From the NCBI RefSeq assembly GCF_044324785.1, contig NZ_CP172127.1: a stretch of DNA of 64,000 nt; one strand, 5' to 3'. This DNA is from Escherichia coli. Its GTDB lineage: Bacteria; Pseudomonadota; Gammaproteobacteria; Enterobacterales; Enterobacteriaceae. How positions within the stretch are numbered: the first letter of the stretch is position 1; the number at the start of each line of letters is the position of its first letter. The position numbers and the translations under genes were made by a program. The notes under the pieces are model-generated. The model was given only the letters and a program-made list of their open reading frames with translations. It had not been told where the DNA came from and did not search any database. Positions 1 through 64,000 of the stretch are shown here, piece after piece.

Positions 1-23679: not shown

Positions 23680-24418
23680 ATGGACGACACACAATTGCAG
23701 GCTCTGGCTAACGAACTGGCCAAAAATCTCAAAACCCCTGAAGATCTCAGTCAGTTCGATCGCCTGCTCAAGAAAATAAGTGTTGAGGCAGCTCTCAACG
23801 CTGAACTGACTCACCATCTGGGACATGAAAAAAATCAGACCAAATCGGGAACCAACTTCCGTAATGGCTATTCCACGAAAACCGTCACCACTACCGACGG
23901 GCCGATGGAATTACGTACTCCACCTGATCGTGATGGTTCCTTCGAACCACAACTGGTGAAGAAAAATCAGACCCGCATTACCGGCATGGACAACCAGATC
24001 CTGGCGCTGTATGCCAGAGGGATGACTACCCGCGAAATTACCTCAGCCTTCAAAGAAATGTACGACGCCGATGTCTCGCCCACGCTGATATCCAAAGTGA
24101 CCGATGCGGTTAAAGAACAGGTCTCTGAATGGCAAAACCGACCGTTGGATGCACTGTATCCCATTGTTTATCTTGACTGTATTGTGGTTAAGGTTCGTCA
24201 CAGCGGGAGTGTCATTAACAAAGCGGTGTTCCTCGCGCTGGGCATCAATACCGACGGTCAGAAAGAGCTGCTGGATATGTGGCTGGCCGAAAATGAAGGT
24301 GCAAAGTTCTGGCTGAATGTACTGACGGAACTGAAAAATCGCGGCCTGAACGATATCCTTATCGCCTTCGTGGACGGCCTGAAAGGCTTCCCGGAAGCGA
24401 TTAATGCCGTCTATCCCA
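23680..24418 (+). pseudogene. IS256-family transposase, N-terminal about 246 aa, truncated by IS200 sequence
   Basis: MDDTQLQALANELAKNLKTPEDL...NAELTHHLGHEK...LDCIVVKVR...IAFVDGLKGFPEAINAVYP then loss of homology. Confidence 0.8.
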
Positions 24419-24650
24419 TAAAGCCGGATACGCTCATTTTGGGCGGGATCTCCACAAGCATATGGATATGATCTGCACAGCACTCAGCTTCAAGAATCCG
24501 TACACTTTTCCACTCACACAGCTTTCTCAAAATACTGCCTGTTGCTTTACGCTTCTCTCTGTAGAACACTTTTCTTCGGTATTTTGGCGCAAAAACTATG
24601 TGATATTTACAGTTCCATCGGGTATGCGCTAAGCTCTTTTCGTTCCCCAT
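24418..24650 (-). pseudogene. tnpA: IS200 transposase TnpA, N-terminal part only
   Basis: MGNEKSLAHTRWNCKYHIVFAPKYRRKVFYREKRKATGSILRKLCEWKSVRILEAECCADHIHMLVEIPPKMSVSGFMG; gene cut off at 24418. Confidence 0.75.
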
Positions 24651-24654
24651 TGGG

Positions 24655-24723
24655 ACCCCCTTTTGATTTCTTGTTTGACACTTGCAGTTGCCAGACCGCA
24701 AGGTGTTTTAACAAATCAAAAGG
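24655..24723 (-). promoter_or_regulatory. IS200 5' leader stem-loop immediately upstream of the tnpA start codon
   Basis: 12-bp arms CCCCTTTTGATT (24655..24666) and AATCAAAAGGGG (24712..24723) with 45-nt loop; RBS and ATG lie directly after the stem on the minus strand. Confidence 0.4.
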
Positions 24724-24739
24724 GGTTTTAATAACTGGC

Positions 24740-25787
24740 TCAAAGCTGAAAGCTTTCCGGCCCCCAGCCTAGCTGGGGTTTTTCTGTGCACAAAAATCCG
24801 GAAACGAGTGAGCGTTTCAGGATTCTTAAACAGACCCTGGATCGGTCAACTGCTCCTAAACTGATCGGCATTACACCTGTCGGCTGCCGTTTTTTCAGCT
24901 CCGTGATCCATGGGCCGGGTTCTTTGGTAAGCAATGCTGCCGCCCTTGCCCCATGGATAAATAATGTCCGGTGGTAGGTATCCCCACGTTTGCTTATCCC
25001 CAGCATGCGAACCTTCCCAGCGGACCCCGTCTGCTTCGGCACCAGACAGACATAAGCGTCAAACTCACGTCCGGATTTAAATGCTGAGGCCTCGCCCATG
25101 GTGGCGACCACCGCCGTAGCGATTAACGGCCCCACACCGGGGATTTCCATTAGGCGCTTACAGTTTTCGCTCTGCCGTGCCACGCTGTTAATCTGTTTAT
25201 CAAGGCCATCTATCTGCATGCCCAGCTCACTCAGTCTGTTGTACTGGTATTCAAGCACAGTGATGAGATACGGCGGCAGGTTCGTCTTCATTCGCTCTAG
25301 GGCTGTCGGTAGCTTTCTGTCCATCGCTGTCCAATCTTTGTGGAGGATTTCACCAAACTCGAGGAGCGTGCCAAGGGTATTAATATGCGAGGTTCTGAAC
25401 TTCACCAGTTGTCTGCGCGAACGGTGCAGGACCAGAACTGACTGCTTCTCTTCCGTTTTAACAGCGATATCTTTACTGGGCTGCTGTACCGCCATCCAGA
25501 TAGCACGCGCATCCATCACATCATTTTTGTTGCCCATGACGAATGCTTTAACGAAGCGAGCTTGCAACAGCCGAACTTTGTGTCCCAGTTTTTTCCAGTT
25601 CCCTCGCCCAATGTTGGGAGCCTCCACAAGCCTCCATACCTATCAGACAGGGTTCCCGGTTGCTGAAGAACGTCAGAAAATCCTTGCTACGTAGCTGCTT
25701 GTCCACCACTTCGCCCGTGTACTCATTGATGAAGTGAACCTGAATCAGATACTTTGCGATATCAACGCCAACCGGTGTATATTTCAT
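24740..25787 (-). pseudogene. IS110-family transposase, frameshifted near 25600
   Basis: N-terminus MKYTPVGVDIAKYLIQVHFINEYTGEVVDK...LIGMEACGGSQHWAREL (ORF 25548..25886), continuing in another frame with MEIPGVGPLIATAVVA...MLGISKRGD (ORF 24740..25627). Confidence 0.75.
24761..24783 (+). terminator. Hairpin followed by a T-run (rho-independent terminator-like), at the IS200 left end and the 3' end of the IS110-family gene
   Basis: CCCCCAGC-CTA-GCTGGGG followed by TTTTT on the plus strand. Confidence 0.35.
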
Positions 25788-26028
25788 TTGTGGAGTCGCC
25801 AGTCTGAGGGCGCTTTTGCATCCCGTATTGGGCACTATGATGCCGGAAATCTGAGAGGCTCCACAGCAGACAATTTTACCCTTCATCCATCACAGTGCAC
25901 CTCTCTTAACAGGGCAGGATGTGTTCAGTACATTTCTCCTTTTATGGTTACAGTTTATCCATCATGGCGTAATTGAAGGCTGTCGTGAAGGAGAGGAAGA
26001 GCATCTCATCACTTACAAACAAATACAT

Positions 26029-26047
26029 TAATGATAACCATTTGCAT
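26029..26047 (+). promoter_or_regulatory. Fur-box-like sequence upstream of sitA
   Basis: TAATGATAACCATTTGCAT resembles the Fur consensus GATAATGATAATCATTATC. Confidence 0.3.
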
Positions 26048-26066
26048 TTGTATAGATTATGCTATA

Positions 26067-26088
26067 AAACATAGCCGTTGCTATGTTT
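26067..26088 (+). promoter_or_regulatory. MntR box upstream of sitA
   Basis: Palindrome AAACATAGC-CGTT-GCTATGTTT, essentially the mntH-type MntR operator, about 35 bp before the sitA ATG. Confidence 0.5.
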
Positions 26089-26120
26089 GTTCTAATTTTG
26101 CTCACTATAGGTACTGAATT

Positions 26121-27035
26121 ATGCACTCAATAAAAAAATTAACCATGCTCTTGGGGTTCCTCGCCCTCACCTGCTCGATCGCATTTCAGGCGAGTGCAAC
26201 TGAAAAATTCAAGGTCATTACAACATTTACCATCATCGCAGATATGGCCAAAAACGTGGCTGGAGATGTTGCAGAAGTCTCATCCATAACCAAGCCCGGT
26301 GCGGAAATTCATGAGTATCAGCCTACCCCTGGCGATATTAAACGTGCGCAGGGGGCACAACTGATTCTCGCCAATGGAATGAATCTGGAATTGTGGTTCC
26401 AGCGCTTTTACCAGCATCTCAATGGTGTTCCAGAAGTGATTGTCTCTTCGGGTGTGACGCCAGTAGGGATCACCGAAGGCCCCTACGAGGGAAAACCTAA
26501 CCCTCATGCCTGGATGTCGCCAGATAATGCTTTGATTTACGTCGATAATATTCGTGATGCGTTGATAAAATACGATCCGGCAAATGCAAAAACATACCAA
26601 CGTAATGCCGATACTTATAAAGCCAAGATTACCCAAACCCTTGCCCCCCTGCGTAAGCAGATTGCTGAACTCCCTGAGAATAAAAGATGGATGGTCACCA
26701 GTGAAGGGGCTTTTTCTTATCTCGCACGCGATTTGGGGCTAAAAGAGCTTTATCTGTGGCCGATAAATGCCGATCAACAAGGAACACCCCAGCAGGTACG
26801 TAAAGTGGTTGATATAGTGAAGAAAAATAATATCCCAGCGGTATTTAGTGAGAGTACGGTTTCCGATAAACCAGCGCGTCAGGTTGCGCGTGAAACCGGC
26901 GCACACTACGGCGGTGTGCTCTATGTCGATTCCCTGAGCACAGAAAACGGCCCGGTACCTACGTATATCGACCTTCTGAAGGTTACTACCAGTACGCTGG
27001 TGCAGGGAATTAAAGCCGGGAAAAGGGAGAAGTAA
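26121..27035 (+). CDS. sitA: Mn/Fe ABC transporter periplasmic binding protein SitA
   Basis: 304-aa ORF with signal peptide; ZnuA/TroA-family SBP; first gene of a four-gene SBP-ATPase-permease-permease operon. Confidence 0.9.
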
Positions 27036-27862
27036 TGATGCAATCTGCGGGTATTGTCGTTAATGGCGTTACTGTCACCTGGCGTAACGGGCACACAGCA
27101 CTGCGCGATGCATCCTTCACAGTACCAGGCGGATCTATTGCCGCTCTGGTTGGGGTAAACGGTTCCGGAAAATCGACGTTATTTAAAGCGATTATGGGAT
27201 TCGTGCGTCTGACTACCGGAAAGATATCTGTTCTGGGTATTCCCACGCGGCAGGCTCTGCAGAAAAACCTGATTGCCTACGTCCCGCAGTCAGAAGAAGT
27301 GGACTGGTCCTTTCCTGTACTGGTGGAAGATGTGGTGATGATGGGCCGCTATGGGCATATGGGTATGTTGCGTATAGCCAATAAGAGGGATCGTCAGGTT
27401 GTCACCGATGCGCTGGAACGTGTCGATATGGTAGATTTTCGCCATCGACAAATCGGCGAGCTTTCCGGTGGACAAAAGAAACGCGTCTTTCTGGCGAGAG
27501 CGATTGCACAGCAGGGTGATGTGATCCTGCTGGATGAACCTTTTACCGGCGTTGATGTGAAAACCGAAGCCAAAATCATCAGCCTGTTGAGGGAGTTACG
27601 CGCGGAAGGCAAAACGATGCTTGTCTCAACGCACAATCTCGGATCCGTCACGACATTTTGCGATTATACGGTCATGGTCAAAGGCACCGTCCTGGCAAGC
27701 GGGCCGACAGACACCACTTTTACAGCCGAGAACCTGGAGCTGGCTTTTAGCGGCGTACTACGCCATGTCACACTTAAAGGCTCGGAAGAAAGCATTATTA
27801 CTGACGATGAACGCCCCTTTGTGGCTTATCGACCATCAGCGGTGCAGAGGGAAGAAAGATGA
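27035..27862 (+). CDS. sitB: Mn/Fe ABC transporter ATP-binding protein SitB
   Basis: Walker [10 protein letters not shown], signature LSGGQKKR, Walker B ILLDEP. Confidence 0.9.
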
Positions 27863-28716
27863 ACGTGCTACTGGAACCCTTCAGCTATGAATATATGCTC
27901 AATGCGATGTGGGTCGCGGCGATGGTCGGCGGTCTCTGCGCTTTCCTGTCATGCTATCTGATGCTAAAAGGCTGGTCGCTGATTGGCGATGCGCTGTCGC
28001 ACTCTATCGTCCCGGGTGTTGCGGGGGCATATATGCTGGGGCTTCCGTTTTCTCTGGGGGCCTTCTTTTCCGGTGGACTGGCTGCGGGCAGCATGCTGTT
28101 TCTTAACCAACGCACTCGCTTAAAAGAAGATGCCATCATCGGCCTGATCTTCTCGTCCTTTTTTGGCCTGGGGCTGTTTATGGTGTCATTAAACCCGACA
28201 TCCGTAAATATTCAGACCATCGTCCTGGGCAATATTCTGGCAATCGCTCCGGCGGATATCCTGCAACTCACTATCATTGGCATTGTCTCAGTCATAGTGC
28301 TCTTTTTCAAATGGAAAGATCTTATGGTGACCTTTTTCGACGAAAATCACGCCCGTGCTATTGGATTATATCCAGGAAGATTAAAAATCCTCTTCTTCAC
28401 ACTGCTGGCGGTATCGACCGTTGCAGCATTGCAAACGGTTGGGGCTTTTCTGGTGATCTGTCTGGTAGTGACCCCTGGCGCAACAGCATGGTTGTTAACC
28501 GATCGTTTTCCCCGCCTGCTCGTGATTGCTGTAACTATTGGCAGTGTAACCAGTTTCCTCGGCGCGTGGGTCAGTTACTTTCTGGACGGAGCGACAGGTG
28601 GAATCATCGTGGTGGCGCAGACACTGCTGTTTCTTTTAGCATTTGTCTTTGCACCCACCCATGGGCTTTTGGCAAATCGTCAGCGTGCGCATAAGGTGCT
28701 GGAGGATCGCTCATGA
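27859..28716 (+). CDS. sitC: Mn/Fe ABC transporter permease SitC
   Basis: 285-aa polytopic membrane protein, ABC-3 family; overlaps sitB stop. Confidence 0.9.
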
Positions 28717-29591
28717 TGGCATTATTACTGGAGCCACTGCAGTTCACCTTTATGAGTCACGCACTGCTGATTTCACTGGTAGTTTCCATACCCTGTGCGC
28801 TGCTGTCGGTCTTTCTGGTCCTGAAAGGTTGGGCACTGATGGGAGACGCGATGAGTCATGCGGTTTTTCCTGGTATCGTGCTTGCGTGGATACTGGGTTT
28901 TCCTCTGGCGGGAGGAGCATTCGTCGCCGGAGTATTCTGCGCGGTGGCGACGGGATACCTGAAAGACAACAGCCGAATCAAGCAAGATACAGTGATGGGG
29001 ATTGTTTTTTCTGGCATGTTTGCCGCAGGTCTGATCTTGTATATTGCAGTCAAACCCGACGTACATCTTGACCATATTCTTTTCGGCGACATGCTCGGGG
29101 TAACCATCGGCGATATAATCCAGACGGTGATTATTGCCGGGCTGGTTACACTTGTTATTAGCGTAAAATGGCGGGATTTTTTGCTGTTCAGCTTTGATTA
29201 TCAACAGGCGCAGGTAAGCGGTTTGCATACGAGATGGCTGCATTATGGGCTGCTGTGCATGGTCTCTCTGACCATTGTGGCGACGCTGAAAGCGGTAGGT
29301 ATCATTCTCTCCATTTCTCTGCTCATTGCGCCTGGCGCCATTGCGGTACTCCTGACGCAACGCTTTCATATTGCGCTCCTGCTGGCGCTCGGTATATCGG
29401 TAATGGTCTCAATGACTGGTGTATGGCTCTCCTTTTTTATAGACAGCGCACCAGCACCAACGATTGTTATCTTATTCACGGTTGTATTCATCCTGACGTT
29501 TACCGCTTCCAGCATCAATGCTCACGCGAAGGAAAATGTCGATCCACAGGATCTCCCGACTAGTACAACAACCAGAGAGCAACATCTGTAG
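28713..29591 (+). CDS. sitD: Mn/Fe ABC transporter permease SitD
   Basis: 292-aa ABC-3 family permease, paralogous to SitC. Confidence 0.9.
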   Translation: MMALLLEPLQFTFMSHALLISLVVSIPCALLSVFLVLKGWALMGDAMSHAVFPGIVLAWILGFPLAGGAFVAGVFCAVATGYLKDNSRIKQDTVMGIVFSGMFAAGLILYIAVKPDVHLDHILFGDMLGVTIGDIIQTVIIAGLVTLVISVKWRDFLLFSFDYQQAQVSGLHTRWLHYGLLCMVSLTIVATLKAVGIILSISLLIAPGAIAVLLTQRFHIALLLALGISVMVSMTGVWLSFFIDSAPAPTIVILFTVVFILTFTASSINAHAKENVDPQDLPTSTTTREQHL

Positions 29592-29825
29592 GCACATAGC
29601 AGTCATGGAGACAATCTTGTGAAGTCATAGAGTGTCGGGGGAAGGTATTGAAAGTCCCCGACCTCCGAAGAAAATATGGGCGGCATGATCAGGAAAACAC
29701 CGTCAGCTCCTGTATAAAGTTATTTGTTGCCACCGTTGCCCAAATCACTCATATCAACAAACGGAATATTCAGTTTGAATCCACATTCCATTGTGGGCGT
29801 ACGAATAGCATCAAGTTTTGCTGTA

Positions 29826-29850
29826 TTGTCAACAACGGATGAAAAGTGGC
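29826..29850. repeat. Solo IS21-family (IS100-like) terminal IR remnant
   Basis: TGTCAACAACGGATGAAAAGTGG, nearly identical to the IS100-like IR at 12747..12772; no IS21-family genes adjacent. Confidence 0.4.
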
Positions 29851-29860
29851 ACTTCCTTGG

Positions 29861-29950
29861 ATTTACCTCTATATTTCCAGACATCTGTTATCACTTAACC
29901 TGTTACTGTCCTTCAACTGCAGGTGATTCAGGGGGCCAGTCTAACCGCTA
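29861..29950. mobile_element. Miniature IS2 remnant: both IS2 ends fused, about 90 bp, no coding sequence
   Basis: TGGATTTACCTCTATATTTCCAGACATCTGTTATCACTTAACC (IS2 right-end-like) joined to CAGGTGATTCAGGGGGCCAGTCTA (IS2 left-end-like); compare the intact IS2 ends at 38350 and 39680. Confidence 0.5.
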
Positions 29951-30074
29951 AGAACATGTTCCCGAAAATTGAGATAAACACGTTATGACAGCAACGTAAA
30001 ATAAAACAGCGTTTTTTAGTCATAATGAACATGTAGAGTCCGTTTGTTCATACTCTGTGATTATCTCCATACGT

Positions 30075-30428
30075 TCATCTCTGGCGCTGCCAGATAGCGT
30101 TTTCGTTCTTACAGTCAATGCGCACCCGATACTGAATATCGGCTTTCTTCCCCCGGGCGGTGAGATGCACTGTGACTAAATTATCACCTTTACTTACCAG
30201 CTCACGAAGATTCACCCAGACAACAGGATGCTGCTGACTGAAGATCACCTAGTCATCTTTCCAGTGAAGCACCTGTTTCTGGAGATAGTCCCGTTTGACG
30301 CTGGCTGCAACAGCCGATGATTCCTGCCCTTCACATCGTGGAAAACTGACGGTTCTGTTTTTATCAGTAGCCAGTGATGATACACAAATACCGAAGGTGA
30401 GCAGAATTGAAGAGAGTGTTTTGTTTAT
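30075..30428 (-). pseudogene. Small exported-protein gene remnant (in-frame TAG, no start codon)
   Basis: Minus-strand frame reads LSSILLTFGICVSSLATDKNRTVSFPRCEGQ...HWKDD-stop-VIFSQQHPVVWVNLRELVSKGDNLVTVHLTARGKKADIQYRVRIDCKNENAIWQRQR; signal-peptide-like start; family not recognised. Confidence 0.25.
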
Positions 30429-30522
30429 TTACAGAACCCCATCATGGATAGCTCATTGTATTATTACTTTACATTTTAACAACATAAAATATCACTTTCA
30501 GAAGCAACAATCACATAACTTC

Positions 30523-31635
30523 TTATCCATTATTAATCACCTTATACAACGGGAGCATCGCCGCGCCGCATGACGCACTCTGTGCTCCCATCGAAGAGGC
30601 AGCTAACTTCACTCTGGGGCGGTTGGGATCGAGGCAGGCTTCCATCAGTTGATTCAGTTCCTGCACCAGACGACTGATAATCGGTTTCGGCATCGCGCCA
30701 CCGAGTACGATGATTTGCGGGTCTACCCACTGCACACAGCTGAAGAGCGTCTGCTCCACCTGGCCACGACAGCGTTCAAACCAGCTTTCCAGCAGTGGGT
30801 GCTGCCCGGCTATCAGCTCCGGTAGCTTAGTTTCACTGAATCCTTCACGCTCCAGTGTGGCAAGCAAATCCTTATACGACGGGCGCGGTGTACCGGATGG
30901 AAACGCCATCCCGACTTCACCGGCATTGCAGAACCCGCCGCGTAGCATTTTATTCCCGGAGATAATACCCGCGCCGATACCGTAGCCAAGGTCGATAAAG
31001 GTTAGATCGCTGTACGCATTCCATTTGCCGCTGTACAGTTCACCTACCGCCGAGGCGTTGGCATTATTTTCCACCCACGTCGGCCACGGCAGGTTGTCGG
31101 CAAACGCCTGCTGGAGATCTACCTCACGCCAGCTCTCCAGCCACGGTACGCTGTGGCGCTTGCGACCATCCGCTTTCAGAAATCCGGGCACTGCATAGCC
31201 AATGCCGAGAATACGTGCGTGCTGGAGCTGGCGCTTTTTCAGCATTTTCTCCACCAAGGTTTTGATCTGCGCGAGAGAGGCCTCCAGTGGCTGATTCTCC
31301 TGATGTGCTTCGCAAAGCGACAGCAGCTGGCGACCACTGAGATCGACCACCGTCATATCGATAAAACCGGGACTGAACGACAACCCGATAGCACAACCGC
31401 CGCCGGGGTTAAGGCGCAACGGCAGCGACGGCTGGCCGCGCTGCCCGGTATTGCGCTCCCCTTCCACCACCAGGCCGGAGAACATCAGCTCTCGGCACTG
31501 TTGGGTGATCGCCCCCGCCGTCAGTCCCGACAGCCGTGCCAGTTCAGCCCGCGTCACCGGGGCGTGGAGACGGATCAGTTCCAGCAGCAGGCGCTGCGAA
31601 CCACGTAGTTCAAGGCGTTCAGAGTGGGCGTTCAT
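30523..31635 (-). CDS. ROK-family transcriptional regulator (NagC/Mlc-like)
   Basis: 370-aa ORF, N-terminal HTH (VTRAELARLSGLTAGAITQQCREL), ROK sugar-kinase-like fold with Cys/His-rich motif. Confidence 0.8.
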   Translation of the reverse strand: MNAHSERLELRGSQRLLLELIRLHAPVTRAELARLSGLTAGAITQQCRELMFSGLVVEGERNTGQRGQPSLPLRLNPGGGCAIGLSFSPGFIDMTVVDLSGRQLLSLCEAHQENQPLEASLAQIKTLVEKMLKKRQLQHARILGIGYAVPGFLKADGRKRHSVPWLESWREVDLQQAFADNLPWPTWVENNANASAVGELYSGKWNAYSDLTFIDLGYGIGAGIISGNKMLRGGFCNAGEVGMAFPSGTPRPSYKDLLATLEREGFSETKLPELIAGQHPLLESWFERCRGQVEQTLFSCVQWVDPQIIVLGGAMPKPIISRLVQELNQLMEACLDPNRPRVKLAASSMGAQSASCGAAMLPLYKVINNG

Positions 31636-31650
31636 GGTGTCCTTATTTTT

Positions 31651-32481
31651 CTAGTTCCAGCGCAGGCCTGCTTCTTCAATCAGTCCCTGCAAATACGGAA
31701 TATCATCGTGGCTGAGCATATCAATCAGCCCCGCCTGCATCCAGCCGATAATCACCGGACGACTGTCACAGCCGAATTTATAGTCGTACTGCTCCAGCGG
31801 CGTCATGCCGTTTTTCATTTCATGCAGATACATCCGCACGCCCAGTCCGGCATTTTTGTAGGCCCGCAGGTCGTCGATATGGGCGAACTCGAACTCAAAG
31901 CAGACGCATCCGGCATTGGACTGCTGTACAGCCGCAAGCTGGTTATTGTAGCGCTCCAGCGTCACCACCTGTAACGCCAGTTGCGGGATTTGCGCCTTCA
32001 CCCGGTTGATCAGCACATGGTTGAAGCCCAGCAACTGGATATGGCCGAGGGCATCCAGATGCTCATGCAGCAGTGCGACCAGCGCCGCCACAAACTCGTC
32101 ATGGCGGTTGCGCTGTTTGACCTCAACAATCAGCCCCATGCTGTTTTCCACCGCCCAGCGCAGCACGTCCGCCAGCAAGGGGATGCGCGTTCCGGCAAAC
32201 GACGGATGGTATTTCACGCCAAAGTCGCACGCCAGCAGCTGCGGGTACGTCATCTGCTCCACAAATCCGTGTCCGGTGGATACCCGGTCGATACGGTGAT
32301 CGTGCGTGACCACCAGTTGGTTATCCGCCGTCAGGTGGATATCGATTTCAATACAGTGGGTTCCCGCCAGGCGGGCGGCTTCAAAGGCCGGGAATGTGTT
32401 CTCCGGCGCGCAGCTGGAATAACCTCGGTGGCTGTTGGCCAGCACGATCCCCTCTGCCGCCCGGTGAAAGTTAAACGCCAT
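31651..32481 (-). CDS. Glycerophosphodiester phosphodiesterase family protein
   Basis: 276-aa ORF with GDPD motifs (HRGYSSCAPENT, EIDIHLTADNQLVVTHD). Confidence 0.8.
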   Translation of the reverse strand: MAFNFHRAAEGIVLANSHRGYSSCAPENTFPAFEAARLAGTHCIEIDIHLTADNQLVVTHDHRIDRVSTGHGFVEQMTYPQLLACDFGVKYHPSFAGTRIPLLADVLRWAVENSMGLIVEVKQRNRHDEFVAALVALLHEHLDALGHIQLLGFNHVLINRVKAQIPQLALQVVTLERYNNQLAAVQQSNAGCVCFEFEFAHIDDLRAYKNAGLGVRMYLHEMKNGMTPLEQYDYKFGCDSRPVIIGWMQAGLIDMLSHDDIPYLQGLIEEAGLRWN

Positions 32482-32696
32482 CTTCTTTTCCTCTCGAATG
32501 TAAGATGGTAATTAACTTTACTACTTAAATTTAAATGTGAAAGATGTTTTTGTTATTTTATGGTTAACCCATTGTTTTATATGCTTTTAATTTGATATTT
32601 AGATCATTTTTTAGCTTTAAGGATCTGTGTCACATAAATTTAATGTTTAGTATGTAAATTTAATAATCATCTTTTTAACCGATGGAAGAGAGACTC

Positions 32697-33764
32697 ATGT
32701 CAAAACTGGTTCTGGAACAGGTGACCAAAACCTTCGGCGAATTCTATGCCGCCAGAGAAATCTCGTTCTGCGCCGAAGAGGGGGAGTTCGTGACCCTGCT
32801 TGGGCCGAGCGGCTGCGGTAAAACCACCCTGCTGAAAATGATCGGCGGTTTTCACCAGCCGGACAGCGGACGCATTCTTATTGGCGATAAAACGGTCAAC
32901 GCCCTGCCGCCAGAAAAGCGCAATACCGCCATGTGTTTCCAGTCCTATGCGCTGTTTCCGCACCTCAACGTGGCACACAACATCTGCTTCGGCCTGAAGC
33001 AGAAAAAAGTCGCTATCAGTGAACAGCAGGACCGGCTGACGGAGGCGCTGAAGCAGGTGGGGCTGGAGAGCCAGCGCCTGAAAATGCCCGCCCAGCTCTC
33101 CGGCGGCCAGCAGCAGCGCGTGGCGCTGGCGCGGGCGATGATCACCCGCCCGGACGTGATCCTGTTCGACGAACCTCTCTCCAACCTTGATGCCAAGCTG
33201 CGCGAAAGCGTGCGTTTTGAAATCAAGGAACTCCAGCGGCAGTATCAGCTCACCTCGATCTACGTCACACACGACCAGGCGGAAGCGCTGGCGATGTCGG
33301 ATAAAATTGTGGTGCTGAACGCCGGTAATGTTGAGCAAATAGGCAAACCGGAAGAGATTTACTACCGTCCGGCCAACCGCTTTGTGGCCGACTTTATCGG
33401 CGCGGCCAATATCGACACCGCGCAGGTCACGCCCTCAGAGCAGCCGGGCTATTACCGGGTACGCTGTGCCCTCGGCGAGTTTTATGTGCATTCCGTACAG
33501 CCGCCACGCACAGAGCACTGCTATATCTGCTGGCGACCGGAAGATGCGCAGTATGTCAGCCAGCCTCAGGCAGGCAACAACCACTTCTCCCTGACGCTCG
33601 ACAAAATGGCCTTTATGGGCAACCTCACCGAAGCCTGGGGCCACAACGACAGCGGGTTATCGGTCCGCTTACAGCTAATTAAAAAGCCGCCCGTCGCCCC
33701 CGGCGAGAGTGCCTGCTTCCGTCTGGCGGAAAACGCCATCCATTTTCTGGAGCCGGTATCATGA
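32697..33764 (+). CDS. ABC transporter ATP-binding protein (PotA/MalK-like, with C-terminal TOBE-type domain)
   Basis: Walker [10 protein letters not shown], signature [14 protein letters not shown], Walker [12 protein letters not shown]; the track ORF starts 15 bp earlier at 32682. Confidence 0.8.
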
Positions 33765-34627
33765 AAAACTGGCGCAATGATGCGGTCGCCTGGCTGCTGA
33801 TGCTCAGCGGGCTGGGCACGATCCTACTACTGATGGGATCGACGTTTTATGTGGTGATCGTCCAGAGCCTGGGCTGGTTCAACATCGAAGGCGACAGCAA
33901 TTTCTCGCTGGAATACTGGCGCAATATGTTGCAGGACGAAGTGTTGCAAAGCGCCCTGTTCTACTCAGTGAAAGTGTCACTGCTGGGGGCGTTCGGCTCG
34001 GTGATTTTCGCCTATCCGCTGGCGCTGTGGCTGCGTAAACCGATGGCCTATAAAGAGGGCATTATCGCGGTGCTGCGTGCGCCGATGTTTATCCCCGGTC
34101 TGGTGGCGGCGTTTCTGTTCGTCAATATCGTCGCTTATCACGGCATTATCAACGAACTGCTGCTGGCGCTGGGGATTATCAGCGAGCCGCTGCGGATGCA
34201 GAACGATGACTTCGGCTGGGGCGTGGTTATCCTGCAAATCTGGAAAAACCTGCCCTTCGCCCTGATCCTCGTCGGCGGCGCAGTCAACGCCATCCGTAAC
34301 GACGTGCTGGACGCCGCCAGCAATCTCGGTGCCAGCCGCTGGCGCAGTTTTACCGGCGTGGTGGTGCCGCTGACGCTGCCCGCCGTGCAGGTGACGCTGA
34401 TTCTGGTATTTATCGGCGCGCTGGGCGACTTCGCCTTCTTCTCGGTGGCCGGGCCACGCAACACCTACTCGCTGGCGCGGCTGATGCAGGCCACCGCCAT
34501 GGAGTACGGCGAGTGGAATAACGCGGCGGTGATTGCGGTGATCATTATGGTCACGGCGGCCATCTGCACGTTGCTGATTGCCACACTGATTACCCCGTTC
34601 GCCACCCGCAAAGGAGAGGTCAAATGA
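33761..34627 (+). CDS. ABC transporter permease (binding-protein-dependent family)
   Basis: 288-aa polytopic membrane protein; overlaps the ATPase stop by 4 bp. Confidence 0.8.
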   Translation: MKNWRNDAVAWLLMLSGLGTILLLMGSTFYVVIVQSLGWFNIEGDSNFSLEYWRNMLQDEVLQSALFYSVKVSLLGAFGSVIFAYPLALWLRKPMAYKEGIIAVLRAPMFIPGLVAAFLFVNIVAYHGIINELLLALGIISEPLRMQNDDFGWGVVILQIWKNLPFALILVGGAVNAIRNDVLDAASNLGASRWRSFTGVVVPLTLPAVQVTLILVFIGALGDFAFFSVAGPRNTYSLARLMQATAMEYGEWNNAAVIAVIIMVTAAICTLLIATLITPFATRKGEVK

Positions 34628-35460
34628 GCCACACTGCCAACGGTCGCCGGGTGGTGACGATTTCGCTGATCTTCTTCGTGGTCGCTAATCTGATCTGGCT
34701 GGGTATGCCGTTCGGCATGGCGATCCTCTGGTCGCTGGTTGACCCGGCCCATCCGTGGAGCTACCCGGATATCTTCCCGCCGGTGCTGTCGTTCAGCCGC
34801 TGGCTGCTGGTATGGGAAAAGACTTCGCTTTCCGAGGCGCTGTTCAACAGCTACACCATTGCGCCTGCGGTAGCGGTCGCCAGCCTGCTGCTGTCGCTAC
34901 CCACCGCGTATGCCTTCGGGCGCATGACCTTTCGCGGTAAGGCGGTGGCGGAGATGCTGACGCTGATCCCGCTGGTGATGCCGGGGATGCTGATCGGGAT
35001 TTTTTTCAGCGCCATGCTGATCAACCTCAATATCGACAACGCGTTTATCAGCATTGTTATCGGCCATACGGTACTGACGCTACCCTATTCGATCCGCATT
35101 ATGTCTGCGGGGTTTAAGTCTGTGCCGCAGGATCTGATCGACGCCAGCCGCGACCTGGGCTCCGGCGCGTGGGACACCTTCTGCAATGCCTATCTGCCGC
35201 TGTTAAAACCGAGCTTCCTGGCGGCGCTGATTTTTTGTCTGGTGCGAAGCCTGGAAGAGTTCGGCATCTCATACGTGCTGGGCGCGCCGGACTTTATCAC
35301 CGTTCCGACCATTCTTTACTCTTTCCTTGGCTACTCCTTCGTCCGCCCGGATGCGGCGGTGGTGTCGATGATTCTGGTGATCCCCAATGTCATCCTGATG
35401 GTCATCATTGAGAAGTTGCTGAAGGGGAACTATCTGTCGCAATCCACGGGAAAAGCCTGA
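34624..35460 (+). CDS. ABC transporter permease (second subunit)
   Basis: 278-aa membrane protein, translationally coupled to the preceding permease. Confidence 0.8.
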   Translation: MSHTANGRRVVTISLIFFVVANLIWLGMPFGMAILWSLVDPAHPWSYPDIFPPVLSFSRWLLVWEKTSLSEALFNSYTIAPAVAVASLLLSLPTAYAFGRMTFRGKAVAEMLTLIPLVMPGMLIGIFFSAMLINLNIDNAFISIVIGHTVLTLPYSIRIMSAGFKSVPQDLIDASRDLGSGAWDTFCNAYLPLLKPSFLAALIFCLVRSLEEFGISYVLGAPDFITVPTILYSFLGYSFVRPDAAVVSMILVIPNVILMVIIEKLLKGNYLSQSTGKA

Positions 35461-35478
35461 CCTTTTACAGGAGATAAT

Positions 35479-36558
35479 GTGATGAAAAAAACAGTGATGA
35501 TTCTGGCGGGCGGCCTGCTGTGCAGCTCGCTGGCAACGGCGGCGGATAGCCCCGACCTGATTGCCCAAGCGAAAAAAGAGGGCAGCGTGACCTTTAACGT
35601 CTGGTACTTACAGCCGCAGTGGCGCAGCTTTGTGAAGGATTTTGAGCAGCAGTACGGCGTTAAGGTGCGCATCCCGGAAGGGAATATCGACGGAAACGTG
35701 AACAAGTTGCTGGCAGAAGCGGGGAAAAAAAGGGGTAAAATAGATGTTATCGCCTTGTCTGTTGCGCAACTGCCAGTGGCAATGGGAGCGAAAGCGCTGG
35801 CGAAGGTGGACGATTTGCCGGGCTATGGCGACGCCATTCACCAGATTCAGAACGTTGACACCCAGGGTTATGCCGTGGCGTTCTGGGGCAACCAGACCGG
35901 ATTTGCTTACGACCCGCAGCAGATGGGTGACCGGGCGCTGCCACAAACGCTGGAGCAGTTGCAGAGCTTTATCGACGCCAACCCGAAAAAGTTCGGCTAT
36001 AACGACCCGAACAACGGCGGCGCGGGGGAAGCCTTTATCCAGCGCATCGTCACTACTCAGGGCGACACGTTTAACAGCGAAGCGGAGAGCGTTGACCCGG
36101 CAGTGGTGAAAAACTGGCAGAAAGGCTGGCAGTGGTTTGCTGCTAATAAGGACAAAATTACCCGCACGGCCTCCGGTGCTGATAGTCTGACACGCCTGAA
36201 TGACGGCGAGCTGATGCTGACACCATCCTGGGAAGACCATCTTGTCGGACTACAAAAAACCGGGGCTATCAATTCGCGGCTGAAATTTTACGTACCGGAG
36301 TTTGGCATGCCTGGCGGCGGTAACATCGCTGCCATTGCCGCCAACAGCCCACATCCGGCGGCATCACGCTTATTCCTCAACTGGCTGATTCAGCCTGAAA
36401 CGCAACATGCACTGAGTAAAGTCTTCGGCTCCACGCCGATGAACAAACAGCTCCGTCCGGATCTGAATGAGATCCCGGAGCCCACGGTGGAGTTTTATGG
36501 CAAAGCGTACAGTACACAGCTCAAAAAAGATTTCGTTCGTGAGGTCATGATGCAGTAA
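35479..36558 (+). CDS. ABC transporter periplasmic substrate-binding protein (family 1, PotD/AfuA-like)
   Basis: 359-aa ORF with signal peptide MMKKTVMILAGGLLCSSLATA; last gene of the four-gene transporter operon. Confidence 0.8.
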   Translation: MMKKTVMILAGGLLCSSLATAADSPDLIAQAKKEGSVTFNVWYLQPQWRSFVKDFEQQYGVKVRIPEGNIDGNVNKLLAEAGKKRGKIDVIALSVAQLPVAMGAKALAKVDDLPGYGDAIHQIQNVDTQGYAVAFWGNQTGFAYDPQQMGDRALPQTLEQLQSFIDANPKKFGYNDPNNGGAGEAFIQRIVTTQGDTFNSEAESVDPAVVKNWQKGWQWFAANKDKITRTASGADSLTRLNDGELMLTPSWEDHLVGLQKTGAINSRLKFYVPEFGMPGGGNIAAIAANSPHPAASRLFLNWLIQPETQHALSKVFGSTPMNKQLRPDLNEIPEPTVEFYGKAYSTQLKKDFVREVMMQ

Positions 36559-36653
36559 GCTTCATTTCGCGCACAGCCATCCCCCTGAAATCTGGCTGAC
36601 TGTTATTTCGCAACAGTTATTGAGTAAATCTTTAACCTGTTAACAGAGGGTTT

Positions 36654-37178
36654 ATGAAACGTAAACTTATTGCCTTTGTGATTCTGGCTACATCATCCTG
36701 TGGATATGCAGCCACCAAAGATGTAACAATGAATCTTGTTGATAGTGACGGAAAAGAGCGAAATATTGGTAAAATAACCATCCAGAAGACACCCTACGGG
36801 CTGCTGTTCACCCCTGATCTTCACTCCTTACCCGCCGGCATTCATGGTTTTCATGTACATGAAAACGCAAGTTGTGCTCCTGCCCTGAAAGATGGAAAAA
36901 CTGTCGCTGCTTTATCTGCAGGTGGTCACTTTGACCCGGAAAAAACAGGGAAGCATCTCGGTCCATGGTCTCCTGATGGCCACCTGGGTGATCTCCCTGC
37001 GCTTTATGTCACTCATGACGGAAAAGCAACCTACCCGGTGCTTGCGCCAAGACTATCTGAATTAAAGGAGCTCGATGGCCGTTCGCTAATGCTCCACGCA
37101 GGAGGTGATAATCATGATGACCATCCTGAACCTCTAGGTGGCGGTGGTGCAAGAATTGCCTGTGGTATCATCCCATAA
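36654..37178 (+). CDS. sodC: Periplasmic Cu/Zn superoxide dismutase, prophage-type SodC (second copy)
   Basis: Identical 174-aa product to 22235..22759. Confidence 0.9.
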
Positions 37179-37306
37179 TCAATCAGGTAAGGGATATCCT
37201 CCCTTACCCTTAATCTTCCCTGGCTGCATGTGCATATCTTTCAGTTACTGTGAGATACCTGTATTACGGTGTCTTTTTAGCTCACAGAAATATCAGACAG
37301 CCCGTT

Positions 37307-37531
37307 TCAGTGTTTTATTACCTTAATCTTTTTACGGCATTCTTCAGCTCTTGCGCATGCTATTTTTTCACCTGTTTCATAACATTGCTGGCAGCCTAAT
37401 CCAAATTTCATCGCCATATCATAACCTTCCCGAAAACCTCGGAACCACGCGTTACGAAGGTATTCATCATATTCCCCGCAGTCAATAATAACCATTTTAT
37501 TTTCATGGGATTTTCCGGTATTCTCACTCAT
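37307..37531 (-). CDS. Hypothetical small Cys-containing protein (copy of 21882..22106)
   Basis: Same 74-aa product with 2 substitutions (H-to-Q, Y-to-C in the 119-aa track ORF). Confidence 0.35.
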   Translation of the reverse strand: MSENTGKSHENKMVIIDCGEYDEYLRNAWFRGFREGYDMAMKFGLGCQQCYETGEKIACARAEECRKKIKVIKH

Positions 37532-38360
37532 TTTCGATACCTCAATGCTTACAACAGAAAAGTATACTTTTACGAAGTTCGCCTTTGCAGGACTATATAA
37601 AGTTATCACTGGATGCAAGAGCCGGAAATCCTGTATATCAGGATCAACTTTGTAATTCAATAACATATTATCCAGTGAAAAAGTAAGTATATTTAAGCTG
37701 GGGAAGGAGAAGGGGGACTTGATTTGATATTTTCATCAATAATATTATTTTTCCTCCTCCATTATTCATTCAGACCTGGTTCCGGGCGTAATTCCGATTT
37801 CTCTGTTGAAGCGATGCATTTATATTTAAATATTCACCTGTCATTGAATTTTATTTGAAATAGGAGAAAATCTCCTCCTGTACTACAGATAACCCGGAAT
37901 GTTCCTCGAAAGAAAATTCTGGCGCAGAATTCACGCCCGGTTCTGTTCAACATCATGCAGGATAACGATACCGAAACGTTAAACTCTGGCAATTCTCGTG
38001 TTATACACAGGCAGGAGTGATTACTACGGTAAGAATTGCTGAAAAGGGGAGAACACTGAAGGCCTTATTCGCGAAGAATAAAGGAGACATTTCATGTAAA
38101 TTATTATCAGAGATAACCTTCTCCAGGCGCTTTTGTTCGCTTCCTGAATTGCTACCTGATACATATTTACGGGATGCCAGCCTGGTGACTATAACTCCGA
38201 AAAGACCGATTATTGTATTGCGTGCATCCGGCATGTTTACAATGTACGCTGGTATCTAACGGAGTCTGACACAGATGCACGCAGGTGTATATTTTAACGT
38301 AATTATCCGGAAAGAACAGTATATTTTAATGCGGGAGTTGCATGAGCGGTGGATTTGCCC

Positions 38361-39266
38361 CTATATTTCCAGACACCTGTTATCACTTAACCCATTACTG
38401 GCCTGCTGCCGCAGATATTCCCGTGGCGAGCGATAACCCAGTGCACTATGCGGATGCCATTCGTTATAATGCTCGAACGCCTCTGCAAGGTTCTTTGCTG
38501 CCGTTAACCCGTCTGGTTTAGGCATGATACTGATGTAGTCACGCTTTATCGTTTTCACGAAGCTCTCTGCTATGCCGTTACTCTCCGGACTCCGCACCGC
38601 CGTGTTCTTCGGTTCAAGCCCCAACATCCGGGCAAACTGCCGTGTTTCATTAGCCCGGTAGCATGAACCATTATCCGTCAGCCACTCTACTGGAGACGCC
38701 GGAAGCTCGTTGCCGAAGCGGCGTTCCACCGCTCCCAGCATTACGTCCTGTACTGTTTCACTGTCGAAGCCGCCCGTAGTGACTGCCCAGTGCAGTGCCT
38801 CACGGTCACAGCAGTCCAGCGCGAACGTGACTCGCAGTTTTTCTCCGTTATCACAGCGGAACTCGAACCCGTCAGAGCACCATCGTTGATTGCTTTCTTT
38901 CACGGCCACTTTGCCAGTATGTGCCCGTTTCGATGGCGGTACAGCGGTTTTTCGCTCAAGCAACAGCGCATTCTGGCGCATGATCCGGTAAACACGTTTG
39001 GCATTGATCGCAGGCATACCATCAAGTTCGGCCTGTCTGCGAAGCAGCGCCCATACCCGACGATAACCATACGTGGGCAGCTCTCCGATAACATGGTGTA
39101 TACGGAGAAGCACATCCGTATCATCTGAGTGACGGCTGCGGCGACCATCTTTCCAGTCATCGGTTCGTCTGAGAATTACGTGCAACTGCGCACGCGACAC
39201 CCGGAGACAACGGCTGACTAAGCTTACTCCCCATCCCCGGGCAATAAGGGCGCGTGCGCTATCCAC
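38361..39266 (-). CDS. insD: IS2 transposase InsD (orfB)
   Basis: 301-aa [33 protein letters not shown]...[22 protein letters not shown]. Confidence 0.9.
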
Positions 39267-39589
39267 TTTTTTGCACGCCCGTATTCAACGGCTTCTTTAA
39301 GGAGTTCATTTTCCATCGTTTTTTTGCCGAGCAGGCGCTGGAGTTCTTTAATCTGCTTCATGGCAGCAGCAAGTTCAGAGGCAGGAACGACCTGCTCTCC
39401 TGCGGCCACAGCAGTAAGACTTCCCTCCTGGTATTGCTTGCGCCAGAGAAATAACTGGCTGGCTGCCACACCGTGTTGCCGGGCAACAAGGGAGACCGTC
39501 ATTCCCGGTTCAAAACTCTGCTGAACAATAGCGATCTTTTCCTGTGTAGTACGCCGTCTGCGTTTCTCCGGTCCTAAGACATCAATCAT
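39224..39589 (-). CDS. insC: IS2 InsC (orfA)
   Basis: [52 protein letters not shown]...; the track ORF is extended upstream to 39634. Confidence 0.85.
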
Positions 39590-39681
39590 CTGCTCTCCAA
39601 TGACTAGTCTAAAAACTAGTATTAAGACTATCACTTATTTAAGTGATATTGGTTGTCTGGAGATTCAGGGGGCCAGTCTAA

Positions 39682-39948
<267 letters not shown>

Positions 39949-40069
39949 CAACGTATTCATGAGCTGGAAAAGCAGGTTCGTCGCCTGGAGGAACAAAAAA
40001 CGATATTAAAAAGCTACAGTGCTCTTGATATCCTCCCCACTGAACGGTTTACGATAGTTACCAGACTGA

Positions 40070-40499
<430 letters not shown>

Positions 40500-40744
40500 T
40501 AATTACACTGTGGGTTGACGCCGGAAGAATCAGAGAACAGATACCGTTCTTACTGTAAAACGTGGCTAATATTAATTGAGCACTGCAGTGTTCAGAGCAC
40601 AAAGAAGAAAAAAGATGTGTGCGAATGCCTGTAATGTGTTAAAAGAATGTTCCGCGTTTCCGGTACGCTTTTCGTAACTAACAATGCAGGGTGACGTAAC
40701 GCTGGTTGTGCCGGAAACGCGTCCCTCCCCCTATCTTTCCTGTT

Positions 40745-40770
40745 TGGATTTGCCCCTATATTTCTGGATT
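40745..40770. repeat. Solo IS2 end remnant
   Basis: TGGATTTGCCCCTATATTTCTGG matches the IS2 terminal sequence; no IS2 genes adjacent. Confidence 0.4.
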
Positions 40771-41080
40771 ATCCGACAAAACCGGCGTGAAGTATTACTC
40801 TCGTCGCCCAGCACCATAAGGATAACGCCCATAAAATCATGAAACTTTTCTTCCAGATTGGATACAATCAGGCCGAAACGGTGATGAATATTATCCAAAT
40901 CTGATGGTTCGTAGCGTTTTCAGCCCCCAGATTCTGAGTTGCCTGTAGGGATGATTTCAATTCCCGATTTGTCTATCGCATAGAGAAAAAGAATTTCATT
41001 TCTGTTCACCAGAACCCATGTAACCCACTCCAATTCGTTATTTATCTCACTGATTGCCCTTCATTTATCTCATTGATGCA
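40771..41080 (-). pseudogene. Possible yahC-like membrane protein remnant, truncated by the IS2 end remnant
   Basis: Minus-strand frame NLEEKFHDFMGVILMVLGDESNTSRRFCR directly abutting the IS2 remnant; position matches K-12 yahC (memory of synteny, not verified). Confidence 0.25.
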
Positions 41081-41108
41081 CCGAAAGGTAAAACTGCCAT
41101 CCGGTGCA

Positions 41109-42038
41109 TCACGCTCGATGCATCAAATCCTGATAAATCCCCGTCAGTATTCCTTGTAAGCTAAATTCTCTTTTTATCCACTGAGTGACTTGACCGCTTG
41201 CCGAATGCCTGGTTGCCAACAGCATTCGTGAATCCTGACGTGGGTTGCGGATCTGCCGTGTCACCAGCAATGACTTTTCCATCGCTTCACGCACCATATA
41301 GTCTGGCAGAAAACCGATTCCCTCCCCCAGGATCTGGCACTGAAGCTTAGTATTAAAGTCGGGAACCAGAATCGACTCTTGCCCGTGTAACAGCCAGCCG
41401 ACTTTTTTGTTTATAGTGTTTGCAGTGTCTTCCACCATGATGTTCGGGTACAGACGTAACTGACTCTCAGAAATGGGCTCAGGAATAAACGCCAGCGGAT
41501 GAGCCGGAGAAATCGCGAACAACCAACGAATCATGCCGATTTCAATGTAATCAATTCCACCACCGTCCAGTAACGTATCGGGCGCGCCAATGGCGATATC
41601 AGCCTGGTTATTAATGAGTGAATCCCAGACGCCATTATACACCTCTGTAGTAATAGCTATCTGGCAGGTTGGAAAGTGTTCCCTGAGCACTTGCAGAAGC
41701 CGAGCTGTATGCTGAGGGGTATACAACAGTTGATTAATACAAATGCGCACCCGGGATTTAATTCCCTGAGCGATGGCATCAACTCTACGTATGATGGAGT
41801 GGTAATCGTTGAGCAGGTCAGTTGCTTTGCAAAAAAGGTAGTGCCCGGGCTCGGTCAGCTCAATGCTACGGGTAGTTCGGGTAAAAAGCACCACGTCAAG
41901 CCCCATTTCCATACGCTTGATAGTGTAACTAATTGCCGATGTGGTTAAGCCCAGTTCCTTCGCCGCCTTGCTGAAACTTCTATAGCGGGCAGCCATAGTA
42001 AATGCCAGTAAGTTTTCTTCCGTAAATATTGAATTCAT
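41109..42038 (-). CDS. yahB: LysR-family transcriptional regulator (YahB-like)
   Basis: MNSIFTEENLLAFTMAARYRSFSKAAKELGLTTSAISYTIKRME HTH, LysR substrate-binding domain; the track ORF is extended upstream to 42167. Confidence 0.75.
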   Translation of the reverse strand: MNSIFTEENLLAFTMAARYRSFSKAAKELGLTTSAISYTIKRMEMGLDVVLFTRTTRSIELTEPGHYLFCKATDLLNDYHSIIRRVDAIAQGIKSRVRICINQLLYTPQHTARLLQVLREHFPTCQIAITTEVYNGVWDSLINNQADIAIGAPDTLLDGGGIDYIEIGMIRWLFAISPAHPLAFIPEPISESQLRLYPNIMVEDTANTINKKVGWLLHGQESILVPDFNTKLQCQILGEGIGFLPDYMVREAMEKSLLVTRQIRNPRQDSRMLLATRHSASGQVTQWIKREFSLQGILTGIYQDLMHRA

Positions 42039-42424
42039 CTTTCTTTCCTCTGGCGACAATACACATACACAACATGATGATTGTTGAATGTATTTGTAAT
42101 TCTTATAACCGGCAATCAGTTTTGAAAAAATTAACACCGTATTTACATTTAATTTGAAGGAAATCACACATCTGAATTTTAATTACAGGCAGCTATCCGT
42201 GCTGCAGACCACCTTTATTTATATGACTGCGGATTAATGGCTAAAATATCCCAGCTATAATAGAAATATTGCACTATATCACACTCTCTTATTATTGTTA
42301 ATTTTGTTTCAATAATTCATGGTCTAATGATGAGTAAATTTTAAATGGATGGTGCTCTATGCATTCTGTTGCTATTCTTGGCTTGTTATATTTGTAAAAT
42401 CTTAAAAAGAGCAGGAGATCGATT

Positions 42425-43030
42425 ATGTCCAATAAAGAACTCATTACAGAATTTCTGCTGGCGGCAGAACAAGGTAATGCCGATGGATTAAAATCATGCC
42501 TTGATAAAAAGGTTGATATTAATGCGACTAACCGCGAGGGGCGTACTGCAATTATTATTGCCAGTCTGAATAAACATTATGACTGCGTTTCTTTATTGAT
42601 TTCCGCAGGTGCTGATATTAATAAACAAGATCAAACTTGTTTTAATCCCTTCCTGATTGGCTGCCTGAATAATGATTTAACACTGTTGCGTACGGTATTA
42701 CCGGCTAACCCCGACCTTAATTGCCTAACCCGTTTTGGCGGTGTTGGTATTACACCTGCCTGCGAAAAAGGCCATGTCGAGATTGTACGTGAATTGCTGA
42801 TGCGTACTGATATCAATGTCAACCATACTAATTTTGTTGGCTGGACGCCGCTCCTAGAGGCCATCGTGCTGAATGACGGCGGTGAAAAGCAGCAGGAGAT
42901 CGTCAAACTGTTGCTTGAGCATGGCGCAAACCCGCACATGACGGATAAATACGGTAAAACCCCGCTGGAGCTGGCGCGAGAAAAAGGCTACCACAAAATT
43001 GCCGAGTTGCTGATTTCGGCTGGAGCCTGA
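42425..43030 (+). CDS. yahD: Ankyrin-repeat protein (YahD-like)
   Basis: 201-aa ORF with repeated ankyrin motifs (GRTAIIIASLNKHYDCVSLLISAGADIN, GWTPLLEAIV...LLLEHGANP). Confidence 0.75.
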   Translation: MSNKELITEFLLAAEQGNADGLKSCLDKKVDINATNREGRTAIIIASLNKHYDCVSLLISAGADINKQDQTCFNPFLIGCLNNDLTLLRTVLPANPDLNCLTRFGGVGITPACEKGHVEIVRELLMRTDINVNHTNFVGWTPLLEAIVLNDGGEKQQEIVKLLLEHGANPHMTDKYGKTPLELAREKGYHKIAELLISAGA

Positions 43031-43115
43031 CAACAGGAGCACGATTATCGCTATATTATCACGGCAATCTTTTCGGGCACTAACCGCAGACTGCGCGTTT
43101 CTCACTTTTCGGGGA

Positions 43116-43964
43116 ATGGGCCAGGTTGAACAGGTTTTTTCCCATGCGGTAAATCTGTTAATACCTGAACAGCAGCGACTGCTGACGTTACTGAGTGAGG
43201 ATTGTGATAACGCACCTAACAGTTGTCGTTTAGCACTGACACATTATGAAGACCTTTTTCACCCCGGTGAACAGGTCAATTTTAGCGGGTCTGGAATAAC
43301 TGTTGGAAATGATAAATGGATAGAAATAACCGGTTGTCAGATGTGGCGAATACCACGGTGGACATCTGATTCAGCAAGCCTTGCCAAAGTCGGCTGGCAG
43401 CATTGGGAAGAGTTTATCCGCCAACAACTAAGAAGCAACGACACATTATTTCTGTACCAGGGTGACAATCCATTTTATCAGGAAATTTCTCGCCAATTAC
43501 TCAACCGCCGAAAAAATTTGCTGAAGGCGTTGTGTACAGGAGAAAACATCACTGCGGCAGTCAACCAGTTAATTGGTCTTGGAATAGGGCTGACGCCATC
43601 ATCGGATGATTATTTAGTAGGTTTAAGCACTATTTTATTTATTCAAGGACATCCACTAAGGAAGTATAGATACGATTTCTTAGCAGCATTACAACTTGCA
43701 GGAAATAACATAACGCTTCTCAGCAAAATAACGTTAGAGGAAGCATTTAATCAGCGTTATCGGGAAAGAGTCGGACGGCTACTGAACCAATTTATTACTG
43801 AGCCACAACCCATTTCTACGCAATATGTTACTGACATAAAAAATATAGGCTCAAGTTCTGGATGCGACATGCTGTATGGCATGGCGGATGCCTGCGCCCT
43901 GAGCCACAGGTCCGGAGGTAATTATGTCAATCAGGATAGTTGTAAAAAAAAACACGTATTTTGA
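43116..43964 (+). CDS. yahE: YahE-like protein of unknown function
   Basis: 282-aa ORF; position and size match yahE of the E. coli yah cluster (memory of synteny). Confidence 0.6.
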   Translation: MGQVEQVFSHAVNLLIPEQQRLLTLLSEDCDNAPNSCRLALTHYEDLFHPGEQVNFSGSGITVGNDKWIEITGCQMWRIPRWTSDSASLAKVGWQHWEEFIRQQLRSNDTLFLYQGDNPFYQEISRQLLNRRKNLLKALCTGENITAAVNQLIGLGIGLTPSSDDYLVGLSTILFIQGHPLRKYRYDFLAALQLAGNNITLLSKITLEEAFNQRYRERVGRLLNQFITEPQPISTQYVTDIKNIGSSSGCDMLYGMADACALSHRSGGNYVNQDSCKKKHVF

Positions 43965-45471
43965 TTCTGTTTCACTGATGTCTATCTCCACGCGCGCAAA
44001 TAAGCTTGATGGAGTTGAGCAGGCATTTGTTGCTATGGCGACAGAGATGAATAAGGGGGTGCTGAAGAATCTCGGTCTGCTGACCCCTGAGCTGGAAGAG
44101 GCGAAAAGTGGCGATCTGATGATTGTCATTAAAGGTACCAGCGAGGAGGCGAACGAGCGGACGCTAATAGCGATTGATGAGCTGTTTGCGCATAAAGAAC
44201 AGGGAGGCCAGCACGAAGCACGCTATGCCACGATTGCCAGTGCGAAGAAGCATGCTCCAGAGAGTAATCTGGCGGTGATCTCTGTCAATGGCCTGTTTGC
44301 TGCTCGTGAAGCTCGTCAGGCACTACAAAATAACCTCAATGTTATGCTGTTTTCTGACAACGTCTCTCTTGAGGACGAGCTGGAACTCAAGCATCTGGCA
44401 CATGAAAAAGGGTTGTTGATGATGGGGCCTGATTGTGGAACCGCCATCATTAACGGCGCAGCGTTGTGTTTTGGCAATGCAGTGCGTCGCGGCAACATCG
44501 GAATCATTGGTGCCTCCGGTACGGGTAGCCAGGAGCTGAGCGTACGCATTCACGAATTTGGCGGCGGGATTTCCCAGCTGATTGGGACAGGTGGACGCGA
44601 TATGAGTGAAAAAATTGGCGGCCTGATGATGCTTGACGCGATTAGCATGCTGGAGGCCGATCCACAAACTGAGATCATTACGCTTATATCCAAACCTCCT
44701 GCACCAGCGGTAGCCCGTAAGGTGCTGGAACGTGCGCGCACCTGTCACAAGCCTGTGGTGGTGTGTTTCCTCGGACGTGAGTCCACCCCTGCGGATGAAG
44801 AAGGCCTACAGTTTGCCCGCGGTACTAAAGAGGCTGCCTTGAAAGCGGTACTGTTGACTGGTGTGAAAAAAGAGAGTCTGGATTTGCATCCGCTCAACTG
44901 GCAGCTGATTGAAGAGGTTCGCTCCCGTCTGACTCCACAACAAAAGTATATCCGTGGCCTGTTCTGTGGTGGCACGTTATGCGATGAAGCGATGTTTACT
45001 GCCATGGAAAAACTCTCGGATGTGTATAGCAATATTCACCCGAATCCGGCGTTCCGCCTTACAGATCTCAACCGTAGCGTGGCGCATACCTTCCTCGATT
45101 TCGGCGATGATTATTTTACCAACGGCAAACCACATCCGATGATCGATCCCACCAATCGCATTACCCGGCTCTTGCAGGAAGCACAGGATCCTGAAGTTGG
45201 CGTGATCGTGATGGACTTCATTCTTGGATTTGGATCACATGAAGATCCGGTTGGAGTGATGCTGGATACAATTGTTGAAGCCAAAGAAATTGCTGCCGCA
45301 GACGGTCGCCCGCTTGAGATCCTCGGCTATGTGCTGGGAACCGACCTTGATACACCGTCGCTGAAAAAACAGTGTCAGATGTTGACCGATGCCGGGGTTA
45401 TTTGGGCAAGCAGTAGCACCAACACCGGATTACTGGCACGTGAATTTATATTTAAAGGGGAGGAAGGCTGA
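43924..45471 (+). CDS. yahF: FdrA/YahF-like acyl-CoA synthetase (succinyl-CoA synthetase alpha-like fold)
   Basis: 515-aa ORF, CoA-binding/ligase-CoA-type glycine-rich motifs (GIIGASGTGSQE, GPDCGTAIING). Confidence 0.75.
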   Translation: MSIRIVVKKNTYFDSVSLMSISTRANKLDGVEQAFVAMATEMNKGVLKNLGLLTPELEEAKSGDLMIVIKGTSEEANERTLIAIDELFAHKEQGGQHEARYATIASAKKHAPESNLAVISVNGLFAAREARQALQNNLNVMLFSDNVSLEDELELKHLAHEKGLLMMGPDCGTAIINGAALCFGNAVRRGNIGIIGASGTGSQELSVRIHEFGGGISQLIGTGGRDMSEKIGGLMMLDAISMLEADPQTEIITLISKPPAPAVARKVLERARTCHKPVVVCFLGRESTPADEEGLQFARGTKEAALKAVLLTGVKKESLDLHPLNWQLIEEVRSRLTPQQKYIRGLFCGGTLCDEAMFTAMEKLSDVYSNIHPNPAFRLTDLNRSVAHTFLDFGDDYFTNGKPHPMIDPTNRITRLLQEAQDPEVGVIVMDFILGFGSHEDPVGVMLDTIVEAKEIAAADGRPLEILGYVLGTDLDTPSLKKQCQMLTDAGVIWASSSTNTGLLAREFIFKGEEG

Positions 45472-46889
45472 TGAGCCAGACACTGTTTAATCAGCCGCTG
45501 AACGTTATTAATGTCGGTATCGAAATGTTCAGCGATGACATGAAAAAGCAGAATGTACCGGTAACCCAACTTGACTGGACACCGCCAGGCCAAGGAAACA
45601 TACAAGTGGTAACGGCACTGGACGACATTGCCGCTTCACCACTGGCAGACAAAATTGCAGCTGCTAATCAGCTGGCGCTGGAACGCATTATCCAGTCGCA
45701 TCCTGTGCTAATTGGCTATGATCAGGCGATCAACGTCGTGCCGGGTATGACCCGTAACACTATCCTTCACGCCGGGCCGCCAATCCACTGGGAAAAAATG
45801 TGCGGCGCAATGAAGGGCGCAGTAACCGGGGCTCTGGTATTTGAAGGACTGGCGAAAGATCTGGATGATGCCGCCGAACTAGCTGCTTCAGGTGAAATCA
45901 TCTTCTCTCCGTGCCACGAACATGACTGTGTCGGCTCAATGGCGGGTGTCACGTCTGCATCGATGTTTATGCACATCGTCGAGAACAAAACCTATGGAAA
46001 CCGCGCATATACCAATATGAGCGAGCAGATGGCAAAGATCCTGCGTATGGGCGCTAACGACCAGAGCGTTATAGAGCGTCTTAACTGGATGCGAGATGTA
46101 CTGGGACCTATGTTGCGCGATGCTATGAAGCTGGCGGGCGAAATCGATCTGCACTTGATGTTAGCGCAGGCGCTGCATATGGGCGATGAGTGCCATAACC
46201 GCAACAACGCCGGGACGGCGCTGCTGATTCAGACGCTGACGCCGTGGATTATTCAGACTGGCTACCCTGTTGAGCAGCAGCGTGAGGTGTTCGAGTTTGT
46301 CCTCAGTAGTGATTACTTCTCAGGACCAACATGGATGGCAATGTGTAAAGCCGCAATGGACGCTGCGCACGGCATTGAATACAGCACCGTGGTGACAACG
46401 ATGGCACGCAATGGTGTTGAGTTCGGTCTTCGTATTAGCGGTTTGCCGGGCAAGTGGTTTACCGGTCCGGCGCAGCAGGTGATTGGGCCGATGTTTGCGG
46501 GCTATAAGCTAGAGGATTCCGGACGTGATATCGGTGATAGTGCAATTACCGAAACCTACGGCGTTGGCGGTTTCGCTATGGCGACGGCACCAGCTATTGT
46601 GTCACTGGTGGGCGGAACAGTTGAGGAAGCTATTGATTTCTCACGTAAAATGAGAGAAATCACTCTCGGAGAAAACCCCAACGTCACCATTCCCCTGCTT
46701 GGTTTTATGGGCGTACCGACCGCTATCGATATTACGCGTGTAGGCAGTACAGGCATTCTGCCGGTAATTAACACAGCCATTGCGCACAAAGACGCAGGGA
46801 TCGGCATGATCGGCGCAGGAATTGTTCACCCGCCGTTCACTTGTTTTGAAAAGGCGATCCTCAACTGGCGTGACCACTACTGCCAATAA
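45471..46889 (+). CDS. yahG: YahG/YlbE-like DUF1116-family protein
   Basis: 472-aa ORF translationally coupled to yahF. Confidence 0.7.
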   Translation: MSQTLFNQPLNVINVGIEMFSDDMKKQNVPVTQLDWTPPGQGNIQVVTALDDIAASPLADKIAAANQLALERIIQSHPVLIGYDQAINVVPGMTRNTILHAGPPIHWEKMCGAMKGAVTGALVFEGLAKDLDDAAELAASGEIIFSPCHEHDCVGSMAGVTSASMFMHIVENKTYGNRAYTNMSEQMAKILRMGANDQSVIERLNWMRDVLGPMLRDAMKLAGEIDLHLMLAQALHMGDECHNRNNAGTALLIQTLTPWIIQTGYPVEQQREVFEFVLSSDYFSGPTWMAMCKAAMDAAHGIEYSTVVTTMARNGVEFGLRISGLPGKWFTGPAQQVIGPMFAGYKLEDSGRDIGDSAITETYGVGGFAMATAPAIVSLVGGTVEEAIDFSRKMREITLGENPNVTIPLLGFMGVPTAIDITRVGSTGILPVINTAIAHKDAGIGMIGAGIVHPPFTCFEKAILNWRDHYCQ

Positions 46890-47001
46890 CAATAACCGGG
46901 GCTAACGCAGTTAGCCCCACAGTAGCGGAAAACGTTGTTTACCTTCAGGGCTGGGCGATCTCCATGATCGCAAACGATGCTTAACCTGTTAAGGAGATTC
47001 C

Positions 47002-48552
47002 ATGAACAGCATAAAACTAGAATGGAAACGTGGTGACTGGGCGGCTTACTTTGGACTGATGACCAACAATCTGACTAACCTGCTGACAATGATGGGTCTG
47101 CTAATTTTTGTCGTCGGAATCCCTACTGAAATTGTCTATGGACGCATTGCGCCTGCCTTTGGTCTTGCAGTGCTGGCGGCCAGTGTCTGCTACTCCTGGT
47201 TTGGTCTACAGATGGTGAAGAAAACCGGTCGTAGCGATGTAACGGCGCTGCCGTCTGGACCGAGCGCACCCTCAATCTTTACCGTGACATTCCTGGTGCT
47301 GATGCCGGTTTATCAGCAAACCAAAGATGCCAACTTTGCTATTCAGATAGGATTGGTGTGGTGCTTTGTCGAAGCGTTGATCCTGGTCGGTGGCTCCTTC
47401 CTGGGTGAGACTATCCGCAAGATGATCCCGCGTACAGTGCTGCTTTCTTGTCTGTCCGGACTGGGGTTATTACTGCTGGCAATGAACCCGATGCTGCAAG
47501 CGTTCGAAGCGCCGACAGTTTCTTTCATCGTCCTGTTATTGATCTTCATTAACTGGTTCGGTAAGAAGCCGATTTTTCCCCATATTCCTACCGGTTTGCT
47601 GTTGCTGATTGCTGGTACGTCCCTAGCGTGGATATCCGGTTTACAAAGCCCGGAAGACATTAAAGCGTCGATGTCTTCCTTCGGCTTCAACCCGCCGGAA
47701 ATTCATGTAAGGAGCTTCCTGCAAGGTTTGCCGCACGCTCTGCCATATCTGGCTTCTGCAGTTCCTTTGGGCCTGGCTAACTACATTTTTGACCTCGAGA
47801 ACATTGAAAGTGCGCACGCGGCTGGTGATGAATACAACACCCGTAAGGTCATGATGGCGAACGGCTTTGCCTCCATGCTCGGTTGCATGCTGGGTAATCC
47901 GTTCCCGGTAACCGTATATGTTGGGCATGCAGGCTGGAAAGCTATGGGCGCTAGTATCTGCTATACCCTCGCATCAGGCATCACTATGTTTCTGGTGCCA
48001 TTGTTTGGGTTGGGCGCGTTTATGCTCGCCATTATTCCCATGACTGCTATAGTGCCAATTCTGGTTTTTATCGGTGTGGTAACCGCCAATCAGGTGGTGC
48101 GAGAAACTCCTAAAGTCGAGGTTCCCGTCATTTTCATCTGTCTGTTCCCATGGGTCGCCAACTGGGCATTGACCATCGTTAACAGCGTGATGGGCGCAGC
48201 CGGAACATCCGCTGAGAAACTTGGTAGCGACCTGTTGCACAGCAAAGGCGTCTATTACGATGGACTGATGCATCTGGGAAGCGGTGCACCGCTGGCCAGC
48301 ATGCTGTGGGGATGCATTGCTATCTTTGCCATTATGAATAAGCCGCTGCGCGGGGCGATAGCTGCATCCTTTGGAGCACTGTTATCGCTGTTTGGCGTGA
48401 TTCACTCCCCAGCGGTTGGCTTTGCGGAAGGCAGCTCGATTGTGTTTGTTGTGGCCTACCTGATGATGCTTGCTATGTTTGCCCTCAAGCATGTTATTGA
48501 TAGCCGTGAAACAGTGGCTGCGTCTGAGCAGGAAGAGACTAAAACGACCTGA
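47002..48552 (+). CDS. Integral membrane transporter, 516 aa, family not assigned
   Basis: More than 10 predicted hydrophobic segments; located between yahG-like and yahI-like genes. Confidence 0.7.
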   Translation: MNSIKLEWKRGDWAAYFGLMTNNLTNLLTMMGLLIFVVGIPTEIVYGRIAPAFGLAVLAASVCYSWFGLQMVKKTGRSDVTALPSGPSAPSIFTVTFLVLMPVYQQTKDANFAIQIGLVWCFVEALILVGGSFLGETIRKMIPRTVLLSCLSGLGLLLLAMNPMLQAFEAPTVSFIVLLLIFINWFGKKPIFPHIPTGLLLLIAGTSLAWISGLQSPEDIKASMSSFGFNPPEIHVRSFLQGLPHALPYLASAVPLGLANYIFDLENIESAHAAGDEYNTRKVMMANGFASMLGCMLGNPFPVTVYVGHAGWKAMGASICYTLASGITMFLVPLFGLGAFMLAIIPMTAIVPILVFIGVVTANQVVRETPKVEVPVIFICLFPWVANWALTIVNSVMGAAGTSAEKLGSDLLHSKGVYYDGLMHLGSGAPLASMLWGCIAIFAIMNKPLRGAIAASFGALLSLFGVIHSPAVGFAEGSSIVFVVAYLMMLAMFALKHVIDSRETVAASEQEETKTT

Positions 48553-48578
48553 ATAGCCTGCAAACGGAAGATAATTCT

Positions 48579-49541
48579 ATGAAAGAACTTGTGGTCGTTG
48601 CCATTGGTGGCAACAGCATTATCAAAGATAACGCCAGCCAGTCGATTGAGCATCAGGCGGAGGCGGTGAAGGCCGTCGCCGATACGGTTCTGGAAATGCT
48701 GGCTTCCGATTACGACATTGTGCTGACCCACGGCAACGGGCCGCAGGTCGGTCTGGATTTACGCCGCGCGGAGATAGCCCACGAGCGCGAAGGGCTACCC
48801 TTAACGCCGCTGGCGAACTGTGTGGCGGATACGCAAGGCGGCATTGGCTATCTGATCCAGCAGGCGCTGAACAACCGGCTGGCGCCTCTCGGCGAGAAAA
48901 AAGCCGTCACCGTGGTGACTCAGGTGGAAGTGGATAAAAACGATCCGGGGTTTGTCCATCCCACCAAGCCCATCGGTGCATTCTTTAGTGAAAACCAGCG
49001 TGATGAACTACAAAAGGCAAACCCTGACTGGCGTTTTGTTGAAGATGCCGGACGGGGCTATCGCCGCGTGGTCGCCTCGCCGGAACCGAAACGTATTGTC
49101 GAAGCACCTGCCATTAAGACTCTGATCCAGCAAGGCTTTGTGGTGATTGGCGCGGGCGGCGGTGGCATTCCGGTGGTGCGTACTGACGCAGGGGATTACC
49201 AAAGCGTGGACGCGGTTATCGACAAAGATCTCTCTAGCGCGCTACTGGCTCGCGAAATTCACGCCGACATTCTGGTGATCACCACCGGCGTGGAAAAAGT
49301 GAGTATTCATTTTGGGAAACCCAACCAGCATGCACTGGATACAGTGGATGTCCTAACGATGGCCCGTTACATGCAGGAGGGTCACTTCCCGCCTGGGAGT
49401 ATGTTACCGAAGATTCTTGCCAGTCTGGAGTTCCTGGAACGTGGAGGTAAAAGAGTGATTATCACCACGCCTGAATGCCTGTCCGCGGCACTGCGTGGCG
49501 AAACAGGCACCCATATTATCCACTCCCAAGAGGAGACGTAA
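48579..49541 (+). CDS. yahI: Carbamate kinase-like protein (YahI/ArcC family)
   Basis: VVVAIGGNSI...LTHGNGPQVG...GGGGIPV amino-acid-kinase-family motifs. Confidence 0.8.
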   Translation: MKELVVVAIGGNSIIKDNASQSIEHQAEAVKAVADTVLEMLASDYDIVLTHGNGPQVGLDLRRAEIAHEREGLPLTPLANCVADTQGGIGYLIQQALNNRLAPLGEKKAVTVVTQVEVDKNDPGFVHPTKPIGAFFSENQRDELQKANPDWRFVEDAGRGYRRVVASPEPKRIVEAPAIKTLIQQGFVVIGAGGGGIPVVRTDAGDYQSVDAVIDKDLSSALLAREIHADILVITTGVEKVSIHFGKPNQHALDTVDVLTMARYMQEGHFPPGSMLPKILASLEFLERGGKRVIITTPECLSAALRGETGTHIIHSQEET

Positions 49542-50328
49542 ATTAAGGAAAGCGACCGCCGCCGTGAATTTTTAATGTTCATTGCAGATTATCGTGGGCT
49601 GGAAATGATAACGGTTGGGGAGTTATTGTTTAGTTGCTAAAACAGAACGATAACCAACCCCAACCGTTCTCAATTTCGAATACTATCTTTTCCATTTATC
49701 TCTGGATAGGCTTTGACGTCGTCCCTACTGAGTAAAATCCCCCTCATCATCCACCTAAAACCGATTGAAAACGGTCATTACTCTTGTGGCAAACAGGCTA
49801 AAGCCGTTCACGATGCTTCACTTCGCACCTTATCGTAATGAACAATACTGGTATTTCCAGTTCAGTTACGCCTACCCGTCTACCGCATTCTTTGCCCTAA
49901 CTGCGGCATAGTTCGGGATTATATCAGCTGGCTAAAGCCTTATGCTCATCAGACCACATGACTCATTGAGCATGTTGAGGCGTTACTCAAAATCTTGCCG
50001 ATTAAACATATTTCGTAATTTCTTACCCTGCACTAACATATCATCAATACTATCGACAAACGTCAGTTGCAAATAGAGGTCACAGGGTCTGATTGATGTA
50101 CTGTCAAGGCCGGGTCATGAAAGAGTTTGCCCTGTTCAAAGCTCATCGTTACGCACCGTCGTAGCCGATGCGGATACTCATCAATCCTCTGGATAGGTGA
50201 GGTGCGTAGTAGAGAAGCTCGGTCGTTTTTCGTTAATCTGAATCAGTACTGTCAACATATTCAAGTCGTTAATATGGATATGAATACCTCCTTTGACCTA
50301 GAGGTACAGATGCACTACCCCCCAAGCT

Positions 50329-50352
50329 GTCAACGACGGATGAAAAGTGGCT
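50329..50352. repeat. Solo IS21-family (IS100-like) terminal IR remnant
   Basis: TGTCAACGACGGATGAAAAGTGGC, matches the IR at 12747..12772 and 29826..29850. Confidence 0.4.
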
Positions 50353-50684
50353 CTTCCGCAACCTGGATGGAGATTTTCATGCCAGTGGACTCATGACCCT
50401 CTGCCTGAGTAGTTCAAATCCGGCTCGACCATACATCTGGCCTTTCAGCATTTTTAGCCAATTTACATGACTTTCGACCACCCCCCATTATTCCAGCGAC
50501 TGCTGATTGCCTCACATATAGCCGCAGCATCAGCTACCATCCTTGCAGCCACGCGCCGAAGTTACCACTTTCTCGTTGCTCTTTTAACCACTCCCTCCAT
50601 GGGTCCAGAAGTCCTCGCTCTGGAGGCCGGGTTGACATTTCAGGGAATGTTCCTGAACACACCCAGAGACTGACTGTCACACGT

Positions 50685-50741
50685 GATAAGCCTGTAATAC
50701 GGGATAAGCCTGTAATACGGGATAAGCCTGTAATACGGGAT
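50685..50741. repeat. Perfect 19-bp tandem repeat x3 (GATAAGCCTGTAATACGGG)
   Basis: Three exact head-to-tail copies; read through by the tail of the 50640..51539 ORF (IPYYRL x3). Confidence 0.9.
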
Positions 50742-50779
50742 ATTTCCCCTGAACCCACATCCCTTGTTATGTAGTGCCA

Positions 50780-51539
50780 TAACCTCTGTCCAACGCTGAT
50801 GCCGTTTTTGGCGGGTTTGCTGTTTAAGGCGTTCCGGACGACGGAGCGATGCTACAGGCACAGACAGTACTGGCTTAGGTGATTTCTTTGGTGACAACCC
50901 ACTGGCAACAAGACGTATCAGAGGCATCTGTCTGTACATCATTCGTTCAGGCGCATCGCCAATATTTTTTAGCAGGTGCCATCGATCAGCTATCTGTCTG
51001 GCCTGAGGTGCACCTTCACGTGCTGCTGTCGCATAGACTCCGCCACGGTCACGTGAGACAACCTGTATTTCCGGATATTTTCTGAACCAGGTCGCCAGCG
51101 TACTCTGATCGCAACCGGGAAGCAGGACGAGGGGACGGTGAGTATCAAGATTGACAATTAACGTGCCGTAATGGTGGCCCCGATGCCACGCCCACTCATC
51201 AATACCGACATGAGGCGCGCCCGACTGTTTCGTCTCCGGGGTATTAATAACCCTGCGAAGAAGAGTATCAGCACTGCAACGGAGCCCCACTGCCGTTGCT
51301 GCCTGTTTCCCGGCCTCACCTCCGGCTATTAATCCCAGTTGATGTTGTAAATTTTGTAACACCTGTGAAGAATGCTGGGAGTGAACCGGCGAAGGGGGCA
51401 AGCGACCCGGCAAAAATTTTACGTGAACAAGCCGGGTTACGGCAGTACCAGTGGCGGACGGAAAATACAAGCCATAGCGTCTGCCCTGAGCAGGGTAGAT
51501 GCTGTATCCGGCGCCGACGATAACTATGAACAGAGTCAC
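50780..51539 (-). pseudogene. ISL3-like transposase fragment, N-terminally truncated
   Basis: GIDEWAWHRGHHYGTLIVNLDTHRPLVLLPG...VVSRDRGGVYATAAREGAPQARQIADRWHLLKNIGDA resembles the ISL3-family catalytic region; no N-terminal zinc-finger/HTH part. Confidence 0.45.
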
Positions 51540-51716
51540 TACGCTTAAAGCATTCAGGACTTGTGCTGTTTTGCGTTTTCCGTGGAGATGGAGGGTTATA
51601 CCGTCAGAGCTAATAATTTGTCGACTGCATCTCCATCCGCAAGGTAACTGTAGAAGTGTCTGGTGATGCTGCCAACTTACTGATTTAGTGTATGATGGTG
51701 TTTTTGAGGTGCTCCA

Positions 51717-51992
51717 GTGGCTTCTGTTTCTATCAGCTGTCCCTCCTGTTCAGCTACTGACGGGGTGGTGCGTAACGGCAAAAGCACCGCCGGACATCAG
51801 CGCTATCTCTGCTCTCACTGCCGTAAAACATGGCAACTGCAGTTCACTTACACCGCTTCTCAACCCGGTACGCACCAGAAAATCATTGATATGGCCATGA
51901 ATGGCGTTGGATGCCGGGCAACTGCCCGCATTATGGGCGTTGGCCTCAACACGATTTTACGTCACTTAAAAAACTCAGGCCGCAGTCGGTAA
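51717..51992 (+). CDS. insA: IS1 InsA
   Basis: [88 protein letters not shown]. Confidence 0.9.
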
Positions 51993-52414
51993 CCTCGCGC
52001 ATACAGCCGGGCAGTGACGTCATCGTCTGCGCGGAAATGGACGAACAGTGGGGCTATGTCGGGGCTAAATCGCGCCAGCGCTGGCTGTTTTACGCGTATG
52101 ACAGTCTCCGGAAGACGGTTGTTGCGCACGTATTCGGTGAACGCACTATGGCGACGCTGGGGCGTCTTATGAGCCTGCTGTCACCCTTTGACGTGGTGAT
52201 ATGGATGACGGATGGCTGGCCGCTGTATGAATCCCGCCTGAAGGGAAAGCTGCACGTAATCAGCAAGCGATATACGCAGCGAATTGAGCGGCATAACCTG
52301 AATCTGAGGCAGCACCTGGCACGGCTGGGACGGAAGTCGCTGTCGTTTTCAAAATCGGTGGAGCTGCATGACAAAGTCATCAGGCATTATCTGAACATAA
52401 AACACTATCAATAA
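51911..52414 (+). CDS. insB: IS1 InsB frame (expressed as an InsAB fusion by frameshifting)
   Basis: ...[51 protein letters not shown]... Confidence 0.9.
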
Positions 52415-52425
52415 GTTGGAGTCAT

Positions 52426-52578
52426 TACCGTGTTCCCGACAGACGACTCGGTGAAAAAAGTGGTGTGGCTGGCAATCCAGTCTGCGTCCCAGAAATGGAC
52501 GATGCCGTTGAAGGACTGGCGAATGGCAATGAGCCGCTTTATTATCGAGTTCGGTGACCGCCTGGACGGTCACTTCTG
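52426..52578 (+). pseudogene. IS256-family transposase C-terminal fragment (last about 50 aa), abutting the IS1 right end
   Basis: VFPTDDSVKKVVWLAIQSASQKWTMPLKDWRMAMSRFIIEFGDRLDGHF-stop. Confidence 0.75.
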
Positions 52579-52848
52579 AGAAAAGGCATTTACACAGAAT
52601 CCTAAACAGGCTCATTCAGACAGCTTTTTATTTCACTATGGCTATCCCAGAACAATCAGTACAAATAATAAAAGACATATCACAGCAACACTCCACACTG
52701 ACAGCGCAAAAATAAATGCCGCCTTTGTTATCTTCATATACAAGCAACCTGTCCTGATAATCACCAGCTCATGTTTTATTCTTAACCATTCGTCACAAAT
52801 ACAACAAAAAATAACAGCAGCAGCACCGATATCACAATATAAGATACA

Positions 52849-53304
52849 TTATTCAACACCTGAATCCCCCGCCGCTTCTCTCCCCTTTATAAAACGCCCC
52901 TTCCGGAATCCAGACCGCTGCAGTGCACGACGAAGATGACCGTATACCGTCTTGTCATTCTGCCCCGTCTCTTCTGTAATCTCCGCAATACTTAAACCTC
53001 TGTAATACCGGTTCAGTAACGCTCTGCGCTCTTCCAGCGTCAACACACCTCCGGCCGCTCTCAGATTCAGCATCGACTTATTCAGAATACAGCAGGCCTC
53101 TCCGGTAAAAAGAATACGAACAATATCTGTATACTCATCATCACAGAATACAAAATAATATCTGAATGACCTGCCTGACTGCACCCTTCTTCTGTCTGAT
53201 ATGGCATCTTCTATATATCTGATTCGACTGCTTACGGTTCCAAATACCTCTCGCAGGGCTTTTTCAAAATAAATATCTCTCGTCGCCAGGATTATATCCA
53301 GCAT
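52849..53304 (-). CDS. LuxR/FixJ-type HTH transcriptional regulator
   Basis: 151-aa ORF; C-terminal LTLEERRALLNRYYRGLSIAEITEETGQNDKTVYGHLRRA resembles a LuxR-type HTH; N-terminal domain unassigned. Confidence 0.55.
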   Translation of the reverse strand: MLDIILATRDIYFEKALREVFGTVSSRIRYIEDAISDRRRVQSGRSFRYYFVFCDDEYTDIVRILFTGEACCILNKSMLNLRAAGGVLTLEERRALLNRYYRGLSIAEITEETGQNDKTVYGHLRRALQRSGFRKGRFIKGREAAGDSGVE

Positions 53305-53365
53305 CTCTGTACCTCATTATATCCCGGGGGACTCCCCCCGGGACAGATATCTAAATCCTGACCTG

Positions 53366-54631
53366 TCAGAACTCAAAATTCACACCAGCATTCCACGATG
53401 CGGATGACCCACCTGCAGCAACTGCAACTTTTCCTGCCACATTCTCTGTGAAACGGTAGCCCACGCCCACCGCAATGGCCTGCTCATCACGGTAACCACC
53501 AACGGCTGCTGTCGCGTTAAATTTTCCAACACTGTATGGCTGGAAAAGACCGGCCAGTGCCGCGCTCTGGGCTGCACTCTCCCTTAACTCCTTCCGGTTC
53601 TCTTTAATCTGCTCCTGCATATTATTCATTCTCTCTGTCGCCATCTTCTGCCAGGCTTCCGTCAAATCCAGACGATGACTGTTATTCCTTATCGCTGCTG
53701 TATTTGAGGCTATTGCTGCATCCGTCTGCGCCCTGTTCTTCACAAGCACATCGCTGAGATGTTCTGCCTGGCTTTTCGCTTCTTTACGGGCATCCCGTAC
53801 ACTTTTATCTGTATAAGCCCGGGAAACCTGAACTGTTTCATCCGCTTTTTCTTTTATTTCATCCTGAAGAGCAAGAGAAGATGCATCCGTATACGCCACC
53901 GCTGCCGATGTGCCTGCAATAATATCCCTGCTGAGTTCATCACGTACTGCTGTAACCTGACTGTCAGTATGAGCACGGGCATCTCTGTATACACCGCCTA
54001 TCTCACCGCGCAGGGCATCCCCCGACACCCGTACAGCATCTGCAATGGCGTTGTCCATCTGTCCTTTTGTGGCCGCATCACTATCCTTAACACCATCTGA
54101 AACATTTATAATCCGGCGGGTTTCCGGTGCTCCTTTGACACTCTCTCCATATCCCTCAGGCCCGGCACCAACAGATACCACGTTATTTTCTCCCGACACC
54201 TGTGAGCCATGGCCCAGAGCTACAGAACTGGTAGAATCCTGCACAGATGAAAACGCACCAATTGCCGAGCTCTGACGAGAAGAAATAAGTGACGCTTCTT
54301 TTCCTGCAACAGTCCCCCATTCAGAGTCAGCAATAAGTGCATCATGCCCCAGACTCACACTTCCCGGAGAGTTCACAACACCAGAATTATTCCCCAAAAG
54401 CACAGTCCTGTTTGAGTCTAATAAAAAAGAATCATCACCAATCAACCATACATTTCTTACTTTATCAATCGAACGGCCAGCTACTGATTCTCCAACAAGA
54501 AAGCTATTATCTTCGCCAGGTTCAATCGGTCCGATTAAAATATCCTGAGCCTGAGCCTGAGCCGAGAGCAGCAGGGCCACACTCACTGCCAGCGCGCTTT
54601 TCTTTAAAAAAGCATCACGTCTTTTAAGCAT
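53366..54631 (-). CDS. Trimeric autotransporter adhesin, YadA/Eib-like
   Basis: Signal peptide [28 protein letters not shown]; coiled-coil stalk; C-terminal YadA-type anchor ([42 protein letters not shown]...GVNFEF); the track ORF starts 54 bp earlier. Confidence 0.8.
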
Positions 54632-55828
54632 TCTGTTATTCTCCTGTATTATTACTTCACCAGCCAGAACGGTAGTGCGGAGCAAAAATACAGTGATAAG
54701 AATCCTCTTTTATTAATTTAATAATGCCAGGAATATTATTGTGTATAATATGCGCCCTCAATTTAAGCAGCAGAAAAGCAATGACGAGAAAATCATTAAA
54801 ATACATAAAGATAAAACATCATAACTATAATTATAATAAGCGCGCTTATTTTAGCATCTGAACATTTAAAGTACTGCTATCACAAAACAATAAAAATCCT
54901 GGGTAATATCTCTGATGATTGAATGAGAAATTCACGATGTCTGGTGAGAATTCTGTTCAAAACGAGGAATGCAGACATACATGTGGCAGGCATGGACTTC
55001 CACCGATTTAACTTTTTTCCTTCCTTGTATTTACACATCACACATTTTGCGCTACAAAAATTTCACGTGGCACGCACCACGTGATCCGTAGAAAAGCCTC
55101 TTGTTACGAATTTCGTAAACCGCACGTCTGTCTGGTCGTGCGGATTTTTTATCCGTCAACTTCACATGAAACCGCCAGATCACTGTTTCCGGATTCAGAC
55201 ATCAGGCATATTATCATCCACAATGTCGTGAACAAGATCACACTTTTGCAATTCCTTTATTGATCGAAAGCAGTTAATCACGGAAATTAATTACCGGAGT
55301 GAAAGCATTACTGCATCGTAAATATCTACCATTTTTGACTACACCCTCTGACAGAATTTTCAGAGGGTTTTTTATCAGTTTCACCATCCAACCCTGTACG
55401 CCAGAATGGTTTCACTGTCACTCAGTTCTGCTATTGCCTTTTTCATCTCCCTTTACCTTACGTTCTGCCAGAGTCTGAGCCATTTGAACAGGAGGTTATC
55501 ATTGATATCGTGTTCCCGGGCAATACGGGCAACAGAGGCTCCTGGTTGCAAAACCAGTTTAACCATTTGAAGTTTAACTCATTTGAAAATGATCTGCGGG
55601 GTTCTGCGGATAATGTTTTTGCTCCATAACAGGCGCCCACCAGTTTGAAAAGGTGGGCACCTACGTTACCAATACTGGCTTAATGGATACATACGGCGGT
55701 CGGTTCTTACGGTAAAACGACACAACCAAACGCTTCTTATCCTGCAATGAACTGCTTTATTACCGAGTTTAGTGACCGCACAGACACTCACTTTTAAGAA
55801 AAACAGAATGGTAAACAAACTCCATGAA

Positions 55829-56005
55829 TTACAATAGCTCTCTGGCTGCCGCCACAATAGCTTGCGCGGTTAACCCGTACTCTCTCTGTAAAAAGTCCTG
55901 AGTTTCAACCTGGCCATACCGCTCTTTAACCCCCACCCGACGCATGGGCACAGGACAAGTTTCTACAAGCACTTCAGCAACTGCTGAACCTAATCCATTA
56001 TGAAT
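55829..56005 (-). pseudogene. C-terminal fragment of a transketolase-family (C-terminal subunit) gene, truncated by the IS1-family element
   Basis: Minus-strand frame ...HNGLGSAVAEVLVETCPVPMRRVGVKERYGQVETQDFLQREYGLTAQAIVAAARELL-stop. Confidence 0.45.
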
Positions 56006-56780
56006 ACGGTAATGACTCCAATTAGTTGAATTAGGAGTATAATAGCCACTTTTAAGGTTCTTTCATGGTCACAGTTAACCTTCATTGCTCCTGTTGCCAG
56101 TCCGTTCAGGTTTACCGTCACGGGAAGAACCCAAAGGACATGATCGATTTCGCTGCCGTGACTGTCATCGAGTGCTTCAGCTCACTTACCGTTACGAGGC
56201 CCGTAAACCGGGAGTTAAAGAGCAAATCACTGAAATGGCTTTCAACGGTGCCGGAGTTCGCGATACTGCCCGTACGCTGAAAATCGGCATTAATACTGTC
56301 ATCCGGACTTTAAAAAACTCTCGCCACGAAGAATAACGTCATACCCGGTCGCTCATGCTGATATGGCACTCATCTGCGAACTTGATGAGCAATGGAGTTT
56401 TGTCGGCAGTAAAGCGCGACAGCACTGGCTCTGGTACACGTACAACACGAAAACTGGTGGCGTTCTGGCCTACACTTTTGGCCTACGGACTGATTAAACC
56501 TGTCGTGAATTGCTGGCGCTGCTTGCCCTTTTACCATCGGTATGTTGACCACTGACGAATGGGGTAGTTACACCAGAGAGTTACCGAAGGAGAAGCATCT
56601 GACTGGTAAGATTTTTACTCAGCGCATTGAGCGCAACATCTACCTCTGAGAACCCGAATCAAACGTCTGGCCCGCAGAACTATCTGTTTCACGCGCTCTG
56701 TAGAACTTCATGAAAAAGTCATCGGTGCCTTTATCGAAAAATATATGTTCTACTAATTGGAGTCACCACCTTCGTTTGTT
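56006..56780 (+). mobile_element. Degenerate IS1-family element (divergent IS1 relative), frameshifted insA/insB
   Basis: IS1-like terminal sequences at both ends (GGTAATGACTCCAATTAG... and ...CTAATTGGAGTCACCACC); InsA-like ORFs 56065..56336 (CRDCHRVLQLTYRYEARKPGVKEQITEMAFNGAGVRDTARTLKIGINTVIRTLKN) and InsB-like fragments (ICELDEQWSFVGSKARQHWLWYTYN). Confidence 0.6.
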
Positions 56781-57322
56781 TAAAGAACCTGCTGGTCCTG
56801 CCATTAATATTACCTGCTGATTGCTTCACATCCGGATTCCTCGCACTGCGCGCGGGTTATTGTTTCGTTTTCGGCCACGGGGTCGCCAGGGCTCTGTTTG
56901 CAGGCCATGATGGCCTGACCTGTACTGTTTCTCAGGCACTGAGATGTCCGTTTACGCCATTTGTTCCCGGATATCCTTAACCTCTGACGTTTGTTCCCTG
57001 CCCCTCTGTCTGATAACGAATACGCTCACAACGCACAGTACTGAACAATACCGACAACAACATGTCTTACATGAAATTCGCTGTAACATCCACCGGAAAA
57101 CATTTTCAGATATCGGATGAGGTACTACTTCCATTGACAGCGCGAGGTAACAAAATTGATGGTAACTCTGACCATTAACCGTAAACCGCAGGGTATTTTC
57201 AGTAAATCACCGGCAACGCCGCTGCAGAATAAAACGGACACAGCATACAAAATGAAGGCCGGTGACCAGATACCACAGTTGAACGATAAACAGAAACCTG
57301 CTGATAAAACACCGTGGCGACA

Positions 57323-57667
57323 TGACAAAACGCCAGAGCAAAAACCGTAAGCGCATTATTCGTCTTGTGGAACTCTGGCCTGAGTCATTCAACCGGGAAA
57401 AAAACAAAACCACTTAAAGTGGGGATACCTGACGACCTGATACAGGATATCGCCATCCGAGAACTGGCGTTTGGCGCTGGTACATTACATGCAGCAGTGG
57501 CGTCTTATGTGCAGTCTCCGCGCTATTACCGTGCGTTAATAGCAGGTGGCGCCCGTTACAACCTGAACGGTCAGCCGTGCGGGGAAGTGACACCACAGGA
57601 ACAGAAAGAGGCAGAGACCCGTTTAATGATGCTGAATGACCGACGAAAAGACAGAAAACCTCGTTGA
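57323..57667 (+). pseudogene. ProQ/FinO-domain RNA-binding protein gene, frameshifted after about 30 codons
   Basis: MTKRQSKNRKRIIRLVELWPESFNREKNKTT-stop, then in another frame PLKVGIPDDLIQDIAIRELAFGAGTLHAAVASYVQSPRYYRALIAGGARYNLNGQPCGEVTPQEQKEAE. Confidence 0.5.
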
Positions 57668-57684
57668 CTGCACAACAGCGCTGT

Positions 57685-58422
57685 TCACTGAGCTGTAATC
57701 AATGTACAGCGCTGTACCGGGCGATGGGTAATACCGGTCACAACCGGTAACCCCAGAGACAATGCAACTGTTTTTAACGCAATATACTGGCCGGATGTAT
57801 CACCCCGGGCAGCCTGAAAACACCTTTCCACCCGGCATTGTCCGTCAGCACTTATCACCCGCCATGTCTGTTGCAATAAATCCACCCGTTGCGAACATTC
57901 TTCATCAACCGTGGCACTGACCCGTGGATGGCAAATGCTCGTCTGGCTGAGCAGCAACAGGCATCGCATTGTTGCTCCTCCATGTTGTTCCCGCAACCAG
58001 CGTAATACCACCGGTGGTGCTGGACTGGCCGTGTGATTACGTTCAGTAATACGCTCGTGCACCTGTCGGTAAAAGGAAGTACAGAATGCATGAATCTGTT
58101 GTCCGTTGATGTTTCCTTCTGCCGAATGGAGTGTGAAGTGGACGGCCAGCAGACGCGGCCAGTGATCCACCGCCTGCTGAATAAAACGCCGGATTTCCAC
58201 CGGCTCTGAAAGTACGGTTTCGGTTATTTGCACGATTTGATCCCCTTGAATGTTGCTGAACCGGTGTCGGTACGCAGGAAAGCACGCCGAGACCGGTACG
58301 ATGCCTGTTACAGCGAAGAACGAGGAATGACAGACGGGGGCAGCAGGTCGCCAGCACCAGGGACAGGGCTGATTTCCACAATACCAACGCTGGTATTTTG
58401 CACATTGCCAGCGTACCGGCAT
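57685..58422 (-). CDS. Hypothetical island protein downstream of alpA (paralog fragment at 23000..23567)
   Basis: Track ORF 57685..58479 overlaps alpA, so the start is probably later; a second long ORF is open in another frame over the same DNA (57855..58091), so the frame is uncertain. Confidence 0.35.
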   Translation of the reverse strand: MPVRWQCAKYQRWYCGNQPCPWCWRPAAPVCHSSFFAVTGIVPVSACFPAYRHRFSNIQGDQIVQITETVLSEPVEIRRFIQQAVDHWPRLLAVHFTLHSAEGNINGQQIHAFCTSFYRQVHERITERNHTASPAPPVVLRWLREQHGGATMRCLLLLSQTSICHPRVSATVDEECSQRVDLLQQTWRVISADGQCRVERCFQAARGDTSGQYIALKTVALSLGLPVVTGITHRPVQRCTLITAQ

Positions 58423-58433
58423 TACAACACGTT

Positions 58434-58670
58434 TCATGCGGCGACTCCCCGTGATGCTTCGATGCGCTGCTGCATCCACTGCTCCACTTCGCTTCTGTAC
58501 CAGCGGCTGCTGCGGCCCAGTTTGATGGGTTTAGGGAAATGGCCTTCACTGATCAGCTTGTAAAACCATTTGTCGGTCATACCAGTGAAGCTGGTGATGT
58601 AGTTCATGTCGATCAGGGGATCGTCGGCACGCAGCAATACGCTGTCGTGACCTGTCATTGAGGTCAACAT
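58434..58670 (-). CDS. alpA: AlpA-family phage/island regulatory protein (HTH)
   Basis: ...MNYITSFTGMTDKWFYKLISEGHFPKPIKLGRSSRWYRSEVEQWMQQRIE, typical AlpA/Vis-type small DNA-binding protein. Confidence 0.7.
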   Translation of the reverse strand: MLTSMTGHDSVLLRADDPLIDMNYITSFTGMTDKWFYKLISEGHFPKPIKLGRSSRWYRSEVEQWMQQRIEASRGVAA

Positions 58671-58738
58671 GGTCAGAATGTCCTCTGTGAGATTTATGAA
58701 TGTTGGGCAAATGCGGGTGAATCTGCTGAGCTGAGCTT

Positions 58739-59341
58739 TCAGAGCTGGCCTGCTACGGGATACCAGGGATTACCGGCGAGGTAACGGGCTTCCGGATCGC
58801 GCACACCACGACGATCGCGGGCGAAATCACTGAACGCCCATATCAGCTCTTTGAGTCTCTCTTCGCAGTCCGGTGAACGGGGATCCAGCAGCACATCCCG
58901 GGTAATCTGCTTCTGGTACGGTGCCGCTTCACCCGGTGACGCGAAGCCCAGTACGTTGCTCCAGGCATCCAGAATCAGCCGATCCAGTTCAGGGCCGTCG
59001 AAATATTCCTCCCTGACGCACAGCACCACGTGGTATTCCGGTTTTTCAGGATGACGAGTCAGGAGCCAGCAGAGATCACGTCCGGGGGTTGCATTCATCA
59101 GCGCACTGACGGTTTCGATAAAGGCCATACCGAACCAGGTTTTTCTGTCGCTGAAGATGTTGCCATGTTCCCCCGGCAGACGAAGCAGGATCCGCCGTAT
59201 TCGGGAGCAGGGCTGCTCACGCAGCGCACGCTCAAGGACACCGATAACTTTGCTCTGATAAGATGGCCAGAAGGGCGCCATGCTATAGTCGAAATAAGGG
59301 ATAGCATTCATAAGATATGTTCCGTTATACGCAGCCCACAA
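58739..59341 (-). pseudogene. Inovirus-Gp2-like (YagK/YfjJ-family) gene, 5' end degenerate
   Basis: Contains KPEYHVVLCVREEYFDG (compare HYHVILLLNKDTW in the neighbour); the conserved upstream leader is present at 59471..59535 but the ATG after it is lost. Confidence 0.5.
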
Positions 59342-59667
59342 CGCGTCCTGCCCGTGGATGCGCTGACGTGTTATGGCTTGCGTATGGGGTTGATGGAATA
59401 AGTGAAAAACCGCGGCAGAACGGGAAGATCAGGTAACCGACAAGGGACAGAACACCGGATGCAGGTTCAGAATGAATGATCTCCGTTGACTTCGGTTCAC
59501 ATCATTAAGCAGGACAGTAAGGTTTTACCGACGGAGTGTTTCCAGGAGCGAAAGCAGAGAAAAATACCGTTGCATGACTTCAGGACGACTTTTTCAGAAA
59601 ACGAGCTAAGGGCGTCAGCCAACGTCCTGTAGCATAAGCTCAGGCACCGGATGTCGTTTTACAGGGC

Positions 59668-60399
59668 TCACCTGCCATCCAGTAGACGCCCCGGCCCACG
59701 ACTGCAACCATAATTACGTTGCCCGGAACCGTTATGCAACTTCGTTTCATATTTCACGAGATAACTGGCTCTGTTCCGGGCTTTCTGCATCGCTTCCACA
59801 TCACCACGCTTGACCCAGAGCACAGCGGATTCACCCGGCTTTTTGTCTGAAGCCTTCCTGGTATCAGAACATCCACCCGACAAAGGCGTATCATCGGAAG
59901 AAGGGCGAGCATCAGATGATGTCGGTTTACGGAAAGGCGTCCGCCTGGAAAAATGAACCAGTCCATTACCCTGCCAGGGCTCAAGATGCAGAGCACTACA
60001 CCATGCCAGCTTGATCAGTGTCGCCAGCGAAGAAGGAACGGTGAAATCCCCTGGCGAGCACCAGGTATCTTTGTTGAGCAGCAATATCACGTGATAATGT
60101 TTCCTGCCTTTTTCCTTGCCAAACTCCCGGCACCAGAAATAACGCAGAGTGGTTGCACGCACACGCTTGTTGGCACGTCGTTTTTTCCGCTGGTAAGCCT
60201 GAATTTTGGCTTTCAGGGATGCAAAAAAACGAGAAATCACCGCTGAATCCGGATCGGGATCCATGATGGTGACAGGCATATACTCAGGGAAACGTAAATC
60301 CACCCGGATTAACGAGACGGCACGGTGCTGCGCCAGGGCACTGTCGAGAAGGCTGTCAAAACGGGATAACCAGTAAGCATTATGTATTGGTTGATTCAT
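59668..60399 (-). CDS. Inovirus-Gp2-like (YagK/YfjJ-family) protein
   Basis: 243-aa ORF with RBS GGAGAT 10 bp before the ATG; motif RKHYHVILLLNKDTW typical of this island-associated family. Confidence 0.65.
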   Translation of the reverse strand: MNQPIHNAYWLSRFDSLLDSALAQHRAVSLIRVDLRFPEYMPVTIMDPDPDSAVISRFFASLKAKIQAYQRKKRRANKRVRATTLRYFWCREFGKEKGRKHYHVILLLNKDTWCSPGDFTVPSSLATLIKLAWCSALHLEPWQGNGLVHFSRRTPFRKPTSSDARPSSDDTPLSGGCSDTRKASDKKPGESAVLWVKRGDVEAMQKARNRASYLVKYETKLHNGSGQRNYGCSRGPGRLLDGR

Positions 60400-61319
60400 G
60401 ATGAGAGATCTCCGTTGATTTGGATTGACTTCACATCATTAATCACCGCAGTAAAACTTTACGGCGTCCTGTCATTAAGCAACACCAGTGGCTCCTGATT
60501 AGAACAGAATGAGTTTCCCACGAACAAAAAGACAAACCTACACGCAGGGTAAAAACACGCAACAACAGCATGAATGGATTTGAAAACAATATGGATGACG
60601 AAAAATGTCAAAAGTGAAACGGATCAACAGAACGTGCAAACAAAACGTCAGAAACGCAATCAGAGCACTTTCTGGCGCTGTGAATCAACAACAACACCAA
60701 AACCTACAGCTTAACCACATTACTCAATCACGAATGCGAATGACACGTTTAAAACCTGTTTACAGATAACGCCGTAACACGATCATCCCCATCACCATCA
60801 GAATCGATTTTCTCATCCCGAAAATGTTACGTTTCACTACGCACCATAAAAACGATTAACCATCGATAACGTAAATCTCATCTGAATCAAAAAACCAAAA
60901 CCAATCATCACACTTTCGCAATGCAAGAAGAAAAACCACATCATGACGAAAACAATGACCTTACATGAAAAAGCAAAACGTCAGGAATCGTTAATGCCTC
61001 AATCTGATTGTTATCAAAACATCCAGAAAGTCGTTTAACAGAATCGTCGTAAGCACATCGAAAAGAACGTCAGATCACCTCAGGAAAGTTCGGGTTGATT
61101 TAGCGTAAAGATACTTTTCTCAGCTTAACGTCGAAACACAAACCAAAAACCACAAACAACCAAAGCTCAGGAAAGGTTAAACGTCACATCAGTAAAATCG
61201 AATAGCAGATTGATTGCTTAAACAGAAAGGTTTTACAGCAGCTTTAAACTGATTTTAGCTAACGTAAAGATTTACTAAACTGGATGAGTTTCAGACAAAG
61301 CAATGTGTACAGCAATGCT

Positions 61320-61500
61320 TAATGAAAACACTTATAGGGCTGTTTATGAAAACACGTGTATGTCTGGTAAAACACTTAGTAGAAAATACGTGTATAACAC
61401 TTACTGAAATGCTTAGTAAAAATACTTAGTAAAATATGTGTAGAATTATCTATTTAAAAAGATATGTATATAACACTTAATAAAAACATGTGTATATAGT
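61320..61500. repeat. Cluster of short direct repeats and palindromes (iteron-like)
   Basis: AACACTTA(G/C)T at about 61323, 61367, 61403, 61468; CTTAGTAAAA at 61371, 61410, 61423; palindromes ACACGTGT (61349), ATACGTGTAT (61385), ACATGT (61485). Confidence 0.4.
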
Positions 61501-62138
61501 ATCATACCGACATTCTCAACATCTTCAGACTTCCATACATACTGGGTGTTGATTTCTCACTTTTACAGCCAGCATGGAGTTTTCTGTCCTAAAAACAGAG
61601 CAGATTTACTCTGGAATTATTTTTCTGCCCCCGTATTTCAGGCCCCAGAAAAGACAATCCGAAGCAAACCGTTTGTCAGCCTCCATATCATCTTTTACCC
61701 CCGGAAAGTGATCGCGTTTTACAACCAGAATGACAGCCATACTGATTATGTCGTCTCCCGGCCCCCTTCACATATAACATGCATGTCTGTCATTGCTTAC
61801 TGCTCCACATGACCGGATTTCACATACAGGATGCACATTCAGTGTTTTTATCGCCACTATAACAGACAGATTACTGTCGTCTTTACTCTTCAGATTGTTA
61901 ATCTGACCACAAGAACAGCCGAACGGCAAAACGCCCTCCACAAGGGGCACATGAACCATAGTTGATAGCATGTTTTTCCTAATCAAGGAATAGTTCAGGA
62001 ATATTTTATTGCATTAATAACTGGCGAATAATCGTTCTGTGAACACAAAATGCTTTTATTTGTAAATTTTATTGCATTGCACTCGTTTTATTGATATGGG
62101 GTTTAATAACAGATAACCCGGAAAGAAGGAGAAAACAG

Positions 62139-62930
62139 ATGACATTACGGATTAACGATCAGGGGCGAGATAAACAGAATCAATTTTTATCGAAAAATGG
62201 AGAAAATCTGAATTCGTTAAAATCGCGTCATGTGCAGGATAGGCATTTACCTGAATGGCTTAAGGATAAAGTTGCAGCATTCTGGTTTTGTCTGGTGATA
62301 AAGGATATGAAAGTGTCAGGGAGCAGTTACTATGAACTTACCATGCAACTTCCCACTTCTGAAGAATCTGTTTGCATCAGTAAGCTGTCATCCTCAACCC
62401 ATGAGATTCGGCTGGAGATCATCAGGCGATGGATTGATAGTGTAGCACAGATAGAAACGGAAGCTTTTACTAAAAATCTCGTTGATGCCATCTATAAAAA
62501 CTGGAAGGAAATCGGGAACAAAAACCAGGCTACATGGCTTAAAAAAAATCCGGAACAACTCGAGTGGGCATGGAAATATATTAACATTCGTATTCCCGAG
62601 TCACATTTAACCTGGTTTTGCCCCGTCAATAACGAAGAGAAACGCATTGCCATCTTAGCATTGCTTAAAATACTGTATCCCGGAGATATACCATGCCAGT
62701 ACAACGACAAAGAGTTTCATGTCGGGATCTGCGCTGAAGAACATTTTTACAGAAGAATGCACGACGCTTTCAGAAAACAGTTTATCGACGGGAAAAAAGA
62801 TAAACGGGTACAAATTAACGTAAAGATATCACCGTCCGCAAAAAGCGCTCTGGACAGACTGACCAGAGCGAGGAAAACAACACAGCAGGCTATTCTGGAA
62901 CAACTGATTCTGAACGGTAGACTGGATTAA
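62139..62930 (+). CDS. Hypothetical protein, 263 aa, with a possible ribbon-helix-helix-like C-terminus
   Basis: RBS AAGGAGA 7 bp before the ATG at 62139 (track ORF starts at 62091); C-terminal ...VQINVKISPSAKSALDRLTRARKTTQQAILEQLIL. Confidence 0.45.
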   Translation: MTLRINDQGRDKQNQFLSKNGENLNSLKSRHVQDRHLPEWLKDKVAAFWFCLVIKDMKVSGSSYYELTMQLPTSEESVCISKLSSSTHEIRLEIIRRWIDSVAQIETEAFTKNLVDAIYKNWKEIGNKNQATWLKKNPEQLEWAWKYINIRIPESHLTWFCPVNNEEKRIAILALLKILYPGDIPCQYNDKEFHVGICAEEHFYRRMHDAFRKQFIDGKKDKRVQINVKISPSAKSALDRLTRARKTTQQAILEQLILNGRLD

Positions 62931-63928
62931 CTTTCACTACTTCCACTCCTGGCAGTTTTCCTCTTTTTGTAGTGTCTCCCGGCTGCAGGCATCAGGTACT
63001 TTTCCGTCATTTCGTTGCAGAACTCTTCAATGTAGTTAATCAGCTTCTGGTGTGCTTTCACCTTTTCTTCCCCGGGGGACGCTTTCAGATAAATGTCCTC
63101 CTTTTCCACAAGTGTATTTATAAACTCTCCCGGACATCCCTGGTTATAAAGCAACGTGAAAAACAACACATTCCCCAGTCTCTCCAGTAACTGCGATTTA
63201 ACCCTGTATTGTTGTTTGCTGAGGATTGATTGTTTTATAAAGCTTAGTCTTGTTAAAAGTTGTTCAAATCCCGGTTCCAGTTTAAAAACAGATTTTAATA
63301 CCAGGGACTGATACTCCTGATAAAAAAGTTCAAACGTCGGGGATGCAGACTGACGAACAGATTTGGCTACAACCCATGGACTAAATCCCATGATTGGGAT
63401 TTCCTTCGCTCCCTCCAGCGCACTCAGAGGTAGTCCAGCAATCCATGCGTCCAGCTTAGCCGAATCAATATCCCCGCTCAAAACCTCATACAAACTGCCC
63501 GTGAACGGTTGAGTCGGTTTTTTTGTTGTTTTACCTTCTGATTGCCTGAATCCATCCACTTTTCTCCGGATATTACGCGGAATCAGCATAAAAGGCGGGA
63601 CATTAAGTGATAAACGTTTACCCGTCATACGATACCAGTGGCCCACCTCAACCTTAATCCGTGTATCTGGCCTTGTATCTGGCCTTGTATCTGGCCTTAG
63701 CTCAAGTGCTATTATGTTAAGCAGGTACAGATAACGCACCGTATAACAGTCAAAATGTTTCTCCGGATCAAACGGCTCTGATCGTTCTCTGCACACAAGT
63801 CCGCTGCGCTTCAGTATTCGCTGGGTATCTTTCCAGGCCTTACTCTGAAGAATGGTGGTAACTCTGGCTTTATTAGCAATCTCACGCAGCGCATCACTTT
63901 GTTGTGCCGTCATCTCTTCCCTCCACAC
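62927..63928 (-). CDS. Hypothetical protein, 333 aa, with an internal RPDT tandem repeat
   Basis: Long ORF convergent with and overlapping the previous gene by 4 bp; contains a 12-bp x3 DNA tandem repeat encoding RPDTRPDTRPDTR. Confidence 0.5.
   Translation of the reverse strand: MWREEMTAQQSDALREIANKARVTTILQSKAWKDTQRILKRSGLVCRERSEPFDPEKHFDCYTVRYLYLLNIIALELRPDTRPDTRPDTRIKVEVGHWYRMTGKRLSLNVPPFMLIPRNIRRKVDGFRQSEGKTTKKPTQPFTGSLYEVLSGDIDSAKLDAWIAGLPLSALEGAKEIPIMGFSPWVVAKSVRQSASPTFELFYQEYQSLVLKSVFKLEPGFEQLLTRLSFIKQSILSKQQYRVKSQLLERLGNVLFFTLLYNQGCPGEFINTLVEKEDIYLKASPGEEKVKAHQKLINYIEEFCNEMTEKYLMPAAGRHYKKRKTARSGSSES
63663..63698. repeat. 12-bp tandem repeat x3 (GTATCTGGCCTT) inside the 62927..63928 ORF
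   Basis: Three exact head-to-tail copies. Confidence 0.9.
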
Positions 63929-64000
63929 TTTGTCACTCCAGATTTTTTCACGTCCATATTACCTGAATGATAAACCGGATTAGTGTGATCCGGTTCAGCG

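Follow-up and report, generated by a model that had tools for sequence, protein, structure and literature searches.

Remnants of IS256-family elements in an Escherichia coli chromosomal island, probably derived from separate insertions

The closest described relatives of the locus analysed here are IS1414, ISEc39, and their unnamed kin among the IS256-family insertion sequences (IS) of E. coli. The known hallmark of IS1414 is the astA/EAST1 open reading frame (ORF), which is embedded in its transposase gene. Whether a copy counts as an isoform of a reference element is commonly decided by an ISfinder-style rule, with a threshold of at least approximately 90–95% nucleotide identity. Two kinds of IS-associated rearrangement are also relevant for comparison. 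IS1-mediated adjacent deletion and IS1 × IS1 recombination are classical behaviours of IS1, and the IS-flanked loss and gain of sit and aerobactin modules is known from Shigella SHI-2/SHI-3 and from ColV plasmids. A literature search on IS1414 returned nothing specific to the present locus.

The window, i.e., the whole stretch of 64,000 nucleotides that was analysed, is E. coli chromosomal island DNA. Over long stretches it is 99.7–99.9% identical to islands of SMS-3-5, XDL, ECCNB12-2, and AR_0085. The island content includes ibrAB, a group II intron, sodC, sitABCD, and an fdrA/carbamate-kinase cluster, along with debris of IS66, IS21, and IS3. Three pieces of IS256-family elements are located in the window, namely an N-terminal piece (N fragment) at 23608–24416, a C-terminal piece (C fragment) at 52430–52613, and a third scrap at 15970–16187. 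A preliminary description, made from the sequence of the window, suggested that IS1- and IS200-associated deletions or inversions had split one transposase gene and dispersed its pieces, possibly those of more than one copy. The three fragments do exist, each abutting another IS, and more than one IS256-like copy is indeed involved. Most probably, at least three IS256-family insertions took place separately in an IS-ridden pathogenicity island, and the pieces are their dead remains, broken by unrelated events. They are ordinary IS debris, and PGAP, the NCBI annotation pipeline, already lists them as pseudogenes in SMS-3-5, XDL, AR_0085, and ECCNB12-2.

The three fragments and their relatives

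The N fragment (23608–24416, plus strand; Pfam, blastn) consists of 809 bp from the left side of an IS256-family element, of a type designated X. Its left terminal repeat begins at 23608 with GAGCCTGT, and DNA homology to the family runs from this position to 24416. Codons 1–246 of the transposase occupy 23680–24417. The fragment is assigned to the IS256 family because the ORF at 23680–24471 (263 aa) matches the Pfam profile Transposase_mut (PF00872) with an E-value of 5.4e-74, covering profile positions 17–246 of 379. This ORF consists of 246 transposase codons followed by 17 codons that read antisense IS200C. Two candidate catalytic residues are kept, D166 in the YLD motif and D232 in the FVD motif. 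The third one, the AIES glutamate E340 (numbering from the intact protein P0002), is missing along with the C-terminal third of the protein; D166, D232, and E340 are presumed to be catalytic from the IS256 literature. A complete D-D-E triad in a single ORF of approximately 400 aa is absent from the window, and all three pieces are pseudogenes. None of them can encode an active transposase. The open ORF of 263 codons retains its native upstream region and the left terminal repeat, and a catalytically dead, N-terminal transposase fragment could in principle be expressed from 23680–24471.

Type X (P0005/P0013; L016–L021) is found in many genomes as a single copy between sodC and a sigma-like gene. 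The 5' 800 nt of such copies, among them the single-copy element in L016, match the N fragment at 100%. The fragment is 92% identical to unnamed relatives of the L006/L007 type. Its identity to IS1414 is 82% at the nucleotide and 85% at the protein level, so it is not IS1414, and its identity to ISEc39 is 80%. Compared with the bodies and 5' regions of IS1414-type elements in general, the values range from 74 to 87%. In relation to ISEc39 and the unnamed relatives (X and the L006/L007 type), the N fragment corresponds to the 5' end of X, but the copy in the window stops at codon 246, and the window holds no intact copy of X. A DNA search of complete E. coli genomes and plasmids for intact elements of the N-fragment type at 99% identity or more recovered only the same truncated locus. 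Outside this locus, the closest match in these genomes and plasmids reached only 92%.

A column-wise comparison of full-length relatives (L005, L007, L008, L010, L012, L015, and L016) indicates that the E. coli IS256-family elements are strongly mosaic. X is a mosaic itself, with 94–99% identity to the L007 type over the first 400 nt and 99–100% identity to ISEc39 in the 3' half. Among IS1414, ISEc39, the L007 type, and X, blocks of 99–100% identity alternate with blocks of 60–80%. The IS256-family copy at the right end of the SMS-3-5 island changes from ISEc39 to X near nt 345.

The C fragment (52430–52613, plus strand; blastn) represents the last 184 bp of an IS1414-type element. It encodes codons 354–402, has its stop codon at 52577–52579, and includes the right terminal repeat ending at 52613. 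This repeat and the C-terminal peptide ending in FIIEFGDRLDGHF are the same as in IS1414. Over its 184 nt, the fragment matches IS1414-family copies labelled by PGAP in ACN001 (L002) and E1 (L004) at 100%, with a blastn E-value of approximately 1e-94, and also the copy in L012. In contrast to a full IS1414, the window retains no more than the final 14% of the element. Compared with ISEc39/X tails, the C fragment is 72–77% identical, and in the column-wise comparison the X tail reaches only 77–80%. An astA/EAST1-like ORF was not detected in the window by tblastn (best E=0.39 with an EAST1 query). The part of the element that would carry astA is deleted.

When the right end at 52613 is reverse-complemented, it has GAGCCTGT in common with the left repeat at 23608, and 20 of the first 34 positions agree. 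The two ends therefore qualify as imperfect terminal inverted repeats of approximately 25–40 bp. Across 23608 and 52613 there is no target-site duplication of 8–9 bp, as CCGGCATT is located to the left of 23608 and ATTCAGAC to the right of 52613.

The third scrap lies beside ibrB on the minus strand and was located by blastn and tblastn. It consists of a left terminal repeat beginning with GAGAGTGTAATT and codons 1–50. An N-terminal scrap had been noted at 15963–16163 before; it exists, and its limits are now placed at 15970–16187. At the nucleotide level it is 74% identical to ISEc39-type left ends (E=1.7e-36). Its protein sequence is 48% identical to that of the N fragment, and over the same codons the values for IS1414 and the N fragment are 44–48%. 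The scrap is a separate copy, since codons 1–50 overlap the N fragment at only 48% protein identity, and it represents a third, more divergent insertion, probably an older one. Both the scrap and the C fragment are too short for Pfam, and their family placement is based on tblastn and blastn matches to IS1414 and ISEc39. For all three fragments, the matches are beyond what chance would produce.

In a direct test against one reference, IS1414 (L005, full-length), the C fragment reaches 93%, over 184 nt only, compared with the 82% of the N fragment, a contrast that is no more than suggestive because the family is mosaic. By lineage, the N and C fragments are assigned to different family members. 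They do not overlap (codons 1–246 and 354–402, respectively), so there is no direct comparison between them, and mosaicism weakens any assignment by type. The preliminary description had named an origin from clearly different family members as the outcome that would speak against a single split copy. Such a difference is seen in lineage and distribution, not in a direct overlap of the fragments.

Junctions with IS200C and IS1

The N fragment ends at junction J1 (24412–24416), a 5-bp overlap with the sequence TATCC. In the alignment to IS256-type and IS200C references, the IS256-type references match the window up to GTCTATCC (blastn limit 24416), and IS200C matches from TATCCCATAAAG onwards (blastn limit 24412). 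The earlier observation that 246 N-terminal codons are followed by IS200 sequence is thereby confirmed. The IS200C fragment (24412–24796, minus strand) is 385 bp long, matches positions 2–69 of 121 of the Pfam profile Y1_Tnp, and is 97.4% identical to IS200C in L011. Its 5' end is intact at 24796, codons 1–79 of the 152 codons of tnpA are present, and the 3' half is deleted. With 385 bp only, it falls short of a full element, which measures approximately 0.7 kb and encodes a Y1 transposase of 152 aa. The 5' end of IS200C abuts an IS110-family transposase pseudogene (24797–25886, minus strand), which was recognised by Pfam (Transposase_20, DEDD_Tnp_IS110) and by the PGAP annotation of the orthologous stretch. 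This pseudogene is frameshifted and lacks its C-terminus.

J1 is internal to both elements, and no IS200 end is located there. As neither the IS256-family copy nor IS200C is at its own end and the two share the TATCC overlap, J1 is the product of an illegitimate deletion. It bears the signature of a microhomology-mediated event that joined two interiors, not of an IS200 insertion. The N fragment is the left part of a copy beside sodC, from which everything past codon 246 was lost in a single illegitimate deletion. Through this deletion, with TATCC as the shared overlap, the copy became fused to the inside of an IS200C inserted earlier into the IS110-family element upstream of sitA.

The C fragment begins at a complete IS1 of 768 bp (51662–52429, plus strand; Pfam DDE_Tnp_IS1, E=1.1e-76), which PGAP names IS1A in AR_0085. 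At the corresponding junction J2, the exact right end of IS1 is joined to the truncated IS256-family tail. The tail does lie directly at the IS1 end, as had been described, but this end is at 52429 instead of 52426, and the tail starts at 52430. IS1 is flanked by an ISL3-family element on the left and the IS256-family tail on the right, which are mutually unrelated, and it has no 9-bp target duplication (GAAGTGTCT vs. GTGTTCCCG). The arrangement resembles the classical IS1 deletions in that a complete IS1 is fused at one end exactly to truncated foreign DNA, with no 9-bp duplication and with unrelated flanks. Given the missing target duplication, an IS1-adjacent deletion or IS1 × IS1 recombination is likely. 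The C fragment would be the right end of a different, IS1414-type copy beside the sigma-like and YadA-like genes, into which IS1 landed. One of the two IS1-mediated processes would then have removed the 5' 1.1 kb of this copy. In difference to the classical cases, the event is not reconstructable here, because a pre-deletion IS1414-type copy at the exact flank was not found. A synthetic query for a longer IS1414-type copy with the exact right flank of the window recovered only related modules elsewhere, in GF4 and in the TUM1886 prophage, and no genome was found with the parent of the C fragment or the pre-deletion state at this flank.

IS-associated events, as initially proposed, are therefore likely for the C fragment, where the absence of a duplication and the unrelated flanks point to an IS1 deletion or rearrangement. 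They do not hold for IS200 as the agent, since J1 is internal. An IS1-mediated inversion was also considered and ruled out, because self-blast identifies the IS1 at 51662–52429 as the sole copy in the window, which leaves no IS1 pair to bracket an inversion.

Distribution of the junctions and single-copy states

The population sample comprised 5,426 complete E. coli genomes. J1 is identical in 54 of them, and J2 is identical in about 24. Both junctions are present in 15 genomes, always at least 0.59 Mb apart by their listed coordinates and in two different islands. AR_0085 has J2 without the N fragment, and SMS-3-5 has J1 without J2. In ECCNB12-2 (CP033635), island A has the order sodC – N fragment – IS200' – IS110' – sitABCD – IS1' – ISL3 – iutA iucDCBA, and continues with MFS – ISL3 – a full-length (frameshifted) IS256-family copy – sigma-like gene – YadA-like gene. 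Island B of the same genome is located 626 kb away beside glnH and an integrase gene, and contains J2 at 100% identity. J1-bearing genomes such as SMS-3-5 and ECCNB12-2 keep a full-length IS256-family copy at the right end of the island, with its own 8-bp duplication. Because of the independent distribution, J1 and J2 are regarded as separate events in separate copies and normally separate islands. The J1 deletion occurred a single time, and the 54 complete genomes have inherited it.

These data bear directly on the idea that a single IS256-family copy was broken and that IS1 or IS200 deletions or inversions moved its N and C parts 28 kb apart. The fragments are non-overlapping, have the same orientation, and keep both outer terminal repeats, and intact hybrids that unite both sequences occur between identical outer flanks, all of which would fit such a split. 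However, IS200 is not at its own end at J1 and is itself truncated, the two junctions are independently distributed and normally lie in different islands, and in J1 genomes the right-hand copy is still complete and carries a target duplication of its own. The hybrids, moreover, miss 75 bp of the right flank and are thus not the ancestor of the window. A split of one copy is hence very improbable, and it is already largely refuted by ECCNB12-2, in which the two junctions are found in different islands. With the differing lineages of the fragments, the proposed dispersal of one gene is not supported, and neither is a shared origin of the two junctions.

The hybrids are intact genes of 402 aa (P0001 and P0002), identified by protein search. 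Their products are the same as the N fragment in the first 246 residues and the same as the C fragment in the last 49. In a few genomes they are located between sodC and the sigma-like/YadA-like genes, without the intervening 28 kb. Their flanks are 99.9% (left) and 99.5% (right) identical to those of the window. They switch from type X to the IS1414 type at two different internal points, near nt 860 and nt 1150. Taken by themselves, they resemble the ancestral intact copy that the preliminary description proposed to look for in related genomes, and at first they seemed to support an intact one-copy ancestor. This reading was reversed by the gap in the flank, the target duplications, and the population data, and the two switch points also speak against it. 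The right flank of the hybrids lacks 75 bp kept by the window (52614–52688), and for this reason they are not ancestral to it.

Target-site duplications separate complete insertions from recombinants. The full-length right-hand copy in SMS-3-5 and ECCNB12-2 has the 8-bp sequence ATTCTGAA on both sides, and strain GF4 has an uninterrupted target with one ATTCTGAA. The right-hand copy is thus a complete, independent insertion. By contrast, no target duplication surrounds the single X copy of L016, which has CCGGCATT on the left and ATTCTGAA on the right and therefore reads as a recombinant of two insertions. For the single-copy states at the boundary of sodC and the sigma-like gene, the best reading is that they arose secondarily, by recombination of a left and a right copy, in the course of which the intervening DNA would have been lost.

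One further rearranged locus is found in L019 (GCA_002155205.1, MUBP01000018.1, 9480–11400). There, a full-length X copy with 35 bp of sigma-side flank is fused inside the N fragment at the equivalent of window position 24345, followed by IS200' – IS110' – sitA. Upstream, an ISEc39-type 5' stump and 19 nt of sodC-side flank are present. The locus looks like a novel joint of a tandem duplication or a circularisation of the sit-aerobactin segment.

A different way to relate the two fragments would be a Campbell-type integration. In this case, a circular sit segment with an IS256-family copy of its own would have recombined with a lone copy already resident at the boundary of sodC and the sigma-like gene. 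Both the 5' part of the left copy and the 3' part of the right one would stem from that resident element, and later independent truncations would have produced the two fragments. Single-copy states with the same flanks do occur in many genomes (P0005 on at least 24 contigs, P0001/P0002 on a few more). The left and right copies of SMS-3-5 are 100% identical over alignment columns 400–800 (approximately 400 nt), and their 5' ends are 63–86% identical, as a crossover would leave them; the L019 junction would fit circularisation or tandem duplication of the sit-iuc segment. The right-hand copy of SMS-3-5, however, has matching 8-bp repeats, which indicates that both of its ends come from one insertion. 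The single X copy has no target duplication, as expected of a derived recombinant and not of an ancestor. In addition, the tail type and flank state of the C fragment match neither single-copy state; its flank is 46 bp shorter than in SMS-3-5 and 75 bp longer than in L012. Integration by this route is considered doubtful, with a small chance of being correct, and separate insertions remain the preferred reading.

Island assembly and surrounding sequences

The distance of 28 kb between the fragments coincides with a change of island homology. Up to approximately 29965, the window follows the SMS-3-5-type island A, as in ECCNB12-2, at 99.7–99.9% identity, and from approximately 29842 it follows the AR_0085 type at 99.9%. 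At the changeover, 124 bp are common to both homologies. The homology to SMS-3-5 stops at the very position where that genome has the start of a truncated IS1, just downstream of sitD. The spacing thus appears to be secondary and to result from island assembly, not to be the trace of one element pulled apart. The join of the window at 29842–29965 was found in none of the 5,426 complete E. coli genomes. The spacing may go back to a genuine recombinant (e.g., by inversion between islands), to an older arrangement that was lost in SMS-3-5 via the IS1 remnant, or to an assembly chimera. The complete genomes of strain 135 (CP080260) and CM2 (CP158308) have both islands, oppositely oriented, and an inversion spanning 0.6–1.6 Mb and ending downstream of the sit operons would account for the order in the window.

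In the last case, the proximity of the fragments would be an artefact, with two islands that share approximately 3.5 kb of the sit operon and a 124-bp repeat being misjoined. The absence of the join from all complete genomes is in line with this, as is the match of the left and right sides to two island types that lie far apart in 15 genomes. AR_0085, however, is continuous where SMS-3-5 has the IS1 remnant, and the order seen in the window could be genuine or even older. A misjoin is accordingly rated as improbable.

The terminal repeats at 23608 and 52613 are in direct orientation and bracket approximately 29 kb with sitABCD, a second sodC, an ABC transporter, and the fdrA/carbamate-kinase cluster. 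In principle, this whole segment might be mobile as a giant pseudo-transposon, with an IS1414-family transposase acting in trans. This idea arises because intact hybrids that use exactly these two ends exist (P0001/P0002). More modestly, the IS256-family copies at the boundary between sodC and the sigma-like gene might act as a recurrent recombination switch by which the sit/aerobactin cassette is gained or lost, the hybrid genes being its scars. Both versions are speculative and quite improbable.

Similarities to the IS-flanked virulence modules are nevertheless apparent. Directly oriented IS256-family copies bracket sit(-iuc) in SMS-3-5-type islands, and genomes without the sit(-iuc) segment have a single recombinant copy between the same flanks. 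In the window, by contrast, both bracketing copies are truncated to non-overlapping remnants, so no mutual recombination would take place beyond them. The fragments have little import beyond bookkeeping, as they document the mosaicism of E. coli IS256-family elements (IS1414, ISEc39, and unnamed relatives). Remnants of this family mark the edges of sit/aerobactin modules in chromosomal islands, and can help to trace the assembly and loss of such islands. They also call for caution, since non-overlapping fragments in the same orientation, and even an intact gene with both sequences, are no proof of one split copy. In this case, the deciding evidence was provided by population distribution and target-site duplications.

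The sodC region is also present as a second, inverted copy in the window. The inverted duplication of 2.5 kb includes sodC and has arms at 20301–22823 and 36590–40447 that are 99.2–99.6% identical. The two sodC genes have opposite orientations (22235–22759, minus strand; approximately 36653–37177, plus strand), and the second arm is broken by an IS2-like element at approximately 38349–39680. The arms flank the N fragment and sitABCD, and this segment could be inverted between them. A direct repeat of approximately 330 bp with 82% identity is located at 23106–23428, between sodC and the N fragment, and at 57944–58282, downstream of the YadA-like gene.

To the right of the C fragment, a sigma-factor-like HTH gene (52849–53304, minus strand) is followed by a YadA-like adhesin gene of the trimeric autotransporter type (53366–54685, minus strand). 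IbrAB are regulators of the Eib immunoglobulin-binding adhesins, which are YadA-like trimeric autotransporters. In the window, ibrB-like and ibrA-like (PAPS-reductase-like) genes at 16203–18100 share the island with this YadA-like gene. The unit of IS256-family element, sigma-factor-like HTH gene, and YadA-like gene, found at 52430–54685, recurs in varied contexts, such as beside dolP in GF4 (L023) and in the prophage tail-fibre region of TUM1886 (L024). Within the unit, the spacer after the IS256-family end varies by indels of 46, 75, and approximately 117 bp. Just upstream in SMS-3-5, remnants of at least two further IS256-family ends are located. The site at the sigma-like gene looks like a hot spot or a graveyard for the family.

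Follow-up and report, generated by a model that had tools for sequence, protein, structure and literature searches.

A 3'-truncated IS200 left end and its structured leader among nested insertion sequence fragments between sodC and sitABCD of Escherichia coli

The 5' leader of the IS200 transposase gene tnpA hides its own Shine-Dalgarno (SD) sequence and gives rise to small RNAs (Ellis 2015, PMC4513863; Ellis 2017, PMC5435999; PMC12594629). In the 707-bp IS200 as mapped by Ellis 2015, nt 12-34 form a left-end terminator, tnpA starts at about nt 40, nt 69-138 are the SD-sequestering inverted repeat, and the antisense RNA art200, earlier named STnc490, has its 5' ends at nt 153/154 (PMC4513863). 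In the same work, the nt 12-34 element is described as a Rho-independent terminator that acts in both directions and protects tnpA from transcription entering from outside, sequestration of the SD by the stem-loop was shown in Salmonella and E. coli constructs, and TnpA carrying Y125F is catalytically dead (PMC4513863). The 5'tnpA RNA is processed to tnpA-110 and tnpA-90, and processed species are still obtained when a construct contains no more than the first 200-255 nt of tnpA (PMC5435999). In Salmonella, 5'tnpA regulates invF and other regulons (PMC5435999, PMC12594629). Evidence for STnc490 as a stable Hfq-associated RNA comes only from Salmonella and from IS200 carried on plasmids in E. 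coli (PMC2515195, PMC4513863).

The locus described here lies between sodC and sitABCD on an E. coli chromosome of ExPEC/APEC type. Coordinates are those of the window, i.e. the whole stretch of 64,000 nucleotides that was analysed. A first-pass annotation of the same DNA had named IS200 and an IS110-family gene. Four nested IS fragments are present, not two, and the identity and boundaries of all four, together with the structures that they carry, were established in this analysis. Read along the minus strand, an IS110-family fragment (25936..24874) is followed by an IS4-like left end (24873..24793) and then by IS200 nt 1-381 (24792..24412). The features are as follows.

23605..24417, plus strand: IS1414-like fragment of the IS256 family, transposase gene from 23680 onward, C-terminus missing, head to head with IS200
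24412..24792, minus strand: IS200 (IS200C-like) relic, IS200 nt 1-381, with left end, 5' leader and first 79 tnpA codons
24414..24650, minus strand: truncated tnpA, ATG at 24650..24648, 79 of 152 codons and then a TAG made by the junction
24640..24729, plus strand: predicted template of the art200 antisense RNA, IS200 nt 153/154 back to about nt 64, by transfer from PMC4513863
24657..24725, minus strand: SD-sequestering stem-loop of the tnpA 5'UTR, the IS200 inverted repeat nt 69-138
24660..24781, minus strand: Rfam RF01405 (STnc490) match, in the sense orientation of tnpA, corresponding to IS200 nt 12-133
24740..24873, minus strand: spurious tail of the ORF 24740..25627, translating the IS4-like left end and IS200 nt 1-53
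24762..24783, no strand assigned: IS200 left-end hairpin and T-run, CCCCAGC-CTA-GCTGGGG at 24762..24778 and then TTTTT at 24779..24783
24793..24873, minus strand: IS4-like left end of 81-82 bp, IS4 nt 1 to about 81/82, with terminal inverted repeat TAATGCCGATCAGTTTAGG
24874..25936, minus strand: IS110-family (ISEc66/ISEc11-like) left end and transposase pseudogene, with a +1 frameshift near 25627 and a 3-nt deletion

The reading that best fits these features, with a probability of about 0.93, is that the hairpins belong to a 3'-truncated left end and 5' leader of IS200C type within a pile of broken mobile elements, and that their overlap with the IS110-family gene is an ORF run-on. Nothing in the locus is of a new kind, and standard pipelines (PGAP, Rfam) already annotate it or could do so.

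Aligned from 24796 to 24412, the IS200C reference is 97.2% identical to the relic, which holds nt 1-381, in support of the 3'-truncated IS200 that had been proposed here; over the same span Salmonella IS200F reaches 88% and Yersinia IS1541B 85%. The RF01405 match scores 129.1 bits against a gathering score of 56 (E = 9e-26) and takes in model positions 1-124 of 124. The positions published in PMC4513863 transfer onto the relic without gaps, a deletion of TT excepted. Since nt 12 falls at 24781, IS200 nt 1 is 24792 and the end of the relic, nt 381, is 24412. The first-pass annotation had suggested that a reference alignment be used to fix the left end, and this alignment, with 22 distinct flanks and the published numbering, sets nt 1 to within 1 nt; the uncertainty of +/-1 nt arises because the T at 24793 is invariant across all flanks. 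Both hairpins fall inside IS200 in the reference alignment, at nt 12-34 and nt 69-138, and both lie within 2 nt of where that annotation had put them. Past the end of the relic, agreement with the IS200 consensus first breaks at 24411/24410.

Truncation of tnpA is evident, as had been reported, with 79 codons instead of the reported 78 before the TAG created at the junction. The remnant matches Pfam Y1_Tnp over profile positions 2-69 of 121, keeping the HUH motif (HIH) and losing the region of the catalytic Tyr125. IS200C nt 388-712 have no match anywhere in the window, i.e. the right end with its sub-terminal hairpin is missing. Lacking both the right end and the catalytic Tyr region, the relic cannot transpose, and judged by its sequence the copy is a relic and not a complete element. 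A search of the whole 64 kb window likewise found no second IS200 copy, IS200 right end, remaining IS4 or IS110-family 3' end.

In the stem-loop directly upstream of the ATG, CCCCUUUUGAUUU (24725..24713) pairs on the minus strand with AAAUCAAAAGGGG (24669..24657), giving a lower stem of 13 bp, where arms of 12 bp had been described, with an upper stem above it. The segment 24723..24655 has a minimum free energy (MFE) of -25.2 kcal/mol versus -13.1 +/- 2.6 for 200 dinucleotide shuffles (z = -4.57, 0/200 as good), and the whole leader (24800..24640, 161 nt) reaches -59.3 kcal/mol (z = -3.47). The SD sequence AAGGGGGU, at 24662..24655, lies in the 3' arm. The first-pass annotation had correctly named SD sequestration and small RNAs as features of the IS200 leader (PMC4513863, PMC5435999, PMC12594629). 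When IS200C, IS200F, IS1541B and a diverged solo leader were compared, 91.6% of cells were paired versus 36-59% in slid controls. In the same leaders double changes are limited to 2 pairs, no more than in shuffles. The available leaders of the IS200 group are too similar to one another, and one of them is the source of the structure, so covariation gives no independent support.

Substitutions were counted against a consensus of 10 distinct IS200C copies. The stem-loop of the relic does not differ from this consensus, and from nt 35 to the ATG (about 110 nt) there are no substitutions at all, compared with about 7 changes in the retained coding part and 3 changed positions in the terminator hairpin. 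In the leader just two changes occur, C14A (24779) and the loss of TT33-34 (following 24761), each of them specific to this copy and located in the left-end hairpin. Together they weaken it: the relic hairpin has 7 bp and -13.7 kcal/mol versus 10 bp and -18.7 kcal/mol for the consensus. Taken alone its energy is unremarkable (z = -1.9, 10/200 shuffles equally good); the case for the left-end hairpin rests on homology. A hairpin plus T-run had been described here, and in the terminator scan the T-run does stand 3' of the hairpin, on the plus strand only, i.e. antisense to tnpA; the tnpA strand carries an A-run before the hairpin and no U-run after it. Going by the mechanism of the family, this is probably the sub-terminal hairpin recognised by TnpA. 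Because it is weakened, it may shield against upstream transcription less well than the hairpin of an intact copy does.

Compared with Salmonella IS200 and E. coli IS200C, the relic has the same left-end, small middle and SD-sequestering hairpins, the same SD box and ATG, the same N-terminal Y1 domain and the same insertion context directly 3' of a hairpin and T-run. It differs in stopping at nt 381, in having neither right end nor catalytic Tyr, and in the reduction of the left-end hairpin from 10 to 7 bp. With respect to RF01405 (STnc490/art200) and the 5'tnpA small RNA, the covariance-model match is full-length and the templates of both RNAs are kept.

The insertion context was examined in left ends gathered from 31 viral/prophage contigs and from E. 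coli, Salmonella and Yersinia copies, which gave 22 distinct flanks, two of them variants of one site. In all 22 the conserved sequence begins T|TGTG, the base before TGTG being always T and the base before that variable. For IS200C, IS200F and IS1541B, and in 22/22 flanks, the element is preceded, at a distance of a few bases, by a terminator-like hairpin, in most cases with a T-run after it. Over their last 40 nt the flanks average an MFE of -16.5 kcal/mol; 2000 control 40-mers drawn from the same loci average -6.5 +/- 3.7 kcal/mol (Mann-Whitney p = 3e-14). The flank in the window fits this pattern, with IS200 directly after GAAACGCTCACTCGTTTC-CGGATTTTT (24818..24793), the hairpin of the IS4-like leader (-12.8 kcal/mol). 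These data suggest target choice by the IS200 group at intrinsic terminators (hairpin plus T-run), or else survivorship of such insertions. No statement of a preference for terminator hairpins was found in the searchable full-text literature on IS200/IS1541 target choice.

A solo, diverged IS200-like leader of about 74% identity is present upstream of iss on the E. coli IncF/ColV-type plasmid pN17EC0320-2 (L039:1501-1634). It is unannotated and no transposase gene follows it; both hairpins and the SD box are there, and it too lies 3' of a hairpin and T-run. The same match occurs in other E. coli plasmids (at least 7 listed).

The DNA upstream of the relic is a third element. Its 24873..24792 segment is 91.5% identical to IS4 nt 1-82, its repeat matches the IS4 terminal inverted repeat TAATGCCGATCAGTTAAGG at 18/19 positions, and the fragment is about 90% identical to an insZ-like IS4 relic beside adhE. 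IS4 boundaries were derived from the 12-bp target duplication at a reference locus (L036). With IS4 (insG) and the insZ-like relic the fragment shares the first 81-82 bp, the terminal inverted repeat and the leader hairpin at 90-91%; only the left end is here, and IS200 takes over just before the transposase ATG.

The IS4-like leader also carries a promoter-like site, TTGACC-16-AAGAAT (24849..24822, minus strand), a consensus match only, which points into IS200. The leader's own hairpin (24818..24801, minus strand), followed by TTTTT, is flagged by the scan as terminator-like. A short transcript, or read-through into the left end of IS200, could arise from this arrangement.

Next to the first base of the IS4-like repeat, 24873, the IS110-family fragment ends at 24874. 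It is 81% identical in nucleotides to ISEc66 over 25936..24888, and both Pfam DEDD_Tnp_IS110 and Transposase_20 match the pseudogene. An alignment to an intact homologue had been proposed as a way to find the real stop of this gene; by BLASTP against the intact 339-aa ISEc66 transposase (79% identity), homology ends at ELKKRQPTG, residue 305/306, which is window position 24874, and the window does not include the native stop. The 3' non-coding end is missing entirely, as are the last 33 residues, consistent with the independent PGAP label 'frameshifted; incomplete; missing C-terminus'. The copy has the two domains and the 5' non-coding end in common with ISEc66/ISEc11 and differs from them in its frameshift and in the loss of its 3' part. 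Across 5,426 E. coli genomes, intact copies did not exceed about 81% identity; what matched at 90-95% were short fragments.

Within the IS110-family 5' non-coding end, 25797..25898 has matches of 83-93% to unannotated short fragments on many EHEC and other E. coli chromosomes. Those fragments may be solo left-end relics of related elements.

Having lost its own stop, the IS110-family ORF runs on to the next one, across the hairpin. It was correctly noted that the ORF 24740..25627 (minus strand) reads through the second hairpin. Its tail of about 43 residues (MPISLG...ESFQL; MPISLGAVDRSRVCLRILKRSLVSGFLCTEKPQLGWGPESFQL) shows no IS110-family homology and only chance BLASTP matches. From the alignment, the native stop codon of the recombinase is to be placed outside the window and the tail over the hairpin taken as fortuitous. 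The further claims of the first-pass annotation, that the IS200 leader overlaps the end of the IS110-family gene and that the recombinase C-terminus and the IS200/IS110 junction are ambiguous, do not hold. The gene is truncated at 24874, homology to ISEc66 ends at a defined residue, and an 81-82 bp IS4-like fragment lies in between, so there is no direct IS200/IS110 junction. Once the IS4-like left end is recognised, the supposed overlap and the ambiguous junction dissolve.

Hairpin and T-run could instead be the terminator of the IS110-family element, or a bridge/seek RNA encoded at its 3' end as in the IS1111 type, the ORF overlap then being real. The hairpin is indeed downstream of the IS110-family gene, on its strand and covered by its ORF, and PGAP now names such genes 'RNA-guided transposase'. 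Against this, the hairpin and its surroundings occur in every IS200C, IS200F and IS1541 copy examined, the 3' region of intact ISEc66 has no homologous sequence, and IS110-family homology stops 82 bp earlier, at the IS4 terminal repeat. Further, the T-run precedes the hairpin on the strand of the gene, and Rfam yields only STnc490 here. No intact IS110-family or IS4-family element with these hairpins in its own end was seen. Ownership of the hairpin by the IS110-family element is accordingly most improbable, at around one chance in a hundred on our estimate.

A bridge or guide RNA of the IS110 family was also sought by a permissive Rfam search of 24300..26100 and of the intact ISEc66 locus, which returned STnc490 and chance-level matches only.

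IS110-family elements are known for structure- or sequence-specific targets. The IS110-family element could on that account have inserted site-specifically into the IS200 left-end hairpin, in the manner of IS1111-group elements at REP sequences or inverted repeats, making the boundary a true transposition junction. The element is cut inside its coding sequence, 33 codons short, rather than ending at the junction, and the DNA adjoining it is the IS4-like terminal repeat and not IS200; such an insertion has hardly any likelihood. An ORF run-on through the adjoining IS fragments is the reading retained for the overlap. For annotation hygiene, the ORF 24740..25627 should not be taken as a recombinase with a novel C-terminus, nor the hairpins as an IS110-family guide RNA or terminator.

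On its other side the relic abuts the IS1414-like fragment, with match extents of 23605/23608 to 24416/24417 and IS200 homology from 24412. Up to 6 nt (TATCCC, 24412..24417) are common to the truncated IS1414-like gene and the truncated IS200. The shared TATCCC is consistent with deletion by microhomology. The most likely order of events, inferred as the most parsimonious reading, begins with insertion of the IS110-family element upstream of sitA. An IS4-like element would then have inserted in the IS110-family transposase gene, cutting off its last 33 codons, and IS200 would have inserted directly 3' of the hairpin and T-run of the IS4-like leader. Finally a deletion, possibly at the TATCCC microhomology, would have joined IS200 nt 381 to the truncated IS1414-like element, taking with it the rest of IS200 and IS4, the IS110-family 3' end and the 3' part of the IS1414-like element.

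None of the cis elements with a known action in the left end of IS200 is missing from the relic, which still has the structured 5'UTR and the hairpin described as blocking transcription in both directions. The presumed art200 promoter region (about 24590..24638) is also kept, with one substitution, C to T at 24624 (tnpA strand). Since processed species arise from constructs of 200-255 nt, truncation at nt 381 should not block processing. The start region of tnpA (about nt 40), the region of processing and both promoter and start of art200 are all still there, so that a 5'tnpA RNA of about 90-110 nt and an art200 of 90 nt could be made, as in Salmonella. Transcription from the IS110-family pseudogene or from the promoter-like site of the IS4-like leader would run first into the hairpin of that leader and after it into the weakened one of IS200. 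By analogy with Salmonella, expression of 5'tnpA or art200 from the relic is a plausible conjecture to which we would give roughly even odds.

The RF01405 model covers the tnpA sense strand and the left-end hairpin, and the published STnc490/art200 is antisense, from nt 153 to about nt 64 (Sittka 2008; Ellis 2015). RF01405 seems therefore to model the 5'tnpA strand rather than art200.

The 1.58 kb interval surrounding the relic carries the same composite at 99.7% identity or more in 53 complete E. coli genomes, in which PGAP annotates three adjacent pseudogenes, for IS256-family, IS200/IS605-family and IS110-family transposases. In some of these genomes, such as those of PK8276 (NZ_CP080146.1) and AR13438 (NZ_CP097170.1), the relic is the sole chromosomal IS200 sequence. 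Such a relic offers a natural single-copy, transposase-dead template for asking whether E. coli makes 5'tnpA or art200 and with what effect, a question that is hard to address in Salmonella because 6-7 identical IS200 copies are present there.

The relic could be kept as an orphan small-RNA locus (5'tnpA and/or art200) of benefit to the host and not as neutral debris, a role proposed for intact IS200 of Salmonella. The unchanged stretch from nt 35 to the ATG beside a changed coding part and terminator hairpin, the conservation of the composite in 53 genomes, some of them with no other chromosomal IS200, and the regulation of invF and other regulons by 5'tnpA in Salmonella (PMC5435999, PMC12594629) speak for it. 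On the other hand, the leader is the most conserved part among active IS200-group elements too, so that zero changes in about 110 nt are weak evidence for such a locus; a sit island inherited from a recent common ancestor can account for the near-identity among the 53 genomes; and the known targets (invF, SPI-1) are Salmonella genes. Benefit to the host is for these reasons considered unlikely. The same low likelihood attaches to its more specific form, in which ExPEC/APEC lineages with no other chromosomal IS200 would have kept the immobile relic beside sitABCD as a domesticated transposon leader, a 5'tnpA/art200 locus regulating in trans.

Two further Rfam matches fall elsewhere in the window. 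At 6057..6199 (minus strand) there is a full-length match (138 bits) to isrN, an sRNA that binds Hfq and was originally described from a Salmonella island. At 19666..19752 (plus strand) Intron_gpII (RF00029) matches with 64 bits, pointing to the presence of a group II intron.

Follow-up and report, generated by a model that had tools for sequence, protein, structure and literature searches.

The DNA immediately upstream of sitA in the 64,000-nucleotide stretch of Escherichia coli chromosomal DNA analysed here (the window) is very probably the regulatory region of the sitABCD manganese/iron importer operon, with predicted operators for two known repressors, Fur and MntR, and with the Fur array trimmed by the end of an insertion sequence (IS) of the IS110 family (Table 1). 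Both Fur and MntR have been reported to repress sitABCD in Salmonella and in Shigella (reviews PMC3852070 and PMC9315381, which cite Ikeda 2005 and Runyen-Janecky 2006; also PMC8970401), and the operator finding is therefore already known: earlier work has described this dual control of sitABCD by MntR and Fur, and the lineage-specific IS110 junction is the only new detail.

Table 1. Features in and around the sitA upstream region (window coordinates)
Feature	Position	Strand	Basis or remark
Dead IS110-family element: transposase with a frameshift and no C-terminus, plus a non-coding left end of ~230 bp that finishes in ...CATCTCATCACTTAC	24857-26016	-	
12 bp AAACAAATACAT separating the IS from the sit homology	26017-26028		sequence comparison
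Main Fur box (predicted), ATTAATGATAACCATTTGC	26027-26045		Fur matrix; 14/19 to the classical consensus
Second Fur site (predicted), overlapping the first at +6 bp	26033-26051		11.2 bits, Fur matrix
Predicted -35, TTTGCA	26041-26046	+	read from the sequence; 16-bp spacer; inside the Fur sites
Candidate second MntR-like box, degenerate, core ATAGA-TTAT-GCTAT	26048-26069		centre 19 bp upstream of the main box
Predicted extended -10, TGcTATAAA	26060-26068	+	3' end overlaps the MntR palindrome
Main MntR operator (predicted), AAACATAGC-CGTT-GCTATGTTT	26067-26088		palindrome search, MntR matrix, conservation
sitA, periplasmic Mn/Fe-binding protein, 304 aa	26121-27035	+	ORF list; RefSeq name SitA on the 100%-identical locus
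sitB, 275 aa	27035-27862	+	intact ORF; RefSeq annotation of the identical locus
sitC, 285 aa	27859-28716	+	intact ORF; RefSeq annotation of the identical locus
sitD, 292 aa	28713-29591	+	intact ORF; RefSeq annotation of the identical locus

The sitABCD locus and its carriers

A first-pass annotation of the window, made from the letters alone, had placed two metalloregulator motifs in front of sitA of a Sit-type transporter, and the operon downstream agrees with that placement: four co-oriented, intact genes encode the binding protein, the ATPase and the two permeases of the sitABCD Mn/Fe ABC importer. SitB scores 586.6 bits against NF011630 (the NCBIfam equivalog for the manganese/iron ABC ATPase; cutoff 393), SitA, SitC and SitD match related Mn/Zn ABC models at scores under those models' cutoffs, and their 100%-identical counterparts are called SitA-D in RefSeq. 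There, the identical locus is annotated as an IS110-family transposase ("frameshifted; incomplete") with sitA, sitB, sitC and sitD after it.

Positions 24500-27100 are 100% identical to strain XDL and 14 others among the genomes listed, and 99.9-100% identical over the 25 genomes listed. Of 5,426 complete E. coli genomes, 53 carry the entire arrangement, IS110 remnant plus sit allele, and many of these carriers are poultry and human isolates. Strain PK8275 (and thus at least one strain) carries a window-type chromosomal sit locus together with a native-type second sit copy on a 180-kb plasmid, and up to four sit-promoter copies per genome were seen.

Downstream, homology to other sit loci, including those on plasmids, stops near 29596. 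The sitD gene encodes 292 aa here compared to 285 aa elsewhere, with a 7-bp indel near the end that alters the last codons. A 25-nt motif right after the sitD stop (29591-29615) is seen again in strain F11, ~285 bp ahead of the palindrome, but it was rejected as a general cassette boundary because it is missing from the other eight sit loci searched. On a larger scale, long inverted repeats (20301-22823 and 36590-40447, 99.2-99.6% identical, the second copy broken by ~1.3 kb) flank the IS-rich sit island, so that the sit region lies between inverted duplications; each repeat includes sodC (superoxide dismutase), at 22235-22759 on the minus strand and in a mirror copy.

A perfect MntR-type palindrome precedes sitA

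The palindrome had initially been described as near-perfect; it is fully perfect, as its 9-nt arms (26067-26075 and 26080-26088) are 100% complementary around a 4-nt spacer, and 32 nt separate it from the ATG of sitA downstream. It is the sole match in the window even when up to three mismatches are allowed, with 0.02 matches expected by chance. The box in the K-12 mntH promoter, AAACATAGC-AAAG-GCTATGTTT, has the same arms, and those of K-12 mntS and mntP are looser versions. Weight-matrix scans for MntR and Fur, named in the first-pass annotation as a check on its motif calls, put each motif at the top of the 64-kb window, at 25.9 and 16.2 bits, respectively. For MntR, with a matrix built from four K-12 boxes, the next best score in the 64 kb was 11.7 bits, and when mntH was left out of the matrix the palindrome still reached 22.3 bits compared to shuffled-window maxima with a mean of 13.4 and a highest value of 18.6. 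Across seven E. coli sit alleles, 20 of the 22 palindrome columns are invariant and two vary.

We then consider the distribution of the exact arms, scanned in one genome per species, from which 80 loci were fetched and scored. Thirty-six lie 12-61 nt upstream of mntH (32 loci) or sitA (4 loci), and all of these are enteric, coming from 35 named Enterobacteriaceae genera plus Dryocola. The remaining 44 loci belong to other phyla or classes, and no manganese gene was found near them. Among the exact-arm matches are palindromes with the spacer CGTA/TACG on six contigs (L062-L067) of one metagenome bin of an uncultured bacterium, P11BWT0bin.6; no manganese gene was found near the palindrome on any of the six, and they seem to form a dispersed repeat family with no relation to MntR. 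By its arm sequence, 4-bp spacing and promoter position, the window palindrome is thus classed as a predicted enterobacterial MntR operator of the mntH/sitA type.

Read as RNA, the palindrome has a folding energy of -9.4 kcal/mol (z = -4.9), a U-rich run, GUUCUAAUUUU, comes after it, and a terminator scan flags it, as would suit a hairpin in the sitA leader acting as an attenuator or terminator rather than a DNA operator. We regard such a role as highly improbable: any perfect palindrome folds in this way, the stem contains only three G-C pairs, the loop varies freely across loci (CGTT, AGTT, AAAG, TACG, TGCG, TACA), and mntH, with its box 13 nt from the ATG, has the very same arm sequence and not just the same pairing. 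Moreover, the full hairpin would not be transcribed, because the predicted transcription start lies within the left arm.

A second, degenerate MntR-like box is tentatively placed just upstream of the DNA operator. It scores 9.8 bits with the MntR matrix lacking mntH, under the shuffled-window maxima, and the equivalent position in pMRY15 has a perfect core, ATAGC-TTCT-GCTAT. The sitA promoters of Enterobacter, Cedecea and Dryocola have a second perfect-core box, TATAGCAATTGCTATA, located after the palindrome at 19 bp centre to centre; the degenerate box of the window has the same 19-bp spacing but sits on the upstream side of the main palindrome.

Two predicted, phased Fur sites lie upstream of the palindrome

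The Fur-box-like motif originally noted at 26029-26047 (TAATGATAACCATTTGCAT) is real, although its best register, ATTAATGATAACCATTTGC, starts two bases further left and ranks first of 63,982 window positions under the Fur matrix, with 0.15 such sites expected per shuffled window. A search of the window for the classical consensus GATAATGATAATCATTATC at up to three mismatches returned no match, because the best register agrees with it at only 14 of 19 positions. To build the matrix, the top site was taken from each of ten K-12 promoter regions under Fur control (fepA-fes, fepD-entS, fepB-entC, fhuA, cirA, exbB, fur, fhuF, ryhB and tonB). None of them is related to sit or mntH, so the matrix is independent of the tested locus, yet it is partly circular in that the training sites were seeded with the consensus. 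Scored by leave-one-out, these training sites span 8.4-21.1 bits with a median of 14.2, below the value at 26027-26045, which by weight matrix is therefore a predicted Fur box within the range of the training sites. The second predicted site overlaps it at a 6-bp offset, the pattern of real Fur clusters, and falls under the definition of a Fur-box cluster (overlap at 6 or 3 bp; PMC2189734); in the other sit alleles the same phased second site scores 13.8-18.5 bits.

Since 14/19 to the Fur consensus is attained at four further places in the window, one or both motifs might be chance matches in AT-rich intergenic DNA. Against this, each motif ranks first under its own matrix, at the low expectations per window given above, and both are conserved at the same position across alleles and genera. 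The matrix scans and the conservation together therefore exclude a chance origin of either motif, the probability left to it being negligible.

An imperfect inverted repeat, ACAAATACA / TGCATTTGT (8/9; 26019-26027 and 26043-26051), brackets the Fur core, and its left arm falls within the 12 bp between the IS end and the sit homology. It may be due to chance, or may hint that these 12 bp are native to the window allele.

The Fur array differs from that of other sit alleles

We compared the window with six other E. coli sit alleles, four of them chromosomal (C9, next to uspF; F11 and A3, in the ycgX region; SCPM-O-B-8794) and two from plasmids (pAPEC-O2-ColV and pMRY15-131_1). Both motifs stand at the same positions in all six, in the same order of elements: the Fur core TAATGATAA, the invariant TGCTATAAAACATAG, the palindrome and sitA. 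The Fur core itself is invariant across sit alleles, but the Fur region as a whole is more variable than the palindrome, with 10 of 26 columns varying among the seven alleles.

At the main Fur site the window allele is the weakest of the seven, with 16.2 bits versus 18.5-23.8 bits. The deficit relative to F11 and C9 amounts to 7.6 bits, of which 4.0 bits stem from two junction bases, 1.5 bits from T>C at 26038 and 2.1 bits from T>G at 26044. A third phased Fur site, 6 bp upstream of the main one, scores 2.5 bits in the window compared to 4.0-13 bits in native alleles. By these scores, the Fur array of the window is cut from three phased sites to two, with weaker bases. The MntR box and the predicted core promoter are untouched. 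The notion that the operators were retained thus applies fully to the MntR box but only in part to the Fur array, which lost its third site and has the weakest main site. The same figures, 14/19 to the consensus and 7.6 bits under the best sit alleles, also weigh against reading the region as a site of working dual repression.

These losses raise the question of whether both operators are present with Fur control materially weakened, such that manganese, acting through MntR, would be the main signal for the operon, which would be partly de-repressed in plentiful iron. The comparison among alleles speaks for such weakening, as the junction and the two point changes account for the deficit of the main site and the third site is low. 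Yet 16.2 bits is above the training median, close to the 18.6 bits of the K-12 mntH site (regarded as Fur-repressed) and higher than the sitA Fur boxes of Enterobacter, Cedecea and Dryocola (13.8-15.1 bits), and the G at 26044 is common to the sitA promoters of these three genera. We therefore judge a materially weakened Fur control unlikely. Because the site exceeds both the training median and the sitA sites of the other genera, Fur control at the window allele is probably retained; it is possibly attenuated.

A truncated IS110-family element abuts the Fur box

The first-pass annotation had the IS110-family element ending about 40-250 bp upstream and allowed that the native promoter context may be altered. 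The element is indeed upstream, but it lies nearer than proposed: its end at 26016 leaves 10-12 bp to the Fur box, 50 bp to the palindrome and 104 bp to the start codon of sitA. The change of context is also stronger than claimed, since native DNA is replaced up to the Fur box and the array is trimmed. This end was placed at 26016 because the matches of the 24 related IS copies listed stop exactly there and five IS copies in different contexts diverge from each other right after ...CACTTAC (CATCTCATCACTTAC).

The element belongs to the IS110 family by its transposase, but it is a remnant, frameshifted and missing the C-terminus and the right end. The transposase consists of two overlapping frames on the minus strand (24740-25627 and 25548-25886), which score 206.9 and 48.1 bits against NF033542 (cutoff 140), and its reading frame ends at 25886 (25787 in RefSeq, at the identical locus).

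Between the IS end and the sit homology, the 12 bp at 26017-26028 could be assigned neither to the IS nor to native sit upstream sequence, with which they gave no convincing alignment. For about 2,600 further E. coli sit loci, the alignment with the window begins only at 26028/26029, and the native sit loci examined, along with most of the 2,618 native-probe records, have a further 45-150 bp of upstream sequence in common. This native sequence was searched for through the whole window and not found. Among the 5,426 complete E. coli genomes none has the window sit allele without the IS, and three metagenome contigs with this allele all have the identical IS junction.

In relatives of the IS110 family, the non-coding left end is expected to encode the guide ("bridge") RNA, and the ~230-bp left end of the remnant (25788-26016, minus strand) occupies this place. 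It looks mosaic: 25788-25950 is like L007, a relative from E. coli, apart from a diverged stretch at 25867-25880, and 25939-26016 resembles a different group (L008-L012). Over 24400-26400, Rfam returned only one chance-level match and the IS200-derived STnc490, with none in the sitA leader or the IS110 left end. The STnc490 match (24660-24781, minus strand; 129 bits, cutoff 56), an Hfq-binding RNA from the IS200 5' end, lies inside an IS200/IS605 fragment adjoining the truncated IS110.

The IS110 left end also contains a sigma-70-like site facing sitA (25906-25934, plus strand; TTAACA-17-TACATT, 9/12), from which transcription could read through into sitA and partly bypass metal control. We deem this very unlikely: two such sites occur in the region versus 1.0 ± 1.0 by chance, transcripts starting there would still cross both operators, and known IS110-family promoters face the transposase, that is, the opposite strand here.

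A predicted promoter shared by both operators

Given the sequence itself and a -10 block (TGCTATAAAACATAG) that is the same in all seven sit alleles, we infer that TTTGCA-16-TGcTATAAA is the best candidate for the sitA promoter. Its -35 can alternatively be read as TTGCAT at 26042-26047, and the other sit alleles have TTTTCA with a 17-bp spacer. A generic promoter scan of the region did not call this promoter, because the -10 hexamer ends in A. An alternative, ATGATA-16-TAGATT (26031-26058), suggested by analogy with mntH, was judged less likely because its -10 hexamer varies among alleles.

The predicted Fur box overlaps the predicted, unmapped -35. Fur loaded with iron (or manganese) would occupy the two overlapping boxes at 26027-26051 and cover the -35, and MntR loaded with manganese would occupy the palindrome, and with it the 3' end of the predicted -10 and the probable start of transcription. 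With the Fur sites over the -35 and the palindrome over the -10 end and start, either repressor alone would be expected to exclude RNA polymerase, such that sitABCD would be expressed when both metals are scarce. The literature describes such repression, by Mn-MntR and by Fe-Fur, for mntH as well as for the sitABCD operons of Salmonella and Shigella (PMC3852070, PMC9315381, PMC8970401). The sequence comparisons establish the two motifs with their scores and conservation, the intactness of sitABCD and the place of the IS junction; for the window allele, the promoter elements, the repressor binding and the metal response are all features that we infer.

Discussion

The closest known systems are the sitABCD operons of Shigella flexneri and of pathogenic E. 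coli (on ColV plasmids and UPEC/APEC islands), for which repression by both Fur and MntR is reported (Runyen-Janecky 2006; Sabri 2006; both via PMC3852070). They are the same operon, with 93-97% DNA identity from 26029 on, an identical MntR palindrome, the same Fur core TAATGATAA and the invariant TGCTATAAA. The window differs from them in that an IS110 remnant stands in place of 45-150 bp of native sequence, in three bases of the Fur 19-mer and in a spacer that is 1 bp shorter, the last being common to the C9 allele. The SPI-1 sitABCD operon of Salmonella Typhimurium (Ikeda et al. 2005), compared here by literature statements only, is likewise reported to be repressed by MntR and Fur (PMC9315381, PMC8970401); a review also mentions an OxyR element in the Salmonella sitABCD promoter, and the corresponding upstream DNA in the window is IS-derived.

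Beyond sit in these organisms, the K-12 mntH promoter has MntR and Fur operators (Patzer and Hantke 2001, via PMC3852070) with the same palindrome arms and with the Fur box upstream of the MntR box as in the window, at a start offset of -34 compared to -40. It differs in driving an NRAMP symporter gene, in its spacer (AAAG versus CGTT), in the distance of the box from the ATG (13 versus 32 nt) and in its Fur score (18.6 versus 16.2 bits). In the sitA promoters of Enterobacter, Cedecea and Dryocola, a Fur box is followed by the same palindrome as in the window, and in Enterobacter sp. R1 (L030 6408-6450), Cedecea (L032) and Dryocola (L052) the two directly abut. The Yersinia yfeABCD operon encodes a homologous Mn/Fe ABC importer under metal-responsive repression, but only Fur controls it, as MntR is missing from Yersinia (PMC3852070).

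Reading motifs in the bare sequence thus picked up a genuine textbook region of dual-metal control, which by itself is no new biology. What is particular to this allele is that in a minority E. coli lineage the native sit upstream DNA has been swapped for an IS at the edge of the Fur site, a matter of modest practical interest. From sequence comparison, it is conceivable, though we think it rather improbable, that the IS110 junction and the two point changes loosen the iron control of sitABCD in this fixed haplotype, leaving manganese control intact. If true, an insertion sequence would have naturally rewired a metal importer that is linked to virulence, and an altered iron responsiveness would change how the carriers express this transporter, whose link to virulence concerns birds and humans.

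Follow-up and report, generated by a model that had tools for sequence, protein, structure and literature searches.

A decayed insertion-sequence block between sitD and a ROK regulator, a likely recombination joint of two Escherichia coli islands

Introduction

The 64,000-nt stretch of Escherichia coli DNA analysed here, called the window throughout, carries a short block of insertion-sequence (IS) debris on which the neighbouring genes converge: sitD lies on the plus strand, a YebF pseudogene and a ROK regulator on the minus strand. What is this block made of, can any part of it still move, and how did it come to lie between these genes? The preliminary description of the locus took it for an IS2 remnant with its two ends joined, which might still be mobilised, next to an isolated terminal repeat of an IS21-family element. 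Below we describe the two parts of the block, follow its copies through public genomes and weigh the ways in which its present neighbours could have come together.

Results

An internally deleted IS2 downstream of sitD

An internally deleted IS2-type unit occupies 86 nt of the window (29858-29943). Its outer termini are those of IS2 (IS3 family, 1331 bp), TGGATTT... at one side and ...CCAGTCTA at the other. The two parts of this stub and the copy used as its reference are:

29858 to 29922, plus strand: IRR-side part of an IS2-type element, 65 nt, 85% identical to intact IS2
29923 to 29943, plus strand: outer 21 nt of the IS2 IRL, with a 19-nt identity to the intact IRL tip
38350 to 39680, minus strand: intact IS2 of 1331 bp, flanked on both sides by the duplication AGCGG

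The reference copy matches the NCBIfam profiles for IS2 TnpB (706 bits) and IS2 TnpA (276 bits). When the IRR side of the stub was aligned to the end of this copy at 38350-38414, 55 of the 65 positions matched. The 41-nt IRR is complete in the stub and agrees with intact IS2 at 38 positions, two of the three mismatches falling inside the 11-bp cleavage domain. About 24-25 nt of interior sequence are retained beyond the IRR and have diverged from IS2. On the IRL side, matches are confined to tip positions 1-19 and 21-22, and the inner half of the 42-nt repeat is gone. Within the window, the 19-nt sequence GATTCAGGGGGCCAGTCTA has just two occurrences, 29925-29943 and the IS2 end 39662-39680, and a 32-nt pattern from the IRR-side core occurs only in the stub and in the intact IS2 end; shuffled sequences gave an expectation of 0 in both cases. 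The similarity between the stub and the IS2 ends is real and far above chance.

The stub differs from IS2 in several respects. It has neither orfA nor orfB, both of which are present in the copy at 38350-39680. Its flanks, TTCCT and ACCGC, do not form a 5-bp target duplication. Its IRL is cut to about 22 nt, and it does not possess the full pair of ends (41-bp IRR and 42-bp IRL) of a functional IS2. No full-length element closer to the stub came to light. Its best matches among IS2-type ends reach 81-96% identity over 45-65 nt, and none has the stub's interior variants. The interior of the stub differs by about 15% from each of the IS2 copies that we found, as would fit an old relic. The preliminary description, which placed a 90-bp remnant at 29861-29950 with essentially no internal sequence, was therefore right that the outer termini are precise and that the two outer tips are joined, but the limits of the unit have to be redrawn as given above, part of the interior survives on the IRR side, and only half of the IRL remains.

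The upstream repeat is an ISEc38-like end

Upstream of the stub lies a 24-nt motif (29827-29850) that recurs in the window at 50328-50351 and, with two mismatches, at 12747-12770. The elements to which these three occurrences belong are:

29827 to 29856, plus strand: first 30 nt of an ISEc38-like (ISL3-family) terminal inverted repeat, 28/30 against full-length ISEc38
50328 to 51661, minus strand: ISEc38-like remnant that begins with the full 43-nt inverted repeat and is cut by IS1 at 51662, about 92% identical to ISEc38 nt 1-234 and 582-1644
12747 to 14699, minus strand: intact IS100 (IS21 family), 1953 bp, inside an IS66-family transposase gene, with the duplication GCTCA; source of the terminal 22 nt

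The outer 22 nt of the motif are an IS100 terminus, with 21 of 22 positions matching at 29827 and all of them at 50328. Past nt 22, IS100 continues ATCCAC..., whereas the copies at 29827 and 50328 continue GC(A/T)CTTCC, in the manner of ISL3 elements. At 29827, nt 23-30 read GCACTTCC, which agrees with the ISEc38 end (GCTCTTCC) but not with IS100 (ATCCACTT). Continuation of the repeat into …GTGATCCAC…, together with istA and istB, was found only at 12747-14699. This IS100 has 28-nt terminal inverted repeats and a second internal repeat, encodes IstB and IstA as judged by family matches, and is 99.5% identical to the annotated IS100 of pSA186_2; neither the second repeat nor the two genes accompany the motif at 29827 or 50328.

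The 43-nt repeat typical of the ISEc38-like element, including its inner GGCTCTTCCGCAACC, is present in full at 50328-50370, where it runs on as GCAACCTGG..., while 30 nt alone survive at 29827, the repeat being cut at nt 30/31 where the IS2 stub starts. About 60% of E. coli genomes have, at one conserved site, an element in which an ISL3 transposase pseudogene lies between two copies of this 43-nt terminal repeat. Intact relatives of that element carry the name ISEc38 in RefSeq, and their assignment to the ISL3 family is supported by both NCBIfam and Pfam. The window copies are about 92-93% identical to plasmid-borne ISEc38. A putative ISL3 transposase gene adjoins the repeat at 50328. No such gene accompanies the copy at 29827, which breaks off at the IS2 stub. 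The ISEc38-like element at 50328 runs on for 1.33 kb past the repeat, with transposase remnants on the minus strand, up to an intact IS1 (51662-52429) that truncates it. The open reading frame at 50640-51539 matches the ISL3 family with an E value of 1.8e-47 and 162.2 bits, below the curated cutoff of 180 bits, and Pfam DDE_Tnp_ISL3 with an E value of 4e-17. The remnant has an additional internal deletion of about 347 nt at 50563/50564, corresponding to ISEc38 nt 235-581.

The second occurrence of the motif, which had been put at about 50329, is thus confirmed, and the IS100-like label proposed for the motif holds for its outer 22 nt, beyond which the sequence belongs to ISL3-family ISEc38; the copy at 50328, taken for a solo repeat, in fact heads a truncated element. 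The change of family is relevant to annotation, since elements of two different IS families end in the same 22 nt.

Composite features of ISEc38

Full-length ISEc38 copies (compared at L016 6865-8628 and at 101-1864 of L018, L019 and L021) themselves have unusual ends. From the outside in, they show exact 22-nt IS100 termini followed by a typical ISL3 repeat, and the two termini of ISEc38 correspond to the two different ends of IS100. Perfect duplications of 5 bp, the length seen with IS100, lie outside the 22-nt termini in four of nine full copies (GTTGT, CATGG, GTTTG and GGAGC); ISL3 elements usually make 8-bp duplications. The 539-aa transposase contains about 135 aa inserted relative to ISL3 profiles, and its residues 301-386 are 34% identical to the N-terminal helix-turn-helix (HTH) of IS100 IstA (E 4e-11) and match the IS21 transposase profile with an E value of 1.6e-16. 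It is possible, though less likely than not, that ISEc38 is a natural chimera of two IS families: either an ISL3 transposase would have gained an IS21-type DNA-binding domain and matching ends, or an ISL3 core would lie in a mini-IS100 that is moved by IstA and IstB in trans. We found no description of such chimerism in the searchable literature.

The terminal repeat of ISEc38 comes in variants. We considered that these might be the left and right ends (IRL and IRR) of the element and rejected this reading, since the plasmid copies show all combinations. In plasmid copies that have no duplications (L020, L022, L023 and L025), the end variants are both of one type or are swapped. The copies suggest frequent recombination or conversion between ISEc38 elements, and short exchanges seem common.

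The stub travels only with its flanks

A 142-nt region spanning the block was searched by megablast against 5,426 complete E. coli genomes. The whole 140-nt block was found in 61 of them, at two loci only, and the remaining matches are ends of ordinary IS2 copies. Wider searches gave the same picture: the exact 32-nt stub core was absent from 100,044 species genomes (one genome per species), none of 72,556 plasmids held at least 80% of the 86-nt stub, and a 35-nt pattern spanning the point of deletion had no match in viral contigs and matched five metagenome contigs among 241 million records, all five in the two contexts already known. All copies that we found agree in their left neighbour and in the 22 nt at their right:

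29944 to 29965, plus strand: 22-nt right flank ACCGCTAAGAACATGTTCCCGA, which according to the alignments moves with the stub at both E. coli loci

Since all copies share both flanks, the repeated unit is the 140-nt block 29827-29965 and not the IS2 stub alone.

IS-derived MITEs are short and non-autonomous, carry both terminal repeats and target duplications, and occur as many dispersed copies. The stub resembles them in being small and in having both element tips, and the preliminary description accordingly proposed a MITE-like derivative that the IS2 transposase, for instance that of the copy at 38350, could mobilise in trans; it also recommended a search for further copies with target duplications. 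The precision of both outer termini, the completeness of the IRR and the presence of an intact IS2 only 8.4 kb away speak for such a proposal. Much stands against it. Instead of several unrelated contexts, each with its own duplication, the search returned the two loci with identical flanks, and the stub in the window has no duplication. In IS2, residues 12-19 of the IRL are important for recognition and residues 20-42 are the anchoring sequence (PMC3299598). With 21-22 of 42 IRL nucleotides left, the stub has lost this anchoring region, and most of its IRR mismatches are in the cleavage domain. The stub is predicted to be unable to transpose because the inner half of its IRL is missing and it has no copy away from its flanks. 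As far as published end requirements can be applied to a sequence, they argue against mobilisation in trans; the MITE reading is not supported, appears largely refuted and is in our opinion very improbable.

Two block types meet within the window

The two loci at which the block occurs in E. coli are distinct. One copy follows sitD (S type) and the other lies beside YebF and the ROK regulator (C type), in the following gene orders:

S type: sitABCD, block, IS1 fragment, ISL3 pseudogene, iutA/iuc
C type, left of the block: S6-peptidase autotransporter, AbgT transporter, IS3-family fragment
C type, right of the block: YebF pseudogene, ROK regulator, GDPD gene, ABC transporter, sodC

Blocks after sitD are 97.9% identical to that of the window, and those beside YebF/ROK 90.8-93.7%. 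Of about 141 positions aligned between the two types, 17 differ (about 12%). Eight of these differences fall within the 31-nt repeat part, which is more diverged than the rest, and the repeat parts of the S and C blocks resemble the two different end variants of ISEc38. Two apparent exceptions were discarded. A supposed third type, seen as BLAST matches starting at query position 17, proved to be ROK-type blocks whose alignment had been trimmed, and a plasmid with an apparently intact IS2 after sitD reflected a joining artefact, that IS2 lying upstream of sitA.

The window is a mosaic of the two types. From far upstream as far as the G run, up to and including 29930, it has no difference from the S type; it then shows three differences in the last 35 nt, the match ending at 29965 where the IS1 fragment of the S type starts. 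Against the C type, it shows 14 differences in the first 99 nt (to 29924) and is identical from 29925 on; to the right of the switch it follows the C locus at 99.5-99.9% for tens of kilobases. The alignment of the block types places the change here:

29925 to 29935, no strand: switch from the sit-locus to the ROK-locus block type, the inferred crossover

In strain GF60 both parental loci are present, separated by 606 kb. At 99.5-99.9%, the window is collinear with locus 1 of this strain as far as the block and follows its locus 2 from there. Upstream of locus 1, GF60 has, according to its annotation, an IS66-family transposase gene interrupted by IS100, like the window at 12747.

Other repeats and IS fragments in the window

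Directly to the right of the block, at about 30075-30428 on the minus strand, is a YebF-family gene with an internal stop, which is a pseudogene in RefSeq relatives. Further out, two 2.5-kb inverted repeats (20301-22823 and 36590-40447), which are 99-100% identical and include a Cu/Zn superoxide dismutase gene (sodC), enclose the segment made of sit, block, ROK and ABC transporter genes; the right arm is broken by the intact IS2. GF60 has one sodC arm in each of the two separate islands. It also has an IS2 at the equivalent of window position 37795, where the window has none, in the opposite orientation to the window IS2 at 38350; the two elements are 96.5% identical, which indicates independent IS2 insertions in the same arm.

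Upstream of sitA, positions 17000-25900 form a dense IS graveyard with fragments of IS3-family, IS256 (IS1414), IS200 and IS110 elements and a group II intron reverse transcriptase open reading frame at 18139-19380. The graveyard is collinear with GF60 locus 1, save for an extra IS1 in GF60 that is absent from the window at 21513. Two direct repeats of 89 and 175 nt, 86-89% identical and 34.8 kb apart, were also seen at 23125-23389 and 57968-58244.

How the sitD-ROK arrangement may have formed

The arrangement of the window, with sitD joined to ROK through the block, was found in none of the 5,426 complete E. coli genomes, and in none of 20 sampled contigs that have the exact SitD or ROK protein, all of which show the two separate arrangements. 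The block is a likely recombination joint, and the simplest reading of the mosaic is a single crossover between an S-type and a C-type block at 29925-29935. In genomes that have both loci, these are separated by 0.6-2.7 Mb and stand in either relative orientation. A simple deletion between them would have to be too large to be plausible, which makes an inversion or an exchange with incoming DNA the likelier route, the recombination step itself being deduced from the products. The preliminary description took the solo ends as marks of past IS-mediated deletions on both sides of the sit and yah islands. Such a deletion is plausible for the missing target duplication of the stub, whereas the join of sit and ROK is better explained by a crossover in the block. 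Several points weigh against this crossover. The two block types agree over as many as 35 nt without a difference, yet the interval, of about 11 nt, lies outside this longest stretch. Recombination within 140 nt of about 88-90% homology would be expected to be rare, and the divergence of the repeat part (8 of 31 nt) would need an additional short-patch exchange with other ISEc38 ends.

Two other accounts of the join have to be set beside it. The arrangement of the window, sitD followed by the block and then the truncated YebF and ROK, could be the ancestral one, with the two separate loci derived from it, at sit through truncation by IS1 and at ROK through replacement; the hybrid pattern would then result from gene conversion in those lineages. 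The S-type block does keep 22 nt of ROK-side flank before its IS1 fragment, which implies that it once continued into ROK-side sequence, and a nearly identical 2.5-kb segment containing sodC is common to both islands. An ancestral arrangement would, on the other hand, require two replacements that arose independently and yet have their boundaries within about 11 nt of each other, the roughly 12% difference between the block types does not fit recent derivation from one copy, and the joined arrangement was seen in none of the complete genomes searched; we regard it as unlikely. The absence of the join from the public complete genomes, and a switch placed exactly inside a repeat that is present at two loci, are also what an assembly chimera would give, in which contigs of the two islands had been linked through the shared block. 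The exact sequence shared at the switch is 11 nt (23 nt if the length of the G run is ignored), too short for the usual k-mer overlaps, and both flanks are collinear for many kilobases, so that a misassembly seems quite improbable. Both accounts are less parsimonious than the crossover.

Our preferred history is thus that of a dead IS block, produced by an ISEc38-like end, an IS2 insertion and deletions, in which a later crossover probably joined two islands. While the anatomy, the copy distribution, the fragment families and the mosaic pattern were observed directly, we infer the order of events and the recombination mechanism, which may have been as follows. An ISEc38-like ISL3-family element would have inserted first, and an IS2-type element would then have inserted at nt 30/31 of its terminal repeat. 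On the IRL side, probably an adjacent deletion, or else recombination with another IS2, would have removed the duplication along with the remainder of the ISEc38-like element. An internal deletion would have reduced IS2 from 1331 bp to 86 nt, joining 65 nt of the IRR side to 21-22 nt of the IRL. A segment of at least 140 nt then came, on this account, to stand in two places, and its copies either diverged there or arrived already diverged (about 12% now). IS1 would have cut the S-type copy after 22 nt of the right flank. The last step would be the single crossover in the block (29925-29935), by which the left part of the first island was joined to the right part of the second.

Discussion

The block shows no sign of a function of its own beyond that of a recombination substrate. 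An Rfam search of the block returned noise only, without a match, and a scan of it for promoters and terminators gave nothing notable. Fragments of decayed IS elements are commonplace in the islands of E. coli. The feature is ordinary IS debris whose sole notable role is that of a short repeat at which two E. coli islands have apparently been joined.

As a marker, the locus nevertheless has some use. Both the 140-nt block and the 2.5-kb sodC segment are common to the sit-aerobactin island and to a second island, which contains a serine-protease autotransporter, the ROK regulator and a yah-like cluster. If these islands were indeed fused at the block, virulence or fitness islands can be rearranged through very short stretches of IS debris that they have in common.

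Follow-up and report, generated by a model that had tools for sequence, protein, structure and literature searches.

A second, Citrobacter-type yah operon with a dedicated permease in Escherichia coli

Relatives of the genes discussed here belong to the all system. AllFGH is a three-subunit oxamic transcarbamylase, shown experimentally to convert oxalurate to carbamoyl phosphate, and AllK is a catabolic carbamate kinase (PMC11326118). E. coli K-12 possesses, in the order yahB-yahC-yahDEFG-(yahH)-yahI-yahJ, a further locus of unknown function (y-ome), of which YahJ is listed among the Tat substrates, likewise with function unknown (PMC7549933). In APEC O1, a yahEFG-like cluster also resides on the tkt1 genomic island (PMC3349570; GR29 of BEN2908, PMC12928451). 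The searchable literature reveals no demonstrated substrate, activity or expression for any yah-type operon.

The window, the 64,000-nucleotide stretch of E. coli DNA analysed here, contains an 8.5-kb yah-type segment (41077-49575, delimited by homology to chromosomal Citrobacter-type operons), which is a second copy of the yah operon, horizontally acquired, of Citrobacter type and separate from the native locus. Seven ORFs, all intact and full length, occupy positions 41109-49541 and, the permease gene aside, match K-12 in both gene families and gene order. Their number, order and positions agree with the preliminary description apart from the extent of the LysR gene, and Pfam and NCBIfam matches bear out the families proposed there (LysR, ankyrin, AllH/DUF2877, FdrA, AllG/DUF1116 and carbamate kinase).

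The LysR-family regulator (41109-42038, minus strand; Pfam HTH_1 and LysR_substrate) was correctly placed and classified, but had been given 352 aa from a GTG start reaching 42167. Its true length is 309 aa, which matches all homologues, and the PGAP call, a 930-bp CDS, agrees; the longer ORF was set aside. This YahB-type protein is 84% identical to K-12 YahB and 39% to AllS, and its best NCBIfam models are AllS and PunR, each scoring under its cut-off. It is adjoined by a divergent intergenic region of 386 bp (42039-42424), presumably a control region, in which a promoter scan found nothing above chance; both regulator and divergent region have been kept in the captured copy. In Citrobacter and Enterobacter, where yahC is likewise missing, the interval is just as short.

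The remaining genes lie on the plus strand. The YahD-type ankyrin-repeat protein (42425-43030, 201 aa; Pfam Ank families) is 72% identical to YahD, has structural-genomics homologues (5D66, 3HRA), and is encoded in every related locus with enough upstream sequence. The YahE-type AllH/DUF2877-like subunit (43116-43964, 282 aa; Pfam AllH, 1.2e-22) is the least conserved member of the operon, at 53% identity to YahE. The YahF-type FdrA/AllF-like subunit (43924-45471, 515 aa; CoA_binding and Ligase_CoA) scores 489.9 bits with the NCBIfam FdrA subfamily model (cut-off 433), matches the FdrA structure 3DMY (E 1e-83), and is 83% identical to YahF and 38% to AllF. The YahG-type AllG/DUF1116-like subunit (45471-46889, 472 aa; Pfam AllG, 6e-90) is 90% identical to YahG and 46% to AllG and matches 3CLQ, the structure of an uncharacterised protein (E 2e-192). 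A G+C-rich hairpin with a 10-bp stem (46897-46919, plus strand; given on the minus strand in the terminator scan) is located between this gene and the permease gene. The last intact gene encodes a YahI-type carbamate kinase (48579-49541, 320 aa; NCBIfam PRK12352, 625 bits), 93% identical to YahI and 38% to AllK; alignment reveals that it is four residues longer than its orthologues because its stop codon is mutated.

A 516-aa membrane protein is encoded between the yahG-like and yahI-like genes (47002-48552), just where the preliminary description had placed it. It belongs to a distinct family, conserved tightly (64-95% identity) from Gammaproteobacteria to Firmicutes, and has no Pfam, NCBIfam or PDB sequence match. 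Its AF2 model (pLDDT 83) predicts a UraA/SLC26-type 7+7 inverted-repeat fold, as in the NCS2 (UraA, UapA, SVCT), AzgA and SulP/SLC26 transporters, to which it is only 11-17% identical and by whose family profiles it goes undetected. The only Foldseek matches of the model are SVCT1, SLC26Dg, BicA, UraA, UapA and AZG2, and both of its short mid-membrane strands (residues 85-87 and 303-305) fall in invariant motifs. The database names "xanthine permease" and "AGZA family", together with the predicted fold in common with UraA, UapA and AZG2, might suggest a permease for xanthine or purine salvage whose place in the operon is accidental. This is very unlikely: Pfam Xan_ur_permease gives no match even at E = 10, PDB searches with the protein and with the family profile found nothing, hhalign against the NCS2 member YbbY returns a probability of 0.3%, the NAT signature motif is absent, and the SLC26/SulP anion carriers match the fold equally well.

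Strict linkage to enzyme genes argues further against a chance neighbour. The permease gene is linked to AllF-, AllG- and carbamate-kinase-type genes in 80 of the 80 species-level genomes holding it, and the exact order LysR, ankyrin, (AllH), AllF, AllG, permease, carbamate kinase, YahJ is found at 65 of these loci, all from Enterobacterales and Aeromonas. The permease is therefore a standard, ancestral member of the operon across Proteobacteria and Firmicutes and serves as its own dedicated transporter rather than being an added gene. This gene set also turns up in Herminiimonas/Janthinobacterium, Bosea, Azospirillum, Ramlibacter, Brevibacillus and Paenibacillus; distant versions carry a PucR-family regulator of the purine catabolism type, and those of Brevibacillus have an NCS1 permease and a deaminase of CDA fold as well, features that form part of the basis for the mechanism proposed below. 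We reconstruct the full ancestral operon as a divergent LysR gene followed by genes for the ankyrin protein, the AllH-, AllF- and AllG-like subunits, the permease, carbamate kinase and the Tat-exported amidohydrolase YahJ.

The preliminary description had treated the permease as extra, a view that synteny comparison was to overturn if it found the permease standard and all neighbours intact; the comparison did find the permease standard. What the description saw as a yah cluster with an insertion is instead the separate Citrobacter-type copy, and a native E. coli locus with a newly gained permease and with neighbours removed by IS activity is scarcely credible, even though the gene order equals yahB, yahD-G, yahI. 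K-12 Yah proteins are 53-93% identical to those of the window, and DNA identity to native yah is just 69-89%; for most proteins the Citrobacter orthologues are closer. The native locus is nearly universal (about 5000 genomes), whereas the window copy occurs in 141 genomes, mostly on plasmids, and a record with the island copy (H21) has three matching places. The native flanks are pdeL/betT and yahK/prpR, in contrast to the IS elements around the window copy. A native locus with an inserted permease was tried as a candidate and is refuted by identity, genome counts and the linkage of the ancestral permease at all 80 loci.

The atypical arrangement is the native one of E. coli, which has lost the permease and gained yahC. 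K-12 has yahC (DUF1097) between yahB and yahD, an intact yahJ, and a REP/BIME array of 3.9 x 93 bp ("yahH") in the permease position between yahG and yahI, where we sought a relic of the permease gene and found none; the window copy has the permease, no yahC and 34 bp of yahJ. The yahC remnant, truncated by an IS2 end, that had been proposed for the window does not exist: tblastn with K-12 YahC gave no match anywhere in the window, nor at any of the 80 related loci, and the IS2 lies 1.4 kb past the 3′ end of the LysR gene and truncates no yah gene.

The nearest relatives of the window copy are in Citrobacter spp. (87-96% amino acid and 82-85% nucleotide identity; 74-81% for the AllH-like protein). 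The segment forms one collinear blastn alignment, at 82-85.5% identity, with locus L011 and with the loci of Citrobacter youngae, C. braakii and C. werkmanii; alignments to Citrobacter-type loci always end at 49575 on the right and at 41077-41116 on the left. The donor itself, given DNA identities of 82-85%, is not among the sampled genomes. The chromosomal operons of these Citrobacter species and of other Enterobacterales have the identical order from LysR to carbamate kinase, but continue into an intact yahJ with Tat signal and ordinary chromosomal neighbours, whereas the window copy is cut at yahJ codon 11 and flanked by IS elements.

Alignment to the Citrobacter and K-12 yahI-yahJ junctions identifies this stub at 49542-49575 (plus strand, codons 1-11); homology to the operon breaks off 34 bp into the yahJ-like gene, after ...CGTGAATTTTTAA. 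The stub encodes the Tat motif RRREFL and begins with ATT, not ATG. An SRREFL Tat signal is present in 68 of 68 orthologues of YahJ, a member of a cytosine-deaminase-like amidohydrolase subfamily. IS debris lies on both sides, and the earlier view of the neighbours as not intact holds. On the left, an IS3-family transposase pseudogene remnant (39793-40423, plus strand; annotated by PGAP on identical sequence in loci L001 and L002) includes an HTH_21 match at 40094-40435. An intact IS2 of 1331 bp (38350-39680, minus strand; rve and HTH_Tnp_1 ORFs) sits in older IS3-family debris; it is missing from the same site in L001, the flanks there overlapping by about 5 bp. On the right, where the preliminary description had noted IS debris, are ISL3-family transposase fragments (50127-51598), consisting of a main pseudogene on the minus strand, flagged as frameshifted by PGAP, and a short plus-strand fragment at 50127-50396 (Pfam DDE_Tnp_ISL3 matches at 50127-50396 and 50640-51539), and an IS1 of 768 bp (51662-52429, plus strand; InsA/InsB), 99-100% identical to the IS1 copies of plasmid pDETEC66.

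Of 5426 complete E. coli genomes, 141 (2.6%) carry the permease gene, always at 99% identity or more, and among these carriers its sites are 107 on plasmids and 45 on chromosomes. PLSDB contains about 70 conjugative plasmids with this gene; plasmid copies share the same segment junctions, which are identical across plasmid and chromosomal settings. The current carriers are conjugative ColV-like IncF plasmids and chromosomal islands, mainly of avian E. coli. Poultry is a frequent source of carriers; among 60 evenly sampled ones 35 are of avian source, an enrichment that could merely reflect hitch-hiking on ColV-type plasmids. We are highly confident of the identity, origin and anatomy of the captured segment. 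In the reading that we favour, insertion sequences captured it, the capture event severed yahJ after codon 11, and the segment now spreads via plasmids and chromosomal islands.

Since the window copy lacks yahJ and lies amid IS debris, it could be inactive cargo, a decaying operon fragment hitch-hiking on virulence plasmids and islands. We regard this as rather unlikely. The shortened yahJ with its mutated start codon and the surrounding IS2, IS3, ISL3 and IS1 debris favour it, and, with all copies at least 99% identical, the intact ORFs may only mean recent origin; against it stand seven full-length ORFs with regulator and divergent control region retained, the same junctions in 141 genomes in both contexts, and the fact that the module brings precisely the component, the permease, that is missing from the host's native locus.

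Like allS/allFGH-allK (PMC11326118, PMC12535856), the captured operon combines the three subunit families with a carbamate kinase and a LysR activator of AllS type. Its AllF-, AllG- and AllK-type proteins are 38-46% identical paralogues of their all counterparts; BLASTP detects no similarity of its AllH-like protein to AllH. Gene order is H-F-G-permease-K in the window versus allF-G-H-K, and the all system lacks an ankyrin protein, any dedicated permease of the 516-aa family and a Tat amidohydrolase. The tkt1-island cluster is likewise an accessory paralogue of avian and ExPEC E. coli. Its DUF2877, FdrA-like, DUF1116 and carbamate kinase genes encode proteins 41-48% identical to those of the window; the 516-aa permease, ankyrin protein and YahJ are replaced there by an NCS1 "cytosine permease", a hypothetical small protein and a hydrolase of the isochorismatase family. 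On pDETEC66 a tkt1-type cluster adjoins the window-type module.

The likeness to the all system raises the alternative of a second, oxalurate-specific oxamic transcarbamylase, an allFGHK duplicate for allantoin or oxalurate, to which the current PGAP and Pfam names AllH and AllG point, as do the Pfam AllG and AllH and NCBIfam FdrA subfamily matches and the standing of AllS as the regulator's best model; periplasmic YahJ and an anion-type transporter could deliver exogenous oxalurate. We consider it quite unlikely, given the low identities to AllF, AllG and AllK, the undetectable AllH, an AllS score of 268 bits against a cut-off of 372, and conserved partners (ankyrin, permease, YahJ) missing from the all regulon. 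K-12 moreover has the native yah locus and allFGHK together, which argues for a different substrate, and the substrate of the window operon is presumably not oxalurate.

The operon probably breaks down a urea-type compound for ATP and ammonia. Homology to AllFGH and AllK makes ureide uptake and phosphorolytic cleavage a likely function, with a chemistry proposed as common to it and the all system, in which a ureide and phosphate would yield carbamoyl phosphate and then ATP; the earlier suggestion that the genes form an uncharacterised pathway for the catabolism of a carbamoylated or ureido compound is strengthened by the AllFGH family trio and the AllS and AllK paralogues, and outlasts the extra-permease and yahC/IS2 claims made with it. 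In the mechanism that we propose, the YahB-type regulator would turn the operon on with the substrate or an intermediate as its signal, and the permease would bring in a ureide (an N-carbamoyl or N-acylurea compound), probably from a purine, pyrimidine or related N-heterocycle. A ring-opening enzyme is absent from the operon, so the step from heterocycle to acyclic ureide is a weak point of the mechanism. In complete operons YahJ may process the compound in the periplasm before import; for the truncated window copy this step would have to come from the host's native yahJ or be skipped. With probable help from the ankyrin protein, the AllFGH-like complex would split the ureide with phosphate to carbamoyl phosphate, from which carbamate kinase and ADP would give ATP, CO2 and NH3. 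An AllH-like gene was not detected in 20 Enterobacter/Leclercia/Lelliottia-type loci, and the enzyme may therefore differ from AllFGH. We give this biochemical mechanism roughly an even chance, and are reasonably confident of the whole explanation, in which it is blended with identity, origin and anatomy. If true, the pathway would be a source of both nitrogen and energy, in parallel to the oxalurate route through allS-allFGHK.

Seven long ORFs were identified between 41000 and 49600 of the window. The only one on the minus strand encodes a LysR regulator (Pfam HTH_1 and LysR_substrate). Its ORF reaches 42167 if read from a GTG, but all homologues are 309 aa in length and PGAP calls a 930-bp CDS in identical DNA, and the gene is therefore placed at 41109-42038. 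The six plus-strand genes encode an ankyrin protein (42425-43030; Pfam ankyrin repeats), an AllH-like DUF2877 protein (43116-43964; Pfam AllH, PF11392), an AllF-like protein of the FdrA type (43924-45471; CoA_binding and Ligase_CoA), an AllG-like DUF1116 protein (45471-46889; Pfam AllG, PF06545), a 516-aa permease with no family match (47002-48552), and a carbamate kinase (48579-49541). The three adjacent AllFGH-like genes exceed the Pfam gathering scores of the FdrA/AllF, AllG and AllH families, and the FdrA-like protein scores 489.9 bits against a cut-off of 433 for the NCBIfam FdrA subfamily. The kinase matches NCBIfam PRK12352 with 625 bits (cut-off 266) and falls slightly under the cut-off for TIGR00746 arcC (344 versus 358). 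PGAP names these products "AllH family protein," "FdrA," "YlbE family protein," "xanthine permease" and "carbamate kinase family protein." The gene order and the presence of the permease, both claimed in the preliminary description, are thus borne out by the ORF list and the Pfam and NCBIfam matches.

The plus-strand genes overlap or are separated by 26-112 bp, which is consistent with a single operon divergent from its regulator. A promoter and terminator consensus scan of 40900-49700 returned nothing above shuffled expectation. At the N-terminus of the AllG-like protein (window 45471-45630), residues 12-53 match the C-terminal 40 residues of K-12 AllF/FdrA; the F and G subunits are therefore divided at another position in paralogues of the Yah type than in those of the All type. 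A catalytic Cys in the FCGGT motif of the FdrA-like protein, replacing the phosphohistidine of succinyl-CoA synthetase, was considered and dropped, since FdrA itself has YTGGT and the alignment to succinyl-CoA synthetase stops short of the motif.

The permease had been described as an extra gene carried by a yah-like cluster. Its homologues are 64-95% identical and range from Enterobacterales to Firmicutes; it lies within the Ank-AllH-AllF-AllG-CK cluster in Enterobacter cloacae, a Citrobacter-like contig, Janthinobacterium and Brevibacillus. A scan of GTDB with one genome per species yielded 80 permease loci, the neighbors of which were sought by tblastn using the window proteins. AllG-like and/or carbamate-kinase-like cluster genes adjoin the permease in 80 of 80, and 65 have the exact order LysR (minus strand), Ank, (AllH), AllF, AllG, permease, CK, YahJ. 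The ankyrin gene was found in every locus with enough upstream sequence. No Escherichia representative appeared among the 80 loci, although taxa at just 69-72% identity did. The synteny comparison thus reverses the original claim, K-12 being the exception. That a purine salvage permease sits in the operon by chance is, given its linkage with the enzyme genes at every locus, highly improbable.

No relic of the permease was found by tblastn in the K-12 yahG-yahI spacer, an interval occupied by 3.9 copies of a 93-bp REP/BIME unit and annotated as yahH. "YahH" lies entirely inside these tandem copies (9067-9426 of the K-12-type locus used for comparison) and is very probably no gene; in some E. 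coli lineages the spacer is shorter and yahH is not annotated. Taken together, the comparisons indicate that the permease is ancestral and that the K-12 locus is a degenerate form without it. The yahC remnant truncated by an IS2 end, as earlier proposed, could not be recovered: no YahC homologue is present in the window (E ≤ 1e-3) or in any of the 80 loci. In K-12 yahC lies between yahB and yahD, and its absence elsewhere makes it an Escherichia addition, not a loss in the window.

When the cluster was compared by megablast with 5426 complete E. coli genomes, the matches fell into two classes. The first comprises approximately 139-148 records with at least 99% identity over the full length; the second, approximately 5000 records that align at about 82% identity to just 47% of the query, represents the annotated yahE-fdrA(yahF)-yahG-(yahH)-yahI locus. 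The layout of a divergent LysR gene followed on a single strand by ankyrin, DUF2877, FdrA-like, DUF1116 and carbamate kinase genes is the same in K-12 and 65 other species. DNA identity to the K-12-type locus is 74% for yahB, 69% for yahD, 79% for yahF-G and 89% for yahI, and the corresponding proteins are 84% (YahB), 72% (YahD), 53% (YahE), 83% (YahF), 90% (YahG) and 93% (YahI) identical. Identities to AllF/G/K are 38/46/38%, and those to the paralogues of the tkt1 island 41/48/48%. These values place the window cluster in the yah-type orthologous group, nearer to Yah than to AllFGHK or the tkt1-island proteins; the tkt1-island cluster of APEC O1 and BEN2908 is a paralogue distinct from the window module.

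The neighbors expected of the native locus, pdeL/yahA upstream and yahJ-yahK downstream, are absent, and the flanks consist of IS elements. The native locus is near-universal in E. coli, and one record with the mobile copy shows three matching places. We conclude from these comparisons that the module is not the vertically inherited yah locus. The notion of a native locus into which a permease was inserted is refuted by the 69-89% DNA identity, the IS flanks, the restriction to 141 of 5426 genomes, mostly on plasmids, and the standing of the permease as a regular member across 80 loci. Whereas the K-12 locus has yahJ and no permease, the window copy has the permease and no yahJ, and the two could complement one another; that carriers would also keep the native yahJ is suggested indirectly, by the near-universality of the native locus and by the record with three matching places.

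Alignment to Citrobacter-type loci gives one collinear block of 82-85.5% identity, which starts at 41077-41116, directly past the terminator hairpin of the LysR gene, and always ends at 49575. At the yahI-yahJ junction the window keeps ATT AAG GAA AGC GAC CGC CGC CGT GAA TTT TTA A and then diverges. Translated, this stub reads (M)KESDRRREFL and corresponds to codons 1-11 of yahJ, in which ATT has replaced the ATG; the stop codon of the carbamate kinase is also mutated, adding four residues. The 34-bp stub was seen only by DNA alignment, a search of the window for YahJ homologues being negative at E ≤ 1e-3. IS debris was correctly noted downstream in place of further yah genes: ISL3 transposase fragments (50127-51598) are followed by an IS1 (51662-52429), of which there is no copy to the left of the module. 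The left flank carries an intact IS2 (38350-39680) and an IS3-family pseudogene (approximately 39793-40423). This IS2 is missing at that site in the otherwise identical island of strain A3176. Its position is polymorphic, in that the A3176 island carries an identical IS2 (25720-27050) at a point equivalent to approximately 53089 of the window, where the window itself (53084-53089) has none.

The surrounding DNA shows further rearrangement. A 2.5-kb inverted duplication (20301-22823 versus 36590-38350 plus 39681-40447; 99.2-99.6% identity) carries sodC, a small hypothetical gene and an IS3-family remnant, its second copy being split by the IS2 at 38350-39680. The copies bracket approximately 13.8 kb encoding a ROK regulator, a glycerophosphodiester phosphodiesterase and a four-gene ABC transporter, and could allow inversion of this segment. 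The region 1-20300 is an IS graveyard 100% identical to strain 23CRST007, where the annotation lists mostly pseudogenised IS630, IS3, IS110, IS21, IS66 and IS100. The same annotation includes the reverse transcriptase of a group II intron, interrupted by a stop, as well as an IbrB-like fragment and an extra, apparently intact amiC (approximately 6764-8023), encoding a Tat-dependent amidase. Directly to the right of the IS debris is an ORF for a YadA-like trimeric autotransporter adhesin (53366-54685; YadA_anchor plus stalk).

Positions 39681-52429 of the window align collinearly, at 99.7%, with plasmid pDETEC66, from which it follows that all copies of the module derive from a single capture event. 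On this plasmid the IS1 copies that flank the module interrupt a serine acetyltransferase gene, an arrangement which suggests that it may have moved like a composite transposon. pDETEC66 is an IncFII plasmid, with the yah-type module and a paralogous cluster at 4953-21185 and 25514-32530. The latter, approximately 4 kb from the module, is of the tkt1-island type (DUF2877, FdrA-like, DUF1116, arcC, hypothetical, cytosine permease, LysR), so that one plasmid bears two different AllFGH-like systems.

The permease gene is found in 141 of the 5426 E. coli genomes, always with at least 99% identity, in 107 plasmid and 45 chromosomal positions. Of 60 carriers sampled at even spacing, 35 were from birds (chickens, turkeys, ducks and others) and 19 from humans. 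PLSDB holds approximately 70 plasmids with the module, nearly all of them from E. coli and conjugative. The window represents a chromosomal island rich in IS elements; in a related strain, ColV-type cargo in the form of sit and aerobactin genes lies close by. The module could be inert, hitch-hiking cargo: yahJ is lost and the copies are too alike for selection to be judged. We consider this unlikely, as seven intact ORFs and the control region are kept in 141 genomes.

For classification of the transporter, sequence profiles were negative and the fold search alone was informative. Pfam to E = 10, NCBIfam, phmmer against PDB and a PDB profile search all failed to match the permease, and hhalign against the NCS2 member YbbY gave a probability of 0.3%. 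The NAT signature of NCS2 is [QEP]-N-x-G-x4-T-[RKG], located in TM10. No regular-expression match to it occurs in the permease, where the corresponding region reads GNPFPVTVYVGHAG. With neither a profile link to NCS2 nor the NAT motif, the name "xanthine permease" is unsupported. An AlphaFold2 model (pLDDT 83) has short strands at 85-87 and 303-305, inside invariant motifs. All significant Foldseek matches in the PDB are 7+7 inverted-repeat carriers (SVCT1, SLC26Dg, BicA, UraA, UapA and AZG2), with TM-scores of approximately 0.45-0.5 and 11-17% identity. The model thus assigns the permease to the UraA/SLC26-type 7+7 inverted-repeat superfamily, with two central β-strands in TM3 and TM10, and the permease could carry either a nucleobase-like molecule or an organic anion. 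The family is tightly conserved, and neither Pfam nor NCBIfam has a model for it.

Phosphorolysis of oxalurate, yielding oxamate together with carbamoyl phosphate, has been demonstrated only for E. coli AllFGH, and AllK is the catabolic carbamate kinase of that system (PMC11326118); AllS activates the allF operon (PMC12535856). The window regulator is 39% identical to AllS, the enzyme subunits 38-46% and the kinase 38% to their counterparts. The AllFGH-like trio, with the kinase gene close by, has the gene make-up of a three-subunit carbamoyltransferase of the AllFGH type, and would act on a substrate that is presumably not oxalurate. A second system specific for oxalurate appears unlikely in view of these low identities, the operon's own conserved partners and its coexistence with allFGHK. 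Structures exist for FdrA (3DMY), a DUF1116 protein (3CLQ; E 2e-192) and YahD-like ankyrins (5D66, 3HRA), all without assigned function. The AllH-like protein is by far the least conserved member of the operon (26-81% identity). AllH is reported to be a required subunit of AllFGH, yet twenty operons of the Enterobacter/Leclercia/Lelliottia type are without the AllH-like gene; these loci (two Enterobacter/Leclercia-type comparison loci and 18 others from Enterobacter, Leclercia, Lelliottia and Silvania) are otherwise complete, with approximately 107 bp between the ankyrin and FdrA-like genes.

YahJ belongs to a cytosine-deaminase-like amidohydrolase subfamily (NCBIfam PRK06846), and in 68 of 68 orthologues the N-terminus has the twin-arginine signal SRREFL together with an AxA cleavage site. 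It has been listed as a Tat substrate to which no function is assigned, and an ExPEC mutant was mildly attenuated with a competitive index of 0.70 (PMC7549933). Because of the Tat signal, the first step of the complete pathway is probably periplasmic. In Bosea and Paenibacillus a PucR-family regulator, of the purine catabolism type, replaces LysR, and the Brevibacillus operon adds an NCS1 permease and a CDA-fold deaminase. A deaminase turns up repeatedly, in one fold or the other, which suggests an aminated N-heterocycle or amide as the starting compound. The yah-type operon has no gene for a ring-opening enzyme, and none of the hydantoinase, allantoinase or barbiturase type was found near the distant operons, whose neighbors are only regulators (PucR, hybrid sensor kinase) and transporters (MFS, ABC).

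In the scheme we propose, the regulator would induce the operon and the permease would import a ureide, which in complete operons YahJ would first process in the periplasm. The AllFGH-like complex, with the ever-present ankyrin protein as a likely accessory subunit, would cleave the ureide with phosphate to yield carbamoyl phosphate, from which the carbamate kinase would produce ATP, CO2 and NH3. Established for the yah-type operon are its set of genes, their strict conservation together, the paralogy to allS/allFGHK, the Tat signal of YahJ and the transporter fold. The full reading is offered tentatively, being more doubtful than probable. It holds that the operon is a distinct ATP-yielding route for an N-heterocycle ureide (Tat-exported periplasmic deamination or hydrolysis, a new transporter family of UraA/SLC26 fold and ankyrin-assisted AllFGH-like phosphorolysis), that K-12 yahD-J stayed unassigned since the transporter was lost, and that the mobile copy restores to avian E. 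coli the uptake of a compound abundant in uric-acid-rich excreta.

The cluster was already annotated in public genomes and its enzyme family has a characterized member, so that the module is no new kind of system. Our literature search found no paper on the module or on the function of yahD-J, which are part of the E. coli y-ome, and for DUF1116/DUF2877 it found no function characterized other than that of AllFGH. What the comparison adds is the Citrobacter-type mobile copy, the ancestral permease, the degenerate K-12 locus, the cut of yahJ at codon 11 and the unmodeled transporter family. In the model organism a widely conserved operon is present in incomplete form, without the permease that every other lineage retains, and the right material for a substrate search is therefore the full set of genes or the mobile copy that has the permease. 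The module is regular cargo of ColV-type plasmids and islands in poultry-associated E. coli, and could matter for nitrogen and energy supply in a uric-acid-rich host.

Follow-up and report, generated by a model that had tools for sequence, protein, structure and literature searches.

The long-armed inverted repeat that lies just downstream of a carbamate-kinase-like gene in this Escherichia coli DNA is, on the strength of its homology, a conserved hairpin at the left tip of a broken insertion sequence (IS) of the ISL3 family. It is the decayed copy of a subterminal hairpin that intact relatives carry next to the start of their transposase gene, and its ancestral job was most likely to hold transposase expression low; in this explanation as a whole we place considerable confidence. 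Within the window, by which we mean the whole stretch of 64,000 nucleotides that was analyzed, the palindrome begins 24 nt in from the left tip of the degraded element; among the origins offered in a preliminary description of this DNA, the remnant of a mobile-element end is thus the one that holds. As far as the window is concerned, the element is a mobile-element fossil of an ordinary kind; several IS fragments, this one among them, cap a yah-like gene cluster.

The inverted repeat itself is real. Both 11-nt arms, AACGGTTGGGG and its exact reverse complement CCCCAACCGTT, are present exactly as described, and a repeat finder extends them to 18 nt. The 11-bp stem stands, but the 37 nt between the arms, which had been taken for an open loop, are themselves paired in a 10-bp and a 3-bp helix, and the two arms form the core of a 79-nt imperfect palindrome with 32 base pairs. 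Folding of both strands, which had been proposed as a check, gave stable structures, with a minimum free energy (MFE) of -37.2 kcal/mol for RNA of the + strand (z = -6.1 for a 91-nt and -7.6 for an 83-nt segment) and of -32.1 kcal/mol for RNA of the - strand (z = -6.2); none of 200 dinucleotide shuffles matched the fold stability of the palindrome. One perfect 11-mer inverted repeat by itself is unremarkable, because about 1.1 loci with a loop of up to 60 nt are expected per Markov-simulated window (five are observed). A perfect 11-bp inverted repeat that resembles the palindrome in its geometry, its arms set 47 nt apart (CCGCGTTTCCGG...CCGGAAACGCG, 40653-40721), is found where an IS3 fragment adjoins the LysR gene at the 3' end of the latter, and perfect inverted repeats with arms of 11-13 bp and short spacers also occur at 24657-24727 (arms CCCCTTTTGATTT/AAATCAAAAGGGG), 1517-1554 and 4553-4587.

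Six-frame translation of 49560-50400 yields a broken frame with a CxxC...CPNCG zinc ribbon and a helix-turn-helix, which tblastn and HMMER identify as the N-terminal half of an ISL3-family transposase. Its closest relatives are found in Shewanella algae (74% identity; 63.5% over 200 aa when the window is compared with the Shewanella transposase by tblastn), and the conceptually repaired protein scores above the Pfam gathering cut-offs for Zn_ribbon_ISL3 (26.1 bits, cut-off 25.5), HTH_Tnp_ISL3 (30.6 bits, cut-off 27.4) and DDE_Tnp_ISL3 (37.1 bits, cut-off 23). At the nucleotide level, window positions ~49574-50327 are 82% identical, with six gaps, to nt 1-762 of the Shewanella IS (locus L010, 2902-3665), which is the left 60% of that element. 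The start codon of the transposase has changed from ATG to ATT (49673-49675), several stops and frameshifts interrupt the frame, and the right 40% is gone, with neither a right terminal repeat (IRR) nor a target duplication left in the window. A second, ISEc38-like ISL3 element truncates the first copy; RefSeq annotates it as a frameshifted ISL3 family transposase, and many plasmid matches start at window position 50325-50328. The ISEc38-like element is itself cut by IS1 at ~51661, where the IS1 terminal sequence GGTGATGCTGCCAACTTACTGAT is seen. Within its frameshifted transposase gene, positions 50681-50742 hold a tandem repeat with an 18-bp unit (ACGGGATAAGCCTGTAAT; 3.4 copies, 97% matches).

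The gene cluster to the left of the fossil is a paralogue of yahB-yahJ and comprises genes for a LysR regulator, an ankyrin protein, AllH-like, FdrA-like and AllG-like proteins, a 516-aa ORF and the carbamate kinase. The last of these, annotated in RefSeq records as a carbamate kinase family protein, is 81% identical in nucleotide sequence to the chromosomal yahI-type genes at two orthologous loci (L003 and L005), at both of which a 459-aa yahJ-type amidohydrolase gene directly follows yahI. In the window only the beginning of yahJ is left (ATTAAGGAAAGCGACCGCCGCCGTGAATTT, vs ATGAAGGAAAACAAAAGCCGCCGTGAGTTT in L003); alignments to the two chromosomal loci stop at 49566-49571, and by eye the similarity extends to ~49575. 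A degenerate yahJ beyond these first 11 codons was rejected, as two yahJ proteins, compared with 49300-50700 by tblastn, produced nothing above noise. In the favored explanation, the ISL3-family IS inserted into about codon 11 of a yahJ-type gene, directly past the carbamate kinase, and then decayed through loss of the start codon, stops and frameshifts, with the arrival of the second ISL3 element removing its right 40%. The 516-aa ORF (47002-48552, +) lies between the AllG-like (yahG-type) and carbamate-kinase genes and has no Pfam match; the chromosomal clusters at L003 and L005 have only ~90-130 nt in its place, so the ORF is an insertion specific to the mobile version of the cluster.

Table 1. 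Positions in the window of the hairpin and its parts, the fossil ISL3 element that carries it and the adjoining features.
Feature	Position	Strand	Basis
yahI-like carbamate-kinase gene, 320 aa, last intact gene of the cluster	48579..49541	+	ORF, Pfam AA_kinase
yahJ remnant, first ~11 codons, ATG now ATT, IS insertion site	49542..49575	+	alignment to L003 and L005
Left terminal inverted repeat (IRL), TGTTCATTGCAGATTATCGTGGG	49576..49598	+	aligns with the Shewanella algae IRL GGTTCATCGCAGATTAGCGTGGA
79-nt subterminal hairpin	49600..49678	+	folds, repeat finder, homologous hairpins in relatives
Basal pairs of the hairpin	49600-49608/49670-49678		
Outer perfect 11-bp helix, AACGGTTGGGG/CCCCAACCGTT	49610-49620/49658-49668		
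Inner 10-bp helix, followed by the apical 3-bp helix	49622-49631/49645-49654		
Degenerate apical motif TTGCTAAAA	49634..49642	+	alignment with the conserved TCGCCAAAC of intact relatives
Transposase pseudogene, N-terminal ~220 codons left	49673..50327	+	six-frame translation, tblastn, Pfam
Second, ISEc38-like ISL3 element, frameshifted (boundaries +/- 20 nt)	50328..51660	-	

The window corresponds to an E. coli accessory module that 142 of 5426 complete genomes carry, in most cases on a plasmid of the IncF type or in a chromosomal island, and the palindrome travels with it. The 101-nt palindrome region was found in 141 of the 5426 genomes by distant blastn, at a median of one and a maximum of two places per genome, and sits at the same locus in every record whose context was inspected. 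As to the proposed search for further genomic copies, a pattern search found no second copy within the window, the palindrome is effectively single-copy in E. coli, and among 72,556 plasmids none carries it outside the module. In a scan for the exact arms across the genomes of 100,044 species (one per species), the only hits were two unrelated palindromes, from Spirosoma and Pseudomonadales MAGs. These counts dispose of the suggestion of a REP-like element, since the REP/BIME/ERIC class is defined by many dispersed intergenic copies per genome. The broader idea of a dispersed REP/ERIC-like palindrome or MITE, or of a recombination target such as an IS110-family target or an integron attC site, draws on shape only (an intergenic, imperfect palindrome of ~80 nt), and we give it almost no chance of being correct. 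The species scan yielded no family, no IS110-family element adjoins the palindrome, and its flanks are by eye unlike the attC core sites, which follow the consensus RYYYAAC/GTTRRRY. The IS110-target idea of the preliminary description, extended to IS1111 targets, finds no support in the population either: among 148 E. coli and 385 plasmid records, the only insertion polymorphism is an IS3-family element at ~49895-49902, outside the palindrome. This element lies inside the ISL3 pseudogene in some plasmids (e.g., pSA186_2), and the match is split in ~20 records. Uniqueness and the lack of a stable fold had together been named as grounds for dismissing the repeat; the palindrome is effectively single-copy, but its fold is stable.

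The position of the hairpin raises the question of whether it has been put to a new use. As had been stated, it lies just 3' of the carbamate-kinase-like gene, the extended hairpin beginning 59 nt and the 11-bp arm 69 nt after the stop codon, which ends at 49541. It might accordingly have been co-opted as the 3' end of the yah-like operon mRNA, where it would hold off 3' exonucleases or weakly terminate transcription; it is very stable, lies on the same strand as the last gene and belongs to a segment that is at least 99% identical in 147 of 147 E. coli records. We nevertheless consider such co-option unlikely. The earlier remark that no T-run follows was correct: there are no terminator-like sites in 49450-49850, and the 3' flank of the hairpin, UUCUCAAUUUCG, holds no U-tract, so that the short GC-rich stem with a directly following U-tract that defines an intrinsic (Rho-independent) terminator is lacking. 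The identity among records reflects the recent spread of one island or plasmid module rather than selection, and the hairpin was inherited ready-made from the IS. The element in the window no longer serves any transposase and, at most, supplies a stable 3' hairpin to transcripts leaving the yah-like operon.

Three loci in Shewanella algae (L010, L011 and L012) carry the element at different sites, with the common start GGTTCATCGCAGATTAGCGTGGACTGG; at L010 it measures 1282 bp, with imperfect terminal repeats (IRL and IRR) of 23-24 bp and an 8-bp duplication, TAAAAAAA, on both sides. The different sites, the IRR and the duplication together fix the position of the left tip. The three Shewanella sites have different flanks, which argues against the palindrome being flanking target DNA, and related elements are found at many metagenome contig ends, whereas the window copy is fixed at one locus. 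The Shewanella copies have the palindrome between their terminal repeat and the start codon, and the ATG is in the base of the 3' arm (...CCAACCGTTCTCAATGTCG). Several intact elements directly follow intrinsic-terminator hairpins or T/A runs (L012 2870-2912, L015 1300-1326, L010 2880-2903; for example, ACCCCGCC-CTTC-GGCGGGGT TTTTTTT followed by the element's first bases, GGTTC...), which suggests that the ISL3 subgroup prefers terminator-proximal, AT-rich 8-bp targets.

Homologous left-end hairpins occur in elements from Shewanella, Vibrio and Citrobacter, in a Pseudomonas type and in ISAeme19, which have the same kind of terminal repeat; the left one reads GGTTC(A/T)TCGC(G/A)GA in the Shewanella, Vibrio harveyi/Citrobacter and ISAeme19 elements. 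The arms differ from type to type, being AAAACGGTAGT/ACTACCGTTTT in the plasmid elements of Vibrio harveyi and Citrobacter and GACAG(N)CAGGG/CCCTGCTGTC in the Pseudomonas type and ISAeme19, with GACGAGGTAG/CTACCCCGTC and GACGGCA/TGCCGTC as further variants. The apical motif is TCGCCAAAC exactly in the Shewanella, Vibrio and Pseudomonas-type elements and TCTCCAAAC in ISAeme19; that of the window differs from it by three substitutions. A scan of metagenome contigs gave at least 120 matches, of which 26 were confirmed by tblastn and 25 more by similarity, with about three quarters put down to chance; as the scan required the terminal repeat and an exact TCGCCAAAC, its loci are no independent evidence of motif conservation. 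The strict conservation of the apical motif could reflect a transcription start, a kissing loop or a protein site.

Each of twelve representative left ends, drawn from 4-6 sequence types, folds as a single long hairpin that encloses the motif, with z between -1.3 and -7.6 and at or below -2.2 in 11 of the 12. The layout of the intact elements is constant: a terminal repeat of ~24 bp, a hairpin of ~65-80 nt, and a transposase start 0-4 nt after the base of the 3' arm or inside it. When the helices are anchored on conserved bases, the outer helix starts at IS nt 34-35 and, in nearly all types examined, stops 0-4 nt short of the ATG or GTG. The 3' arm of a strong helix contains or abuts the translation initiation region; in the MFE structures some of the start codon is paired, so that the ribosome-binding region is covered in the manner of IS10 and IS200, and no Shine-Dalgarno (SD) sequence is visible before the start codon in any type examined. 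The dead copy in the window is far more stable (-37.2 kcal/mol) than the presumably active Shewanella copies (L010 2928-3006, -24.7 kcal/mol); in the window, G49619 completes the 11-bp arm and the ATG-to-ATT change gives an extra basal pair.

The hairpin has been kept while its arms changed. Between the window and Shewanella on the one hand and the Vibrio types on the other, TA is replaced by AT and GC by TA, and within the Pseudomonas type AT is replaced by GC and GC by AT. In a sequence-only MAFFT alignment of 17 Pseudomonas-type ends, 93.7% of cells pair, vs 30-66% with slid partners, and both sides have changed in three of the pairs, a number that 2 of 500 shuffles reach; the compared left ends are related and partly redundant, and these covariation counts are modest. 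RNAalifold applied to a MAFFT alignment of all types recovered only four pairs because the arms are too different for sequence alignment, and the types were instead compared through folds of single sequences, through helices anchored on conserved bases and through the sub-alignment of the Pseudomonas type. In a distantly related ISL3 element from Ralstonia (31% aa identity), a plain AGGAGG is present and no similar hairpin is visible by eye; the feature thus seems to belong to the subgroup and not to be a by-product of the terminal repeats. The suggestion of an RNA structure in the preliminary description is thereby made plausible, as the relatives keep the hairpin in place with compensatory changes. 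Rfam 15, which includes RNA-OUT and IS-associated sRNAs, gave no match up to E = 10 in 47000-52500 and only sub-threshold chance matches in the intact relatives.

An alternative that takes the conserved motif as its starting point is a role at the level of DNA, in which the palindrome of the intact IS would be a subterminal site for the transposase or a host protein, or would form a cruciform during transposition. The apical motif TCGCCAAAC is indeed kept while the arms vary, and in Pseudomonas-type left ends (e.g., L015 1385-1398; IS nt 57-70) it lies within a perfect mini-palindrome, TTGGC-AGTC-GCCAA, a form that dimeric proteins typically bind; in the Shewanella and Vibrio types, only (G)TCGCCAAAC is kept. 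We think such a role improbable, as the right end of the Shewanella element lacks TCGCCAAAC, which is therefore no symmetric transposase site, and the helices tolerate G-U (G-T) pairs, which fits RNA and not duplex or cruciform DNA.

By analogy with other insertion sequences, we infer that the hairpin restrained the transposase through RNA. Sense transcripts that contain both arms, whether they read through from a neighboring gene or start at the tip of the IS, would fold and hide the initiation site from the ribosome. The placement of the transposase promoter matters here: a promoter at the IS tip would put the hairpin into every transposase mRNA, whereas with a promoter in the loop only read-through transcripts would fold. 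The same DNA may also encode a hairpin-shaped antisense RNA. The sense strand had seemed to be the selected RNA from three G-U/A-U changes between the window and Shewanella; this is contradicted by the folds of 35 unique left ends, in 29 of which the antisense strand folds better, by a mean of 2.9 kcal/mol and with G-U pairs numbering 126 vs 69. The selected RNA may therefore be the antisense strand and not the mRNA.

It is possible, although we hold it to be less than an even prospect, that the hairpin is the body of an antisense sRNA like RNA-OUT or art200, a refinement of restrained transposase expression rather than a strict rival to it. From a promoter in the first transposase codons, transcription of the predicted RNA would begin near the start codon, cross the palindrome and stop near the terminal repeat; the RNA would pair with the 5' part of the transposase mRNA, block translation in trans and control copy number. 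Over their first 220 nt, nearly all of ~25 intact left ends have the best or only sigma-70-like site on the - strand and at a fixed place, with a -35 box T(T/G)(C/G)CCA, a 17-bp spacer and a -10 box TA(T/A/G)(G/T/C)AT, and the site ends at +4 to +7, counted from the start codon's first base. The amino acids encoded at this promoter-like site vary between types, the antisense fold is, as noted, usually the stabler one, and a U-run follows the antisense hairpin in the Vibrio (UUUUUGUUUUU) and Shewanella (UUUUCAUUUCC) types. On the + strand, a weak site, TGGAAA-18-TATTGT, would put the mRNA start in the apical loop, comparable to the pIN/pOUT layout of IS10, and IS1411, an ISL3-family member of Pseudomonas putida, is reported to have outward-directed promoters at its left end (PMC3485313). 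Against this stand several points: the candidate promoters were recognized by consensus matching at 8-9 of 12 positions; the antisense -35 box overlaps conserved Trp-Glu/Pro-Gly codons, and coding constraint could explain its conservation; Pseudomonas-type elements have no U-run after the antisense hairpin; and in the window the antisense site has, by eye, decayed to 7 of 12 positions (TATCCA-17-TAGTAT). Another promoter-like sequence, TAAACA-16-TATCAT (9 of 12 positions; 49605-49632, -), lies in the 5' half of the palindrome and faces the carbamate-kinase gene; Shewanella has TTTCAT at that spot, so this -10 box is specific to the lineage of the window.

A more elaborate version combines the two strands, and we advance it only tentatively, regarding it as rather doubtful. 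The widespread ISL3 subgroup that includes the clinically relevant ISAeme19 would possess a hitherto undescribed IS10-like control module, of which the window preserves a fossil. The promoter of the antisense sRNA would lie inside codons 2-5 and the conserved sRNA loop, GUUUGGCGA, would be complementary to the 5' end of the mRNA, while the palindrome would fold read-through transcripts over the start codon that lacks an SD sequence.

For the window, the annotation is settled: the ~750 nt of apparently non-coding DNA after the carbamate kinase are the left part of a dead ISL3 element, which marks where the yah-like cluster lost yahJ before it spread among avian and human E. coli by way of islands and IncF plasmids. 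More widely, an ISL3 subgroup that includes ISAeme19 shares a structured left-end element that is without an Rfam family, and we found no description of an ISL3 left-end hairpin in the searchable literature. ISAeme19 is reported in polymyxin-resistant Enterobacteriaceae (PMC12554700); should the hairpin control transposase expression, it has a bearing on the transposition frequency of ISAeme19 and similar elements.

The closest counterparts are the unnamed elements of Shewanella algae and of Vibrio harveyi and Citrobacter plasmids together with ISAeme19, which are homologous to the window in terminal repeat, hairpin position and transposase N-terminus; compared with them, the window copy is a fossil that has lost its start and its right end and gained stops and frameshifts. 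Beyond the family, the finding extends well-known IS biology (IS10, IS50, IS200) and adds no new principle. Fold-back of read-through transcripts inhibits transposase expression in IS10 and IS50. In IS10, the antisense RNA-OUT blocks ribosome binding to RNA-IN (PMC7968456, PMC4513863). The likeness to IS10 lies in a palindrome over the transposase initiation region near the outer end, in a predicted outward promoter within the first codons that would give a hairpin RNA and in a predicted mRNA 5' end in the hairpin loop; IS10 differs in belonging to the IS4 family and in having no sequence similarity to the ISL3 subgroup, whose promoters are consensus predictions. In IS200, an inverted repeat at the left end (nt 69-138) forms a 5' UTR stem-loop that sequesters the SD sequence and blocks 30S binding, and the antisense sRNA art200 covers the same region (PMC4513863). 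The ISL3 subgroup likewise places an inverted repeat of ~70 nt at the left end just upstream of the transposase start, and may share the opposite-strand sRNA as well. The families and transposases are unrelated (HUH in IS200, DDE in ISL3), and whereas IS200 sequesters an SD sequence, the ISL3 subgroup has none that is visible and its start codon abuts or enters the helix; translational control is demonstrated for IS200 and would operate by analogy in the ISL3 subgroup.

Follow-up and report, generated by a model that had tools for sequence, protein, structure and literature searches.

A variable 18-bp tandem array, probably neutral and generated by slippage, in a degenerate ISEc38-related transposase gene of Escherichia coli

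Does a perfect short tandem repeat found near the end of a transposase reading frame belong to the mobile element, to a protein, or to neither? The repeat in question stands out in the window (the whole 64,000-nucleotide stretch of E. coli DNA that we analyzed). The initial annotation read it as a 19-bp unit in three exact tandem copies at 50685-50741; the repeat is indeed there, but its period is 18. The 18-bp unit GATAAGCCTGTAATACGG (CCGTATTACAGGCTTATC on the coding, minus strand) begins at 50685, 50703, and 50721, GATA follows directly after the third copy, and period-18 identity is perfect across 50685 to 50742 (3.2 copies, 58 bp). The 19-mer reading is one base long because its final G already opens the next unit; the earlier 57-bp coordinates still fit, since 57 = 3 × 18 + 3. 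The array is genuine and lies far beyond chance: Tandem Repeats Finder (TRF) scored it as the top array of the 64-kb window (period 18, 3.4 copies, score 117), and perfect tandem self-matches in the window reach a maximum of 40 nt (period 18, starting at 50685), compared with ≤14 nt in 100 shuffles of the same sequence. A second perfect tandem repeat lies near the window end at 63662-63698 (TGTATCTGGCCT × 3.1; TRF score 74), with weaker TRF arrays at 61369-61434 (13 bp × 5.2) and 55556-55587 (15 bp × 2.1).

The array sits within a degenerate insertion sequence, ~360 bp in from the 50328 end. The relevant features are as follows.

50114 to 50321, plus strand: fragment of a different ISL3-like transposase (DDE_Tnp_ISL3, E 1.3e-4; annotated as a partial transposase in pAPEC3701)
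50328 to 51661, minus strand: degenerate ISEc38-related (ISL3 family) insertion sequence (alignment to two ISEc38-type copies, blastx)
50328 to 50371, minus strand: surviving terminal inverted repeat, TGTCAACGACGGATGAAAAGTGGCTCTTCCGCAACCTGGATGGA, which is where the element really ends, at a distance of 314 bp from the array (alignment)
50563 to 50564, minus strand: internal deletion junction, where ~350 bp of ISEc38 (codons ~367 to 479 of 539) is missing (alignment, blastx)
50685 to 50742, minus strand: tandem array, three perfect copies of the unit plus GATA (direct sequence reading, TRF, shuffles)
50746 to 50749, minus strand: +1 frameshift, a run of CCCC (coding-strand GGGG) in place of the three-base run, GGG, of ISEc38-type copies (alignment, frame analysis)
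51662 to 52429, plus strand: IS1, 768 bp (alignment, annotation)

Assignment to the ISL3 family rests on the DDE_Tnp_ISL3 domain (Pfam PF01610), the first half of which is found in the long minus-strand ORF (E 4e-17). As for the other family hallmarks, one inverted repeat is left (50328-50371), the other having been replaced by IS1 from 51662, and the intact 539-aa reading frame is gone. With one inverted repeat only, this is a relic and not a complete element. Insertion of IS1 at 51662 removed the first 8 to 9 codons together with the left inverted repeat. In blastx comparisons to intact proteins, the relic falls into five pieces in three frames, with codons 1 to 9 and ~367 to 479 absent. PGAP labels the equivalent of 50377 to 51617 (minus strand) "ISL3 family transposase, frameshifted" and calls a frameshifted pseudogene in every genome inspected. 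To judge from its sequence, then, the ISEc38-related element at 50328-51661 is a dead relic. The initial annotation placed the array at the tail of an ISL3-like transposase fragment; this holds for the minus-strand ORF (50640 to 51539), but transposase-derived sequence runs ~360 bp beyond it, to 50328.

Like ISEc38, to which it shows ~92 to 93% nucleotide identity over its length, the relic has the same 44-bp inverted repeat (at its surviving end) and the domain order Zn ribbon, split DDE_Tnp_ISL3, and internal helix-turn-helix. It differs from ISEc38 in having lost its left end and start codon to IS1, in its several frameshifts and ~350-bp deletion, and in carrying the unit three times rather than once. 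At ~7 to 8% divergence, it is a distinct variant rather than ISEc38 itself.

Among full-length elements, the relic's nearest relatives are those of the ISEc38 type. These measure ~1,765 bp, end in 44-bp terminal inverted repeats (the two ends of one full-length reference, L004, agree at 42 of 44 positions), and encode a 539-aa transposase; a repaired ISEc38 reference scored 373.9 bits against NCBIfam transpos_ISL3 and E 1.3e-34 against Pfam. In ISEc38-type copies the unit occurs once, mid-gene and near neither end, and is read in the context HNKGCSFREISRITGLSRVTVSRWVRSGTFPE. The array aligns to codons 315 to 323 of the 539-aa protein: in the ISEc38-type frame the 18 bp encode ITGLSR, codons 318 to 323, which is part of a conserved helix-turn-helix with the motif REISRITGLSRVTVSRW. 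Many helix-turn-helix families hit this stretch at a subthreshold level (HTH_17, E 2.9e-4), and at residues 303 to 398 there is a match to the DNA-binding N-terminal portion of IS21 transposases (NCBIfam transpos_IS21, E 5e-16). The DDE domain of the ISEc38 family is itself split, with Pfam profile positions 1 to 135 at residues 160 to 295 and the remainder only near the C terminus; the split is due to an insert of ~135 to 200 aa, the first part of which matches the N-terminal helix-turn-helix of IS21 (IstA). Insert residues 303 to 398 of the 539-aa reference correspond to window positions ~50552 to 50760 on the minus strand. Among the best 120 homologues from a search of 5.8 billion proteins (101 of them exactly 539 aa; hosts E. 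coli, E. albertii, Salmonella, Enterobacter, and Citrobacter), 115 contain exactly one ITGLSR, within REISRITGLSRVTVSRW, and none has a tandem hexapeptide. Thus, the single unit is conserved coding sequence, and its repetition is peculiar to the relic.

The initial annotation expected that copy number may vary, and it does: we found one, two, and three copies in otherwise near-identical relics across related genomes. A search of 5,426 complete E. coli genomes with the pure 58-nt array identified ≥2 copies in 108 records (three copies in 4, two copies in 104), while ~84 records were matched best by a 48-nt one-copy probe; these allele counts refer to the relic-type unit, as tandem copies of the unit in its diverged ISEc38-type form would escape megablast at the word size used. 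Alleles of more than three copies were found neither in the complete E. coli genomes nor in PLSDB plasmids. One-copy arrays are mostly chromosomal, and two-copy arrays are mostly on ColV-type plasmids (~97 plasmid and 7 chromosomal two-copy arrays, approximate numbers from place counts). In PLSDB, 61 conjugative plasmids (57 E. coli, 4 Klebsiella) have two copies, including NC_007675 (184,501 bp), and none has three. The relic occurs both on ColV-type plasmids and on E. coli chromosomes, many of the latter from poultry; its locus is present in ~3% of complete E. coli genomes.

Reading the arrays back from individual records gave three copies in strain 135, TUM9803, and two separate GF60 loci, two copies in pAPEC-O2-211A-ColV and the strain 104 chromosome, and one copy in the AR_0085 chromosome and plasmid pAPEC3701; the flanks are identical across these relics, whether they carry one, two, or three copies. 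The window itself is chromosomal E. coli DNA; in it, 601 bases around the array are 100% identical to strains 135, TUM9803, and Br_112_kylling, and 1,601 bases are 100% identical to Br_112_kylling. All three alleles occur at one chromosomal locus, in the order fdrA, DUF1116/YlbE, permease, carbamate kinase, relic, IS1: AR_0085 has one copy there, strain 104 two, and strains 135, TUM9803, and GF60 three. The array is thus a variable-number tandem repeat (VNTR) in the usual meaning of the term, with head-to-tail copies of one unit whose number varies at the same locus.

When did the array expand, and how? We aligned seven relics with one, two, or three copies (the window relic, L001 to L003, and L006 to L008). 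The +1 frameshift and the ~350-bp deletion are present in all seven, whatever the copy number, so the gene was dead before the array expanded; the N-terminal truncation by IS1 is present in six and absent from one GF60 relic (L008). The one-copy allele has GATA-N14-GATA, a 4-nt direct repeat that brackets the unit, where ISEc38-type copies have GACA...GATA; the difference reflects synonymous Leu/Ser codon changes. Bracketing by such a 4-nt direct repeat is a classic substrate for slipped-strand duplication, and tandem repeats are known to be unstable by RecA-independent routes. From this anatomy and from general knowledge of such repeats, we infer slippage as the mechanism. The starting point would be a one-copy ancestor with GATA-N14-GATA in the dead transposase gene; if, in replication, the nascent strand misaligned from one GATA to the other, 18 bp would be duplicated; and with two perfect copies in place, units could be gained or lost through more slippage or through unequal exchange, giving the one-, two-, and three-copy alleles now seen on E. 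coli chromosomes and ColV-type plasmids. As the gene was already dead, the array would have no coding or regulatory role. We consider it very probable that the 18-bp triplication is neutral, lies in an already inactivated ISEc38-type transposase gene, and arose by slippage.

The account that survives best beside this one attributes the distribution of copy numbers to gene conversion between plasmid and chromosomal relics, or to selection, rather than to neutral drift; we regard it as unlikely, though worth setting out. By three single-nucleotide polymorphisms (SNPs) 150 to 225 bp from the array, the relics fall into two backgrounds, "chromosomal" (A/C/A) and "plasmid" (G/-/G), each of which occurs with one, two, and three copies. 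Copy number must therefore have changed more than once, or have moved between paralogous relics by recombination. GF60 carries two relics, one beside iucA (L008) and one at the fdrA locus (L009); that both have three copies fits recombination or gene conversion between paralogous relics. Furthermore, nearly all of the ~100 ColV-type plasmids, from many hosts and countries, have two copies, which shows that change is infrequent. Part of the copy-number pattern could stem from transfer or gene conversion and not from repeated slippage. The L008 relic, which is not cut by IS1, also matches neither the window type nor ISEc38 in the third of its sequence corresponding to the transposase 5′ region (above ~51337 in window coordinates); it is a mosaic, and this hints that ISL3 variants have recombined with each other.

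Neutrality of the array would fail if it had a selected noncoding role, as an array of binding sites, a promoter, or a small RNA, with its copy-number changes being adaptive. In poultry-associated strains, ColV-type plasmids commonly carry multicopy alleles, and both GF60 relics have three copies, as such a role might lead one to expect; however, the plasmid pattern is more simply explained as descent from one plasmid ancestor, and the array lies within a relic where neither strand has a functional gene downstream. No promoter-like site was found inside the array, an Rfam scan of 49500-52500 at E ≤ 1 gave zero matches, and single-strand folding of the array was no different from that of shuffles (z = −1.1). 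The promoter-like site (50462-50491) and both terminator-like sites (50794-50814) that we did find lie outside the array, and their number is about at chance level. Nor is any intact gene placed so as to be affected by the array. A literature search for the unit sequence in either orientation did not find it, a search for tandem repeats in ISL3 elements or ColV plasmids gave nothing relevant, and ISEc38 appears in the literature searched in mobile-element inventories only. These analyses thus gave no sign of a function for the array, and we judge a selected role to be very improbable; the array is probably neutral.

That the array instead encodes a genuine hexapeptide repeat (IPYYRL or ITGLSR × 3) in an expressed protein is barely credible. 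The unit length is a multiple of three, and a 299-codon minus-strand ORF (50640 to 51539) spans the array and reads it as IPYYRL × 3, but this ORF is a patchwork of frames, drawn from a gene that has lost its start, changed frame at least four times, and undergone a ~113-codon deletion. The IPYYRL reading itself arises because the +1 shift at 50746-50749, 4 nt ahead of the array in the direction of translation, puts the upstream frame out of register. Three copies of ITGLSR would disrupt the helix-turn-helix, the gene is a PGAP frameshifted pseudogene in all genomes inspected, and the duplication occurs in none of the 120 homologues. Frame analysis and these homologues rule out a coding repeat; the doubt of the initial annotation that IPYYRL × 3 is genuine protein was well placed, as it is an out-of-frame reading past a frameshift in a pseudogene.

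The two remaining possibilities carry next to no weight. The initial annotation suggested that the repeat may mark an element end, for example, as subterminal repeats or transposase binding sites; the array does lie at the end of the fragment's longest ORF, but alignment of the relic to full-length ISEc38-type copies and location of the 44-bp inverted repeats rule this out, as the real inverted repeat is 314 bp away at 50328-50371, the other end was lost to IS1 at 51662, and full-length elements contain a single unit, placed mid-gene. Assemblers do occasionally miscount short perfect repeats, yet there is a negligible chance that the three copies are an assembly or sequencing artifact, given that the same three-copy array occurs at five loci in four independently sequenced complete genomes (Br_112_kylling is among the carriers), that the two-copy allele is found in >100 records, and that a 58-bp array is shorter than any sequencing read.

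Compared with known repeat systems, the array resembles the VNTR or minisatellite loci used in multilocus VNTR analysis (MLVA), which likewise consist of perfect head-to-tail short units whose copy number varies between strains. Unlike those loci, it has just three alleles (one to three copies) and lies in a mobile, multicopy relic on plasmids and chromosomes; because that relic is found in ~3% of complete E. coli genomes and on both replicon types, the link between allele and strain is loose. The initial annotation suggested that the array may be useful for strain typing: it does vary, but its value is small, with three alleles and a two-copy allele that is common to ~100 ColV-type plasmids. 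The array also shares with contingency loci a probable repeat-mediated slippage that alters tract length within an ORF-like region. It differs from them in that its 18-bp unit is divisible by three, its host gene is inactive, and no regulated gene is attached; as 18 bp is a multiple of three, copy changes leave the frame unswitched, and the array switches neither the frame nor the promoter of a functional gene, as a phase-variable contingency locus does.

The surroundings of the relic are rich in mobile DNA: at least four different insertion sequences have made a graveyard of 50100-52600. The fragment at 50114-50321 is flanking context; it runs in the opposite orientation just beyond the inverted repeat of the relic, and this position beside the relic end suggests a nested insertion. 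The fragment is also the site of an IS2 insertion in strain 104, with a 5-base overlap in the alignment. At the other side, a C-terminal fragment of an IS256-family transposase (52430-52579, plus strand) abuts the right end of IS1. The block from fdrA through YlbE/DUF1116, permease, carbamate kinase, and ISL3 relic to IS1 (window 44000-52430) is 99.8% identical on ~125-kb plasmids (strain 135, NZ_CP080263; TUM1886, NZ_CP128971) and on chromosomes, arguing that the metabolic cluster and the relic move together between replicons. Farther along, a YadA-like trimeric autotransporter gene (53366-54685, minus strand) lies beside a small sigma-factor-like helix-turn-helix gene (52849-53304); the annotated length of this adhesin gene differs between strains (1,548, 1,674, and 1,746 nt), and the gene may itself be length variable.

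What the array means for E. coli is modest. It is probably an ordinary, neutral minisatellite or small VNTR (one to three copies of 18 bp) produced by slippage in a dead insertion sequence, and as another such minisatellite in dead mobile DNA it carries little biological weight; no protein should be annotated from the long ORF with IPYYRL × 3. The site may have become prone to duplication when a synonymous change gave rise to a 4-nt direct repeat. The one-, two-, or three-copy state is a cheap marker: most ColV-type plasmid copies have two, most chromosomal copies one, and a small poultry-associated group three. If gene conversion between plasmid and chromosomal relics, or selection, did spread the copy number, the array would trace, on a fine scale, exchange between plasmids and chromosomes in poultry-associated E. 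coli.

Follow-up and report, generated by a model that had tools for sequence, protein, structure and literature searches.

We find that positions 52849..54631 of the window, by which we mean the whole 64,000-nucleotide stretch of Escherichia coli DNA analysed here (contig NZ_CP172127.1), very probably hold a horizontally spread two-gene E. coli cassette, made up of an adhesin gene together with a small gene for a putative regulator. The adhesin is, as judged from its sequence, a trimeric autotransporter adhesin (TAA) of type Vc, and its partner is a 151-aa putative DNA-binding protein. An earlier, sequence-only reading had delimited the locus exactly: the stop codon of the 151-aa ORF ends at 52849, and the TAA gene begins with its ATG at 54631. 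Comparison with related loci indicates, beyond what that reading could know, that the pairing of adhesin and regulator is conserved. In E. coli, trimeric autotransporters act in adhesion, aggregation and immune evasion, and they have been put forward as vaccine targets; the lineage of the window TAA is uncharacterised and occurs in roughly 3% of the complete E. coli genomes. The two genes and the segments of the TAA are the following.

53366..54631, minus strand: TAA gene, an intact ORF of 421 aa plus stop
54545..54631, minus strand: Sec-type signal peptide (aa 1-29), identified by inspection from a basic N-terminus, a hydrophobic core and an AQA cleavage motif
54161..54439, minus strand: YadA-like left-handed beta-roll head (aa ~65-157) of five to six 14-15-residue repeats
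54047..54160, minus strand: neck (aa ~158-195), matched by PF05662 YadA_stalk (neck motif) at E 0.0012, below threshold
53546..54046, minus strand: coiled-coil stalk (aa ~196-362, ~165 residues), with low-confidence AF2 helices at 186-247 and 252-360
53369..53545, minus strand: YadA-type beta-barrel membrane anchor (aa 363-421), ending in GVNFEF like the Eib proteins
52849..53304, minus strand: gene of the 151-aa DNA-binding protein, with a receiver-like alpha/beta domain (aa 1-80) and a helix-turn-helix (HTH; aa ~86-131)

The TAA gene is intact, and NCBI contains a protein (P0045) identical to its 421-aa product. An AGGAG precedes the ATG at 54631 by 9-10 nt, and RefSeq starts identical alleles, under the name 'YadA-like family protein', at this codon; a TTG-extended version of the ORF reaches 54685 (439 aa). 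A profile search finds the YadA_anchor domain (PF03895) as a full-length match at the extreme C-terminus (E 2.1e-16, 60.2 bits vs. a cut-off of 22.7; residues 381-439 of the 439-aa ORF, that is, 363-421 in the 421-aa numbering), and 2lme, the solved structure of the YadA anchor, is matched with E 1.3e-17. The autotransporter type and the anchor reported in the sequence-only reading are thus borne out, and the length that it gave, 420 aa, becomes 421 aa from the ATG. That reading also described a short coiled-coil passenger; the coiled coil is there, and the passenger is not short, as it has a head and a neck in addition to about 165 stalk residues.

The signal peptide, which contains an (AQ)n hexanucleotide repeat (54544..54563, tandem repeat search), is identical across all TAA alleles compared. 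The head, which had gone unmentioned, appears in the AF2 monomer as regular short strands at 68-154, the only part of the head and stalk with pLDDT 60-73; it aligns with the head of EibC/D/E at 35% identity, and the NCBIfam YadA_autotrans model aligns from aa 109 onward (421-aa numbering), with no match to YadA_head in the Pfam search. In the neck, D185, A186 and A187 are invariant and T171, R172, D179, G180, T188 and Q191 near-invariant between the window TAA and the Eib proteins. The stalk carries three YxD motifs (Y215, Y247 and Y273) and one copy of a 33-aa repeat that is present twice in other alleles; the alleles of GF60 and TUM9803 have an additional insertion of about 60 aa. Allele comparison shows that the proteins are mosaic, with a variable head segment and an invariant C-terminal part of about 240 aa, a pattern which indicates that head and upper stalk are swapped as cassettes whereas lower stalk and anchor stay constant. 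Variation of the exposed head and upper stalk by cassette exchange is as expected of a surface antigen under selection.

Among characterised proteins, EibC/D/E are closest to the TAA, with 36-37% identity over the whole protein and about 74% within the anchor, which upholds the Eib likeness perceived from the sequence: EibD scores 161 bits (36% identity over 343 aa, E 6e-49), compared with about 78-80 bits for YadA and about 72 bits for Saa. By region, identity to EibD is 74.6% in the anchor (74.6% also vs. EibA), 35% in head and neck and 22% in the stalk. The Eib proteins (EibA, C, D and E of ECOR-9 prophages; EibD structures 2XQH/2XZR) are likewise short TAAs of 390-510 aa, and they have in common with the window TAA a YadA-like beta-roll head, the neck motif, a YxD stalk, the ~74%-identical anchor with its GVNFEF terminus and, next on the same strand past a stem-loop, a small gene of the ORF-156 family. 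The lineage of the window TAA is thus mosaic and centred on E. coli, and the prophage-borne Eib proteins are its sister group.

Given this kinship, the TAA could be taken for a true Eib, that is, a non-immune receptor for IgG Fc or IgA that confers serum resistance like EibA-H, and some database entries for alleles of the lineage are indeed labelled 'immunoglobulin-binding protein'; those names, however, are automatic and absent from current RefSeq annotation. Identity to EibA/C/D/E is only 32-37%, whereas these four Eib proteins are 53-88% identical to each other. The Eib N-terminal domain of about 130 aa is gapped out of the window TAA in the alignment, and the saddle region of EibD has no counterpart there. 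For the missing saddle, this alignment is better evidence than the structure prediction, which lends weak support with a continuous helix of low confidence (monomer pLDDT 47). The stalk motif RID[YA]A of EibA/C/D/E is replaced by RKEAK at residues 282-286, a stretch that falls in the 22%-identity region where the alignment register is uncertain; mutation of the conserved Asp of this motif in EibG (D391) abolishes IgG Fc binding, and Cla proteins, which also lack the RID[YA]A residues, fail to bind IgG Fc (bioRxiv 10.64898/2025.12.25.695649). Finally, eib genes occupy the tail-fibre end of lambdoid prophages, whereas the window locus is outside any prophage, in a chromosomal island with insertion sequence (IS) debris. 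Since N-terminal domain, saddle and IgG-binding Asp motif are all absent, the sequence evidence marks the window TAA as Eib-related and not an Eib, and antibody binding is not expected; we consider a true Eib very improbable.

The prototype TAA, YadA of Yersinia (NCBIfam NF033478), has the same lollipop architecture and falls in the same size class, and the NCBIfam YadA model can be aligned with its final head repeats and all that follows up to the C-terminus. YadA differs, however, in sequence (25-30% identity to the window TAA) and in location, the window gene being chromosomal in E. coli and not on pYV; with 78.9 bits against the cut-off of 750 for NF033478, an exception-level model, the window TAA is not a YadA orthologue. 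Two Eib-related lineages, Cla and Yal, were named in a December 2025 preprint (bioRxiv 10.64898/2025.12.25.695649), which reports Eib-like E. coli TAAs that lack the N-terminal domain and lie in non-Eib genomic contexts. According to the same preprint, Cla proteins mediate chain-like adhesion on host cells, have a pronounced saddle and do not bind IgG, and Yal proteins have neither saddle nor N-terminal domain and group closer to Saa than to Eib (bioRxiv 10.64898/2025.12.25.695649). Compared by these published descriptions, the window TAA resembles Yal in the lack of both an N-terminal domain and a detectable saddle, but it is far nearer to EibD than to Saa by the scores above, and the pronounced saddle of Cla is not seen in it; we hold membership in one of the two lineages to be possible, but less likely than not. 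We also considered eYadA of APEC TW-XM (Vet Res 2026, PMC12955052) as the identity of the TAA and rejected it, as eYadA is a different 338-aa TAA at the cueR-ybbJ locus with only weak anchor similarity (E 0.006) and an unrelated gene downstream.

The 151-aa partner had been described as a protein on the same strand with a LuxR-type HTH. Strand and HTH stand; the Pfam family above threshold is, however, Sigma70_r4_2 (31.2 bits vs. a threshold of 25.7, aa 87-130), and neither GerE/LuxR (PF00196) nor Response_reg is matched in the Pfam search. Of the sigma factor regions only region 4 matches, with region 2 absent, and the NCBIfam sigma models all remain far below their cut-offs (about 20 bits vs. 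43-222). The LuxR label was nonetheless close: the AF2 model (pLDDT 77) has four beta-alpha units followed by three helices, and this predicted two-domain architecture best matches the NarL/FixJ (LuxR-type) response regulators RcsB, FixJ and EvgA, with further fold matches to NarL, GerE and ECF sigma region 4. RcsB, EvgA and FixJ, the best full-length structural matches, combine a flavodoxin-like receiver fold with an HTH of the LuxR/sigma-4 class; NarL/FixJ response regulators are defined by a complete (beta-alpha)5 receiver with an acidic pocket, a phospho-acceptor Asp, Thr/Ser and Lys, whereas the receiver-like domain of the window protein is truncated to four predicted strands. In that domain strand 3 still ends with an Asp (D55), the strand-1 acidic pair reads TR[DN], and strand 5 is absent together with its conserved Lys, so that phosphorylation is unlikely. 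The model thus predicts a putative DNA-binding protein with a truncated, phosphorylation-incompetent receiver-like domain and a sigma-70-region-4/LuxR-type HTH, and a putative role in transcriptional control is likely. No match in PADLOC pointed to a role in a defence system.

Homologues of the 151-aa protein were sought with single-sequence searches in 5.8 billion proteins (word-indexed) and in 1.84 billion representatives (full HMMER), which returned near-identical E. coli copies or fragments and three HTH-only matches at E about 1e-3; with essentially no sequence diversity, selection on the protein is not measurable. The link to ORF-156, which is annotated directly downstream of eibA, eibC, eibD and eibE, came only through synteny and then profile comparison: hhalign pairs the 151-aa protein with ORF-156 at 95.3% probability (E 2.1e-8, 130 aligned columns), BLASTP aligns the two end to end (E 2e-4), and the N-terminal half matches phrog_6585 (E 3.4e-4). 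Both families contain the motifs ILATR[DN]xY[FL]E, LT[LM]xE and KTV and an Asp at the end of strand 3. At 22% identity, these alignments identify the 151-aa protein as a remote homologue of ORF-156. The ORF-156 (phrog_6585) proteins of lambdoid prophages are 156-175 aa long, and their genes likewise follow the TAA gene on its strand; they differ from the window protein in an insertion of about 15 residues before the HTH, which the latter lacks, and in scoring below the Pfam Sigma70_r4_2 threshold, whereas the window protein scores above it.

The alternative to an inherited pairing is that the 151-aa gene has no functional link to the adhesin, being perhaps what is left of an ECF sigma factor gene, and that an accident of IS-mediated assembly placed it there. 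In sequence-family searches its product matches sigma-70 region 4 and nothing else, a single-sequence HMMER search of 1.84 billion proteins found no diverged homologues, IS debris runs throughout the locus, and a hairpin lies between the two genes. Moreover, ORF-156 homologues can occur without any TAA, as in phage 2B8, in Stx1a phages and at an hpaBC-PerC locus, so the partner is not strictly dedicated to the adhesin. Yet the order of a TAA gene followed on the same strand, after a spacer of 60-90 nt, by an ORF-156-like gene recurs in at least eight independent loci with partners diverged to 22% identity; the arrangement is found at eibA/C/D/E, at GER2 and at loci L014-L022, and in prophage and plasmid-like contigs 80-90 nt separate a YadA_anchor gene from the ORF-156 homologue downstream of it. 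Instead of sigma region 2 or 3, the N-terminal domain of the 151-aa protein has the receiver-like fold common to the ORF-156 proteins. The 151-aa gene is also intact, with a good ribosome-binding site, at least 99% identical in 182 genomes, and kept even where IS421 or ISKpn26 cuts the TAA gene. Because ORF-156 follows eibA/C/D/E and other short TAA genes of prophages and plasmids, we regard the gene pairing as ancestral and inherited, and an accidental neighbour as quite unlikely.

We further inspected the sequences around the two genes, which contain the following features.

53320..53345, minus strand: GC-rich 11-bp hairpin without a U tract, in the 61-nt spacer between the TAA gene and the 151-aa gene
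54632..55000, minus strand: AT-rich 5' region of the TAA gene (33.6% GC)
52782..52859, minus strand: tentative ORF of a 25-aa hydrophobic peptide (MLNNVSYIVISVLLLLFFVVFVTNG), whose GTG start overlaps the stop codon of the 151-aa gene

The spacer is predicted to fold stably (53295..53375, -33.1 kcal/mol, z -3.2), and terminator prediction did not call the hairpin as an intrinsic terminator; eib loci, in contrast, have a true terminator with a U tract at the equivalent position. The hairpin here and the true terminator there argue against simple co-expression of the two genes as an operon. Past the hairpin, a GAGG ribosome-binding site precedes the ATG of the 151-aa gene by 7 nt. As to the upstream side, AT-rich DNA had been noticed at 54700..55800; the AT-richness is confirmed, but its extent is narrower, with 42.7% GC in 55001..55800 compared to 33.6% in 54632..55000 and 49.1% in the window. 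The sole promoter-like site of this 5' region is TTCAGA-18-TATTAT (54862..54833), in a scan whose sites are no more numerous than expected by chance, and a 22-bp palindrome (54832..54853, inverted repeat search) covers its -10 element. No meaningful alignment was obtained between the DNA upstream of the window TAA gene and that upstream of eibA/D/E, and Rfam returned only a chance match (E 0.65) for leader and spacer. Downstream, the 25-aa ORF sits within the block that is conserved across genomic contexts. In prophages, ORF-156 is followed by ORF-60 homologues with one transmembrane segment; no sequence similarity was detected for the 25-aa ORF, and the small hydrophobic ORFs downstream had no PHROG match. 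We regard the 25-aa ORF, speculatively, as the positional analogue of ORF-60 in eib loci.

In analogy to YadA and EibD, the TAA would be exported by Sec, three chains, each contributing four strands, would assemble into a single 12-stranded outer-membrane barrel of the YadA type, and the stalk of about 165 residues, the neck and the beta-roll head would pass through this barrel to yield a lollipop-shaped surface fibre, which likely serves adhesion, autoaggregation or both. The literature searched yielded no functional data on the lineage of the window TAA or on ORF-156. The 151-aa protein would then be a cytoplasmic transcription factor that is most likely made at a low level by read-through of the adhesin transcript. 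It might feed back onto the AT-rich adhesin promoter, or it might tie the expression of the adhesin to that of other programmes, motility for example, as do PapX, MrpJ and TosEF. The genes of PapX, MrpJ and TosE/TosF are located at the 3' end of adhesin operons, and these regulators, of which TosE and TosF are LuxR-type, repress motility. Their likeness to the window protein is a positional analogy only, each being a small HTH protein encoded downstream of an adhesin gene on the same strand. Comparable proteins further include the auxiliary regulators RcsA, BglJ and MatA/EcpR, partners of the RcsB type, the last of which is adhesin-linked and also represses motility.

The label 'sigma factor-like HTH protein' and ORF-156, a hypothetical gene in the GenBank records of eib prophage loci, had no earlier connection in the sources searched; linked here, they jointly point to a conserved adhesin-regulator module. 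In its boldest form, which we think unlikely, this would mean that the ORF-156 and 'sigma factor-like HTH' proteins are previously unrecognised pseudo-receiver-HTH factors of about 150 aa that travel with Eib-type adhesins on prophages, plasmids and islands and could act as the adhesin's own switch. Such a switch might counter silencing of the AT-rich promoter or repress motility when the adhesin is made, and a membrane peptide encoded at its stop codon (ORF-60, or here the 25-aa ORF) might restrain the regulator as an anti-sigma factor does sigma region 4.

In the flanks of the cassette, IS elements are found on both sides as had been described.

51662..52429, plus strand: intact IS1A (InsA 91 aa, InsB 167 aa) in the downstream flank, with its left inverted repeat at 51662
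52430..52579, plus strand: 3' remnant of an IS256-family (IS1414-like) transposase gene (ORF ...EFGDRLDGHF), annotated in RefSeq in GF60 and TUM9803
55465..55640, minus strand: IS3-family transposase remnant in the upstream flank
~55829..56014, minus strand: transketolase gene fragment in the upstream flank
56065..56756, plus strand: degenerate IS1-family pseudogene in the upstream flank

For the upstream flank (55465..56756), coordinates were carried over from the GF60 locus, which is 99.9% identical and annotated in RefSeq; for the IS1A, RefSeq gives 'IS1-like element IS1A family transposase' at the near-identical TUM9803 locus. The cassette thus sits among IS remnants in a chromosomal island, and its horizontal acquisition, proposed from the sequence, is corroborated by a block of about 3.2 kb that recurs at 99% identity or more in different chromosomal neighbourhoods, four in all, with different IS neighbours. 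That IS1-family elements occur on both sides might suggest that the cassette moves as one piece, in the manner of an IS1 composite transposon. The two elements, however, have no nucleotide similarity to each other and one is a degenerate pseudogene, the blocks of BEN2908 and GF4 have no IS1 on either side, and the constant edge is the IS256-family remnant, which bounds the conserved cassette downstream, at an edge where GF4 has an intact IS1414; comparison of the genomic contexts refutes the composite transposon, which we give practically no chance. We also considered the tkt1 island of ExPEC, since transketolase and PTS genes flank the BEN2908 cassette; it is a different locus. Among 5426 complete E. 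coli genomes, 183 carry the 151-aa regulator gene, always on the chromosome and in up to six copies, with at least 99% identity in all carriers but one, and the hosts listed for the carrier genomes include many poultry and extraintestinal isolates.

The finding comprises two genes on the minus strand, whose limits (54631 at the start and 52849 at the end) coincide exactly with those that the sequence-only reading gave to the locus. Both the observation and its interpretation are supported, with some refinement. The features considered here are:

51662..52429, intact IS1A, flanking the conserved block in the window
53304 to 52849, minus strand, partner ORF, 151 aa, 61 nt downstream of the adhesin ORF
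53320..53345, hairpin within the 61-nt adhesin-partner spacer, 11 bp, GC-rich, no U tract
54631 (ATG) to 53366 (stop), minus strand, adhesin ORF, 421 aa
adhesin residues ~65-157, head, five to six repeats of 14-15 residues of the YadA head type, evenly spaced short strands in the AF2 monomer
adhesin residues ~158-195, neck motif, sub-threshold match to PF05662
adhesin residues ~196-362, stalk, helical by prediction, three YxD motifs

The adhesin gene is intact and encodes a type Vc trimeric autotransporter adhesin (TAA) of a lineage sister to Eib. As proposed from the sequence, it carries a YadA anchor: the Pfam YadA_anchor domain covers the last 59 residues (E = 2.1 × 10−16), and the solved YadA anchor 2lme matches with E = 1.3 × 10−17. 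The N-terminus reads as a predicted Sec signal peptide, and the AF2 monomer is of low confidence outside the head strands. Taken together, the anchor, signal peptide, head, neck and stalk make the adhesin a complete, short TAA. Use of a TTG-extended ORF (to 54685) is unlikely because AGGAG lies 9-10 nt before the ATG and RefSeq assigns the ATG start in identical alleles. The exact 421-aa protein is present in NCBI (P0045) and is uncharacterised. From knowledge of the family, the adhesin would be exported by Sec, its chains would trimerise into a 12-stranded barrel displaying the head and stalk, and it would mediate adhesion and/or autoaggregation. An (AQ)n run at the cleavage site of the signal peptide is encoded by a perfect hexanucleotide repeat (CCTGAG × 3.3 on the plus strand, 54544..54563) and is longer by one AQ unit in the allele of strain GF4; this change is in frame and therefore provides no on/off switch, and changes in repeat number may alter signal-peptide processing.

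A tblastn search of phage records with the adhesin recovered the ECOR-9 eib loci, and the suggested likeness to Eib held insofar as the nearest characterised relatives are Eib proteins: the match to EibD scores 161 bits at 36% identity along 343 residues, and GVNFEF is the C-terminus of both. YadA, at about 78-80 bits, and Saa, at 72 bits, are clearly further away; with the NCBIfam YadA model, whose cut-off is 750 bits, the adhesin reaches 78.9. By region, the barrel is 74.6% identical to that of EibD, the head and neck 35% and the stalk 22%. However, four Eib-defining features failed: identity to EibA/C/D/E is 32-37%, compared to 53-88% among these proteins; the Eib N-terminal domain and saddle segment have no counterpart in the alignment; RKEAK is aligned with the Eib RID[YA]A motif; and the locus, unlike Eib, lies outside any prophage. 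The adhesin is therefore Eib-related and should not be filed as Eib. Mutation of the Asp within the RID[YA]A motif in EibG abolished IgG Fc binding (bioRxiv 10.64898/2025.12.25.695649), in a preprint that also names Cla and Yal as Eib-related lineages. Judged from the sequence, the adhesin is not expected to bind antibodies.

We compared the alleles of BEN2908, GF4, GF60 and TUM9803, as well as database proteins 391-557 aa long. All share an identical signal peptide and C-terminal ~240 residues, and, set against window 53546..54439, differ by an alternative head cassette, with two unrelated head types, by a 33-residue stalk repeat that is present once or twice (once in the window), and, in some alleles, by a ~60-residue stalk insertion. 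Such cassette-type variation is usual for TAAs and exposed antigens. In some strains the gene is interrupted by IS421 or ISKpn26.

The partner gene is also intact and encodes a pseudo-receiver-HTH protein homologous to ORF-156, the gene annotated downstream of eib genes. The proposed label of LuxR-type is close in architecture (a receiver-like domain followed by an HTH), but the sequence family is that of sigma region 4: Sigma70_r4_2 matches residues 87-130 (31.2 bits, cut-off 25.7), and GerE/LuxR is absent among the Pfam matches. All NCBIfam sigma-factor models fall far under their thresholds, and region 2 is absent. In the receiver-like domain an Asp is retained where strand 3 ends, but strand 5 with its Lys is missing, so that the predicted domain is best called a pseudo-receiver.

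Direct searches with the 151-aa protein returned only near-identical E. coli copies. In each of the eibA, eibC, eibD and eibE GenBank records, an ORF-156 gene lies directly 3′ of eib, beyond a stem-loop. The alignment of the partner with ORF-156D begins at the first residue and extends as far as the HTH (22% identity, E = 2 × 10−4), hhalign against a profile of 19 ORF-156 family sequences gives 95.3% probability (E = 2.1 × 10−8, 130 columns), and phrog_6585, the PHROG family of ORF-156, matches the N-terminal half (E = 3.4 × 10−4). ILATR[DN]xY[FL]E, the strand-3 Asp, LT[LM]xE and KTV are invariant in both. Prophage ends (L017-L022), plasmid-like contigs (L014-L016) and phage GER2 likewise have an ORF-156 homologue 80-90 nt 3′ of a YadA-anchor gene. 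Synteny is thus conserved, and on this homology evidence the arrangement of adhesin and small HTH gene is inherited rather than accidental, because the partner is homologous to ORF-156, which recurs downstream of YadA-anchor genes. The pairing is not obligatory: homologues occur without a TAA in phage 2B8, Stx1a phages and an hpaBC-PerC chromosomal locus, and truncated remnants in about 150 Stx(-converting) phages. The grouping of the ‘sigma factor-like’ gene with ORF-156 in a single family accompanying Eib-type adhesins is modestly new; we found no publications on ORF-156 function in the literature searched, which did not extend to the original Eib papers.

Among these loci, the hpaBC-PerC homologue (L011-L013, 5001..5495) has hpaC on one side and a decayed dcuA/dcuB gene on the other and lies 5′ of a PerC-family gene, and that of phage 2B8 (L024, 3501..4043) directly follows tail-fibre genes, 5′ of an EspM2 effector gene. 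The plasmid-like contigs carry a four-gene run (1..5483) of a 1439-aa TAA, a BamE/OmpA-domain protein, a short TAA (254-367 aa) and the ORF-156 homologue, followed by CcdAB, PIN/MazE and Rep3 genes. In APEC TW-XM (L006, NZ_CP025328.1, 7175..8899), the unrelated 338-aa TAA eYadA, at the cueR-ybbJ locus, has two small hypothetical genes downstream in the same orientation, encoding 140 and 67 aa; the 140-aa product shows no similarity to the partner.

The 81-nt stretch over the spacer folds with −33.1 kcal/mol (z = −3.2), and GAGG follows the hairpin 7 nt before the partner ATG. At the same position eibD has a canonical terminator, whereas the window's hairpin lacks a U tract; the simplest reading is that the partner would be expressed by low-level read-through. 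The AT-rich upstream DNA of the sequence-only reading is found in 54632..55000 (33.6% GC), with one promoter-like site (54862..54833), no more than chance predicts. Its −10 is overlapped by a 22-bp palindrome (54832..54853; minus strand, TAAAATAAGCG and CGCTTATTATA), at most a candidate operator for a dimeric HTH protein. By analogy, the partner would be a transcription factor that might act on the adhesin promoter or couple adhesin expression to motility, as do PapX, MrpJ and TosEF, which are encoded at the 3′ end of other adhesin operons. No Rfam family matches the leader or the spacer.

Two small hydrophobic ORFs lie 3′ of the partner gene within the conserved block (52782..52859, minus strand, 25 aa, its GTG start overlapping the partner's stop codon; and 52642..52764, minus strand, 40 aa). 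In eib/prophage loci, ORF-156 is followed, often via an ATGA overlap, by ORF-60 (phrog_9340, a single-transmembrane peptide), with which the window's ORFs share no detected sequence similarity.

The window derives from the E. coli chromosome, and over the 20 kb surrounding the two genes its identity is 99.9% to GF60, insertions aside, and 98% to TUM9803. The cassette has spread by horizontal transfer, as had been proposed: the same block, bounded by IS256-family (about 52580) and IS3-family (about 55640) remnants, lies in differing neighbourhoods in BEN2908, GF4, GF60/TUM9803 and the window. Of 5426 complete E. coli genomes, 183 carry the partner gene, on the chromosome in every case and in up to six copies, and in 182 of the 183 it is at least 99% identical; in an evenly spaced sample, 17 of 30 carriers came from poultry, an apparent enrichment. 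IS elements do lie on both sides, IS1A and, 1.4 kb upstream on the other flank, a degenerate IS1-family pseudogene. These two share no nucleotide similarity, and a composite transposon is therefore ruled out.

Elsewhere in the window, an ISL3-family transposase pseudogene (50640..51539, minus strand) ends in a tandem 18-nt repeat encoding IPYYRL × 3 (ITGLSR × 3 in another frame), and a frameshifted ProQ/FinO-family gene (57365..57667) precedes a UCP030791 ‘phage-derived’ gene (57685..58479). In related loci these two are followed by AlpA, inovirus Gp2-like, GTPase, DUF932, antirestriction and RadC genes, the usual backbone of tRNA-associated integrative islands of E. coli; the window itself contains no tRNA gene. 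GF60 and several other genomes carry at least two cassette copies. The only close match to the adhesin locus in the plasmid collection is the IncI-gamma/K1 NDM-5 plasmid pNDM5_LS003 (L001, NZ_OP290546.1, 5975..7803), which holds only the first 585 nt of the adhesin gene, annotated ‘Tat pathway signal sequence protein’, together with the AT-rich upstream region and adjoining floR.

Follow-up and report, generated by a model that had tools for sequence, protein, structure and literature searches.

An open reading frame of some 30 codons that ends at a TAA and is followed, in another frame, by most of a ProQ/FinO domain raises the question of what this E. coli island locus still encodes: a dead RNA chaperone gene, a gene that is read through its frameshift, or one member of a protein-small RNA pair. 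In the 64,000 nt of E. coli DNA analysed here (the window), the stretch 57159..57667 on the plus strand is very probably a non-functional remnant of a gene for a FinO-domain RNA-binding protein of ~169 aa, located in the tRNA-associated island backbone of E. coli, as judged from comparison with its homologues. As such the feature is already known, being an ordinary pseudogene annotated by PGAP in hundreds of genomes. The PGAP label 'ProQ/FINO family protein; frameshifted' covers exactly the equivalent of 57159..57667 (8060..8568 in the loci L001 and L002, 100% identical to the window), and many complete E. coli chromosomes match the 701 bases around the feature at 100% identity.

Reading frames and lesions of the remnant

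The sequence-only reading had described an inactivated, frameshifted FinO-domain gene on a genomic island, and this description is borne out by a Pfam match (PF04352), the PGAP label and the alignments with intact homologues. The comparison with intact homologues that it called for confirmed the frameshift, and its two peptides with a change of frame between them were recovered from the sequence and the ORF list. Its interval 57323-57667 does lie within the gene; the true span, however, is 57159..57667, and a second lesion, upstream at 57322/57323, had been missed. The ATG of the first peptide lies at 57322, one base off the start given there, and what had been taken for 30 N-terminal codons is really the middle fragment of a three-piece pseudogene; intact homologues start at an ATG equivalent to 57159. 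The elements of the gene are:

57144..57147, plus strand: GAGG Shine-Dalgarno-like motif read from the sequence, 11 nt ahead of the ancestral ATG
57159..57667, plus strand: whole pseudogene, decayed copy of a ~169-aa FinO-domain (PF04352) gene, with the ancestral ATG at 57159-57161 and the stop TGA at 57665-57667
57159..57350, plus strand: fragment 1, frame 0, ancestral basic, low-complexity N-terminal extension, 63 codons to the TAA at 57348-57350
57322..57323, plus strand: lesion 1, one AT unit lost from CATATG, intact GACATATGAC to window GACATGAC, frame 0 to frame 1
57322..57417, plus strand: fragment 2, frame 1, 31 codons (MTKRQSKNRKRIIRLVELWPESFNREKNKTT) with the TAA at 57415-57417
57398..57404, plus strand: lesion 2, A7 tract, intact GGGAAAAACCAAAACC to window GGGAAAAAAACAAAACC, frame 1 to frame 2
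57404..57667 (start approximate), plus strand: fragment 3, frame 2, rest of the FinO domain (TKPLKVGIPDD...RKPR)

The GAGG columns at 57144-57147 are invariant in an upstream alignment of six loci. Fragment 1 is out of frame past 57321, and its translation up to there corresponds to residues 1-55 of the intact homologues; the Met at 57322 corresponds to ancestral residue 56, behind 55 basic, low-complexity residues. Fragment 2 codes for a basic stretch and the first FinO-domain helix (residues 56-82 of the intact 169-aa protein), and fragment 3 lacks the first ~20 positions of the PF04352 profile. Relative to the ORF that starts at 57322, the +1 frame is open from 57365 to the TGA at 57665-57667 and reads ...KPLKVGIPDDLIQDIAIRELAFGAGTLHAAV...RKPR or, in a longer excerpt ending at the same TGA, ...KPLKVGIPDDLIQDIAIRELAFGAGTLHAAVASYVQSPRYYRALIAGGARYNLNGQPCGEV...RKPR. 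Instead of the single uninterrupted ORF of a functional family gene, the window copy thus carries two frame-breaking indels relative to its intact homologues.

Both indels were placed by DNA alignment with intact homologues of 169, 159 and 174 aa, and both are of the replication-slippage type. The AT deletion severs the basic N-terminal extension of 55 residues, leaving an ORF of 114 codons for the FinO domain, and the A insertion splits the first domain helix from the remainder of the domain. Lesion 2 combines a C>A change with a 1-nt insertion, turning AAAAACC into A7C, and the nearest in-frame allele at this site, GGGAAAAAACAAAACC, has an A6 tract with a P>T exchange. Its protein is represented by cluster P0082, which is the window allele with an A6 tract (EKTKPLK), in frame at this site. 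Lesion 1 alone is found in L005 (OkiPb01701), L018 and L019, where the annotation shows a hypothetical ORF of 63 aa next to a ProQ/FINO ORF of 114 aa. The AT deletion was probably the earliest event, because it is also present in alleles without the A-tract change; the C>A exchange (P>T, making A6) would have followed, and A6 would finally have become A7. Between them, the two slippage-type indels break the gene into three reading frames, and no folded FinO domain would be made from the window copy.

Lesion 2 lies in a homopolymer, a classic site of sequencing error, and A6 occurs in two assemblies; that the frameshift is a homopolymer sequencing or assembly error in a gene that is really intact is nevertheless extremely improbable, because the A7 allele is found with its exact 71-nt context in 348 of 5426 complete E. 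coli genomes (~6%), which come from many laboratories and hosts. Lesion 1, moreover, lies outside any homopolymer and recurs, again with an exact 71-nt context, in some 361-370 of the complete E. coli genomes, and it would keep the gene split even if the tract were A6. Indeed, the two complete genomes with the exact A6 allele, IMT5155 and ECCNB12-2 (in one of its four copies), both keep lesion 1. Together with its island, the allele that has both lesions has reached about 6% of the complete E. coli genomes. Four copies of the region are present in the single genome of ECCNB12-2 (NZ_CP033635.1; L004, L019), with both A7 and A6 tracts among them, and the island backbone can therefore be multi-copy within single genomes.

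The A7 tract might alternatively serve as a recoding or slippage site through which the gene is still expressed, translation starting at Met 57322 and yielding a 114-aa minimal FinO-domain protein either by transcriptional slippage to A6 or by +1 ribosomal slippage of tRNA-Lys on AAA AAA, possibly as a reversible on/off switch. An in-frame A6 version does exist (P0082 and the two complete genomes), but with A7 and A6 at 348:2 the tract is not visibly switching. ORFs of 114 aa that encode only the FinO domain are common in databases (P0056, P0058, P0068, P0077) and have at least two independent origins, in one of which stop and start overlap as ATGA, as is typical of translational coupling, yet other copies of the two-ORF lineage later acquired stops. 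Minimal FinO-domain proteins can work, as exemplified by Neisseria ProQ. A product of the third frame only would miss about 20 positions at the start of the domain profile. Transcriptional slippage in E. coli is efficient only on runs of ~9 or more A/T, which counts against recoding at a tract as short as A7. A conserved shift site with slippery motif and stimulator was not found: all diverged homologues examined, those at 60-90% identity among them, are in frame here with AAAAACC, the alleles and homologues other than the window type having AAAAACC or AAAAAAC, no Shine-Dalgarno-like stimulator or slow codon occurs at A7, and no good ribosome-binding site precedes 57322. Because the site is in frame elsewhere, the allele ratio is so skewed, stimulator and ribosome-binding site are lacking and the tract is short, we regard continued expression by recoding as very unlikely; rare transcriptional or +1 ribosomal slippage on the seven A residues could still yield traces of a 114-aa product.

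Changes private to the window number six non-synonymous and six synonymous, and among the 18 codon changes common to the window and L005 there are six non-synonymous, 11 synonymous and one unclassifiable, all counts from alleles that are young and mosaic. The 6:6 ratio of window-only changes is not clearly neutral, and the 88 codons downstream of the A7 tract, which are still open, count against decay, in an allele that is young and a family whose alleles are mosaic.

Family membership and recurrent erosion

The profile search for a FinO domain that had been suggested gave a strong match to PF04352 (ProQ/FINO; gathering score 27 bits), in which the downstream frame by itself reached 62.3 bits (E=4.9e-17) and the joined (repaired) sequence reached 78.2 bits (E=5.7e-22). 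Residues 12-98 of the downstream frame matched profile positions 23-107 of 109. Against PDB sequences, an intact homologue hit the ProQ N-terminal domain (5nb9, 1.6e-11), FinO (1dvo, 2.3e-11), NMB1681 (3mw6, 2.9e-09) and RocC (7rgt, 2.2e-08), and its PHROG matches were all to families without assigned function. The equivalents of ProQ K35, Y70 and R80 are kept in the motifs PLKVG (K), SPRYY (Y) and GARYN (R). At the equivalent of ProQ R58, where R58A lowers RNA binding (PMC7192607), the window allele has His (CAT, 57487-57489; LHAAV versus LRAAV). The same His occurs in L007 and in the intact 164-aa member P0014, and we therefore rejected the R>H exchange as a marker of decay.

The protein search returned 272 clusters in Escherichia, Shigella, Salmonella and Citrobacter. 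All 1124 places of the gene in E. coli (1124/1124) were chromosomal and none was on a plasmid. The plasmid collection contained only distant FinO genes, its sole match above 90% being a 4.8-Mb record that is evidently a chromosome. In the phage collection the matches were limited to a single one, to Sodalis phage phiSG1 at 42%, which argues that this is not a gene of sequenced phages. Our literature search found no paper on an island FinO-domain clade and no experimental study of a member.

Intact homologues are 159-174 aa long and 88-93% identical to the window at the DNA level, and include WP_447312239.1 (169 aa, L006), WP_047628057.1 (159 aa; L008 likewise encodes 159 aa) and WP_000537018.1 (174 aa; likewise 174 aa in L009), with WP_141115997.1 as a named 114-aa member of the island family. 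In a second lineage (L007, L020, L021 and L022; e.g., L020 610-1124) the N-terminal extension was lost through an independent 5-nt insertion, resulting in a 57-aa and a 114-aa ORF, with the TGA of the former overlapping the ATG of the latter (ATGA), and an in-frame TAA was gained afterwards in L007 and L022. This independent lineage with its later stop shows that erosion is recurrent: the clade has eroded more than once and independently, with the N-terminal extension lost separately in two lineages. Chromosomally integrated FinO-like genes tend to erode, according to a recent review (PMC9977716), and the erosion observed here fits this published view of the fate of FinO-like genes after the passage from a mobile element to the chromosome.

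Neighbourhood, partner RNA and island context

The sequence-only reading had further proposed that a cognate sRNA for the FinO-domain protein is encoded beside the gene, for example in 56780..57320, and might still be active, in analogy to the protein-sRNA pairs FinO-FinP, FopA-Inc and RocC-RocR (PMC9977716). The features flanking the pseudogene are:

56065..56756, plus strand: IS1-family remnant, frameshifted and with an internal stop, abutting the upstream block, as annotated by PGAP in GF60 (the best-matching record) and ECCNB12-2
56770..57158, no strand assigned: upstream non-coding block, a divergent promoter region shared with close relatives, with no identifiable RNA gene
57685..58233, minus strand: convergent gene for a 182-aa hypothetical protein, with the stop codons of this and the FinO-like gene 17 nt apart here

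Within the proposed interval, 57159-57320 is ancestral coding sequence, which speaks against an RNA gene there, and the rest showed no Rfam match, no excess fold and no conservation upstream of intact homologues such as L009. The search with covariance models for structured RNAs near the gene, likewise suggested beforehand, found no Rfam family: a scan of 52000-64000 at E<=1 yielded none near the gene, a scan of the whole window and five homologous loci at the gathering threshold yielded nothing adjacent to it, and an E-value scan of one PICI-type locus detected int-alpA far upstream only and no C4/CI-like RNA. The fold of 56757-57158 had no excess stability over shuffled sequences (z=+0.96 on the plus and -0.52 on the minus strand), the scan of 56400-58400 for terminator-like sites gave three against 2.2 expected from shuffles, and no promoter-like site was found in 56757-57158. 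A weak hairpin with a T-rich tail at 56840-56856 (plus strand) is kept in close relatives, and among close alleles conservation extends over ~120 nt at 56770-56890, the available copies of the upstream block being >90% identical to each other. However, this conserved 5′ part of the block overlaps the start of a divergent small ORF on the minus strand, whose first codons lie in the block and which is truncated here by the IS1 remnant, as judged from the translation in L006, and the block has lost 200 nt in L007, whereas ahead of the intact gene in L009 little of it is left. FinP and RocR are not adjacent to their own chaperone genes, which also counts against an sRNA linked in cis. No conserved structured RNA with an intrinsic terminator was thus found beside the gene, and a cognate RNA encoded there would be highly improbable, the idea being an analogy unsupported at the locus itself. 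We also considered a minus-strand hairpin followed by a T-run over lesion 2 (57422-57410) as an antisense terminator and rejected it, because the hairpin reflects the palindromic coding of the conserved P-L-K-V-G and is not found at the equivalent position in L010.

Several other elements were noted in the window and the loci compared with it. Where the pseudogene meets the 182-aa gene there are two copies of the self-complementary 10-mer ACAGCGCTGT, spaced 31 nt apart (57675-57684 and 57706-57715); these are its only copies in 64 kb, with 0.05 expected, and the first is perfect only in the window-type allele, the second being conserved in most alleles. Rfam matches at the gathering level elsewhere in the window were isrN (6057-6199, minus strand, 138 bits), STnc490 (24660-24781, minus strand, 129 bits) and a group II intron catalytic domain (19666-19752, plus strand, 64 bits). 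The int-alpA RNA motif (RF02996) was detected between the integrase and the next gene in L023 (5365-5432, plus strand, 46.9 bits, E=2e-07), and no such match was present in the window. The YadA-like adhesin gene at 53366-54685 (minus strand) has annotated lengths of 1134, 1548 and 1647 nt in complete copies of other records, suggesting repeat-number variation between near-identical islands.

The close relatives of the pseudogene lie in the backbone of tRNA-linked pathogenicity islands. In one example the order is tRNA-Phe, integrase, afa/dra adhesin cargo, Rpn, the FinO-like gene and the convergent 182-aa gene, followed by an AlpA-type HTH gene, an inovirus Gp2/YfjJ family gene, a YeeP-like GTPase and Ag43; in L016, another such locus, the backbone goes on beyond the GTPase with antirestriction, a RadC-like JAB-domain gene and CbtA/CbeA. 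All PAI-type loci examined have the 182-aa gene together with the FinO-like gene; it matched nothing in PHROG or NCBIfam. Upstream of the same pseudogene, AR_0085, BEN2908 and IMT5155 have a PTS/transketolase/LacI-regulator cluster, in place of which the window has the degenerate IS1 (56065-56756) and a transketolase gene fragment (about 55800-56060).

More distant intact relatives, at 58-68% identity, reside in PICI-like satellites (L010-L015 and L023; e.g., L023 4106-13630), in the order tRNA-Gly, integrase, HTH, antirepressor, Icd-like, DUF4222, DUF927 or D5 primase, SSB, FinO-domain gene, hypothetical gene and PerC; the literature search found no paper discussing a FinO-domain gene in such satellites. 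The presence of a frameshifted DUF4222 remnant upstream in L016 suggests that the pathogenicity-island backbone may have descended from a PICI-like satellite module.

These contexts invite a wider conjecture, namely that the clade is an RNA chaperone dedicated to PICI-like satellites and pathogenicity-island backbones of enterobacteria that controls replication or excision via an antisense RNA, that the two-ORF forms (one of them ATGA-overlapped) are functional minimal chaperones and not decay intermediates, and that A6/A7 is a reversible switch. Taken jointly, these proposals are very unlikely to hold. The finding itself, a fixed pseudogene that standard annotation flags, is of little consequence, and its value lies in its by-products: a precise lesion history (AT deletion, C>A, A6 to A7), two independent lineages losing the N-terminal extension, and the recognition of the intact relatives as a large chromosomal clade apart from FinO, ProQ and the plasmid FinO-domain genes, with some members in PICI-like replication modules. 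A study of this clade would be better served by an intact member than by the window allele.

Comparison with known FinO-domain systems

The ligand of the intact ancestor was presumably a hairpin-plus-U-tail RNA from the same mobile element, in the manner of FinO, FopA and RocC. With FinO of F-like plasmids (1DVO, NF010317) the island protein shares the FinO domain (2.3e-11), a similar size (169 versus 186 aa), a basic and probably disordered N-terminal extension ahead of the domain, and carriage on a mobile element. However, plasmid FinO genes are just 33-36% identical to it over the domain, its score against NF010317 is 61.9 bits, below the cut-off of 136 for FinO proper, and the island clade is exclusively chromosomal, has no tra/FinP context and gave no FinP-like Rfam match. 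ProQ of E. coli and Salmonella (5NB9, NF003434) aligns with the FinO domain over ~105 residues (E=1.6e-11), but the island protein has neither the linker nor the C-terminal Tudor-like domain and ends about 10 residues past the FinO domain, scores 53.5 bits against the NF003434 cut-off of 127 for ProQ proper, and is island-borne, whereas ProQ belongs to the core genome. Because of the sub-cut-off FinO and ProQ scores, the low identity to plasmid genes, the near-absence from phages and the exclusively chromosomal places, we regard the family as a distinct chromosomal island and satellite clade that is neither FinO nor ProQ proper.

FopA and PcnR, which are small FinO-domain proteins, regulate replication of the mobile elements that encode them (PMC9977716). 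The distant intact relatives in PICI-like satellites stand directly after primase and SSB, a position that would be compatible with a replication-linked role; FopA and PcnR, in contrast, are plasmid-encoded, and the closest plasmid homologues of the island family are only about 40% identical. The ProQ/FINO genes and pseudogenes that PGAP annotates on E. coli islands, finally, represent the same locus and the same allele, with no difference from the window feature and with the same neighbours: the 182-aa hypothetical gene, the AlpA-type HTH gene, the inovirus Gp2/YagK-YfjJ family gene and the YeeP-like GTPase.
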